A stretch of DNA of 60,000 nt, taken from Malacoraja senta. Its lineage: Eukaryota. Below are positions 1-60,000 of the stretch, piece after piece. The notes under the pieces were generated by a model. It saw only the letters and a program-made list of their open reading frames with translations. It did no database searches and was not told where the DNA came from. A program made the translations under genes and the position numbers. The number at the start of each line of letters is the position of its first letter. Position 1 is the first letter of the stretch. The DNA is taken from NCBI GenBank assembly GCA_038087875.1, contig CM075988.1:20152001-20212000 (forward strand), in the 5' to 3' direction.

Positions 1-864
1 TGCAGATAGTTCTGCTGGAATGTGTTTCCTTACCAGGAATTGGATGTAACACAATAGATGAATTATGCCTGTTATAATGCAGCTTTGATTGGGAACTGGA
101 GAACTACGTGAAAGCTATAAATTGACAAACGGGAAAGAAAAAGCTGTCCTGAAGTAAAAGTGGAAAGGGGGAAATAAATTCCTGGTAACTGTCCAGTAGC
201 AATCTGGCAGAACAAGAAATGGTCATAGAAATTGACAAGCATTAGTTTCTAATGACACGTGCAATGATGCCCTATTACATAATGTAACATGCAGCCTTTA
301 GGAGTTTTAGCTTGAAGTAACAAAAAAAAACATTAGCTACCACAAATACTGTTATTTTTTGAAAGTTTTGCAGGGAAAGAGCCCAATTTTCCCCATTGAC
401 ACAATACCATTCTGTTAGAAACGCAACAATGGCATTAGAGAAGAAAATATTGCCACATGTTACTTTCAACTCTCATTCTTTTAATTATATGGTTAGGTTG
501 TATATGTATTCCAAAGTCAATTCACAAATGTGAGAATAGTATAGTTGAAATTGGCAATTTCAAGACGGCAGGCAGTTTCTAGATTCAAGAGTGAGCTTTT
601 ATTTGGTATCCAGCATCATTCTACATGTAATCTAGAATAAACTATGGTAATATTTAATGGGAACTGACTGCGGAGGTAACAGCAGTTGTTATTTTCAATA
701 GTAATACTTGTCTGAAATATATTTGTCTGAAATGGATATATTTTAATTTGTTGGTTGAAGGGTGAGTTCTCAATTCTTTGTTAGGTTATCTGCACTTTGG
801 ATTATTCATTGAAGTTATGGTTTTCAACAGTCAGAGATAAACTACAATAAAATATATTTTTCAG

Positions 865-1024
865 GTATTTGGAGGAGGCACCAGCGAAAGTGCATGAAAA
901 CAGTTACCTGGATTCTAAGATGACAGAATATTGTCAATGGCTAACAAAAGAGGAAAAGATTGAAGACTTGGATGCCAACACGTATGTCGATGATGTTCTT
1001 CAGGATAAACTCTCCTCAACTAAT
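865..1024 (+). CDS. TTC3/DZIP3/RNF214-like gene, first exon seen in the window (upstream exons not identified)
   Basis: tttttcAG acceptor, GTGAGT donor at 1025; YLEEAPAK...DKLSSTN, phase-compatible with the next exon. Confidence 0.6.
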
Positions 1025-2706
1025 GTGAGTTCAAGTTACAATAGAAAGATTAAATGCAAACCTAAACAAAGTGGAATATGTCAGAAAAACTAGGAACATC
1101 TTGTGTTGTTTGCTGAGCCTGATGCATCACAGGCCGCCATAACCTCACTGCATTCTCCATTGGCAAAATATGCAAGGAATAATTTAAATGGATTGGCACA
1201 AAATAGTTCATCACCCAATTCCTCAGTAACAAAAATATATTGAAGTCCAATTAATTTTCAGATATGAAAGGAAGCAAGATGGCTCTGATCCAAATGTGAA
1301 AGTCAGCAGAGCTGTACAATGAGCAGTGCTGACAATGAGGAAATTAATTATGTCCCATATAATTCACTTGCTGTTATTTTTTTTAGTTAATTTGTTACGT
1401 TGGTCATTTACCCCTCAAGCAGGTTCCCCATTCACTGTGGTAGTTTTGTGATCTAACTCCTTGCAACTCTTTTTTTTCTCTTCCATGTCCCTTAATATAT
1501 TGTTTAATAATTCACCCATGTCAGCTGCAACATAAACAATGAACCCAGCATCATTATTTATTTGGAGAAGAAAGCTTCAAATATTGACCACACCTGTATG
1601 TTTAGGCCTGATGTGACTCTAAGATTCTACTACTTGGTCCTCTCCAGCTATAAGTAATGTTACAGTTACCTGTCTTTGTGTCAAATTGTGAATTGTGAAG
1701 TATTATAATAGTGATCTTGTTGGATACTATATATATTGTATTAGATTTTAAAATATGTTGATCAGAGGGTCAAAAAACAAGGATCTTTGCTGATGATTGT
1801 CATTCCTATTTAGCTCCTGTGTGATTGTTTGCAGCTTTACTATGTTGTGCCAAAACGAAATCAAAAATGAGTGCTGAAAACATCTCATTTTCTTTACAGC
1901 TGCTCACTGAGTGATTTATTTTTGTCTGAAGGGCAAAAAGATGAGTTTGATGTTTCCTTCTTGAAAACAATGACTGAATCTGCTGTTTTTGGCCTTGTGT
2001 CATTTGGTTCAGGAATAGCTTCTCCCTAATTACAGCAGCCATCTGAATTGAACTTAAGTATGATATCCATTTGAAGATGTGAGACCTTCCTGGCTTAATC
2101 ATTCATTATACATGGATTTTTACCCTTTTAAGAAGTTCTCATTTGGCTGTTTGAAACATTGAGCAGAAATGCCCACAACATTTTATATTGCACACAATTT
2201 TATGCTGTTGAATGGTAATTTGAATTCTGCAATAGCTAAAGTGCTGTGAAACAATACGAAGCAACAGAGCTTTGTACATCCTCCTCCATGTAACGTCCCC
2301 AGAGCTGTGAAATCATTTATTTTAATGTAGAGGAGAAAATACCATGTTCATAAGCAAAAAAGGCAGACTTAAGTTATGCAGTGCCTCTAGTCAATAATCA
2401 ATAAGATTTTAGCCAGTCACACGCCCAATCGAACATTTCCCATGCGATCCGTGTATTCTCTTGATGTTCAAAAATTGTTTTCGCACTGTAAAAACTAATT
2501 TTGGTGAGGTTGATAAATTCATAGTTAAAATACACACATTCAATTATTGTTTGGAAAACTACCAGATTCAAAGAAATCCCCATGTATTTTCAATATTTCT
2601 GTGCTATTTGCCTCTACCGTTACATTGCAGCTCGTATGCTGTCTGTATCCATTTCTGTGTGATTTGCAGATGATGTAATGATTCCTTTTCTTTATTCCTT
2701 TCATAG

Positions 2707-2769
2707 AACGTAAAGACTTGTGATGCAGCAGTACTTACTGATCCAATAAAACCCTTTGAAAGCAAAGAG
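2707..2769 (+). CDS. TTC3/DZIP3-like exon
   Basis: Polypyrimidine catAG / GTAAAA; 63 nt, NVKTCDAAVLTDPIKPFESKE. Confidence 0.7.
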
Positions 2770-3404
2770 GTAAAATTAGAAACTTTAGGTACATCTTTTA
2801 TTAAAGATTCTGCATGTTACCAGGATTCCTTTCATGACAAACTGTATACATTTTTTTTTTATGGAACCTAGTCTAGAATTGTGACAGTGTTAATATGCAA
2901 TGGTTAAACCTTCATATATTCTGTAATTGAAATGAAGAAAATATGCAGGCGCTGTAAATCCAAAGTAAAATTAGAAAATTGTGGTTATATTGACTTCTGA
3001 ATGAAACACAAACTCTGTTAATCTATCCATCGATGAGTACCTGGAACATTTTCAGTTTTTATTTTGGTTTACTCTCAAAGACACATTCTCTGTATAATGT
3101 TATTCTTTTAGGATGGTACAAAAGGAAAATAATGTTTTATGAAAATCTGGGTTGGTTCCAAATGGAAAGGACTTCCAGAAAACCAACAAAAATGATTGGC
3201 CAGAGAGTATTAATACATTTCTACGGTTTTGTCATTGTTTTCCAAAAGTTTGTAATCTTTGTGATCAAGTCATAATCTTTGTGATAAAATATTGAATAAT
3301 GCACCTGTAATATTTTTCTATTTGCATAATTGCATAATAATGTGGTGAGCATCTGCACAAAATGCTAATTATATTAATTGTACATTTTGGTGATTAATTT
3401 GCAG

Positions 3405-3554
3405 AGAACCTTTATGATTCTATACCATGAAAAGGCTCAACTTTTGAAGAGCTATGAGAAATCACAAAATTTGTATGAGCAACTTTGTTCTGGTACTCAG
3501 GATGAAATCAAAACGTTCAAAGAAAAGCACGAGCAGCTTTTGTTCAACGAGAAG
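3405..3554 (+). CDS. TTC3/DZIP3-like exon (coiled coil)
   Basis: ttgcAG / GTAGTG; 150 nt, RTFMILYHEKAQLL...LLFNEK. Confidence 0.75.
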
Positions 3555-4097
3555 GTAGTGATATCGTTATTTTAAATCTTGGTAAATAACTGGCATAAAG
3601 AGGTGACAGGGAAGGTGAGTCAAGGCTTGGTAGGTGATGGGTAGAACCAGGTGAAGTAGGGGAGGGTGGGCAGATGGAGTCAAGTTGGTGGCTGGGAGAG
3701 AGGGGGTGGTGGAAGTAGACACAGACAGAGGCTGGAAGGTGATGTGGATCCAGATAAAGGAAGAGTGTTTGGCAGGTGGTAAGGTATCTAGGGTAGGTGA
3801 GGAAAATGGTGAACAAAGGAAGAGAGAACCTAGGAGCAGGAAGGAATGCCCAAATCTGCTCCTCCCAATCCAACATGGTTCACTTTCCTTTTGTTCATAT
3901 TTTCCATTTCACCCCAACCCCAGGTCTATCCTTCTTACCCCGTCCCTTCTCCAGACACGAAACGTCACCTATTCCTTTTCTCCAGAGATGCTGTCTGATC
4001 CGCTGAGTTACTCCAGCTTTCTGTGTCTTCGGTTTAAACCAGCATCTGCAGGTCACACAAAAAGTTCACACATTACCCCCTCCCTTAATTCCGGACG

Positions 4098-4845
4098 TGG
4101 CAACACTGCCATGCAGCTGTGGCTCGCCTGCAGTCCGTCTATCTTTTCCTTTTTTTTTTGTTTTCTTTTGTCTTGTTGGACGTATGTCTTAGTTTATTTT
4201 TAGTTGTGTATGTGTGGGAGGTGAGGGAAACTTGTTTAGTTTCTTCCTTCGGGGGGATGTGACCTTTTCTTATCGTATCTCCGTCTCTGTCTGCGCTGAG
4301 GCCTAATCGCGGAGCAGAGTCAGGACTCACTGGCCGACTTCGGGGCTGTGGTGGCGCTGCGGCGGCGGCCCAACTTCAGAGCCTTGGAGGCTTCAGCCGC
4401 GGGCCCAGTGAACGACAACATCGGGAGCTCACAGGTCCCATTCTCCGGAGCTCCCGCAACAACAGCCTCGTCCGCTGGACTGGAGGGCAGCAGCTTCGTC
4501 CGCCCCAGGCCGCGGAGTTTGAACCGGCCCGTTAGCGGAGCTCGGATTCAGCCGCGGGACTTACTTACCATCACCCGGCGGGGGGCCCAACAGCGAAAGC
4601 CTGGATCGCCTCAATGCAGAGGGAGAACAAGGAGGGAAGAGATAAGGACTTTAAGACTTTTGCCTTCCATCACAGTGAGGAGGTGCCTGGTAGACTCACT
4701 GTGGTGGATGTTAAACTGTATTAATTGTGTGTTCTGTTATTTTATTTTCTGTCATGACTGCAAGGTATGTAATTTTGTTCAAACTAAAAGTTTGAATGAC
4801 AATAAAGGAAACTATACTTTATAAACTTTATACTTTATACTTTAT
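4098..4845 (+). mobile_element. Non-coding GC-rich retroposon, copy A (unclassified; Rex1/L2-like 3' tail)
   Basis: 5' ctgcagtccgtct, internal hairpins, 3' tgacAATAAA plus (TATACTT)n tail; homologous to copies B and C. Confidence 0.7.
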
Positions 4846-6051
4846 ATCTGGTTCGACTTATCCCTTCATCCTCTGGCTCTATCTTCCCACTCTCCTCTCC
4901 CCACATGACTCCATCTGTCTATTTTTTTTTTTTAGCCTTTACTATTTTCACTTATCTCCTACCCGCCTGACTCTAAATGAAAAAGTTCACTTAGAAACAG
5001 ACAAAGGCAAATAGTTAAGACCATTCAAAGCTTTAATTTTAACGTCCGACGGGTGTGGTTTTAGAGACCCAGAGGCAACAGTGTACGTCTGAGTTCTCCA
5101 GCAACACACAAAGAAATACCAGAAAACCGGGGTTAATATACCCCCATACTCAGTATCAATTGCATTAGGTGATGTCCCAGGAAACATCAGCCACCTCCAA
5201 ATATGGAGCTGTTTTTCACTCTTTTCCAAAAGCTAGACATTCCAATGGCCTTAGCTGTACCCCACCGGCCCCTTCTTATCTGATTAAACTATTCAACTCA
5301 GCTAAAAAGCCCTTGCCATGATATTTGGCCCAGTGTCCCACAATGTAATAGCAATTGCCTTTTTACAACAGGAAAGCTTAAATATGACAGCAACCGATAA
5401 TAGTAATTAACTCTTTCATAAACATCCCCCTGGCTCGATCCATTCATCATCCCCCACCTTACCTTGTTCCACCTGTCACCTACCAGCCCCTGTCTCAAGT
5501 GTAGTCAAGAGTGTTTTATTATCATATCTACTGAAATAGCACAATGAAATTCTTACCACTTCTGTACTTCCCTCTTCACTCTCTGTCATGATGCAGGGTC
5601 TCGACCCAAAACGTCAACCATCCCTTTGCCTCCACAGTAGCTGCCTGACCTACTAGATTCCTCCAGCCTTGTTTTGCTCCAGATTCCAGCTTCTTCAGTC
5701 CCTTGTATCTCCCTCTTAGGTCTAATGAAGGGTCCATGATCTGAAATGTTAACTGCTTTTCTTTCAGTAGATGCTTCCTGAACTGGTTTTTCACTGTACT
5801 TTCTGTTACTATTTTCAATTGCTGGCATTTGCAGTTTTTGAATTCTAATTGACTGCAGGATTTTGTAATGTGGAAGGAAACTGAGCACCTAGGGGGACAC
5901 CAAGGTGAAGCCTATGTCTCACCTTGAAGTCCTCAGGAACAATCTCTAACCTAATGTTAATGTTTTGGAAAATGAATGTTTGGCATTATTTTTAGATGAT
6001 AGATACTAAATACAAAGTAAAGTTTTCTTGCATTCTACATTTTTATAATAG

Positions 6052-6191
6052 AAACTGAGGGATGAGCTTTCAACAGTAAAGACACAGCTAGCGTCTGCAA
6101 AAGAGAAACTACGTGACAAGAGAGAAATTCAATCGCAAGAACTTGGTGTGCTACAAGAAGAACTTAAACCATTGAAGAATAATTTAGAAAG
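6052..6191 (+). CDS. TTC3/DZIP3-like exon (coiled coil)
   Basis: aatAG / GTATGA; KLRDELSTVKTQLASAKEKL...NNLE, phase 0 to 2. Confidence 0.75.
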
Positions 6192-6904
6192 GTATGATTC
6201 CAATGTTCCTTTCACCAAATTGCAAATTGGACAATAAATGTTCTTGCCATCATGGCAATGATCTTACACTTAAATTGTTAAAAGGTTAGGCTGCAATTTA
6301 AGATTGCTAGTTCAGATGAGCTCCAGTATATAGCAGTGATTAACCCTGGCCTTGTTAGTCCTCCCAAATGTATCACCTCTAATTTTTAGGGATTAAATTC
6401 CATTTTACTAACTCATCAATATCGTTCTGTAGCCCGTCTATCTTCCTTACTATCCACAACACCACCAATTTTCTTATTTGCAAACTTGTGAATCATACCT
6501 CCAATATCAAGAAGTGTCTCGATCCGAAACATCCCCAATCCATGTTCTCCAGAAATGCTGCCTGACCTACTCAGTTACTCCACCACTGTGTGTCCGTTTG
6601 TTCAAGCCAGTGTGGCAATACAAGACGCCAAGGCACACCAAGGAAATCACACATGCTGCATAGAAACATAGAAAATAGGTGCAGGAGTAGGCCATTCGGC
6701 CCTGCAGACCCCACAACACATGGGACTGAGCTCCCTGACCATGTTTTTAAATTTAATGCACCTTGCAATATATTCTAATGTAATTTGATTAAAGCAAAAT
6801 AAAAGAATATTTAATATTCTTAAATATTTAATATATTCTAATGTAATCTGATTAAAGCAAAATGAAGAATATTTAGAAAATTTAAGTGTGAATTTTCTTT
6901 TCAG

Positions 6905-6961
6905 AAATAAGAAAACTCTACCTGAAATTGATGCCGAAATTCAGAAAATAAGAGGAAGAAG
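6905..6961 (+). CDS. TTC3/DZIP3-like exon
   Basis: ttttcAG / GTATTC; 57 nt, NKKTLPEIDAEIQKIRGR, phase 2 to 2. Confidence 0.7.
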
Positions 6962-7116
6962 GTATTCTTGCTGCACAATAATTGTTTTAAGTTTTTTATA
7001 TTGAAAATTGTTGTAAAATAAATAGTGGACCAGTTTTTTTAACCTTGTTGCACCATATACTCAGCTGCAGCCAACCCTTATGAGATTTTCCTCAACAAAA
7101 TGCTTATTCATTTCAG

Positions 7117-7213
7117 AGAAAAACAGGCCAGTGACAAGAAAAAATGGCAGAAATTGTGTGACAAAGCAAAAGAAAATGGCAAAGAGTCAGCAAACAGACT
7201 CTTATCTGTTCAG
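7117..7213 (+). CDS. TTC3/DZIP3-like exon
   Basis: tttcAG / GTATTT; EKQASDKKKWQKLCD...NRLLSVQ, phase 2 to 0. Confidence 0.7.
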
Positions 7214-7944
7214 GTATTTATTAATGAGAATGATTGCAAACATTGGGAATGATTGCATATGTTGCATATAGAATATGGTCTATATCATATACGTATAGAG
7301 TGTTGAACATTTAATATGAATGGTGTTTAAATCTAATTTCAAATATTACCTTTTTTTTCATCTGCACTCTCTCTAACACTATAACGCTGTTACACTATAT
7401 TCTGCAGTCTAGTATTTTTCACTTTGCACTATCTGTTGTACTTGTGTGTGGCTTGATTGTATTCGTGTATAGTATGATTTGACCGGATAGCACACAAACA
7501 AAGCTTTTCACTGTATCTCAGTACATGTGACACTAATAAATCAACACCAATAATATTTGAACGGTTGTGCTGTTTTGAATAGCTTACCTCTAATATGCTC
7601 AGCATTATCGCGGGGAATATCTATTTTCTTTCTCCTTTGCTCAACAAATCATCTCCCGATATAGCTTTATTTTTTATAATGTGATCCTTAATCTCTCTAA
7701 TTTCTCAAACCCCAGATATTTCCACAGCTATTCCTTGGAATCCCCTGGTCCTATTCTTAAGTACTTCATCAAGGTAGTTAAAGGAGTGGCCTGGTAGCAA
7801 ACATGACTAACTTCTTTATTGAGTCTTTCCATTGGATTTTGGTCCTGAAAAGGCAATAAAGCAGTATCTCACTTTTTATGGCGCACTTACAGGTTGCGAC
7901 CGTTGTACTGTCAGATCAGATTTTTATTTTCACTCCAACACAGT

Positions 7945-8233
7945 GGGTGGCACAGTGACATGGCTGGTAGAGCTGCTGCCTTACAGTGCCAGAGTGCCCA
8001 TGTTCGATCCTGACCTTGGATGCTGTTTGTGTGGAGTTTGCATGTTCTCTCTGCAACCATGTGGGTTTCCTCCCGCATCTCAAAGACGTGCGGGTTTGTA
8101 GGTTAATTGGTCTTATGCAAATTGCACTTATTGTGCAGGGAGTGAATGGGGAAGTGGGATAACATAAAATTAGTGTGGAAAGTGACTGATGTTCGGCATG
8201 GGCCGAAGTGCTTGTTTCTACACTGAATCTTTA
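7945..8233 (+). mobile_element. tRNA-derived SINE (HE1/V-SINE-like)
   Basis: tRNA-like head with B box gttcgatcc, core tgtggagtttgcatgttctc, CR1-like tail gggccgaag. Confidence 0.8.
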
Positions 8234-8763
8234 AAACCTTCAAAGCTTTGCTCATGTAGACATGGCTGGGGCCTCTGCTTCCACTTGGCAGTGCTTTCCA
8301 AGTACTCCTCTTTTAGGAGGGAAAAAATGTACCTTCAAAAGCACTCTAAATCTTTTATCCTATACCCTAAATCTACATCCTCTGGGTCTGGATTTATTAG
8401 GTCTGGTCTTCCCTGTGGTGTAGTGACCTTAGAACTGCACGGAATATTCCAGCTGAATTCTGACCAATGCTTTATAAAGTTGGAGCACAGCCTGTATTCC
8501 CAGCAAACATTTGGGGAATTGTGGTGACCAACCTGTTGAATTTATATTATATCGTTTAAAAAAAAAATGGATTGGTAACTTTCATTTTGAACGTAGTCCT
8601 TGTCAATTCATGGCATTCCCCTAGGAAGATTCAAGAATGTTGATGCAAAATTCGAAGTACATCTTGATAAGTACAAAGAGACAGTAAAATCAGTCTCTTG
8701 TATTGTTTAACATATTTAAAAGTGGTATCATGGACATCTATATACTTTAATTTCTTGCTACAG

Positions 8764-8867
8764 ACTAAGATTCTGGAATGGAAGAAACACACAAAGTTGT
8801 ATTTTCTCAATCGCCTGCATCAGGAGGCTGTTGAAAATGTGAAGTTTTATACAGCACAGAGAGCTCA
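8764..8867 (+). CDS. TTC3/DZIP3-like exon
   Basis: ctacAG / GTAAGT; TKILEWKKHTKLYFLNRLHQEA, resembles the TTC3 helical segment (from recall). Confidence 0.75.
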
Positions 8868-9084
8868 GTAAGTTTCAGTACACATTTCATTGTTTGCAGT
8901 GTACTTTTTATTTTCTAATGGTAATTGTGAAAAGCATCTGTCAAATTGATTAGGCTAGATCATCCTGTGTCTGATTGTCTGAACTTGCTACCACAGTGCC
9001 TGTGCAACTCCACTAATCAGTTAGGGATGCAGAGGGCAGACCATTGTGACCTCAGGATCTGCAAACCAGCAGCTAGAAACCAGG

Positions 9085-9695
9085 AAAGAGTGCAGAGATT
9101 TATAAGGATGTTGCCAGGACTTGACAGCCTGAGCTAGAAGGAGAGGTTGGGCATGTTCAGACTTCTTTGGAGCGCAGGAGACTGAGGGGTGATCTTGTAA
9201 AAGTGTATAAAATCATGAGAACAGATAGGATGAATATATTTGTTTTAGAAGGAACTGCAGATGCTGGAAAATCGAAGGTAGACAAAAGTCTGAAGTCTGA
9301 AGAAGGGTTTCGGGCCGAAACGTTGCCTATTTCCTTCGCTCCATAGATGCTGCCTCACCCGCTGAGTTTCTCCAGCATTTTTGTGTATCTAGGATGAATA
9401 TATAGTGTTTTTTACTCGGGGTAGGGAATCAAAAGGTAAGGTGATAGGGACAAGATTTGATGAGAACCTGAAGGGCAATTTCTTTTACTATGGATGGTGG
9501 GTATATAGAACAAGCTATCAGAGGGGTCGTTGAGGCAGCATTTAAAATACATTTGGACAAGTACATGGATAGAAAAGGTTTAGAGGAGTACGTCCCAAGT
9601 GCAAGCAAAAGGGACTAGCTTAAATGGGGCATCGTAGTCGGCATAGACAAGTTAAACCAACGTGCCTGTTTTCATGCTGTACGATTTTTATGACT
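9085..9695 (+). mobile_element. CR1 LINE 3' fragment interrupted by a 150-bp Penelope-derived insertion
   Basis: RVQRFIRMLPGL / LRGDL motifs and a CR1 3' UTR. Confidence 0.8.
9240..9389 (+). mobile_element. Penelope-derived mini-insertion with a hammerhead-like core
   Basis: 14-bp TSD taggatgaatatat (9226-9239, 9390-9403); CTGAAGA at 9297, GAAAC at 9317. Confidence 0.8.
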
Positions 9696-10318
9696 CTTGT
9701 CTTCGGATGGAGCCGGAGGTTACTGTTAAAACCGGAAAATAAGTGTTATCACAAATACTTAAGACAACTAGCAATTAATGAAAAAAACAGGATTAGGTAA
9801 TTAGGGGCGATGTTGCTTAATCCAGTGATCCTTGACATAAAGCTGCGACGTCTAATGCACTTGCAACTGGGCCGTCTCTTCAGTAAGTCAGCACTCCTTT
9901 ATTTTCCTGCCTGTGCTTTGCTATGTGGAATTTAGAGACTTATGGTACAGAAACTAAATCATTAACAAACACTTCAATCATTAGTAGTCTCTACACTCAA
10001 AATAGAGATGCGCAGAACCTAACCGGCAGTTCTCCATGGAATCACCAGCGACAGCAAAGTACAGTGTGGAACACTATTATTTTGGTTTTCTTGGACATGT
10101 ACTGCTTCTATGTTTTTCCACAGCAGAATGATGCAGTGTAAAAGTGGTAGACATACAGCATTTGATTGTATTAGGCAAGAAACCTAACTAACAATGGGCC
10201 AGTACTTGCCAGACTAATGTCCCTTCCTTTGTATAAAATGTTATGAGTTATGAATTAAGATGAATGGAATACTTGATTCTTGCTCGACTGTAAAGTGTCC
10301 CTTAATATATCTTTAAAG

Positions 10319-10406
10319 GAGGACACATTCTCCAGACGTTGTCACTAGCTGTGACATGTGGGAAAAAAGAATGAAAGGAATTCAAGGACAAATTACTCTA
10401 ATCAAA
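10319..10406 (+). CDS. TTC3/DZIP3-like exon
   Basis: taaAG / GTGAGC; RTHSPDVVTSCDMWEKRMKGIQGQITLIK with the family 'WE' motif; phase 2 to 0. Confidence 0.7.
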
Positions 10407-11137
10407 GTGAGCTGCTTTTTTTTGTCAATTTTTAAATTTTCAGTTTTCAGCAATAAAAGATAATTGACAGATTTGTAAGTACAGTATAAATTGCATGGCG
10501 GTTTTCATTTTATTCTTTACTCTGACTATTTATTACTCCTCTGCTTCTGTAATCTTATCGCTGCTGGCACCCCAGACTTGAATTGTCTGCAAACCCTTTA
10601 ACACTGTGGTTGTAGAGTCAGTATTGTAACAGGCCCTTTGGCCCACTACGTTCATGCTGATCATCATGCCTATCTATACTAATCCCATTTGCCTGCATCG
10701 ATTGCATATTCTTCCATGCCTTGTTCATTCAAGTACTTGTCCAGATGCTTCTTAAATGTTGTTTCTGTTTTGCCTCCCTGACCTCCTCTGGAAGTTCATT
10801 CAAGATAACAATTACTCTTTATGTGAAACATTTACCACTCAGAAATTCTCTCAAAGACCCATTGATTCCTATCAATATAACTTTTTTAATGTCACAAATT
10901 CTTTTATCTTCACGCTTGGCACAAGTCGGTGCTAATGTCACCGCTCTTCTTTTCAACCCCGCTATTACACTACCTTTGGACTGTTTTTACTAAATCCACT
11001 TTCGGACCTGTTCATATTAAGTCTCTGCATAATGATGTACGAGTTAGCTCATCAAATATATCTGAAATTGAAATGTTCTAAAAGATGTGCCTATTGTGGT
11101 GGATTTGACAGGAGTTTAATGACTGTATTTTGCTCAG

Positions 11138-11844
11138 GCTGCCTCTTGGACCCTGGAGACAGGAGGAGATAGTGACAGTGTACCTTACATGGACTCCAGT
11201 ACATTGATGCCATCTCCATTCCGATCTGTGAACAAGCAGCAGGGACTGTCATCACCTCCCACAAGGGCTGAAATGGCAAAAAAAATTGGATTTGCTGGAA
11301 ATTCTGCCTCTGCTGAGGCTGGTTGGTATTCACCAGGATCCAGAACTCGTGGCGTTGAGGCAGAAATGTTACCAAGGACAGGAAAAGATGCCTACATGCC
11401 ATCTGCTTGGCCACCCAGTTACTTCAAACCTCAAGCAGCACAGCCTGTTCCACCCAGTGATTGCAGCCGGCTTGATCTTGAACTGGAATTTGGGATGAAG
11501 CCGTTTCCTGACAGAACTCTCCAGCTGACTACCAGTGGTTTGGAAATGCCAAATCCCTCAATGGAAGCAAAACCAGTAAAAATCCCAGATACATCCCTCT
11601 CTGGGTTACATACGTCACGGGTTCATGGGAATCCACATAACAATGTTTTTGAGACTTATGGTACACAAATTAAATCCTTCAACAAACAGTTTAACCATTT
11701 GCAATCTGCACAGCCAGTTATATATGCCAATAACGATTTCCAGGCATTTGGTGGTATAGCCAGCAGTTCACAGTCCGATGAGCCTCGGTCATCCTATCAT
11801 ACTGTAATGGAGCAACTGTTCTTCAAGTTTCCTACAATAAGCAA
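11138..11844 (+). CDS. TTC3/DZIP3-like large P/S-rich exon
   Basis: gctcAG / GTAAGT; contains most of ORF 11189-11848, ending SSYHTVMEQLFFKFPTIS (compare TTC3 FNSIIEHLSVVFP). Confidence 0.8.
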
Positions 11845-12639
11845 GTAAGTTATTTTGCTAACAACCATTAAAAAAATATCTTGCATTGTGTTGAAAGAAA
11901 GAACTTTGCTTGGATCCTTTCAGCTTCCATCTAGCAGAAATACCATGTGAATCTTGGAGTTGTAATCCAGTGACATCAAAATGAACAATACAAATACATT
12001 CTCAGGATGCCCCATTTACATTCCTTGCTCATCCCTAATTGCCTTTGGGAAGTTGGCACTTTGAAATGCAGAGGTGATTCTGGTAAAGTACTCCCACCAT
12101 GGTGTAGGGTAGGGATTTACAGGGTTTAGAATCCACGAAGATTCAAGGGAGTTTATTGTAATGTGTCCCAGATAGGACAATGAAATTCTTGCTTTGCTTC
12201 AGCACAACAGAATATAGTAGGCATGAATACAGAACAGATCAGTGTGTCCATACCTATATTACTAAAAGTCTGATCTTGACCGCTTTTGGCTCGCTGTGGT
12301 GTGATTTCCAAGGGAACGCCGCCACCTACGGCCGTCATTTTTGGTCACCTCGCTCAGAGCCCCCCTCCGCCTTCCTGGACCAGAGGATTTTTCCCATCGA
12401 TGAAAAATCAGAGAGATATTAATGTTTTTAAATAATTTGCCATTCTCTCTGCTGCCCCTGCTGGAGGGAGGGAGAGGGACTATAAAACCAGGAAGTGGTG
12501 TGCCTCACTCAGTCTCTGCAAGATGGACTCCAGAGGGTCACGTCTCTCTGAGTTCTGAATAACACTGAACACATGTCTACTCAACTGTGAGTGCCCTCAA
12601 TGTGGTTTGAAAATGAAAATTTGGTTGGTTTGAAGTAAA

Positions 12640-12867
12640 CAGGCACTGTCTGCAAATGGTTGTTTGGGGGGGTTTGGGTTGAAGTAAAAAGGCACTACTG
12701 CAAATGGTGGTTTGGGTGCTTTGGCTTGAAGTTGAAAGGCACTACTGCAAATGGTGGTTTGGGTGCTTTGGCTTGAAGTTGAAAGGCACTACTGCAAATG
12801 GTGGTTTGGGTGCTTTGGCTTGAAGTTGAAAGGCACTACTGCAAATGGTGGTTTTGGTGCTTTGGGT
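12640..12867. repeat. 47-bp minisatellite
   Basis: ggcactactgc at 12691, 12738, 12785 and 12832. Confidence 0.95.
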
Positions 12868-13232
12868 AACTTCCTGTTTGCACTGTGTATTGATTTTAGA
12901 TAAAACGCTACCACTTACGGCTGTGATTTTTGGCCATCTTACTCAGTCCTGCTCCGCTCAGCAGGTGCAGAGGATTCTTCCCATCAATGAAAAATAAAAG
13001 TGTTATTAGTGTTTAAAAAATGTTGAGAATCTCTCTCCTGTCAATCACGCCATGAAGGCCACACCTTTTCCGGTGGGAGGGGAAGGGGTTATAAACCCGG
13101 GAGTGGGTGTGGCTCAGTCTGCATGATGGGGGAGGGAGAGGTCACGACTCTGTCTGAGCTGTGAATCAACTGAACACACTGAATGTCTACTGAACTGTGA
13201 GTTTGGTGTTTTGTGTGGTTTTATGGTGGTTT

Positions 13233-13490
13233 CATCCTGCTTGAAATGGTATGAAACTGCATTTGAATGTGGTGGCCTTGCACCCTGCATGAAATGGTAT
13301 GAAACTGCATTTGAATGTGGTGGCGTTGCACCCTGCATGAAATGGTATGAAACTGCATTTGAATTTGGTGGCCTTGCACCCTGCTTGAAATGGTATGAAA
13401 CTGCACTTGAATTTGGTGGCCTTGCACCCTGCTTGAAGTGGTAGGAAAATGGATTTGAATTTGGTGGCCTTGCACCCTGCTTGAAATGGA
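13233..13490. repeat. 48-bp minisatellite
   Basis: ca(c/t)cctgc at 13233, 13281, 13329, 13377, 13425 and 13473. Confidence 0.95.
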
Positions 13491-14321
13491 ATTTCAAGGA
13501 ATAGCCATGAGTCAGCTGCCAGCCCACCAGCCGTGAGTGAGCTGCCAGCACAACCCCAAGAACCCATACCAGTGCTCCAGAAAGCCCCCCCACTGGCCAC
13601 CAATATTGGAATTGGTGGAGAGGTAGAATATTGCGTTGGGGGACCAGCCCTCCCGTGTGAACATGCGACCCAACATTATTATATAAATGTATGCACACAT
13701 GAATAAATAAACAGATAAAGTGCAAATAAACAGATAATGGTCTATTAATGTTCAGAATTTTGATTTAGTTGAGTTTAATAGCCTGATGGCTGTGGGGAAG
13801 TAGCTATTCCTGAATCTGGACGTTGCAGTCCTCAGGCTCATGTACCTTCTACCTGAAGGTAGCAGGGAGATGAGTGTGTGGCCAGGATGGTGTGGGTCCT
13901 TGATGATGCTGGCAGCCTTTTTGAGGCAGCTACTGCGATGGATCCCCTCGATGGTAGGGAGGTCAGAGACGATGATGGACTGGGCAGTGTTTACTACTTT
14001 TTGTAGTCCTTTCCGCTCCTGGGCACTCAAGTTGCCGAACCAAGCCACGATGCAACCGGTCAGCATGCTCTCTACTGTGCACCTGTAGAAGTTAGAGGGA
14101 GTCCTCCTTGACATACTGACTCTCCATAATCTTCTCAGGAAGTAGAGGATAAAGGAGCAATGATGCGACCTGGTGAGGAATCTGCAGGCAGTGGTGACCT
14201 CTTGCGAAGTAGTCACAGGTTTGACAGGTGAGGTTTTGTGGAAACAAACAGGTTCATCCCATATAATTGTAGGCATGTGCCCACGGCTTCAGACCTGTCT
14301 GCTTGGATGGAAGCAGTTTAA

Positions 14322-14629
14322 TTTAGTTTAGAGATACAGTGCGGAAACGGGTCCTTCGGCCCACCGAGTCCGCACCGACCAGCGATCCCCGCACACACTA
14401 GGCACAATTTTACATTTACACCAAGCCAAATAACCTACACACCTGTACGTCTTTGGAGCCGGGGAGGAAACTGAAGATCTCTGAGAAAACCCACGCAGGT
14501 CATGGGGAGGTCCATGCAGGTCAAAGTACAAACTCCATACAGATAGCACCCGTAGTCGGGATCGTACCCGGGTGTCCGGCGCTGCAAACGTTGTAAGGCA
14601 GCAACTCCACCGCTGCGCCACCTTGCCGA
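14322..14629 (-). mobile_element. tRNA-derived SINE (HE1/V-SINE-like)
   Basis: Reverse complement of the same family, with a (CTAAA)n tail. Confidence 0.85.
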
Positions 14630-15328
14630 CCAGTTGTCCTAGTAACTGGCTTTGAAACAACAATGATAGTTTAGAATGTGGGTATCTGTCCGCTGAAGAA
14701 GGTGCCTTGTTGAAAAACAGTAAGAAAACTTCACATTCACTTTTGGTTCTTTGGGTGTTTTTAAGGCAGAGATTGGCATGTTTTTGATTAGTATGGGTGT
14801 CGGGGGTTATGGGGAGAAAGCAGGAGAATGAGGTTGAGAAGAAAAGATAGATCAGCCATGGTTGAATGGCAGAGTAGACACAATGGGATGAATGGCCTAA
14901 TTTTGCTCCTATGTCTTATGAACTTATAAGTACAATACCTTTCCAGGATATTTTGATTGATTAGGGATACACCAGTGCTTTCTTTTTGAGAACAAAAATG
15001 TGCCGGTACTCGTCTCATTCTTTGCTGTTCGTGTTTCTGATAAATCGTCGTCCTACAAGCTGCTTAAGCTGTTTAGGGGCCTGACTGGCTAACTTAAATA
15101 ATACATTTTATGTTTTTAACTTTTGTAATCTTTTTGTAATATTAAAATTAGAAAATCTAGTTTTAACTTTTAAAGAGGTATCGGTGTGCCGTACCAGCCA
15201 TACAATGACAATGAAAGCACTGGAATGCACCATACATGGTGCTCAATGATTTTAATGCTTTTAAAGTCTTTATTGCTTGCGTTTTGCCTGGCTGTATTTA
15301 GACTAATTTTATCTATTCTATATTACAG

Positions 15329-15455
15329 AGCGGGATTGCACTTATTTATTAATAAAGTGAAGGAGGGAAATGGTGGCACACTCTCAGGTTTATCTGTGGA
15401 GGAGCTGGTGGGACAAGTCTCTTATTATATTCACCAGGGCACCCATCCAGAAATG
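15329..15455 (+). CDS. TTC3/DZIP3-like exon, conserved pre-RING helical domain
   Basis: ttacAG / GTGAGT; AGLHLFINKVKEGNGGTLSGLSVEELVGQVSYYI (compare TTC3 LAGFIKKVRSKNKNSLSGLSIDEIVQRV). Confidence 0.85.
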
Positions 15456-16564
15456 GTGAGTATGATTTCACTGCATTCCTAATCGCATCGCAAAATCTAA
15501 CACTGCACAAGGCAAGAAAATAATAATGTATTACAGTTGTCATCTAACAAGATAGTTGCAAAATATAGTTTTAATTATTTTTGTTGCAGCTACTCCTTTT
15601 CCCTTTGAGCTCATTGATTAGTGAATCTACTGAATCACCCTTGCTTGTAACTTGCTTGTTACTTGTTGATCTCACCTGCAGTTGATGTGTAAATACAGCC
15701 ACACTATACATTGATGTCTCTTGAACTTTTCCTCTGCTGCAGAATATAGTTTTTCGTCATTAATAGTAGAAACAGTATTTAAAACAGCCTGGGTGTGATT
15801 AGGCTACCATGCTGGTTGGATCAATGTCGGATGCATTTTGTGTCAGATCCACTCATTTAGAGATAATTATAGCACCAATATAATGCTCGCTCTATCGTGT
15901 TTCTCAGATTTGCAGTGTTGTAATATTAAAATAATATGGATGCCACTTTGTAGAATAAAATTTACAATAATTTTATGATCCAGGCATTATGTAATAACTT
16001 AACATTTTGATTTGAATTTTTTTAAACTGGGTAGTTTTGAGGATATTAATTCTATGGCTGTCAGATTGCATTTATATTTTCAGGTTTTTATACATATTCA
16101 ATGCATACAAAGCTGTTAGTTTTGAAACTGCACTCAGCAGCAAAGAGGGATTGACATTCTAATGAAGGCACAAGAGACAGATGCTGGAATCTGCTGCAAA
16201 AAACAACAGCATTTGGAGGAACTTAGTACTGTTTCACAGGCAGCATCTGTGAAGGGCAATGGCACCAATTAGCAACCTACTATTTGATTGTTAAAACTAG
16301 ATTTATTGCTGGTTTATTGCATTTTAATTGCTAGGAACAGTTAAATTGAAATGTATTTTATTTGTAACAGAAATTCATAGTTATTTAAAAATCTCCAATA
16401 AACTTAAACTCTAACAACTTGCAGTTAGTAACTTTCAATTAAGCTGCTTTAAATTGACGCCTTCATTGTGCAGTTGCCATAGTTGTGCCAGCTTAATTGT
16501 TTTGGGATGTATTTAAAATTGTCAACAGAATTAACTTTTGCATTTTTGTCTATCTTTCTTTCAG

Positions 16565-16774
16565 ACATACGCATCTCGAATCGATCCATTATCATTTGCG
16601 CCCATGAGCCACGAAAATCCTTTCTTCCCCAGTCACCACGCTCCGCATTCTGACCAGTCACGAACATTACCGGATGAGTTCAGCGGCCGTGTTCAAGCGA
16701 GTGCATCTGCTTCACGGTTTGAGTTACCTCTCGGAGATTTACTGGAATTGGAAGGCTGTTTTGATGAAATGTAA
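16565..16774 (+). CDS. TTC3/DZIP3-like probable last coding exon
   Basis: ctttcAG acceptor in phase 0; TYASRIDPLSF...EGCFDEM-TAA. Confidence 0.6.
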   Translation, partial: TYASRIDPLSFAPMSHENPFFPSHHAPHSDQSRTLPDEFSGRVQASASASRFELPLGDLLELEGCFDEM

Positions 16775-17696
16775 AACCACAGAAACAAATTCACAATCTA
16801 GGTGTATTATTGTAAGTTTATGTGAACGTAGTTGGGTAGCATGTGATGTTAATCGCTCAAATTATCAGTGCAGCAAAGCAAAAACAACAGACTTTTTCCA
16901 CCTGCACACAGATAATGTTGTGAATTAAGTGAAAGTAGAGTGTTGATTTGATCTCAAACATGGTCCTGATTTCCTCTGAATTATAATTGAACCGTTCCTC
17001 TCTGTAAAGCCTGTTCTGTGAACCGTTCGTACAGAAGTCGCATCCTTGGTTCCACCAAACCTTGATTTGGTATTGATTTATTATTGTGACATGTGTTAAG
17101 ATACAGTAAACAACAGGTTCTTACCCAATGTTTCAAAAACGGTAAAAAAATCCAGAACTACTTTTTAATGTGTGAGGTAATGATCATTGGGCAATGTAGA
17201 AACAAGGATCTGCTGATGCTGTTTTATATTAAAGACAAAATGCTGGAGTAACTGGATTAGGCCATGTCACTGGGAAACACCGGGCAAGCTGGCCCTCATA
17301 GAATGTGAAAGAACCATTTCACAGATTACAGCCAAACACATAAGATAGTGATGATGCTATTGGTTAGGTGGGGTCGTGGGTGTGGATTAATCAGACGGTC
17401 ACAGTGATTTTTGTTTCATTTTTGATAGGGGAGATAAAATTAAAGCAACTTGCAAGAGCTGCAAAATATAACCACCTCCTATTTCTGGCTAACTCTCATT
17501 ATAAGTCACTCTGGCAACCACTCAAAGCAGCTCTAATTACTACCCCTGTCTGTATTTTGCATGCAGCTTCCTGTAAGTTTAAATGTGTACGGTTCTTTTT
17601 CATTATGAAGATAATTTCAATAATTAGCTGGATGATTCTGTTCCCATTTGTGCAGGAAATCGGTTCTGCCTGTGGGTCTTTGCAAGTTTTTTTTTT

Positions 17697-18526
17697 AGAT
17701 TAGATTAGATTTTATTTCTTGTCATTTGAACCTCAAAGAGGCTCAAACGAAACTCCGTTTCCACAGCCATACAAACAAAACAATTCCTACACGACACACA
17801 AACAATTCAATTTACAGAAAAACATCCATCACAGTGAATCTCCTCACTGTGATGGAAGGCAAAGTCTTTTCTCTCCCTTGCACCATTTTTCTCCCGATGT
17901 TGAAGCCCCAGGCGGGTAATGTTAAGTCCCACGGCCGTTGAGGCCGCGCCGGGCGGTGTACGGCCTCGCTCCGGGCCCAAAAGTCACAAAGTTGGAGCCC
18001 CCGGCGGGTGCTGGAATGTCCCGCGGCCTTTAAAGCCGCGCCGGGCGATTTACGGCCCCGCTCCGGGTCGTTCCAACCCCGCGACACGGGCGGGAGAAGT
18101 TGCGTTGCGGGAGCTCCGGAAAGCGGTCTCTCACCCGGACCCGCGAGCTCCCGATATCATAGTCCACAGGTCTGCAGCTGGAGCTCCGTAGTCGGGCCGC
18201 AGCAGCGAGCCACCACCGCTCCCCACGCTCCGAGGCCGGCCAGCCCCACGGTGGTAAGTCCGCAGGCTCCGCGACTGGAGCCCCCAGGTCATCCCGGTCG
18301 GAGGCCGCTCCACGGAGCTAGGCCCCAACGACAACGGAGACCCGACAGGGAAAAGGTCGGGTCTCCCGTGCAGGGAAGAGATTTTTAACGTTTCCCCCTC
18401 CCTGCCCCCCCACATATACACAGTTAAAAACAGTATAAAAAAACACAAACAACTACATTTAACTAGACAAAAATTAAAAAAAGACAGACAGGCTGTAGGG
18501 GCCGCTGCAGTAATCCGCGCCGCCGC
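17697..18526 (-). mobile_element. Non-coding GC-rich retroposon, copy B
   Basis: (TAGAT)n tail at the left end; colinear with copy C along its length; ends gcgccgcc. Confidence 0.75.
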
Positions 18527-20633
18527 ACTAAAAACTAGTTGCCTACAGTCCAGCTCCCACACACATGGCAATACGATTGATGCAATCACTTTCCAACCCC
18601 TCCAATTGTATCATTTTTAATCTCTTCTTGCTGCAAATCCAAGAAATGATTCCATCTCAAACACACCATCTTCTCAAGGGAAGATCATGTTTGATGCTTT
18701 ATGGTAGTGTTTTAATGGAGAAAGATCTGGGGTTGTAAGAATTTTGAAACACAGATGAACAGATTTCGCTTCAACTATGTGAGCAAGTACATTTCCAAAA
18801 GGTTTGGTGGAATCAAGGCTGCTATTTCCCTGTGGACAGCCAAACACTGGGTTTATTTTCCTCAGCTCAGAATGTGGAACTGCCAAGCAGGTCAAGCATT
18901 ATCTGTAGAGAAAGAAATAAAGCTAATGTTTCTGGTTGAAGACTTTTCATCAGAACTCACTGTCGCAGGAGTATTCTGGTGATCTGATGGAAAATCTCAA
19001 CTTTATTTTGGGTAACTGGTTTATCGACTGCATATGAATCCAAATATTTATTTCCACATCTGACTTTTTACAAACTGTTCTAAAATGTTTTAATTATCCA
19101 TCATTCCAACATAAGAATCATTGTGGTACATTACCAACTGCAAATGTTGAAGATATAATCTTCAAGTAAAACTCCAGACCTTCAAGGTATTCACCAATAT
19201 GAATTAAAATCAGAGATAGGATCTCTGCTTCACTGTCCCTTCATGGTACTATATAAATTCCTACACATTCAGCCATCGTGTGAAAATTCAGGTTAATGCT
19301 GCAAACACAACCTATAAATCAATAAGATTTAGGACATAATTAATGGCGTTGTTATTTCTCAATCCTCAAATTGTAAAATGATCAAGAGTCAAGAATACAC
19401 CATGATACCATTTTGGCTACTGATATTTGAGAAAAAGTATAATTGTGGCAGCATACTATTGATTTTCAGACTCCCAAGATGACACATTCCTGCATTGCAC
19501 AGCTGATTGTTCAAAATCTTTGAAACGATAACCCCTGACGTCAGTGAGATTAATAAATACCAGACACAACTCTTACTGTTGTGTTCAAGGTGTGTGTGAT
19601 CTAACTAGAATTTTACAACTCGTTCACGATTAAATAACTGCTTATGCACAATTACGTGTTTGGATTCAAAATGTTCCAGATCTGAAATAAAAATAAATTA
19701 TAAGCAAATTAAGTAATTAATTGCCTCCAAATGGACTCTTTTCAGAGCTTTATTTTATTATCTCACCTTACAAAGAGGAGGTCGGTCATGTAACATAGCC
19801 AGTTAGTTCAATAGTAGGCAGCTCTGGGGAATGGGGGCAGAAATGGGAGAGGTTTGGCACAAAGTCTTAAGGCGATGGCCAATAGGAAAAAATGTTCTAT
19901 CCTTTCTCATTGAAAAGAGGAGTAACTCATTGATACGGATTTATTATTGTCACGTGTTCCAAGATAGAGTAAAAAGATTAGTGTGCTATCCAGTCAAATT
20001 ATACTGTACATGAGTACAATCAAGTTATACATGAGGGACTCTTGAGCAAGAGACTAGGGATTGGAGCTGGTGACATAATGTCTGTTCATTGTTCCTATTT
20101 AGGAGTTTGGGGTGAGGATTTGTTCACGTTCTCCAACTTCAAGTTTTGTTTACATTTCACAAAAACTTGCACTTTTAGAAAACATAAAGTTGACCAATAA
20201 CAATATATATGAAGAAACATGTCAAAATTCTCTCTTGCTTAGGAATGATTCCACGAGGGAGATTGATATGAGATGTAGGTCTGATTTCTTAATGAAAAAC
20301 AGCTGAGTATTCGAACATCTAAACCTTGAAACTAACTTGTTTTGTGAAATTTAAACAAAATTCCTGTGATTGTTCTTGGGGTGGAGATAGATGTGGGAGG
20401 GAGAGCTGAAGCGATGAGATCTGTAGTGGACCAGGAGATGGTGGCCTGAGGGTTCAGCTGCGATGGAAGGCAAACACCAGCTCAAGAACTTCCCAGTCCT
20501 TGTTCCCCTCTAGTAGAGGAGCCAGTTCCCTCAATGGCCTTATCCAGGGGAGGAAGTCCTCCTGCACTACGCTCCCTGTCCTCCAGCTCAGCCGGCGGCG
20601 CTGCAGGCGAGGTCCCCAAGGACTGTGAGCTGC

Positions 20634-20730
20634 AGATAGACACAAAATGCTGGAGTAACTCAGCGGGACAGGCAGTATCTCTGGAGAGAAGGAATGGGTG
20701 ACGTTTCGGGTCGAGACTCTTCTTCAGACC
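20634..20730 (-). mobile_element. Penelope-derived short repeat with a hammerhead-like core
   Basis: Reverse complement reads ggtCTGAAGAagagtctcgacccGAAACGTCaccc (20700-20727). Confidence 0.8.
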
Positions 20731-20749
20731 AGTGTGCTCTTGTTCCACC

Positions 20750-21085
20750 GAGCCAGTGTGCGGCGCTGCGGATGCGGTCGTCCTGCACCAGGTCCTCCAG
20801 GCCAGCGGGCGGCGCTGCGGATGCGGTCTCCCCGCACCAAGAGGAGCTAGTATCTTGGCCCTGCACCATGTTCTGGTCCTCCGGGCCAGCGGGCGGCGCT
20901 GCGGATGCGGTCCTCCTGCACCATGTCCTGGTCCTCCGGGCCAGTGGGCGGCGCTGCGGATGCGGTCCTCCTGCACCATGACCTGGTCCTCCGGGCCAGC
21001 GGGTGGCGCTGCGGCGCGGGTTGCCCGGCACCATGTCCTGGTCCTCCGGGCCAGCGGGTGGCGCTGCGGCGCGGGTTGCCCGGCT
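20750..21085. repeat. 55-bp GC-rich minisatellite, about 6 units, upstream of the SNX19 ATG
   Basis: gcaccatg recurs at 20863, 20918, 20973 and 21028 (period 55), with more degenerate units upstream. Confidence 0.9.
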
Positions 21086-21450
21086 CGGCTGTTCAGTCGG
21101 CGGCCGACGCTCGGCTTGAGGGGCCGTGTTTTCCCATCGTCGGGCGGCAAGGCCGCAGCTGCGGACCGCGGCGAAGGCGCGATGCCGGGTCTGGGGCCGG
21201 ACCAGGCCCGGCGGCAGAGCCAGGCGCCGCTGGTGCTGCAGAGAAAGTGGCTGGGCCTCGGGCTGCTACTGCTGGCCTGCCTCTTGCTCCAACTGCTGCT
21301 CAACATCTGGTTGCTATGCGCCTGGGTGCTGCTGCTGTTGCTAGGGGGCTGGCTAGGGTCGCAGCTGGTGCTCAGTCCCTCCAGCCTGGTGCATCTGGAG
21401 AGGTTCCTCAGCCTGGAGCCCTGGCCCATCCAGCCCAACTCCCGGCAGCG
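20750..21450. promoter_or_regulatory. CpG island over the SNX19 5' end
   Basis: Very GC- and CpG-rich segment in an AT-rich background, overlapping the start codon. Confidence 0.6.
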
Positions 21451-22852
21451 CCTAGCCCTGGAGGTGGAGGGCACCATCAGCAAGATCATCAGGGACTTTG
21501 TCAGCTGCTGGTACCAGACAGTGAGTCAGGAGCCAGAGTTTGTAGAGGAGGTGCAGGCTGCCATGCGTGCCATGGCACTGGAACTGCAGAAGAGGATGGA
21601 GGGGGTGGACAGGAAAGCGCTGGCACAGAATGTGCTCCTGCTCTCTGGCTGCCACCTGGAGGTGTACATGAGGGCAAAGAGGGCAACCTGTGAGAGGACC
21701 GCCCGCCAAGATGCTCACTCCACGTGGAAGACGTATTGCAAACTGTGCCAGCCTCACATTGCCTTGCAGAGCCCGGCAACTGAAGCGAATTACGCACGTG
21801 GCATTGTTGATTTGCTGCTGCATGTACTGGTGCCCTTTCCCAACCTAGAAACACGGACTGGGAGGTTTGTCGTGAGGGAGCTGATCATGTGCAATGTGCT
21901 TCTGCCCCTTATAAGAAAAATGTCAGACCCCGATTGGATAAATGGTATAATAATAGAAATATTCACAAAGTCCAGCAAAAAGACTGTTGATGTAATGGAG
22001 GAGCCTCTGCCTTTGGAGGTACCAACTTCCCTACTCTTGAAACCCCAAAAAGAGACAATTGATGAAAGATTACCATCTCCGAAAAGTACCGATTCTCTCA
22101 GTAATGATGTTGTTGATAGTTTGGAACCTAATATGGAGGAGACTAGTGCATCCGAAGATGGGATTGTGATTAAATCAAATGATAAAGTTGATAAATCTTC
22201 GGAAAATATAAGCAGTCGCTCTGATTACCAAAGACCGGATAAATTAAACCTTTTCTATTCATGTGAGGAATTTGAACCGGAATCTCCCCTTTCTGCTATG
22301 AGAAAAGATTCCACTGAATCTTTAATATTGTTGATGACTGATGAACTGGCTGTGGACAGGTTGTCTCCAACAGAATTAATTAATGCTTCAGATGCAGCAG
22401 AAGATGCAAGCAGTGACGAACTAGTCATTGGAGAATCCATACTTTTGGATGCAGATGCTATCTTGCACACGTTTGACCAAAATCCAATTTCTCCGGGGCT
22501 TGAGCGTGTTGTCAATGACAGTGATGTGAAAGAAGAGACTTTAGCTAAATTAGAGAACTCCACATCCGCTCTGGCTCATGAGACTATCCGAATTCTTTCC
22601 AGACGAAATTCATTTCAGGAAAAGGAACCTGTTCCAGCAGATGGTTCAACCTGCAACTCCTTAGAGGTTGTGTCTACAGTGCCTACACAGACATCATCTC
22701 CTACATCAGTGAGTCTGCCCAGTTACAGCTTTGAACCAATTTGCAGTCCGGATACACCCGTGGTAATTCACAATCTACGGATCAGTGGAACAATCACAGC
22801 AAAAGAACACAGAGGAGGGGGATTTCATCCATACACATTATATACTATCAAG
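21182..22852 (+). CDS. SNX19: Sorting nexin-19 exon 1 (two TM helices, PXA domain, start of PX)
   Basis: MPGLGPDQ..., hydrophobic TM segment, IIRDFVSCWYQTVSQEPEF and LETRTGRFVVRELIMCNVLLPLI (PXA), HPYTLYTIK; no RGS domain; donor AAG/GCAAGT. Confidence 0.93.
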
Positions 22853-23449
22853 GCAAGTCCCTTTGGATGATAAAATGAATCACGACCAAATACTGTGTTG
22901 TTATTCTGTCAACAAATTCTGTTTGAGAGTTTGTAATTCCCGCGATACGTCTCTGAGCTTAATTGGTCACAAAGTAGTTCTGTTACTATACTGTAATTTC
23001 CACTTATTCATAACTGCACGCAATGCTCCAAATGTGGCCTAGCCAAAGTTCTATAAAGTCACATCATGACCTTCACTGTTATACTCAATGCTCTGACATA
23101 TGCAAACAAGCATACCATATGCTTTCTTAACCATGCTTATCTACTTGACTTGCCAGTTATGTTCCCCTTGCAGCCATGTTTCTGCAAGGGCCAACTCATT
23201 ATAGTCCCAAGCACTGATCCAGGCTCTAAGTTGATCTGCTTTCTCCACAATGCTCCTGTTGAAATAAACACACTTCAGCCCATCAGCATCACCATTTTTC
23301 TTCACCTCCCTACCTGTGCTTCTTTGAACTAACTGGTCCAAACCACTACCTTCCCATCACCACTTCTAATTTCTGACGTACAACTTTGGTTCCCAGCCCC
23401 TGCCTCCCAGAAAATTAGGAAATCCAAATTAGTTTGGTAAAAAGCCACA

Positions 23450-23930
23450 AAGATACACACAAAATGCTGGAGTAACTCCAGCATCTCTGAAGAAAGGAAT
23501 AGGTGACACTTGGAACAGCGGATACAGTAGGTGAGGTTGGAGGAGGATCAAGTAAACCTCTGCCTCACCTGAAAAGACTTGGGGTCCTTGGATGGAGTCG
23601 AGGGGGGAGGTAAAGGTAAAGAGCTTGCAGGGGAAAGTACCTGGGGAGGGGGTGGGAAGGGACGAGTTGACCAGGTAGTTACGGAGGGAACGGTCTCTGC
23701 GGAAAGCAGAAAGGGGTGGAGATGGGAAGATGTGGCCAGTAATGGGATCCCGTTGGAGGTGGCGAAAATGTTGGAGAATTATGTGCTGTATGCGACGGCT
23801 GATGGGGTGGAAGATGAGGACAAGGGAGACTCCGTCCTTGTTACGAATGGGGGGAGGGGGAGCAAGAACAGAGCTGCGGGATATCGAGGAGACCCTAGTG
23901 AGAGCCTCATCTATAATGGAAGAGGGGAAT
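23450..23930 (-). mobile_element. Penelope-like element fragment
   Basis: Terminal-repeat remnant followed by sequence homologous to the GIY-YIG region at 41580-41695. Confidence 0.75.
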
Positions 23931-24140
23931 ATATAGAAAATAATACGTTTTTGAAACTAGCCGATTTATTAATATGCAGTATTAAAGTTTCATTATAGTT
24001 TAAGAATATTAAAATGTATATTTGTTCTTGGTTTTCTTAAATGTGACATTTACAGAGAATAAATTGCATTTGTGTGTGAGTGTGCTTGGCTGGTGTGTCA
24101 CTTGGTTTGCACTGACGGATACATTGCTGTCGGTTCACAG

Positions 24141-24279
24141 TATGAGACTGCACTGGACACTGACAATCCTGGAACCCTCCAGCAGGTGGCATATCACACA
24201 GTTAATCGACGCTACAGCGAGTTCCTGAATTTGCAAACCAGGCTGGAGGAAAAGACAGAACTTCGTAAGATCATCAAAA
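24141..24279 (+). CDS. SNX19: SNX19 exon 2 (PX domain)
   Basis: cacAG / GTAAGA; YETALDTDNPGTLQQVAYHTVNRRYSEFLNLQTRLEEK. Confidence 0.95.
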
Positions 24280-24467
24280 GTAAGAGCACAGCAATGAAAC
24301 AGGATGTCTGAATGAGCTGGTGGAGGAACAGATCATTTTCCATATTTCATATTACCTTATAACATAGAAGGAGGCTAGTTTCGACCATCCATCTACACTA
24401 GGGCAATTTACAGTGCTTAATTAATTTGCTAAATGGAACACACATACATACACACCCACACACCTTT

Positions 24468-24755
24468 GTTTAGAGATTTATGGCCCACTGAGTCCACACT
24501 GACCATCAGTTACCCATTCACACTAGGTCTATATTATGCGTATGCTATCCCATTTTCTCATCCACTCCCCAGAGGGCTATTTTTTTAGGGGCCAATTGAC
24601 CTACAAACCTATACATCTTTGGTATGTGGGACGAAAGCAGAGCACACGGTCACAGAGAATGTGCAAACTACACAGACAGTGCAGTGCCCGTGGTCAGGAT
24701 TGATCCAGAGTCTCTGGTGATATGAGGCAGCATCTCTACCAGCTGCACCACTGTT
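24468..24755 (-). mobile_element. tRNA-derived SINE, degraded
   Basis: Same family on the minus strand. Confidence 0.7.
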
Positions 24756-24787
24756 CTGTTTGACTTCTGATCTTACATTCCACCAAA

Positions 24788-25990
24788 AGGACAGCACAGT
24801 GGTGCAGCAGTAGAGTTGCTGCCTTACAGCACTTGCAGCGCCAGGGACTCGGGTTTGATCCAGACTACGGGTGCTGTGTGTATGGATTTTGTACGTTCTC
24901 CCCGTGACCGTGTGGGTTTTCTCCAAGATCTTCTTTCCTCTCATACTCCAAAGACGTACAGGTTTGTAGGTTAATTCAATTCAATTCAATTATTATTTAT
25001 TTGTCATTTGGACAAATTTGTCATTTGGACCCCTTGAGGTCCAAACGAAATATCGTTTCTGCAGCCATACATTACAAAACGAAGAAGACCCGAGACACAA
25101 CACAATTTACACATACATCCATCACAGCGCTGTGATGGAAGGCAAAAAAACGTATCTCTCCACTGCACTCCCCCCCCCCGGATGTCAGAGTCAAAGTCAA
25201 AGCCCCCGGCGGGCGATGGTGATTAACCCGCGGCCATTGAAGCCACGCCGGGTAATGCAAGGTCTTGGTGTTAGAGCCCCGGCGCACGCTTGCAAAGTCC
25301 CGCGGCCATTCCAAGCCGCGCGGGGCGACGATGTAAAGTCCCGCTTCAGGTGCTCTTCAACCCCGCAACTCGGTCGGGAGAAGTCGTCGCTGCGGAAGTC
25401 CCGAAAAGCGGTCTCCCACCAGGGACCCGCGGGCTTCCGGTGTTGCCGTCCGCCAGACCCGCGGTTGCAGCCCCCGAATCTCCGGGGGTCGGGTAGCAGC
25501 AGCGCTCCACCACAGCTCCACCCGCTCCGGACTCGGCCAGCCCCGTGACGGTGAGTAGTCCGCAGTTCCGCAACTGGAGCCCCAGGTCGTTCCTGCTGGA
25601 GGCCGCTCCACGTTGCCCAGCCCCAACGACAACGGAGACCCGACAAAGAAAAGGTCGGGTCTCCCGTACAGGGGAAAGATTTTAAAGTCCCGTCCCCCCA
25701 CCCCCACCCCCACCCCCACCCCACCCCCCCACACACACATACCCCGACAAAAAAAACCCCCAAAAAACATTAAAACGAGACAAAAATAATAAAAAGACAG
25801 ACGGACTGCAGAGGCCGCTGCTGACGAGAATCGCGCCGCCCATCGGGCTTAGTAGAAATTGGCTTAGTAGAAATGTAAATTGTCCCGAATGTGTGTAGGG
25901 TAGTGTTAATGTGGGGATCGCTGGTCGGTGTGGACTCGGTGGGCCGAAGGACCTGTTTCTGTGCCGTATCTCTAAATATAAAACTAAATT
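24788..25990 (+). mobile_element. tRNA-derived SINE interrupted by retroposon copy C
   Basis: Head and core at 24788-24976, tail at 25846-25990. Confidence 0.8.
24975..25842 (-). mobile_element. Non-coding GC-rich retroposon, copy C, inserted in a SINE
   Basis: (TTCAA)n tail at the left end; colinear with copy B; splits the SINE at ggttaatt/ggctt. Confidence 0.75.
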
Positions 25991-26239
25991 TGTGGCAGAA
26001 ATATTTTAATGCCTTTAAATTGGGACATCCCAAGAAACCAATGCAAATCAGACTTCCTTTTCTCTAATTTTGTCTGTGGTTGCTTATACTTTTAAGCAAT
26101 GGGATTTTGATGCTTTCTGATTTTAACACAAGTATAATAGATCTAAATGTCATCAATTACTATTGGCAAAATTATTAAAATTATTTTCAATGGGGATTAA
26201 TAATGTTTTTCCCAGTAATAGATTTTTGTTGGTTTCCAG

Positions 26240-26340
26240 ATATCAAAGGCCCAAAGAAACTATTTCCAGATTTGCCATTTGGAAATATGGACACTGACAA
26301 AGTTGAGGCTCGAAAAAGTCTCCTTGAGACATTTCTGAAG
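26240..26340 (+). CDS. SNX19: SNX19 exon 3 (PX domain)
   Basis: ttccAG / GTAGGA; IKGPKKLFPDLPFGNMDTDKVEARKSLLETFLK. Confidence 0.95.
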
Positions 26341-26418
26341 GTAGGAACAAACTAATGCATGTATCATCCTCGATGAGGGAGGTGTTTCCATCTGGTCACC
26401 CATCAAGGCTTATACCCA

Positions 26419-26515
26419 GAAGATAGACACATAATGCTGCAGTAACTCAGTGGGACAGGTAGCATCTCTCTATTGAAGGACTGGGTGAAGTTTCAGATCG
26501 AGACCCTTCTTCTGA
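26419..26515 (-). mobile_element. Penelope-derived 97-bp mini-insertion
   Basis: 10-bp TSD cttataccca (26409-26418, 26516-26525); degenerate core. Confidence 0.8.
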
Positions 26516-26674
26516 CTTATACCCACTCTCCCACAGGAATTTCTCATGCAGACTGTGTTTAATGGTGTCGTAGAAATTGCATAAAGCATCTAAATTTAGA
26601 TCACAGAATACTTTAGAATGGCCATTTTAATCAGCTCGTTAACAATTTGGCTGAGTAAACTGTGGCTTACAAAA

Positions 26675-27112
26675 ATAGACAATAGACAATAGGTGCAGGA
26701 GTAGGCCATTTGGCCCTTCGATGTTCAATGTGATCATGGCTGATACTCCCCAATGAGTACCCCGTTCCTGCCTTCTCCCCATATCCCCTGACTCCGCTAT
26801 TTTTAAGAGCCCTATCTAGCTCTATCTTGAAAGCATCCAGAGAACCTGCCTCCCCCGCCCTCTGTGAGGCAGAGAATTCCACAGACTCACCACTCTCTGT
26901 GAGAAAAAGTGTTTCCTCGTCTCCGTTCTAAATGGCTTACTCCTTATTCTTAAACTTTGGCCCCTGGTTCTGGACTCCCCCAACATCGGGAACATGTTTC
27001 CTGCCTCTAGTGTGTCTAAGCCCTTAACAATCTTATATGTTTCAATGAGATACCCTCTCATCCTTCTAAACTCCAGAGTGTACAAGCCCAGCTGCTCCAT
27101 TCTCTCAGCATA
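26675..27112 (-). mobile_element. CR1 LINE 3' fragment
   Basis: LGLYTLEFRRMRGYLIETYKI...HFFSQRVV; (AATAGAC)n tail. Confidence 0.9.
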
Positions 27113-27538
27113 CTCAGCAATATTACTGGAATCTGGCCTGCATCATTGCATTGCACAAAGAGTAATAGTGAGAGGTGGTTTCTCTTGGAATTTTTATGTT
27201 GGACTCCATCCATAGAAAGATAGTCTCCCTGGAGCCAACAGGGGACTTGAAGTATAAATAGAACCTTTCTGCAATTATATAGGGCTTGGTTAATATTGAA
27301 CTATTATATTGAATAACAGAGCAGACGGAGGGGGAATCTTTACTTCTATTTTTGTATTTAATTACAGCTTCCTTGTGTATCAAATTGCTTATCATAGTTT
27401 ACTTTTGTGAACTATTTTTTGGAACTGAAACTTAAGGAAAAGTTATATTTTCTAATTGCGGTCGCTAACTTGTGTCATCATTTTTTTGTATTATGTATTG
27501 ATTATGTAAGAAAATAAGGTTTTCTTCTTCCAATGCAG

Positions 27539-27655
27539 CAACTTTGTGCCATTCCTGAAAGTGCGTACTCTGAGGAGATGCAGGAATTCCTGGCCCTCAA
27601 CACCGATGCCAGGATTGCTTTTGTGAAGAAGTCCTTTGTGTCCAGGATTGACAAG
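27539..27655 (+). CDS. SNX19: SNX19 exon 4
   Basis: tgcAG / GTTATT; QLCAIPESAYSEEMQEFLALNTDARIAFVKKSFVSRIDK. Confidence 0.95.
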
Positions 27656-27857
27656 GTTATTACTATTTGGGAACATTTTTATTGATCATCCTCTCTTCGA
27701 GAGCCCTTTTATTTATATGCTTTTAACGGAAAGCTGTGAGTTATAGGTCAACATGTACTTGTTTATGTTTTTGCTGGGTCCAAATCGAACTGCTGATGTC
27801 CTTCCAGCAGGTTAGTTCTTCGTATATGTTGTGCGTAGAGTTCAGAAACAAGATTAA

Positions 27858-28215
27858 AGGTGGCACAGCTGCAGTGAACCTAGGTTCGATCCAAATCTTT
27901 GGTGTTCGGTAGCAATTTTATATGTTTTCCCTGTGATTATGTTGGTTTCCTAGGTTCGATCCAAATCTTTGGTGTTCAGTAGCAATTTTATATGTTTTCC
28001 CTGTGATTATGTTGGTTACAAATTCCTTGGATGTGAATACTTGGCCAATAAACTTACTTACTTTCCACCGATGCTCCTGTTTCCTCCCACATCCCAAAGA
28101 TGTGCTGGTTTGTAGGTTTCTCCCATTATAGGCAGATGGTTAGAGAAGCAGAGGTGAATAAGAATAGGTTACAGGGAAATAAATCAGGCAATGGGATTGC
28201 TGTTAGAGCCAGCAT
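27858..28215 (+). mobile_element. Degraded tRNA SINE with an internal 70-bp tandem duplication
   Basis: ggtggcacag head, ggttcgatcc B box duplicated at a 70-bp spacing. Confidence 0.6.
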
Positions 28216-29008
28216 AGATGGAAATACTGAGAATATTGGAAGTTAGATACAGCTGCACCAGTGGATTTATCACCAAGTCTGGGGATGGAGCACTCCATAC
28301 CCAAGTCATAGAGTAATCCAGCATGGAAACAGGCCTTTCAGCCCAACATGCCAATCATGACGCCGCATCTAAGATAGTCCTATTTACTCACTTTTGGCCC
28401 ATATCCCTCTAAACCTTTCCTATCCATGTACCTGTCTGAAGTAGCAGACCAGACCTGAGGTCCAGCAGTTTGGATTTACACTGAGGATGGCAGACAAATG
28501 TGTGACAACCGCATTTGAATGCAGTCACTGACCTTGACTGGTTTGTATAGTCTTTTTTGTTTTATCATAATTTTATTTTATCACTTAAGTTGTGGTTGAT
28601 TTAGATGTTTTTATGTAAGTTTATTGTTTAATTAAAAACCCCATCTAATTTATGTCTGCAAACATTTCCCATTATCAGATAACCAAGAACAGTCCAAAGG
28701 TCCAAAGGCCATTGACAGACTGTCAAAGGCCATCGAGGCAATCCAGAGATGCAGCCTCAGGATCTGACACATTAAGTTAATTGTTAATGGGTATAACTGC
28801 ATCATAAGGGTGGGCTGCTGCAGCCAACATCCAGCTTTATTGCAGAACAATGAAAAGTAAACGTGGCTATGGAGAAATCCAAAATGGTTGCTGATTGTCT
28901 GATTGGGCCATTCTTAGCATTAGGGGTTCATGCTAGTGATGAATTTTAATTGTGTTGATGAGACCATTTGCCAGGGGGTTGTATTAGCATGGTCTGTCTT
29001 TCTTGCAG

Positions 29009-29139
29009 ATTGTCGTTAGTGCAATTGTGGATACATTGAAGACAGCATTCCCCCGAACAGACCCCCAGAGTCCTACTGAGGAATTGGGAGAGTGCGAAAC
29101 AGATTGCAAGTTCCAAGGAGATGGAAAGAAAGCCAACAA
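29009..29139 (+). CDS. SNX19: SNX19 exon 5
   Basis: ttgcAG / GTGGGT; IVVSAIVDTLKTAFPRTDPQSPTEEL. Confidence 0.95.
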
Positions 29140-29658
29140 GTGGGTATCTGTAAAACACATTAAAGATCCTTAATCTGGAGACTGAAGAAGGGTCCATGTT
29201 CTCCAGAGATGCTGCCTGACCCGCTGCTTTACTCCAGCACTTTGTGTCGTCTTTTGTAAACCAGCGTCTGCTTTTCCTTGTTTCTACAAAGACTTTTTAA
29301 ATATTTGCAGATTTTTGCATCTCTCAAGTGATTGTTCGTTTTTCTCATTGTTTCTATAAAAACAAACAGGAAAATGTTCTGCTTTATTGCAAGAGGCAAA
29401 AGCACATTTTCATTTGTCACTTAACAACCTCGATGCACCAAACAAAATATTTTATCTGATTGTAATCTCTCATGAAATATTTCAAGCCATAAAGGTTTCT
29501 GTGTTAATCATGTGTGCATATTCCAGACTTTATTTTGTGCTGTAAAATATTTTTAAAAAATTAATTACAAATCATGCATATTACTTCCTGGTTAGTTGTG
29601 AGTTTTTAGCAGTGACATTCGCTTCATGTCCAATCAACAGACATCGTAAAGAGAAATG

Positions 29659-29894
29659 TGTATGATGGAACTGCAGATGCTGGATTATACTGAAGATAGA
29701 CACAAAATGCTGGAGTAACTCAGCGGGAGAGGCAGCATCTCTGCAAAGAAGGAATGGATGACGTTTTGGCTCGAGAACAGTCTAAAGAAAGGTCTCGACC
29801 TGAAGGGTCTCAATCCAAAATGTCAGCCATTCCTTCTATCCAGAGATGTTGCCTATCCCGTTGAGTTACTCCAGCATTTTGTGTCTATCTTCGG
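29659..29894. mobile_element. Fold-back pair of Penelope-derived repeats
   Basis: gaagatagacacaaaatgctggagtaactca ... tgagttactccagcattttgtgtctatcttc inverted arms; imperfect TSD aaagagaaatg / aaagggaaatg. Confidence 0.75.
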
Positions 29895-30113
29895 AAAGGG
29901 AAATGCTAGGTGATAGAAATTAATATTTCTAGTCGGGACCTTTCTTCAGACAAACGTTATCTGTCTTTTCCCTCCATACATGTTGCCTGCCCTGCTGAGT
30001 TCCCCCTGCACTTTGTTTTTTTGTTCAATATTCCAGCATCTGCAGATTTTTCTTGTCCCCACAGAAATTGATACTTTTCTTTTAATTGAAGCTGTTAATT
30101 TTTTTTCTTTCAG

Positions 30114-30207
30114 ATCCCGTCTAAGGTTTGCCTCCAGTAAGATTGCTCCGGTACTAAGTGTTGGAGACATTCAAACAAAAATCACATACTGCTACAATGA
30201 AAATGCT
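30114..30207 (+). CDS. SNX19: SNX19 exon 6
   Basis: tttcAG / GTAAGT; SRLRFASSKIAPVLSVGDIQTKITYCYNENA. Confidence 0.93.
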
Positions 30208-30937
30208 GTAAGTCTCTGGTTTTCTTTTTTATTTCTGCAATAAAACTGAATATTGAAAGTTATTCATTATTTCCATGTACAGTCCATGAAAGATCTGACC
30301 AAAAATAATATTATCAGTCGTTTCTGGTATTTATTTCATTTCCAGATAATGTTGCTCACTTGGATTCCGAATATACTTAAAACACATGATGTATATTTTT
30401 GTTTTGATTACCCTCTGGCTTGAACGCTGGCCAGGCAGTTTAGTGAAAAATATACCAGACTTATTATAGCTAGAGAGACTTGTGTTGTCCATTGTGTAGT
30501 CGGAACTAACCCTGAAAGGTTACCATCTTCTATTGAACCAGATGCCAAAACATTGGGAGTTTTGAATTCAGATAGCAAATACAATCAAACCCAATATTAA
30601 ATCCCCAAAATTGATCAACTCAGCTTTCCTTAAAAAAAGGAGGCAACATTTTTAGTTGAGGAAATGTGCATTCTCCTTTCACTCCTCTCCACTGGTAAAA
30701 TGACATTGCCTTGGCCCTGGGAGAAGTGTCTGCTCTGAGGGTATCAATGGTACACTTAGCTTCAGGCTTTGATGAGTTAACGTAAAAGGGACATTTTCAT
30801 CTAATGACATTTGCAGAAAATGAACTATAAATTAAATACCACATTTCCTGAAAGTATTTTATGTCTGGAGTTACAGAGGGTGAAAAATGCAACTCTTAAT
30901 AAACAGGCACGTTACCAAAGGGCAGTAAATATAAACT

Positions 30938-31031
30938 TTTGCAAAACACAAAGTGCTGGAGGAACTCAGGAGGTCAGGCAATATCTGTGGAGGGAATGGA
31001 CAGACGATGTTTCGGGTCAGGACTCCTCGTG
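30938..31031 (-). mobile_element. Penelope-derived 94-bp mini-insertion
   Basis: 11-bp TSD aaatataaact (30927-30937, 31032-31042). Confidence 0.75.
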
Positions 31032-34000
31032 AAATATAAACTGTTCTTCAAGACTATCACTTACACACAGGGTGTTATACTGAGTTCGCTTTTTGAGTTT
31101 GTTACAAATGCCAAAGTAGGTGTTATGCTCCATATTTCAATGAGATGATGATAATTAAAAAATTGGCTGCGTATTTATGTTAATTTATAAGTGTAATAGT
31201 ATCGTACAAATTTATGGCACAATATGAGACTCTTCAGCTCAATGTGCCATGTCAGCCAAAGTGGTGTGATTTAGATTCCTTCCACTCCCAGCTCTCACTC
31301 CATAGCCTTGTAGGATTTTGTGATGTATGAATAGATGTTATACATGCATTATACAGTCAAAATTCAGGCATAAATCCAATGTTCTATAGCATTGTATTTG
31401 CAAAATGCAAAAAGAAAACAATCAGAAAGAACTGTAAGGTTATATTGCTGAGGAAAAATAGTTTGATGCATTTTTTTAGATATTGCAGCACTAGTTTGAA
31501 TAATCCAATGTTTCCTGAATGGATCATTGGGCCGTCTGGGTTGCAGGTGGCAATGACTTTGGATATTTTACTCCATCTGTATTCCAACAATTTCTCTTGC
31601 TTTCATTTCTTGTGGTATTAAGTATCTCGTTTTCACGAGCTGGCTCAAGTGGCAAAATCTGTTTGGTTTGCATTCAGAACAAATAAAGTTTTATTTGGTA
31701 CTGGAAAAGCCTTCCAGTGTTTTTATTGCCTGTACCGGTGATGCTATTAATACAGCGTATTTATCTACAACATGCCTAATGTATATTCCATATGCCACTC
31801 GTATTGAACCTTTGGTGATATAAATTACTGGTTGGGCTTGTATGTTTTGAGTGATTTTTTATCTGAAACGCATGTTATACTTTATGTGCCTTATAACGTG
31901 CTCATACATTGGGTAATGAAGGTGGGTACTCTATTCAATTACTTACGCAATGCCAGCAGCAGTGCATTGCAAGGTGTCTTCAATTGTGCTGCAGCTAAGG
32001 TTAAGTTCAGGTCTTTCAAAAATTTGTTTGTCTTTACAGCACACAATGGAAACAGGTTTTCATGCTGCTGTGCTTAATAACAATGAGTTATAGATTTTTA
32101 ACTCTAATTCATTGTTACTTGAAACATGATCAATTAGACAGCGCAACAAAGAGACTACAAAACCAGTTAGTCAGATTGATCTGTTTGCGGCATTTCATAG
32201 TAAAACGGCAGGCAGCCTGGTTGATAGGGAACATTACAAAGAACTATTTGTTGCTTGTTCAGTAGTAAATATTTAGCATATTTAGTGTGTTTATATAATT
32301 TAGTTCACAATGAAAAAGATTTATTAACCAACACGTGGGTAAATTTTGTGACCCCTCTGTTCCTTATTGTTCATTATGTTCGTAAAAATGTTAGAAAGAG
32401 GAATGGATCTTTTGGCTTAAAATTTAAATATTAAGATTGGCTTGAGATGGGAAAAAAGGTGCACAGTGAAAGAGTTGGGCCCAGTAAAAAAGGGTTGCCT
32501 GGCAAATTTACAACTCAAAATTGACATCTAACATGATACAAATAATACATGAATGGCAAAACATTCAGTTGATTGGATTGGAAATTATTTTTGCCCAGAG
32601 CTCGTCTCCAGCCATTAGGAAACATTTGAGAAATTTAGTAGGGCTGAGCACCATGCGATTTTTGGATGATATTGTTGCCCCAATTGATCAAAACATACCT
32701 TTAATATAGTACTCCATCTCTCTACCTCTCTAATTTTTGCCTGTAGCGTATTACGGCATTCAGCCAAATATGTTATGCCAGCTGTAATGGAGCTCAAAAA
32801 CTATGTTCTGAACAGAACTCAGAGCAAAACTTTAGCCATGAGTCTGGTAGCTCCTTCAGGCGCAGTGTAAAATTTTGCTTGGTTACTGCACTGATTAAAC
32901 ACCTAGGATATTATGTCAAAGCATTGCATAGTTGTTGTCCTCTCTGGTCCCAATTTAAAAGTGATGGTTTCAAGATAATGTGGGTAATTAACAAAATTGT
33001 TTCATGCTTATTTCAGCATCCAAGCACTGTCTGAAAGGCATTGAGCATTGCCATATGTAATAAGGCATTTGGAATACAAGTGTAATAAATCATTTTAACA
33101 GTCAATAAAGATCAAAAGGCAACTATAAACTGGAGGAGAGGAATCCAGCTTGTTGGCGTCAACACTGACGTCACAATGGCCGCTGGATACAGTCAGGGAA
33201 AGTTCATCCATTTGAAAATCTGTCTGTGAACCTTCAGCCTTTGTAGACCATTCTGATTTATTTCATTGTTCCCATCTCAGTTAGCAGGGAGAAAGGCAAT
33301 GAACTCAACCCCGTCCTTGTCAACTGAGCTTTAAAAAAAAAAGTAAATGAGCTGCAAGTGTACATGTATTTTTCATGGATAAACTCAGACTATTAAATTA
33401 AATTGCTGCTGCATTCCAATGCTTTTATGCTGAGAATTGAATGTGGCTGCAAATTAATTGGAATTGTATAGGTTAATTCAGAATAACACCTTTATCGCTG
33501 AATTGGAAGGCACGGAAATCAAGTTCCATTTCAGAACTTGTACATAGAATTTGGGATAATACAGTATTTTAGGATGTGTGGCCTGGTGTGCCATCTTTTG
33601 AATACAATGTTAAAACTAGGTTTGATATGTATGCTTAGATTATAACTGAATCCTGGAGTCAAAGTGATTGTCGTTGACTCCAAGGTAGCATTTGACTGAT
33701 TATGGCATTGAGAGGCCTTTGGCGGGTGCCTGGAACGTGCTGCCAGGGATAGTGGTGGAGGTAGAGACAAAAGTAGCATATAAGATGCTTTTAGACAGGC
33801 ACATGGATATGCAGGGAAATAAGGAAATGGAACATGTGGAGGCAGATGAACTTCACACACGATAGTGGCACTTAAGAGGCTTTTAGATAGGCACGTGGCA
33901 ATGCAAGGTATTAAAATCTGTAATTTAGCAAGGAGAGTACCAAATATTTTTCAGTGGAAACAAAATTCTTTCTGGAAGGGAATATTCAGCTGTTAAGTAG

Positions 34001-34299
34001 TTATGACTCTTATTCTACCATGTACTCAAATGGTTACATAAGATTTTTGAATGAGCAGAAATCTTATAATTAGCTTTGGAAAAACTGAATTTGCATTGCC
34101 ACTCCGTAAATTTTGATTGCCCTTTATCTAGTATTTCACTCTTATTGTACACATAGACATGCTCGCATATTGTTAACATTATTGGTCACATTACATATTT
34201 TTAAATGATATCTATTAAATTAACTTTTGGGAGAAATATGTTGTTGAATAATTTTGCCAGAATATGATCTTGTTATTATGTAACTATGGTTTTACTCAG

Positions 34300-34483
34300 T
34301 TATCCGAAGGTCTTTGCGCAGCAGGTATGGAGGACTTCATCTTGGAACAGGGAAAGCTACTGGGAAGAACGCATCTGAATGTGAAGGGAAGAATGTCCAA
34401 AGGGGATGCATTTAAAGAACATAATTACTCAGACAAGAAGCCGAAAAGCAGTGAGCCATCTTCCAACCAGCAATTTAATTGTG
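34300..34483 (+). CDS. SNX19: SNX19 exon 7
   Basis: actcAG / GTAAGC; LSEGLCAAGMEDFILEQGKLL, phase 0 to 1. Confidence 0.85.
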
Positions 34484-35934
34484 GTAAGCATTTGACCATA
34501 ACTACTCGCTAGTATTGTTTTGCATTGGCTCAACAATAGCAGCTGTTAAATAGGACCTTTAATGTAGCACGGCATTCAAAGGTCATTTGCACAAGCATTG
34601 TGACACATAAATAAATGGAGACGCAAAGAACTGCAGATGCTGAAATCTTGCGCAAAACACAATGTGCTGAAGCAGTTTAGCGGGGGTCAGGTAGCATCTG
34701 TGAAGGGAATGGCCATGCGGCGTTTTGGGTTGGGACCGTTCTGCAGGTCTGGAGGGGTTCCGACCCGAAATGTCGACAGGCCCATTCTCTCTACATATGC
34801 TGCCTGCCCCACTGATTTCGCCTAGCCATTTGTGTTATACATAAGTGTAAGTCAAAAGTCAATAACTTTGTGTTAGTCAAAAGTTAGACAAAGAGATGGG
34901 CTTTAAGAAGTATAGTGACTGTGATAAGAGAAGTGTAGAGGTGGAGAGTTTTACGTAGGGAATTCGATCTTATGGCCTGTCTAGTCTGGTTTCCTACACT
35001 GTTCCAACAAATATCAACATGAGTTCAAAGATAATTCCTCATCTTCGATTTATGAATGTTGTTGCCTTGGGATGCACTGTTGAATGCAACATTTTCAAAA
35101 AGCCATTCTTTCCTGTTGGTATCAGAACTGAAAAGTTCTGACATCGTTTACCACCTGAAACAACTCAATATTTTTTCACTTTACAGATATTACCTGATCT
35201 GCTTGGTATTTTCATGAATCTCTTTAGTTTACATTTTCAGCAGCTACTCTGTTCTAATAGTTCCAACATGCAATTTCTTGAGTCTTGTGTGTGCGAACTA
35301 GCTCTGATATTGTCCTTCCATATTGTTTTGAACTGTAGCAAAGCCTTTAATGACATTTTATTTTAGTTAACACAATTTGTACTGGCCTGATACATTTTGG
35401 GGACACGAAAGATTAGTAAAGTCAAGTCACATTTATTTATATAGCACATGTAAAAAACAACTCTCGTTGACCAAAGTGCTTTACATTTGTTATAAGAATA
35501 GTAGAAATGATGACACTGATTTATACTGTGACCAGTGATTCTGGGCGTAGCATTCTTGCCTCTGGGTTAGGCTCTGGATTAAGCATCAACATTTAGACTA
35601 ACATTCTGGTGATGTGCTAAGGAACTGGTCTTGTGTGGAAGTGAGGAATGTGCTGGTTGAGGTGTGAACTTTCAAATGAAACTTGGTTTAAAGTTGCAGT
35701 AGATGAATGTTGAACTTCTGGCAACATGTCAAAGAAGAGCAAGTGCTTTTACTGTTTTATTAACCTCCCTATTGTAATGAATTTATATGCCAATTGCCAT
35801 GTTGCTATTTGTCGGTAGCCATGGCACTTCTAGATTTGGATATTAGATTAGATATTAGAAGGGGCTGTGACCTAGATTTAAATAGAGAGTAGACTTCAAA
35901 ACTATTTCATTGGCTTTGCAAATTGAAAAAAAAA

Positions 35935-36336
35935 CCTTTAACTACCCCTCCCCATCCCATTCCCAATCTGACCTTTCTGTCCTGGGTCACCTCCATTGTC
36001 AGAGTGAGACCCAGTGCAAATTGGAGGAACAACACCTCATATTTTGCTTGGGTAGCTTACACCCCAGCGGTATGAACATTGACTTCCCTAACTTCGAGTA
36101 GCCCTTTCTTTCCCTCTCTCTCCATCCCCTCCCCCTTCCCAGTTCTCCCACCAGTCTTACTGTCTCTGACTGCATTCTATCTCTGTCCCGCCCACTCCCC
36201 TGACATCTGAAGATGGGTCTCGAACCGAAACGTCACCCATTCCTTCACTCCAGAGATGCTGCCTGCCCGCTGAGTTACTCCAACATTTTGTGTATATCTT
36301 CGATTTAAACCAGCATCTGCAGTTCTTTCCTGCACA
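35935..36336 (+). mobile_element. Penelope-like element 3' end (GIY-YIG C-terminus and terminal repeat with hammerhead-like core)
   Basis: SHSQSDLSVLG...LEEQHLIFCLGSLHPSGMNIDF; CTGAAGA at 36207 to GAAACGTC ending 36234. Confidence 0.85.
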
Positions 36337-36806
36337 TAATAAACACCTTTGTAAGTTTTTTTGTTTGTGCTTTACAGAATCTCCCAAATACACAAATCTC
36401 TATTAGGTGGAAGTATAACACTATTCTTACCAAACTAGGCATTCAACATAATGAACAACACAAACCATGTCCTCAAATAGTTCCTCCTATTTTGTCCAAA
36501 TGTTATTTATTACTCAGGAAGTTTAATAAATACATATTTTTTCACACATAGAAAAAGATTAAATATTTCTCATTGAATTTTTACAATTTTGGATTATTTT
36601 AACACATCTTTGTCTCTCCCTCAAAAAATGTAAATTAGATTCCATTTATCCTTAGAATGTTATTCCCTGCAACAGCATTCAGTAAAAGGAGCTTGCTTGA
36701 CAAAATATTTTTGAAATTTATTCCCATTTTCATTTTTCGGTGATTTATTTCTTGGGATTATGAACCCCCTAGAGGGGTCCTTTTAAAATTTATCAGAATG
36801 AAAGTA

Positions 36807-36982
36807 CAGTGCCCTCCATAATGTTTGGGACAAAGACCCATTGTTTATTTATTTGCCTCTGTACTCCACAATTTGAGATTTGTAATTTAAAAAAAAATCA
36901 CATGTGGTTAAAGTACACATTGTCAGATTTGATTAAAGAATATTTTTTATACATTTTGGTTTTACTATGTAGAAATTACAGC
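36807..36982 (+). mobile_element. Solo Tc1-like terminal inverted repeat
   Basis: TA/CAGTGCCCTCCATAATGTTTGGGACA; reverse-complement match to about 54340-54512. Confidence 0.85.
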
Positions 36983-37382
36983 TATGTTCATATATAGTAT
37001 ATTATATGCAAACAAATGCAATTTCTGTATCTCTGGTCAGAGGCCTGAATTTATTACACTTCCTAAAACTTATTAACACGTAATCTGTGGTCTTGACTCT
37101 CAGTCATGTTATGTTAAATTCTTAGCAAATAAATTAAATACTTGTAAGCAGACTACAAATGTATTAAATGTGCCTATTAGAAGTAAGCTCTGAAAAGTTT
37201 CTTAACACTCACATTATGATAAAAAATCTTTTCTTTATTAAGTTCTATGTTTTTATAGAATAGAATAGAATAACGTTTATTGTCATTTGAACCTAAGTTC
37301 AAACAAAATTACGTTTATTGTGATCTTGTTTATTTATTGTGATCTTGTAAAGTGCATTTATTTTCATTTCCATTTTGGACAG

Positions 37383-37515
37383 AGGATTCTGAAACAGTCT
37401 TGGCAGATATAGCACTGGATCTTCTGTGCTTATTGATGAAAGACCACTGGAGCTGGATGTGTAGTGAGAACATGCAAAAGTTTATCCGACTGCTGTGTGG
37501 GACCCTGATAGAAAG
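37383..37515 (+). CDS. SNX19: SNX19 exon 8 (start of the PXC/Nexin_C region)
   Basis: gacAG / GTTAGT; DSETVLADIALDLLCLLMKDHWSWMCSENMQKFIRLLCGTLIER. Confidence 0.93.
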
Positions 37516-39397
37516 GTTAGTGGGTTGTTGCTCATAATTGGTTCGTGCACATACAATAGTTATTTATGACCACAGAAATGTGCATTATTATCAGGTTTAC
37601 TTTGTGATTTATATTGCACCTACATCAGAGATTACACACCAAAACATGATGACCTGACATTAATCAAGGATATTGGCCCATAGCTCACAGGTAAGATGCT
37701 TTCATCCATCCACCCCAAAATACTTGTGATTAAATATATTAAAGCAAACATTGAATTTTGAAAAGAAATCTAGAGCTGAAATGATAGTGAATGCAAAATA
37801 GAGGGGTGACAATATAAATCTCAGGTAATTCCCTCGTACCCGGGTGTTCTCTCAATGTACTACCAGCGAGTATAAGTGTATTGAATTTGAAAATTAGGTA
37901 TTTTGCTGAAGATAATTTCAAAAATTATTTTGTAATTAGCTCATAAATTATTTCATAAATTGTATTTATGATAAATACAACTTCTACGAAGTTTGAAGGA
38001 ATTGATATTTGGTCCAAGCAAATCGTGCCATAATTATTCAAAACTCCAATAAAAATTGAGGGAAAAATGAGGTTATATGATATTTTCAATTGTATTCTAA
38101 ATAAGATACAGATTTAATTAACAAGTGGAGAGAAAAGAGATTGAGGCAGAGGTGAGTATACTTTCCTCCAAGAATGAAGCTAAAATGCGGTCGTTAGCAG
38201 AAACAATGCTTGTTTTAAAAATGTGTGCGTTTATTGTCGAAACCTGTTCCAAATCACATTTTAACAGACTTTTTCTGGTTTTAATTCAATAACGGACCAA
38301 AAAAAATCTTTAAAGGCTAACCAGAGTGTCTTTTAACAAACTAATTTGGTCTTTAGAAATTGTAGATAAATAAAGTGCTTCATTTATAACAAGTACACCA
38401 CAAATATTCATGTTCATTGTAAAAAACCTTTGTCATGTATTGCGTACACATACTATAACTGAATGTAAGAATTTGTGGGCCTCAGTTACACGTGGTTTAT
38501 GAGGTATGGAGAGTATTTGAGAACATTCACTGAAGTAATGCAGAGAATGTTTTCTTAGTTTCATGTACCTATACATTCCGGTCCTTCTGGATGGACCTAC
38601 ATGCTAAATAAATGTTATAGTGCCTCATCCCTCCACAAAGCCCTCTGTGAAAGTGTAAGCACTGTGCAAGGTTGGTTGATCAGTGTGAAATTGGACAAAA
38701 AAAGTATAGAAAATGTTTGTATGCCCTGACACTACATGAAGGACAGTGTCTGGGGACGCTGGCTTATTGTGTGGGTGAAACCTGCAGCCACGGATGGAGT
38801 ATGGATCCAGCATTTGTATTCCACATTGTGGTGCAGAAATGTTAAAAGCAAATATTAACTGAAGATTATTACATTGACATGCAAAATAATTTTCTTAATA
38901 TTGGTTCCATATATATAATAAATGCTTTGAGGGAAGAGCCATTTTCAACCTGCTATAAGTCCATTTAATTTAATAAAAGCTTTAATAAGCTCTAGATTCT
39001 ATACTTGAACCTTGGGATTTAGTTTCCATGTTAAAAAAAAATTCTCTTGTGACAGATTGTTTACAGTTAGGAAATTGTTGATTGGAAATTCAATAGTATA
39101 ATGCCTTATTTCTTATTCAACTGAAACTGATCTCTTTTTTCTCAAAGTAAAATGTAACAAAGAACATTTCTGAATCATTTTGTACCACATTGGAAATTTG
39201 ACAGGTGCTTCCTGGTGTCAGTCACCCTCCCACCCCAAGCACTGTTTCCACATTCGGGCCACAACACTTCTTATGTAACATTACTGAAAAACTTGGACCA
39301 CATTCTGTTGGGAAGCCAGTCTTTGAGCAATCTTGCAGAAACTCTCCAGTGCTGCACTGGATTATGGTTGTTTTCTGGGTCATAACCACACCACTAA

Positions 39398-39959
39398 TGC
39401 CCCTGTCCCACTTAGGCGATTTTTTAGGCGACTTCAGGCGACTAGGCTATCGCCACATGGTCGCCGGGGTGTCGCCTGTATGGTCCCTTCAGTTGCCCAA
39501 AGAGTCGTACCTTTTTTCTGGTCGCCGCTGGATTTTGAAATGTTCAAATCTTTTTGGCGACAGTCGGTGCCTGTGGGCTTGATGCCAACGATCGTAGCCT
39601 GACGTAGGTGCTGTTGCCAGGATGATGTAGGTTGTCGCCAGGATGACGTAGGTTGTTGCCGGTGCTGACCGGTGAATTCCATTGGCAATTACCTACGTCA
39701 ACCGGCGACAGGTACCAGTGACTGAATTGTCTTACCTTGTTGTAGCTTGCCGCGGGTGGACGTAGGTTGTCTTAGGTGTGGTCGTAGGTGGACGTCCTAA
39801 TGGGTTGCCGGTTGTCGGTAGCTTGACGTCAACTAGGAGGTAGGAGGTAGGTTGTTGTCGACATTGTCGCGCGGGGTAGGGTGGGTCCAATTGCCGGTTT
39901 TCTGCACCAGCTACGACTATGACAGTTGCTGAAAAAATCAGCTAAATGGGACAGGCCCA
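39398..39959. mobile_element. PIF/Harbinger-type MITE
   Basis: TAA TSD on both sides; TIRs tgcccctgtcccacttag / ctaaatgggacaggccca. Confidence 0.75.
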
Positions 39960-40224
39960 TAACACTCCTTGATACAGTTGGAAAAAATAATTTGTGGGGT
40001 CCACAACCCCACCATTCCCCCCCCGTTAAGAATATTAAATACAGATTTACATTTGCTCTAACCGCCTGCTTGAGCAATCAGATCTGTGGCCACCAAACTT
40101 GCCAGCCTAGCCTTGAAAATAAATTTTCAGTGATGCCAGAGGTTGTGGGCCTTATGAATTGGTGGGGTTTTCAGTGGAGGCCTTGTGACCAAAGTAGTAA
40201 TTGGTGTCCTGCTACAGTATACAG

Positions 40225-42190
40225 GTAGAAATTTACGAGTCGTCCTTAAATACAGGAGAGATGCCGGAAGACTGGAGGGTGGCAAATGTTGTACCTCTTC
40301 CCAAGAAGAGCTGCAGGAAAACTGGGAACTGTCGGCTGGTGAACTTAACATCTGTAGTTGGTAAGTTACTGGAGAGTATTCTGAGGGATAGGAATACAGG
40401 CATTTGGATGGGCAACATCTGATTAGGGATAGTCAGCATGGTTTTGTACGTGACCAAAAAGGTTGATGAAGGCAGAGCTGTAGATGTTGTGTAAATGGAC
40501 TTCAGTAAGGTGTTCGACAAGGTTCCGCTGCTCTGGAAAGTTAGATCGCATGGGATCCAAGGAGAGATAGCTGAATGGATAGCAAATTGGCTCCATGGAA
40601 GGAAGCTGAGGGTAATGGTGGAAGGTTGCTTCTCAGACTGCATGCCTATGACTAGTGGTGTGCCTCAGGGTTCGGTGCTGGGCCCGTTACTGTTTGTCAT
40701 CTACATCAATGATTTGGATGAGAACATAAAGGGCAAGATTAGCAAGTTTGCTGATGATACAAAAGTTAGTGGTTTTTGCAGATAGTGAAGATGGTTGTGA
40801 ACGATTGTAGCAGGATGTGTATCGATTGGCCAGGTGGGCGGAGGAATGGTTGATGGAATTTAATACAGAGAAGTGTGAGGTGTTGCATTTTGGGAATCGA
40901 ACAAGGGCAGGACCTACACAGTGAATGTAGGCCTCTGGGTAGTGTTGTAGAGCAGAGGGATCTAGAGGTACAGGCGCATGGTTCCTTGAAGGTCAAGTCG
41001 CAGGTAGATAAGGTGGTCAAAAAAGCTTTTGGCACTTTGGCCTTCATCAGTCAGAGTATTGAGCATAGAAGTTGGGAGGTCATTTTGCAGTTGTATAAGA
41101 CGTTGGTGAGACCTCATTTAGAATATTGTATCTAGACAAAAATGCTGGAGAAACTCAGCGGGTGAGGCAGCATCTATGGAGCGAAGGAAATAGGCGACGT
41201 TTTGGGTCGAGACCCTTCTTCAGACTGATGTGAGGGTGGGGGGCGGGAAGAAGAAAGGAAGAGGCAGAGACAGTGGGCTGAGGGACAGCTGGGAAGGGGA
41301 GGAGAAAGCAGGGACTATCTGAAATTGGAGAAGTCAATGTTCATACCGCTGGGGTGTAAACTGTCCAAGCGAAATATGAGGTGCTGCTCCTCCACTTTAC
41401 GGTGGGCCTCACTCTGGCCATGGAGGAGGCCCAGGACAGAAAGATCGGATTCAGAATGGGAGGGGGAGTTGAAGTGCTGAGCCACCGTGAGATCAGGTTG
41501 GTCATTGCGAACCGAGCGGAGGTGTTGGGCGAAGCGATCGCCAAGCCTACGCTTGGTCTCACCGATGTAGAGCAGCTGACACCTAGAGCAGCGGATGCAA
41601 TAGATGAGGTTGGAGGAGGTGCAGGTGAACCTCTGCCGCACCTGGAAAGACTGCCTGGGTCCTTGAATGGAGTCAAGGTGGGAGGTAAAGCGACACAAGG
41701 GTTCAGACAAAAATTACGAGGATGTTGCCAGGACGAGAGGGTGTGAGCGATAGGGAGAGGTTTAGGCTGGGTCTCTATTCCATGGAGCGCAGGAGGATAA
41801 GGGGTGATCCTATGGAGGTGTATAAGATCATGGGAGGAATAGATCGGGTAGATGCACAGAGTCTTTTGCCCAGAGCAGGGGAATTGAGAACCAGAGGACA
41901 TAAGTTCAACGTGACAGGAAAAAGATTTAATAGGAATCCGAGGGGTAACGTTTTTACACAAAGGGTGGTGGGTGTATGGAACAAGCTGCTAGAGGAGGTA
42001 GTTGAGGCTGGGACTATCACATTGTTTAAGAAACTGTTAAACAGGTACATACGTAGATAGGACAGGTTTGGAGGGATATGGACCAAGCGTAGACAAGTGG
42101 GACTAGTGCAGCTTGGACATTGTTGGCTAGTGTGGGCGAGTTGGGCCGAAGGGCCTGTTTCCACACTGTATCACTATGAATCTATGACTC
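40225..42190 (+). mobile_element. Degenerate CR1 LINE (RT region and 3' UTR) interrupted by a Penelope-like element
   Basis: DFSKVFDKVP, SGVPQGSVLGPLLF, KFADDTK, LVRPHLEYC; stops and frameshifts. Confidence 0.92.
41131..41695 (-). mobile_element. Penelope-like element 3' end with open GIY-YIG endonuclease domain
   Basis: ORF 41315-41710: NLIYCIRCSRCQLLYIGETKRRLGDRFAQH...HFN...GMN; followed by the terminal repeat. Confidence 0.92.
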
Positions 42191-43149
42191 CTATTGGGAT
42201 GCAGAGGTACTTCTACTTCAGACTCTTTAAACTTTAAAGGTCCTTCCATCAATTGACATATCAATATGTTAAACATAACATTTACAGCAGCTGCTTTTTT
42301 GTGAAGTCTTTAAATAATTAGCAGTGGGGAAGAAGCTGATCTTAAATCTGGATGTTCGGGCTTTCAAGCTCCTGTATTTTCTCCATGAAGATAGAAGAGA
42401 AGGTATGCAAGGGTTCCAGACATTCTTGAAGATTCTTTCAGCCTCCTAGGTGCAATGCACCATGAAAAAGGACTGGATGGACTGGGTTGTGTTCACCACT
42501 CTTTGCATGTCTGGGGGTCAAGAATAGACAGTTGTATACCAGGCTGAATTTCATCCTATCAGAATACTTTTCGTAGCGCATTAATGGGCAAGGTAGCCGG
42601 AAGGCTGGAGACAGTGGGCCACATAGCTGACCCCTGCTTTTACCCCGCCCACCAGAGAACCGGTGAGGAGGACGGAGGAAGCCGGTGGAAGCAAGCGAAA
42701 AGGCTGGTAAGGGAATGAACCATGGTCTTATCCTCCGCACCCTCAAAGTCGGCGGTGGGAGGTGTCCCCATGGTACAAAGGCTGAAGATGGCCAGGCAAG
42801 GAGTGGGACGATGGTTCAGTGGACTATCTGGATAAAGTCAACGACTGGAGGCCCTGCAGCATTAGGGGCTTTCCTGTATCAGCCGCTGCTCCTGAAGACA
42901 ATGTGCGGACCTGACTGGACTTTAAAAATGGCGCTAAAACCTGGTGGCTCTTGCAGGCAATCTCAGTGGTCTATTTCTATGCTCTTTGTACTATAATTCA
43001 TCCAGTGCCACCTTGGCTTGGGGTGGTATGAATTGAAAACACTTACTCATTGACAGTTTCCTGAAAAATTTCTGGGAGGTCTTATTACCCTCATATGGTG
43101 AGTCTGTTGGCATTTTAAGGGGCAAAAAGTGAATTTGATCATTTTTGAC

Positions 43150-43672
43150 ATTACTTTTGGACTACACTTGGAGTACGTTGTGGTTCTGGTTGCCCAGCTA
43201 CAGGAAGAATGTAGTTAACTTGGAAAGGATGCAGAAGAGATTCACCAGGATGTTATCTGGGCTTAATGGCTTAATTCACAGGGAGAGATTGGATAGGCTG
43301 GGAATTTCTTTCTTTGAAGCATAGGAGGCTGAAGGGTGATCTTATTGAGATGTACGAGATCATGAGGGACACGGGTAAAATGAACGTCCACAATCTTTGT
43401 CCTAGGGTGGAAAATTCTAGACATACGATTAAGGTGAATGGAGAGATTTTAGACATTTTCTCTCAGAGGGTAATCCGTATCTGGACTGATCTGGCAAAGG
43501 AAGCTATAGAAGGTGATACAAGTGCGTACTTTAAAAGACATTGGACAGATACATAGATTGGAAGGATTTAGAGGGATGTTGGCCAAATGCAGGCAAATGG
43601 GACTAGCTGGGTATGCCAACTTGGTCAGCATGGGCAAGGTGGGCTGAAGGGCTTGTTTCTGTGCTGCACCTT
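43150..43672 (+). mobile_element. Old CR1 3' fragment
   Basis: HLEY.., RRLKGDLIEMY, FSQRV motifs and CR1 tail. Confidence 0.8.
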
Positions 43673-44554
43673 CTCTATTTGATGGTGCTTGGTTTTGGAA
43701 ATTGTCTATTTCAATTATGTGACTATATTTCAAAAGCATTTTACTGTCATTACAGCACAGAAAAAAAGATCAGTTAACTAATAAAGTCTGTGCCAGCTCT
43801 TCGTCGAACAATGCAGTAAATCCCATGGACACATTGCTCAAATTAATGGATTCGGAATCCACAAGTCTGGCCCTCAAAAATCCAGAACCCCAAATTCAAA
43901 TCCTGCTACGGCCGTTGTGTACCTTAAATTCAGCTAATAGTTTGAAATTTGGAAAAAGAATAACAACTAGTCACTAATAATGACCACCAAAATAACTATT
44001 AGTTTGACACAACATCTGGTTCACCGCTGCCCTTCAGGGGGGATAATCTACACCATCTGACCTGTACATACTTCAGACACACTCCATGTGTTGGACTTTA
44101 AATACCATCTGCCAGTTAGTGATAGTTTTCCATTGCCTCCCTTAGGTAATAAATGCTGGCTGTGCCAATGATGCCGAAATCTCAAACAATTAATAAGTTA
44201 TTCTCCTGCTCTTTCTCTGTTGCCTTGTAATTTGTTGCAGTGCACTTTTAGGGTGTTTTGAGACCATGGAAGTTATTATTAAAGCACAAGCCTACAGTTG
44301 CTGTGGTTCACATGGTGATGGAGAAACTGTGTGTTATGGGGATTCTTTTTTTCTGTGCTGTAATGACAGTAAAATGCTTTTGAAATATTTAGCTGTATAT
44401 GCTCAATATAAAGAAGCTGTAGATTGCATATTTATGTTATGCCTCATCATTTGGCATGTGGAATTATAGTTAATTGATCCATATCAAAATTTTGGTTACA
44501 GTTCTTTGTAATTAAAATGTTGTATTGGATGGATTACAAGAACACAAAAACACA

Positions 44555-45010
44555 ATGAAATAAGAGCAGAAGTGGGCAACTGGCCCATCAAGACTGTTCC
44601 ACCATTCAGTATGATCATAGCTGACCTCTGGCCTCAACTCAATTTTTGTGCCAGTTCCCCATATCCCTTAATTTCTTGATCTTTCTAATATTTATTTATC
44701 TCCACCTTAAATATTTCTAATGATCCAGCCTCCATCACCCCATGCGACAGAGAATTCCAGAGATTCCCTCCCCTCTGGGAGAAAGAGTCTCTATATACCT
44801 CAGTTTAAAAGAGTGGTCTTGTATTTTATTCTCTTGTTCGTGACTCTCCCACCAGTGGAAACATCTTAACATCTACCTGTCAAGCCCGCTTAGGATCTTA
44901 TATGGTTGAATAAGGTCACCCATCATCCTTATAAACTCCGAGGAATACTAACCCAAGTTGTATATAAACTCCGAAGAATACTAACCCTCTCATCGCAGGA
45001 ATAAGCCTGG
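44555..45010 (-). mobile_element. Old CR1 3' fragment
   Basis: Similar to the 57820-58250 CR1 tail. Confidence 0.7.
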
Positions 45011-45899
45011 TGATTAGTCAGATACCAAGGAGAAAAATGTCTAAAACCTGGTGCATGCTGTTCTCACTTGAACATTAAACCAGTGCCATGGTATACAAAA
45101 TGCCTATTGTGCCCTGGTTTCATCTTTCTGCAGAAGAGACTACTTCTGATGAGAATCATTGGAAAACTGGAGTTCCATGATTGTGGTTGAGCAGTTTTAT
45201 GGTTTTACATGGATAATCAGTTTTTCGATTAATGTTGCTGGCTCAGTAGTTTTGGCAATATTTGCAGACGTTGGTGTGTAACTCTTTCTCAAGTTCAGTA
45301 AGAATTTATAATACACCAGACAGTTCCACTTTGTGTATGTGAAACCCTGGAAGTATTAGTATTTTGTTTACTATTCAAATTGAAAACTTTATTTAATTAG
45401 AACCAAACTTTTTTATATTTTAATTTTTTGATACAAACTTTACCTTAGATAAAATGTACAGTACTTCTTTAGAAAATCCAGATGTTTTTAAGTATCCCCT
45501 GCCCATTAAATCTGGTTAGAGGTGTTAATTTATCCATACATGTTCCTAGACAAGTTGGCTTGCCAGCTCACAAGTCTCTTCCCAAGACAATTCCAATTTA
45601 AAGTGCTCCACTGGTTCAATGTGATATAAACAGGGTTCACATTGGTCTAAATAGGACCAAAAGCATTAATCAATACTTTTTCACCAACTAATGCTTGATA
45701 GAATTGATTGGCTTCACTAAGACCTGAGCCTTATTCTACCCCAGAACGAGGAATTAAAAAGATCAAATGTGTCATGATTTCAGTAAATGGATTTCCAGAC
45801 ACAATATAACAAACAAAGGAGGTTTGCACTTATACACTTCCAACAAAGCCTAATGTAAGTTCAAGGAACAGTAGCCAATTCGAATTAAACCTTTTAATT

Positions 45900-46140
45900 C
45901 GCAGATGATACCACCATTGTTGAACGAAAAACAGGTCAGGGTACAGGAGGGAGATTCATAATCTCATTGAATGGTGTCAGAACAAAAACTTAACTCTCAA
46001 TCTTAACAAGGAGCTTATTGTTGATTTTGAGGTGGGGGGTTAAACTGGGGATCCATGAGCCTGTCTTCATCTACGGGACGGCGTTGGAGAGAGTCAATAG
46101 CTTCAAGGTCCTCATTGTGCATATCTCTGAAGATCTGTCC
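45900..46140 (+). mobile_element. Rex1/Babar RT fragment
   Basis: ADDTTIV, then WCQ..N..LNL.K motifs, degenerate. Confidence 0.6.
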
Positions 46141-46859
46141 TGGGTTCACCACTATTAGTTTGGTGAAAATGTTAACGAGGAGAGCTTTTGAACTTGCTCC
46201 ATCATCCTTCGTGTGTTGCACACAAGCTGGAACCTGGCTCCATTGCAACTGGAAGCCCAGATGTAAAGGAAGAAAAAGCTTGACTTTCTGTACATGTACT
46301 TGGGACTTCCTAAAACACTTCATAGCCGGTGTCTGACTTCAAGAGTCTAGACACTGTTATTTACCAAGTGAAAAAAATGACCAAACACAACATCAACATG
46401 AAATAAGAAATGGCCAGTTAATCTCTTTTGGAAGTGTTATTTGAGCAATAGCTGTTGGCCCAATACAGAGAACTCACTCTTCCAAGTCCCCAGCAAGAGC
46501 GATTTGAAGGAAGAAAATATCAACAAAGATATTATTGATATACATTTACAGGTCGATTTAATCACCCTCTTATGTAGCTTGGTATAAGAGTTTCATAATC
46601 CAAAGGATCATGTGCAGTTGAAAAGTTTAATGACCTAAATAAACTCACCAGTGACAAATATGCTGTAAAATGAAGACACAAGATTCTGCAAATGTTTGAA
46701 TCTGGAGCAAAAAATAAATTGCTGGACTAACTCAACAGGTCAATCAGCACCATGGAAGCAAAGGGGAGCAGTGGAGTGGGGGATGTTGAGAACAGTTGTG
46801 CAAGTATGGGCTCTGGTGAGCACATCAAAGGGGAAGTTATGTTTCCTCAAGAACATGCC

Positions 46860-47630
46860 AACAACATCTCGTTTGATTCCTCTCTCTTCCTACATCCTCT
46901 GCCCAGGTGGAACAGAGATCGAGTTCCCTTGGTCCACATGTTTTACCCTACTCCACATCCAATGTATCATCCTTCGTCACTTCGACCAGTTCCAACAGGA
47001 TTCCACCACCAGCCACATTGTCCCTTTTCTCTCCACCGCCCTGCTTTCCATAGGGATCACTCTCTCCGTGACTTCCCAGTCCACTCACCCTTCCAACCCA
47101 TCCCTCCTCGCTACCTGGCACTTTTCCCCGCGACGGTAGGAGGTGGAACATTTATCCCTATATCTCCTTCCTTGCCACCAACCAGGGACCTAAACAGCCC
47201 CTGCAGCTGAGATGGAGATTTACCTGCACCTCCTCCAACTTAGTCTGTTGCACTTGGTGCTGATGTTGTGGCCTTAGATCATAGCATAGTACAGTACAGG
47301 AATGGGCCCTTTGGTCCACCATGTTTGTGTCGAACATGATGCATTGTTAAACTGATCTCATCTGCCTGTATATGATCAATTTTTCCTCTATTATCTGCAC
47401 TTCAATGTGCCTTCTATACATTGGTGAGAACAAATATAGACTAGGCAAACACTTTGTAGAGCACCTGTGCTTTGTCTGCTATGGCCAAATAGAGCTTCTT
47501 GTTGCATGTCATTTGAATTCCCCGTACTATTCCCACACTGCTTACTCTGTCTTGATGAGGCCAAAGACAAACTCAGAAGAGCAATACTGCTTGGAATAAT
47601 GTGAATGTAGAATTTTCCATTTTCAGGTAA
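46860..47630 (+). mobile_element. Old Penelope-like fragment
   Basis: AFHRDHSLRD, LLYIGENKYRLGKHFVEHL (GIY-YIG remnant). Confidence 0.75.
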
Positions 47631-49174
47631 CTCACTCCCCCTGTGCTCCTTTCCCACTCCCACCAGTCCATCAGGGTTTCTCCCCTTTGTACTCTTCCCT
47701 CCCTCATTACCTAAATTCATGACCACCCGCACCTGGTTCTCTCTGCCATATCATCCATATACCTATCTACTTAGGCTTCCTTTTCTTTCGATCACCTTTT
47801 TTATCTCCTTCCCCACCAGCTTCCATCTGCACATCTTCCTTCCCTTTTCTGGTTCTACCTATCACCTACCAGCCTCTGTCTCAAAATTCCCCTCCTGCCC
47901 TCCTCCACAAGCTAAGAGTACTCCATCACATTCCTGGCCTGCTTGTAGATGATAGCGAGGCTTTGGGGTGTCAGGAGATGAGTCACTCACCTCAGGATAT
48001 GCAGCCTCTGACATCTCTTGCAGCCAGTCTTTATGTGCCTGCTGTGGTTGAGTTTCTGGTCAATGGTGATTTCCAAGATGTTGATAATGGAAGTCTTTCT
48101 CCTGGTAATGCTATTGAATGTCACTCTCCCTTGTTGGAGATGATCTCTGCCCGACACTTTGATGGCACTTTAATGTGTCACTTATCCCACATGTTTAATC
48201 ATTGGTCTGCATGAGTTTTCTGCATGGAGGCACGGTCTTTCAATTTTTGAGAAGTTGTAAGTGGAACTGAATTGGTGAATTCATCAATGAACATCTCCAC
48301 TTCCCATCTTTTGTTGAAATGAAGATCATCACACAAGAAACCACAGATGTTGGAATCCTGAGCAAAACACAAAGTACTGGAGGAACCCAGTGGGTCAGGC
48401 AGCATCAGTGGAGAGAATGGACAGATGCCGTTTCGGGTCAGAACCTTTTTTTGATCCGTTGAAGGGTCCTGACTTGAAATATCTGCTCATTTCCTCCCAG
48501 AGGGTCAGATTCTGCCTGATCCTTTGAGTTCCTCCAGCACTTTGCTCATGCTTACCAATAAATGTCATTGAACTCCTGCAGTGATGAGGATGAATAACTT
48601 TCACCAACCACTGCCATTTTCCTTTCTGTGAGGTAACAACTTTAGAGTGTGTTTACTGCCATGCCAATTTTACCAGGGTTCCTTAGCTATGGTTGATCAA
48701 ATGTTGCCTTATTGTTAAAGACATTTACTCTCATTTCACTTCTAGAATTCAACTCTTTGGTCCATATTAGTATAAAAACTGATTAGATCCGAGCCATGAG
48801 CTGGGTCTTTAGCAAAATCTTCCCGATAGGATTTATCCTGAACTTCCATATAGTTAAAGGTAATACTGTGTAAAACCAAGGAACATTCTGAGAATCTTTG
48901 TAATCTTTAAATAATATATGGTCACTCTTTTATGCATGTTTTTTAATGAGGAAATGTTGTGAGTAGAAGGTAAATGTCTAAACACTTCCTGTCATTATGT
49001 TAAGATGGGAAGAGTATGTTCCATTGAGCTTGGATTTGGGTATCGTGCTGTTTAATGCACAGCAATTTAAATATTTGGAACTACAATTTGCCTACAGGTT
49101 TTAAGAAGCTGATTAGTTCAGAATTTAGCTAGATTTGTTTACTATGTTAAAATAATGAACCCCAGAAATTGATT

Positions 49175-49465
49175 TCAAGAGTCAAAAGAGTTAATTGTCA
49201 TCTGTACCGAAACGGAACAATGAAATTCTTACTTATAGCATTCAATAGCCTGATGGTTGTTGGGAGGAAACTGTTTCTGAACCTGGAGGGCAGTTTTCAG
49301 ACTCCTATACCTTCTCCCAAGTGGCAAGAGAGCGTGGCCGGGATGGTGTGGGTCCCTGATGATGCTGGCTGCCTTTTTGAGGCAGTGCCTCCTATAGATC
49401 CCTTCGATAATGGGGGGTTCAGTAACCGTGATGGACTGTAGTGTCCACTATTTTATGTAACCTTG
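49175..49465 (-). mobile_element. Rex1/Babar 3' fragment
   Basis: Homologous to 13770-14000. Confidence 0.75.
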
Positions 49466-50274
49466 CACTTGAATTTAGATGTGTACTGCTGTTAGAGTAT
49501 CAGATACGAAATAGGAGTAAGTAGTCCTTCTCACAACATGGTTCTGTGAAGCCAGTAATACAACTCAGCTTATGTTAAGTCTGGAAAGAATGTTTGAAAT
49601 CACCTCTGGTCTTGATCTGTGGCTCAGAGTTATCAATTTGACCACAGCATTTGTTAATTATTGCTTGTTATATTTAGCCGCATGAGGTTACATGTGGTGT
49701 TGATTAATGCAAGTGTTACAGGCAATGTTTTCCAGTATTATAACTTGCTGTATAATTCTTGGAATTGCCTGGTCCATTTAAACTCAAATTTAAAGGGAAT
49801 GTGGGGAGCAAAAGTTTGAATGTATTGTCAATCATAACAGAACAAATACTTTCTGCAAAAAAGTTGCATATTACATAAAAATATAAATATTGTCATTAAT
49901 AATGCAAGATAAATGGGATTTGTGTAGATAGGTATCATGGTCAGGATGGATGGGTTGCGCCAGAGGGCAAGGTTGTGTACTGTTTACAGCTCTTGTAACC
50001 ATTACTGATTCATTGACTGCACATTTCATTTTACACCGAAGCTTCATGATCCAGCTTCTTGAACCATTTTCTCACACACCCACAAGTAAACTAATGAAAA
50101 CATTTAGGAGAGATTTTCTTCTGTTCAGTCAATTCTTATACTGCAGTAACCGTTTTATTCGTGGGACTTTTCTCTCCTGTGCGATTGGTTTATCATTTCA
50201 GCTCCCTCATTGTTCACAAACCGGTCATGCCATGGATGGAATTGCCATGTATATTTTTAAATACATTGTCATTT

Positions 50275-50900
50275 TGTTAAGGAAGGAACTGCAGATGCTG
50301 GTTTACCACGATGATAGATACAAAATGCTGGAGTAACTCAGTGGGTCAGGCAGCATCTCTGGAGAAAAGGAATAGGTGACGTTTTGGGTCGAAATTCTTC
50401 TTCAGACTGAAAGACGGGAGAGGGAAACTAGAGGTATGAAAGGTACCGAACAAATCAGACACGGCACCAATGACTAAGGAAAGGTGGACCCCACAATGGT
50501 CCATAGTTGGCTGTGGAAGAAGTGATAACTAAGGGATACAAATAGTGAAAGTAGCAGTACGTCTAGGGTGGGGGAGGGACGGTGAGAGAGGGAATGCAAT
50601 AATTATGTGAATTTGGAGAAATCAATATTCATACCGCTGGGATGTAAGCTACCCTAGTGAAATATGAGGTGCTGTTCCTCCGATTTGTGTGTGGCCTCAC
50701 TCTGAGAGTGGAGGAGCCCCAGGACAGAAAGATCAGTATGGGAATGGGAAGGGGAGTTAAAATGTTTGGCAACCGGGAGATCGCATACGCCAAGGCAGAC
50801 TGAGCATAGGTGTTCAGTGAAACGATTGCCCAGTCTGCGCTAAGTCTCTCCAATATATGGGAGTCCACACCGAAAACAACGGATACAGTAGATGAGGTTG
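50275..50900 (-). mobile_element. Penelope-like element 3' end
   Basis: Homologous to 41131-41620; terminal repeat with degenerate core at about 50378-50405. Confidence 0.85.
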
Positions 50901-50946
50901 ATCTCCACTTATTGAGATCTTTGTTGGAATTGATTTTACTTCCTCT

Positions 50947-53503
50947 CAGTTGGGGATGGCATCAAACAGGAAATTAGAAATGCGTGCAACAAAGGCAAAA
51001 CAGTTATAATGGGTGACTTCAATCTACATATAGATTGGGTGAATCAAATTGGCAGGGGTGCTGAGGAAGAGGATTTCTTGGAATGTATGCGGGATAGTTA
51101 TCTAAACCAACATGTAGAGGAACCAACGAGGGAGCAGGCTATTCTAGACTGGGTATTGAGTAATGAGGAAGGGTTAGTTAGCAGTCTTGTTGTGCGTGCC
51201 CCCTTGGGCAAGAGTGACCATAATATGGTTGAGTTCTTCATTAGGATGGAGAGTGACATTGTTAATTCAGAAACCACGGTTCTGAACTTAAAGAAAGGTA
51301 ACTTTGAGGGTATGAGACGTGAATTGGCCAAGATTGACTGGCAATTAGTTCTAAAAGGGTTGACGGTGGATATGCAATGGAAGGCATTTAAAGACTGCAT
51401 GGATGAACTACAAAAATTGTTCATCCCAGTTTGGCAAAAGAATAAATCAGGGAAGGTAGTGCATCCGTGGATAACAAGGGAGATCAGGGATAGTATCAAA
51501 GCAAAAGATGATGCGTACAAATTAGCCAGAAAAAGCAGCATACCAGAGGACTGGGAGAAATTCAGAGACCAGCAGAGGAGGACAAGGGGCTTAATTAGGA
51601 AAGGGAAAATAGATTATGAAAGAAAACTGGCAGGGAACATAAAAACTGACTGCAAAAGTTTTTATAGATATGTGAAGAGAAAGAGATTAGTTTAAACAAA
51701 TGTAGGTCCCTTGCAGTCAGAAACAGGTGAATTGATCATGGGGAACAAGGATATGGCGGACCAATTGAATAACTACTTTGGTTCCGTCTTCACTAAGGAA
51801 GACATAAATAATCTGCCGGAAATAGCAGGGGGCCGCGGGTCAAAGGAGATGGAGGAACTGAGTGAAATTCAGGTTAGTCGGGAAGTGGTGTTGGGTAAAT
51901 TGAATGGATTAAAGGCCGATAAATCACCAGGGCCAGATAGGCTGCATCCCAGAGTACTTAAGGAAGTAGCTCCAGAAATAGTGGATGCATTAGTGATAAT
52001 TTTTCAAAACTCTTTAGATTCTGGAGTAGTTCCTGAGGATTGGAGGGTAGCAAACGTAACCCCACTTTTTAAGAAGGGAGGGAGAGAGAAAACGGGGAAT
52101 TACAGACCAATTAGTCTAACATCGGTAGTGGGGAAACTGCTAGAGTCAGTTATTAAAGATGGGATAGCAGCACATTTGGAAAGTAGTGAAATCATTGGAC
52201 AAAGTCAGCATGGATTTACGAAAGGTAAATCGTGTCTGACGAATCTTATAGAATTTTTTGAGGATGTAACTAGTAGAGTGGATAGGGGAGAACCAGTGGA
52301 TGTGTTGTATCTGGACTTTCAGAAGGCTTTCGACAAGGTACCACATAAGAGATTAGTATACAAACTTAAAGCACACGGTATTGGGGGTTCAGTATTGATG
52401 TGGATAGAGAACTGGCTGGCAAACAGGAAGCAAAGAGTAGGAGTAAACGGGTCCTTTTAACAATGGCAGGCAGTGACTAGTGGGGTACCGCAAGGCTCAG
52501 TGCTGGGACCCCAGCTATTTACAATTTATATTAATGAACTGGATGAGGGAATTGAAGGCAACATCTCCAAGTTTGCGGATGACACTAAGCTGGGGGGCAG
52601 TATTAGCTGTGAGGAGGATGCTAGGAGACTGCAAGGTGACTTGGATAGGCTGGGTGAGTGGGCAAATGTTTGGCAAATGCAGTATAATGTGGATAAATGT
52701 GTGGTTATCCACTTTGGTGGCAAAAACAGGAAAGCAGACTATTATCTAAATGGTGGCCGACTAGGAAATGGGGAGATGCAGCGAGACCTGGGTGTCATGG
52801 TACACCAGTCATTGAAAGTAGGCATGCAGGTGCAGCAGGCAGTGAAGAAAGCGAATGGTATGTTAGCTTTCATAGCAAAAGGATTTGAGTATAGGAGCAG
52901 GGAGGTTCTACTACAGTTGTACAGGGTCTTGGTGAGACCACACCTGGAGTATTGCGTACAGTTTTGGTCTCCAAGTCTGAGGAAGGACATTATAGCCATA
53001 GAGGGAGTGCAGAGAAGGTTCACCAGACTGATTCCTGGGATGTCAGGACTTTCATATGAAGAAAGACTGGATAGACTTGGCTTATACTCGCTAGAATTTA
53101 GGAGATTGAGAGGGGATCTTATAGAAACGTACACAATTCTTATGGGGTTGGACAGGCTAGATGCAGGAAGATTGTTCCCGATTTTGGGGAAGTCCAGGAC
53201 AAGGGGGTCACAGCTTAAGGATAAGGGGGAAATCCTTTAAGACCGAGATGAGGAAAAACGTTTTCACACAGAGAGTGGTGAATCTCTGGAACTCTCTGCC
53301 ACAGAGGGTAGTTGACGCCAGTTCATTGGCTATATTTAAGAGGGAGTTAGATGTGGCCCTTGTGGCTAAAGGGATCAGGGGGTATGGAGAGAAGGCAGGT
53401 ACGGGATACTGAGTTGGATGATCAGCCATGATCATATTGAATGGCGGTGCAGGCTCGAAGGGCCGAATGGCCTACTCCTGCACCTATTTTTTATGTATCT
53501 ATG
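50947..53503 (+). mobile_element. Young 5'-truncated CR1 LINE (endonuclease C-terminus and RT), disrupted
   Basis: MGDFN, SDH, YRPISLTS, DFQKAFD, QGSVLGP, FADD; stops at 51695 and 52460 and a frameshift near 53203. Confidence 0.97.
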
Positions 53504-53789
53504 TAACACCAATTCATCAGCAAAGATCTCCACAAGGCTCTCCACCTGCAGATATTCCCTGCTCAAAAAATGGTCTACCTGTTTCCTCCTTTAAGACAAG
53601 CTTGTATCTTTATCTGGAAGAACAAACTCACCAATTACAGTATTTAGCAAGGTTAATCCTGCTGGAATCTTAAAGCATTTGGTCAGCTTCTAAGACTGGT
53701 CACTTTGCAGCACTTCTTCAGATCTCCTGGCAGGTCTTCACTGTGTGTCTTTCGACTTCTTTCTTGAACACCATATTTATCTTTGTAGT

Positions 53790-54512
53790 ATGGGAAACAT
53801 GCCTGGGCATGTATGGCTGCTGAAGGTACTTGCTCACTTATCTTCATTGATGATACAACTGCTGATGGTGGTAGCATAATGAATTCTGAAGTGTATAGAC
53901 ACATCCTATCTGCTCAAGTTCAAACAAATGCCTCAAAATTCATTGACCAGCGGTTCATTCAACAGCAAGACCATGATCCCAAACATACTTCTGAAACAAC
54001 AAAGGAGTTTTTCAAAGCTAAAGAATGGTCAATTCTTGAGTGGCCAAGTCAATCACCCGATTTGAATCCATTTGAGCATGCCATATAGAGAAAACGGAAG
54101 AGGACTAGCCCCCAAAACAAGCATAAGCTAAAGATGGCTGCAATACAGACCTGGCAGAGCATCGGCAGAGCATCACCAGAGAAGATACCCAGCAACTGGT
54201 GATGTCCATGAATCGCAGACTTCAAGCAGTCATTGCATGCTAAGGATATGCAGCAAAATACTAAACATGACTACTTTCATTTACATGACATTGCTGTGTC
54301 CCAAACATTATGGTGCCCTGAAATGGGGGGACTATGTACACTGCTGTAATTTCCACATGGTGAAATGTATAAAAATTGCCTTTATTAAAATCTGACAATG
54401 TGCACTTTAACCACATGTGATTTTTTTTTTCTATTACAAATCTCAAATTGTGGAGTACAGAGGCAAATAAAGAAATGACGGGTCATTGTCCCAAACATTA
54501 TGGAGGGCACTC
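53790..54512 (+). mobile_element. Tc1-like transposon 3' part (DDE fragment and right TIR with IR/DR structure)
   Basis: QQDHDPKHTS...WPSQSPDLNPFEH; tgtcccaaacattatgg at about 54297 and 54487; followed by TA. Confidence 0.9.
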
Positions 54513-54534
54513 TATATCAAAATTAATTCATTTC

Positions 54535-55350
54535 TTAGATTTAGGTTTATTATTGTCACGTACCAATATATAGTGACTAGCTTTGTGTTGCATGCTATCC
54601 AAACAGACCAGATAGTACAATACATAAATGCAAATATCAAACTCAAGTACGATCGAGCAATGGGGAAGATAGAAATTGCAGAACATAGTTCTCAACATTG
54701 CAATGTATCAGTTCTATAGACAAAGACAATGTCTGCAATGGGGTAGAGGTGAATTAGACACCTTAGCTTATGGAAAGACTGTTCAGAAACCTGATAACAG
54801 AGGGGAAAAAGCCATTCTTAAGTCTTGCAGTGCACGCTTCTGTGCCTTCTGTTGAAGGGGAGCAGAGAAAAGATGGAATGACCAGGGTTCAGCAGGCCTT
54901 TGATTATGTTGGCTACTTTTCTGAGGAAGGGTGAAGTTTAGATGGAATCTGTTGTGGGAAGTCCGGTTTGTGTGATGGACTGGGCTACATCTACAACTCT
55001 GCAATTTCTTGCAGTCTTAGGTAAAACTTTTCCCAAACCAAGCTGTGACGTAACCCGACAATATGATTTCTATAGTGCATCTATAGAAGTTTGTAAGAGT
55101 CATTGGAGACATGCCAAACTTCCTCAGTCTCCTCACGAAGTAGAAGCAAGGTGTGCCTTCTTGACCATTGCATCAATGTGGCTGGTCTATGACAGATCAT
55201 TGGTAATATTAATGCCAAAAAATGTGAACCTCTCAACCATCTCCACTTTGGCACCATTGATGCTGATTAGGGCATATACTCCCACCTCTCTTCCTGATGT
55301 CAATAACTAACTCCTAGTCTTGCTGACATTGAGGGAGAGGTTATTGTCCT
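54535..55350 (-). mobile_element. Degraded Rex1/Babar LINE 3' part
   Basis: tttattattgtcac tail; similarity to 13770-14150 and the RT C-terminus. Confidence 0.7.
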
Positions 55351-55565
55351 GATACGGTTACACAAATATGTCTGTTACGTTTTTGAGAAGGCACAGTTCC
55401 AATATCAATATGTGTCATCTTCACATTTTACTTTTAGACTCAGGATAAGGTGCAAGCTTTACCGGGATTGCCTTCCCTGTCTATCCTCACGATCCTTGAG
55501 ACCTGAAGAATTAAAAAATAGTCACATGCCATTTTGACTTGGAAATGTATCACTGTTCTTTCATT

Positions 55566-55654
55566 GAAGATAGACCGAAAATGCTGGACAGCGGGACAGG
55601 CTTCTCTGGATAGAAGGAATGGGTGATGTTTCGGGTTGAGACCCTTCTTCAGAT
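55566..55654 (-). mobile_element. Penelope-derived 89-bp mini-insertion with a hammerhead-like core
   Basis: 12-bp TSD tgttctttcatt (55554-55565, 55655-55666); reverse complement reads atCTGAAGAagggtctcaacccGAAACATC. Confidence 0.85.
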
Positions 55655-57816
55655 TGTTCTTTCATTATTGTTGAGTCAATCCTGGAGCTTACTTCAACTG
55701 AAGACTACTAGTGTCTCACAGACTGGAATGATTCCAAGAGGTGATTCACCAGCACCTTCTCAAAAGCAGTGGACATTAAATGCTGAGCTTTATGCAATGC
55801 TCACAAGTGAATTAAAAAAAATCATTAACTGTGTGAATTATCAGACATGACAAATAATATTTTCTCAAAATTATGCCTGCCTTTAACAAAATTGAAAAAC
55901 AGTTCTTTAAAACTAATGGGTTTATAAAGTTGATTCAAAATTAAACTGCTTGGATTTAATGCCCTAGTGGATCGAGTTTGTGCTGTTAACTTTGACCTCA
56001 AGCATACCAGACCCATCTGTCTTTGACTGTCTTGTTTTCCATAACACAAACAGTGCTATTATCTGTATCTTAGACAAACCTTGGCTGACTTACTTATAAA
56101 CAGCAAACATTGTGCCAGGTAATGCCTGCCAGGATTACTTCACCTACCCAGTGCAGATGCAGACAGCCTTTCAACCTCCTTAAGGCCTGAGGGATGACTG
56201 GGAAGGCGTCTTTAGTGCTTTGAAATCCATTTGACAGAGTTACAAAGGGTGTCAAATGTAGGTAATAGCAAACAGAAATCCTGTCGACCTGTTGAGTAAA
56301 TACAGTTTTTTTTTAGGTTATGCATGTAGTATCTTGCTTAAGTGATTCTGCTCTGAAAGTCGGGCATAGTGGACCCTCACGGTTATTTTTTCATCTCATA
56401 TTCACTGGCAAGCCTAAATTGTATATGTTATCTGGAATTTAAGCTGCCATCTGTAACTTGCTGTACTATTTCATCAGCGGTCCCAACCCATTTCGATATA
56501 ACGGATTTTCGCTTGTTAAAATACCAGAATGTTACATGATTGTGATAAATGCTAATCTTATGAAATCACTGACAGTAATTTCAACTCTTTTGATCATCTG
56601 CATCCCTTTATTGAATTATGCAGCCATAAAAAGTCTAACAAATGTAATCCAGTCTGAATAGTTGAGTGATAACTAGCTTTCACTGTGAGTCCCAGACAAA
56701 TTGGCTGCTCTTGTTGCAGTTGCAAATGAGTGGAAATTGCTTAACTAATGCTGAAGGTATTTAATTGCTTATACGATTCAACAGTTACATTATTCCAGCA
56801 TTTACATAGATTTCTTAAGGCTTTGGTTTTCACATTGGCGAGACAAACTATCCCCAAGGGCAGGACTACAGGGTGAAATTTGGGCATTAACTACATCATT
56901 GAATATAATTTTTTTTATTCAATTTGCAAGTTATTAAACAAATGGGGATATAGTGCTTACGGCATTGGACATTTTATTGGAACTCAACGTGGTCATTAAT
57001 TATAAAATGCCTGTATTTCTTAGAAAGATTATTGCTTTTGTTACATTGTGAAAGAGATATCTTGCTGAAAGACAAGTCTAGATCCGCAAGTCCCTCATTT
57101 TCAAATGTTAATGCTGTTCTTAATTTGGATACGGACCTGGATTATTTTATTGCAATCATTCAAAATTCCCTTCACAAGAGTCTTGAAATGGGTTGGTGTT
57201 TCAGCAGAATGATAAGGTGCCTTCTGCACACGCCTTTTTTAGTTTCTTTCCTAAGGTTGATATTTAAAATTTGTACGAAATTATGCTCGGGCAGCTATAT
57301 GTATTTGTACTTGTAATTGCTTTAACTGGCACAGTTTTGAAGAATTAGGTGTACAATGTATTTATCAGAAAACTAATCATGTAAAGGTGATTCCATTTTT
57401 TTGTGAATTGTAGTATGAAAGCTCAGTATAATGAGAAATGGCATAATTAGATTAAAGCATTTTCTTGTGTCTTTCCTGATTTACTTTAATTGACCACAAT
57501 CAGAGGCCGGAAGATCAGATTGAGGACAGTGGCATTTTTAAACTGTTCATGAATACAATTTCAGGCTTCATTTCAAATGAGTTATTCTTATATTTTTTGA
57601 AAAATGGTCTGCAGATTCGGGCAGCAAGCACTGTGTGCACTGGAGTTTGTTTAAGTGGAAGGGAATCTGATTGAAACACAAAACTTTGGCAAGGCTAGAT
57701 GCAGGGAGGATGAACTACATGCAGGGAGTATGTTTGCCCTGGCTGAGGGGGCCTAGAAAGAGGAGACGGGATAACAGATTTAGATGCAGAGAAACGTCTT
57801 CAATAGAAGGTGGTCA

Positions 57817-59875
57817 ACATAGAAACATAGAAATTAGGTGCAGGAGTAGGCCATTCGGCCCTTCGAGCCTGCACCGCCATTCAATATGATCATGGCTGAT
57901 CATCCAACTCAGTATCCCGTACCTGCCTTCTTCATACCCTCTGATCCCTTTAGCCACAAGGGCCACATCTAACTCCCTCTTAAATATAGCCAATGAACTG
58001 GCCTCGACTACCCTCCGTGGCAGAGAGTTCCAGAGATTCACCACTCTCTGTGTGAAAAAAGTTCTTCTCATCTCGGTTTTAAAGGATTTCCCCCTTATCC
58101 TTAAGCTGTGACCCCTTGTCCTGGACTTCCCCAACATCGGGAGCAATCTTCCTGCATCTAGCCTGTCCAACCCCTTAAGAATTTTGTAAGTTTCTATAAG
58201 ATCCCCTCTCAATCTCCTAAATTCTAGAGAGTATAAACCAAGTCTATCCAGTTTTTCTTCATAAGACAGTCCTGACATCCCAGGAATCAGTCTGGTGAAC
58301 CTTCTCTGCACTCCCTCTATGGCAATAATGTCCTTCCTCAGATTAGGAGACCAAAACTGTACGCAATACTCCAGGTGTGGTCTCACCAAGACCCTGCACA
58401 ACTGCAGTAGAACCTCCCTGCTCCTATACTCAAATCCTTTTGCTATGAAAGCTAACATACCATTCGCTTTCTTCACTGCCTGCTGCACCTGCATGCCTAC
58501 TTTCAATGACTGGTGTACCATGACACCCAGGTCTCGCTGCATCTCCCCTTTTCCTAGTCGGCCACCATTTAGATAATAGTCTGCTTTCCTGTTTTTGCCA
58601 CCAAAATGGATAACCTCACATTTATCTACATTATACTGCATCTGCCAAACATTTGCCCACTCACCCAGCCTATCCAAGTCACCTTGCAGTCTCCTAGCAT
58701 CCTCCTCACAGCTAACACTGCCCCCCAGCTTAGTGTCATCCGCAAACTTGGAGATATTGCCTTCAATTCCTTCATCCAGATCATTAATATATATTGTAAA
58801 TAGCTGGGGTCCCAGCACTGAGCCTTGCGGTACCCCACTAGTCACTGCCTGCCATTGTGAAAAGGACCCATTTACTCCTACTCTTTGCTTCCTGTTTGCC
58901 AGCCAGTTCTCTATCCACATCAATACTGAACCCCCAATGCCATGTACTTTAAGTTTGTATACTAATCTCTTATGTGGGACCTTGTCGAAAGCCTTCTGGA
59001 AGTCCAGATACACCACATCCACTGGTTCTCCCATATCCACGCTACTAGTTACATCCTCGAAAAATTCTATAAGATTCGTCAGACATGATTTACCTTTCGT
59101 AAATCCATGCTGACTTTGTCCAATGATTTCACCACTTTCCAAATGTGCTGCTATCCCATCTTTAATAACTGACTCTAGCAGTTTCCCCACTACCGATGTT
59201 AGACTAACTGGTCTGTAATTCCCCGTTTTCTCTCTCCTTCCCTTCTTGAAAAGTGGGGTTACGTTTGCTACCCGCCAATCCTCAGGAACTACTCCAGAAT
59301 CTAAAGAGTTTTGAAAGATTATTACTAATGCATCCACTATTTCTGGAGCTACTTCCTTAAGTACTCTGGGATGCAGCCTATCTGGCCCTGGGGATTTATC
59401 GGCCTTTAATCCATTCAATTTACCCAACACCACTTCCCGACTAACCTGGATTTCACTCAATTCCTCCAACTCCTTTGACCCGCGGTCCCCTGCTATTTCC
59501 GGCAGATTATTTATGTCTTCCTTAGTGAAGACGGAACCAAAGTAGTTATTCAATTGGTCCGCCATATCCTTGTTCCCCATGATCAACTCACCTGTTTCTG
59601 ACTGCAAGGGACCTACATTTGTTTTAACTAATCTCTTTCTTTTCACATATCTATAAAAACTTTTGCAGTCAGTTTTTATGTTCCCTGCCAGTTTTCTTTC
59701 ATAATCTATTTTTCCTTTCCTAATTAAGCCCTTTGTCCTCCTCTGCTGGTCTCTGAATTTCTCCCAGTCTGCTGCTTTTTCTGGCTAATTTGTACGCATC
59801 ATCCTTCGCTTTGATACCATCCCTGATTTCCCTTGTTATCCACGGATGCACTACCTTCCCTGATTTATTCTTTTG
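57817..59875 (-). mobile_element. Young 5'-truncated CR1 LINE with an uninterrupted RT reading frame
   Basis: 610-aa ORF 57814-59646 with all RT motifs; (CATAGAAA)n tail; nearly identical to 51430-53500. Confidence 0.97.
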
Positions 59876-60000
59876 TCAACCTGCAGAATGGTCTCACAGA
59901 GAATGGTAAGGGTCAAATTGCTGAATATATTCAGATATAAAAGCCATCAAGTATTTTGGGAGGAGAGCAAGTAGTGTTGAGGTAGAGGGTAGTGTTGTGT

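What the first reader, a model, noticed from the sequence alone, without database searches (positions are those of the whole stretch)
55554..55666. 89-97 bp insertions, each with its own TSD, bounded at the hammerhead core: a candidate micro-retroposon class
Seen: 55566-55654 (12-bp TSD tgttctttcatt), 26419-26515 (10-bp TSD cttataccca) and 30938-31031 (11-bp TSD aaatataaact). All three have similar length and similar ends. In ribozyme-sense orientation two begin 1-2 nt before the CUGA position and the third begins within the core, and they run about 90 nt. 20634-20730 has the same span without a clear TSD. Inference: these are independent integration events of a discrete ~90-nt non-coding unit, mobilised in trans by Penelope RT/GIY-YIG and retrozyme-like, rather than random decay products. 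The recurring boundary suggests a defined RNA end or a template-switch site.
Basis: partly seen in the sequence, partly recalled or inferred. Interest (0 to 1): 0.7.

Follow-up and report, generated by a model that had tools for sequence, protein, structure and literature searches.

The report
Penelope stubs sharing one left edge
These ~90-135-base inserts are real, separately inserted end-pieces of an abundant Penelope-like jumping gene rather than a new mini-element family, and about a third of its non-inverted copies stop at the front edge of its hammerhead-ribozyme motif, likely because the RNA being copied begins there.

Summary
The three TSDs are exact and the coordinates are right. The inserts are the 3' end (minimal hammerhead, stem-loop, optional ~35-nt tail) of a GIY-YIG Penelope-like element (PLE): 657 copies in 1.6 Mb of sampled genome.

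The shared 5' edge is real. 117 of 236 at-risk copies start at -8..+1 of CUGA, 6.6% per nt against 0.4-1.2% per nt in flanking bins, with no peak at the predicted cut site. TSDs flank 29 of 138 such copies against 0.4% in controls, and empty paralogous sites exist.

It is not a discrete ~90-nt family. Lengths are bimodal (~100/~135), 3' ends equal those of ORF-bearing copies, and stubs form no clade (60 changes against 59.8 shuffled).

Best mechanism (inferred): PLE RT starts internally and runs off an RNA 5' end at about -3/-2, probably a start site. RNA data did not test this. Orthologous empty sites are untested. The scan noted the same pattern in other genomes.

The parts
55566..55654 (-). 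PLE 3' stub, short class, starts at -2; 9-nt internal gap
   Evidence: (82-84% to UTR-bearing copies, 9 gap positions)
55554..55565 (.). 12-bp TSD, left copy
55655..55666 (.). 12-bp TSD, right copy
26419..26515 (-). PLE 3' stub, short class, starts at -1/-2; core CUGA mutated; 10-bp TSD at 26409-26418 and 26516-26525
30938..31031 (-). PLE 3' stub of a more diverged subfamily, starts inside the core; 11-bp TSD at 30927-30937 and 31032-31042
20634..20730 (-). PLE 3' stub without TSD, 96-97% identical to UTR-bearing copies
41134..41713 (-). 5'-truncated parent-type PLE: GIY-YIG frame (41315-41713), C/T-rich UTR, hammerhead unit (41134-41225) with the same short 3' end
   Evidence: PF01541, E 3.3e-05
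50271..50891 (-). Second parent-type truncated PLE (other UTR subfamily) with hammerhead unit and tail
   Evidence: (D8, D7)
35941..36345 (+). Third parent-type truncated PLE with UTR, hammerhead unit and tail
   Evidence: (I3, I4)
9240..9390 (.). Head-to-head insertion (inverted tail piece plus stub starting at -2) with 13-bp TSD at 9227-9239 and 9391-9403
29657..29893 (.). Head-to-head pair of stubs, one with tail and one without
   Evidence: (I12)

Best explanation
[quoted passage not shown] Shown: same sequence and same two 3' ends as ORF-bearing copies, TSDs mostly 11-14 bp, empty paralogous sites, no private lineage, 5' starts concentrated at 0..-3 before CUGA (mode -2, the first base of the 2-bp helix I), and no peak at the predicted cleavage site. 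Inferred: (1) the endonuclease nicks AT-rich DNA and RT starts inside the RNA at one of two sites about 100 or 135 nt downstream of the hammerhead, as shown in vitro for the anole PLE (PMC11167929); (2) in a tandem-derived transcript this region also lies near the RNA 5' end, so initiation there gives a run-off product like a retroviral strong-stop cDNA; (3) the RNA end is most likely a transcription start at the A of the conserved TCAGT (-3); (4) end-joining trims 0-3 nt or adds short fillers. The ribozyme is copied uncut. Odds: stubs of the parent about 0.9, run-off at an RNA end about 0.65, that end being a start site about 0.4.
For: 3' ends are bimodal and equal in UTR-bearing copies (49 short, 41 long of 93) and bounded copies (82 short, 57 long of 143). 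Start hazard is 6.62% per nt at -8..+1 against 0.66-0.96% at -80..-9 and 0.43-1.17% at +10..+39; the bin with the cut site (+24..+29) has 0.80%. Local TSDs: 29 of 138 against 0.4%. Empty paralogues: 7 of 29. Nearest-neighbour label match 0.50 against 0.51 shuffled; tree changes 60 against 59.8 +/- 3.4. Deconvolution of whole-genome motif counts puts starts at 0: 11-14%, -1: 10-15%, -2: 47-55%, -3: 17-22%, -4: 2-8%, a sharp upstream edge. A YYANWYY initiator-like match (consensus recalled) sits at -5..+1 in 78 of 100 UTR-bearing copies whose UTRs otherwise differ. 83 of 96 classifiable head-to-head pairs have one tailed and one untailed arm, the known PLE signature. Precedent: internal initiation, two start sites and an uncut template (PMC11167929); TATA-less internal promoter (PMC2377424).
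Against: No RNA 5' end was seen: no pile-up of read starts in two single-cell runs, which are poorly suited to the question. A start at A(-3) would put the mode at -3, but the mode is -2, and the sample fit gives -3 only 6% (interval 0-16%). A cap-derived G is weak: at -4, G 4,733 against A 4,828 (ratio 0.98; background 0.74-0.81), and 9 of 17 in the sample. The same bases fit a YAG splice acceptor equally well (77 of 100). In D. virilis the start lies 46 nt upstream of a 75-nt intron that ends at helix I, not at the hammerhead. 109 of 138 bounded copies lack a local TSD (about 7 more have a distal one). No full-length element or 5' pLTR-body junction was recovered.
Confidence: 0.6

Rival explanations
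1. Same parent-derived stubs, but the edge is an RT stop or template-switch site inside a longer RNA: a splice-factor-bound 3' splice site (pyrimidine tract plus CAG|T), or the TCAG-T-CTGA palindrome that lets cDNA ends pair or fold back.
For: YAG at -4..-2 in 77 of 100 UTR-bearing copies behind a C/T-rich tract. In D. virilis Penelope the intron ends at the 5' end of a 2-bp helix I (PMC4209133). Many head-to-head junctions sit on this palindrome, and palindromes at inverted junctions are described in Adineta PLEs (PMC3846280). T is depleted at -4 (1,888 of 18,644), as at exon ends (recalled).
Against: 100 of 362 copies that keep the hammerhead edge run on into the UTR. No spliced copy was found: 0 genome matches for the ORF-end/hammerhead join against 4,071 for the unspliced ORF end, and 0 of 161 bounded copies abut PLE body sequence. 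No RNA-supported joint among the 15 rows shown (204 not shown). The GT at the ORF end is missing in several subfamilies. The palindrome explains inverted pairs but not single stubs that abut a TSD.
Confidence: 0.2
2. The template is a processed RNA: a 5'-3' exonuclease trims a longer transcript up to the folded or protein-bound ribozyme, leaving an uncapped 5' end at helix I.
For: The modal start (-2) is exactly the first paired base of helix I: G-C in 57 of 79 and U-A/U-G in 73 of 79 UTR-bearing copies. The cap-G signal is weak.
Against: Helix I is only 2 bp, and the unit folds no better than shuffles (z 0.92). Exonucleases usually stop some bases before a structure (recalled). No direct test was run.
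Confidence: 0.12
3. A discrete non-autonomous micro-retroposon or retrozyme family that is transcribed and spreads from its own copies.
For: About 196,000 bounded copies by extrapolation, with defined ends and TSDs. Non-LTR retrozymes are proposed to derive from pLTRs (bioRxiv 10.64898/2026.07.22.740005). A stub copied from its exact start would leave no flank trace.
Against: No stub-only clades. Consensus identical to UTR-bearing copies. Two lengths inherited from the parent. Tandem copies are rare (30 of 657). The 5' end is about 30 nt upstream of the cut site. Only the minimal, helix-III-less core is present.
Confidence: 0.06
4. The boundary is an artefact: conserved core against variable UTRs, or post-insertion deletion.
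For: UTRs differ strongly among subfamilies, the library held 31 UTRs, and most bounded copies lack a TSD.
Against: Flanks at -10..-6 have near-background composition and are not shared. 16 of 38 local-TSD starts lie at -3..+3 against 6 at +10..+58. Clean empty paralogues exist.
Confidence: 0.02

Closest known systems
5'-truncated and solo-pLTR insertions of EN+ Penelope-like elements, Neptune/Nematis type (PMC8557442 passages; PMC3846280 passages)
   Same: RT followed by GIY-YIG, a C-X4-C-X2-C linker, hammerhead near the 3' end, heavy 5' truncation, inverted 5' copies, a 30-40-nt tail on one arm only, TSDs of about 8-16 bp.
   Different: A strong 5' start hotspot at the hammerhead's front edge, quantified here. 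I did not find it stated in the parts of these papers that I read.
Poseidon of Anolis carolinensis, PAc (PMC11167929, parts 1-2 of 4 read)
   Same: Two internal RT start sites bounding the tail, both strands primed, hammerhead cleavage not needed, AT-rich targets.
   Different: Different clade. The text I read maps 3' ends, not a 5' run-off point. Its Fig. S2 was not visible to me and may bear on this.
Minimal type I hammerheads of PLEs; D. virilis Penelope variant (PMC4209133, parts 1-2 of 4 read)
   Same: Core CUGANGA...GAAA, extra base before helix II, G10.1-C11.1, palindromic 15.2-16.2, no helix III, 2-bp helix I as in D. virilis; most motifs occur singly and were attributed to truncated PLEs.
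   Different: Cleavage untested here; no intron evidence here, whereas in D. virilis an intron ends at helix I.
Metazoan non-LTR retrozymes (PMC7229834 passages; bioRxiv 10.64898/2026.07.22.740005, parts 1-3 of 5 read)
   Same: Short, non-coding, type I hammerhead, related to pLTRs, likely moved by PLE proteins.
   Different: Those are tandem units with two or more hammerheads, cut and circularised. These are single or head-to-head, start upstream of the cut site, and have no lineage of their own.

Membership tests
EN+ Penelope-like element fragment | Same unit lies downstream of an ORF with RT and C-terminal GIY-YIG | tested here: met
   PF01541 (above cut-off for the window frame, below it for L252); RT identified by motifs only, no Pfam RT hit
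EN+ Penelope-like element fragment | Optional 30-40-nt 3' tail, usually on one arm of inverted pairs | tested here: met
   bimodal 3' ends; 83 of 96 classifiable pairs long+short, of 120 pairs
EN+ Penelope-like element fragment | Minimal type I hammerhead in the pLTR | tested here: met
   core and helix II pair counts in 79 copies; Rfam gave no hammerhead hit
EN+ Penelope-like element fragment | Full-length copy preceded by a tandem 5' pLTR | tested here: inconclusive
   none recovered in 10 long loci; no shared continuation after the tail in 347 tailed copies
Neptune clade | CX2-5CxxC linker before the endonuclease | tested here: met
   L128 frame; motif as given in PMC8557442; shared with Nematis
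Neptune clade | RT phylogeny | not tested
   no reference PLE proteins were fetched
Non-LTR retrozyme | Head-to-tail tandem units with two or more hammerheads | tested here: not met
   30 of 657 hits have a same-strand neighbour within 60 nt
Non-LTR retrozyme | Unit ends set by self-cleavage | tested here: not met
   0.80% per nt at +24..+29 against 6.62% at -8..+1
Non-LTR retrozyme | Self-cleavage and circular RNA | not testable with these tools
   needs in vitro cleavage and RNase R / divergent RT-PCR
Independent non-autonomous (SINE-like) family | Own lineage with diagnostic changes | tested here: not met
   (110 bounded and 77 UTR-bearing copies)

The most novel reading that the evidence does not exclude
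PLE reverse transcriptase routinely makes a strong-stop-like cDNA by starting at the 5'-proximal copy of its initiation site and running off the mRNA 5' end. About 200,000 stubs in this genome would then map the element's transcription start to the front edge of an uncut hammerhead, and would explain solo pLTRs and the short arms of inverted insertions as one step of the PLE cycle.
Probability: 0.4. Interest if true: 0.6.

Novelty: new variant of a known kind. Interest (0 to 1): 0.4.

Why it matters
How PLEs form pLTRs, inverted arms and tails, and what their hammerhead does, is still open in the papers read. A 5' edge shared by roughly 100,000-200,000 independent insertions gives a nucleotide-level prediction for the template's 5' end and shows the copied RNA is not cut by the ribozyme. 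The existing in vitro PLE assay and a 5'-RACE can test it directly. It also warns annotators not to call these stubs a new SINE or retrozyme family.

Tried and rejected
Rfam scan: no hammerhead family, three unrelated hits below gathering score.

Self-cleaved RNA as template: no start peak at +28.

Spliced template using the ORF-end GT: 0 against 4,071 matches; no PLE body abutting stubs. Captured host exons: distal TSDs in only 9 of 104 (2.1 expected), with no shared sequence.

Branch-point stop at about -8: not the mode. Snap-back origin of inverted pairs: arms have different 3' ends.

Search for a full-length element: the RT search returned mostly an amplified truncated copy; ten long loci reached a proline-rich N-terminal region but no 5' pLTR.

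RNAalifold returned no structure on 35 copies; single-copy folding was no better than shuffles, so the downstream stem-loop is read by eye only.

RNA lay: 39,667 and 42,844 reads laid from 1-3% of two single-cell runs under another organism label; no supported joint among rows shown, no start pile-up; uninformative for 5' ends. Small-share metatranscriptome rows were not used.

Orthologous empty sites in related species remain untested. No empty paralogue was found for the three named inserts among the session's loci.

Full report
Observation. The three inserts and their TSDs are exactly as described, and 20634-20730 has no TSD. Positions below are in ribozyme sense, 0 = C of CUGA. The 89-nt copy is short because of a 9-nt gap. 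A search with the 20634 copy finds 24 whole or partial copies in the window. Rfam has no matching hammerhead family.

Parent element. The same unit follows a GIY-YIG frame at 41315-41713 (PF01541) after a C/T-rich UTR. That frame has 94,984 first-look candidates in the genome. Of 30 such loci, 29 were displayed and most end with the unit, either at the short end or about 35 nt later. Longer copies carry RT motifs and a C-X4-C-X2-C linker, which points to the Neptune/Nematis type by the description in PMC8557442 (passages read); no tree was made. No full-length copy or 5' pLTR was recovered.

Census. I fetched 160 evenly spaced 10-kb stretches from 21 large contigs and left the window out. A profile of the unit gave 657 hits and 0 in reversed sequence, about 800,000 genome-wide by extrapolation. 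Of 362 hits that keep the hammerhead edge and enough flank, 100 continue into a parental UTR, 161 are bounded by unrelated flank, 99 are arms of head-to-head pairs and 2 are tandem.

The 5' edge is real. For 381 non-inverted copies with an intact 3' end (236 inverted arms, 7 edge or tandem hits and 33 with short 3' ends dropped), 117 of 236 at risk start at -8..+1. That is 6.62% per nt, against 0.66-0.96% at -80..-9 and 0.43-1.17% at +10..+39. The bins at +2..+9 are raised (1.9-2.8%), probably partly from alignment trimming. The bin holding the predicted cut site has 0.80%. Local TSDs, mostly 11-14 bp, flank 29 of 138 eligible bounded copies against 0.4% with swapped flanks; UTR-bearing copies give 3 of 86 and internally starting copies 9 of 123. 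A few of the 29 are doubtful (8-bp or mismatched repeats, one compound locus). About half have 4-16 nt of filler, some visibly copied from the flank or the element. Seven of the 29 sit in other repeats whose empty copies carry the TSD once, with 66, 41, 23, 10, 7, 1 and 1 sites at gap 0. Only 3 of 12,880 pairs share an upstream flank, two of them local duplications.

Not a separate family. Bounded copies are 82 short and 57 tailed of 143; UTR-bearing copies are 49 and 41 of 93. Consensus lines are identical, nearest-neighbour labels match at 0.50 against 0.51 shuffled, and the tree needs 60 label changes against 59.8 +/- 3.4 (187 copies, 95 columns, so power for small young clades is limited). 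Same-strand neighbours are rare (30 of 657). Retrozymes are defined by tandem, self-cut units (PMC7229834, passages; bioRxiv 10.64898/2026.07.22.740005, parts 1-3 of 5, supplements not seen), which is not met.

The 3' edge is already explained. In the anole PLE, RT starts at two internal sites that bound the tail, both DNA strands are primed, and hammerhead cleavage is dispensable (PMC11167929, parts 1-2 of 4; a search of its supplements found none of my terms, and Fig. S2 was not seen). Here 83 of 96 classifiable head-to-head pairs (of 120) have one tailed and one untailed arm (p about 1e-13 against 0.5).

Where the 5' edge lies. A mixture fit on 128 bounded copies gives 0: 14%, -1: 24%, -2: 27%, -3: 6%, -4: 0%, -5 or beyond: 29%. 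Whole-genome motif counts, which mix bounded and inverted copies, deconvolve to 11-14, 10-15, 47-55, 17-22 and 2-8% for 0 to -4. The -2 share is probably inflated: 65 of the first 100 rows have G at -3 (counted by hand; about 34 expected), which may be junction microhomology with an inverted arm or an added G. Both estimates put the mode at -2 and the upstream limit at about -3. Position -2 is the first base of the 2-bp helix I.

Mechanism. A sharp upstream limit, far from the cut site and passed by many longer copies, fits run-off from an RNA 5' end (inference). The conserved TCAGT fits an initiator consensus (recalled) in 78 of 100 UTR-bearing copies, and PLEs have TATA-less internal promoters (PMC2377424, passages; an Inr-like motif in an Adineta pLTR, PMC3846280, passages). 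Against this, the mode is -2 rather than -3 and a cap G is weak. The same bases fit a splice acceptor (77 of 100), and the D. virilis intron ends at helix I (PMC4209133, parts 1-2 of 4). However, no spliced copy was found in DNA or among the RNA joints shown. The palindrome TCAG-T-CTGA accounts for many inverted junctions but less well for single stubs. The RNA lay showed no start pile-up but cannot map 5' ends.

Novelty. Truncated and solo pLTR copies and single minimal hammerheads are known (PMC4209133, PMC3846280, PMC8557442, PMC8969392 passages). I found no statement of a 5' hotspot at the hammerhead edge in the text read, from searches; subscription papers and Repbase are not covered. After my tests, one search showed that the scan had reached the same reading in other genomes. 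Those are unchecked notes and are not counted as evidence.

Verdict. Observation confirmed; new class not supported; 5' hotspot real, cause inferred. New variant of a known kind, interest 0.4.

Noticed in passing
window 20702-22870 (+): 722-aa stop-to-stop frame with a PXA domain (PF02194), probably a large sorting-nexin exon (recalled). The 20634-20730 stub and a 55-bp GC-rich tandem array (20860-21069) lie at its upstream end.
   Followed up: partly
window 51427-53504 and 57817-59883: Two LINE RT copies (CR1-like, recalled) in inverted orientation, 94-97% complementary, one with a 656-aa open frame.
   Followed up: no
L128-L130, 1836-1990: An amplified truncated PLE copy on many small contigs whose homology ends about 1-4 nt after the predicted hammerhead cut site; probably one event multiplied inside a larger repeat.
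   Followed up: no
G000:C1:3875283-4060894: About 20 motif matches spaced about 2.45 kb apart, a tandem array carrying the unit.
   Followed up: no
unit positions about +76 and +105: The tail holds a second CAGCAT able to pair with the same upstream ATGCTG; each copy lies 15-20 nt before one of the two 3' ends, a possible basis for two RT start sites (read by eye).
   Followed up: no
L115:1600-2100: RNA reads are about 7:1 biased to one strand in both single-cell runs; which strand is the RNA could not be told.
   Followed up: no
window 34615-34835 and 48331-48544: Further head-to-head pairs of older subfamilies.
   Followed up: no
window 11123-11848 (+): 241-aa frame with no Pfam match, possibly a host exon.
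   Followed up: partly
window 12625-12865 and 13236-13489: 47-bp and 48-bp tandem arrays of about five copies each.
   Followed up: no
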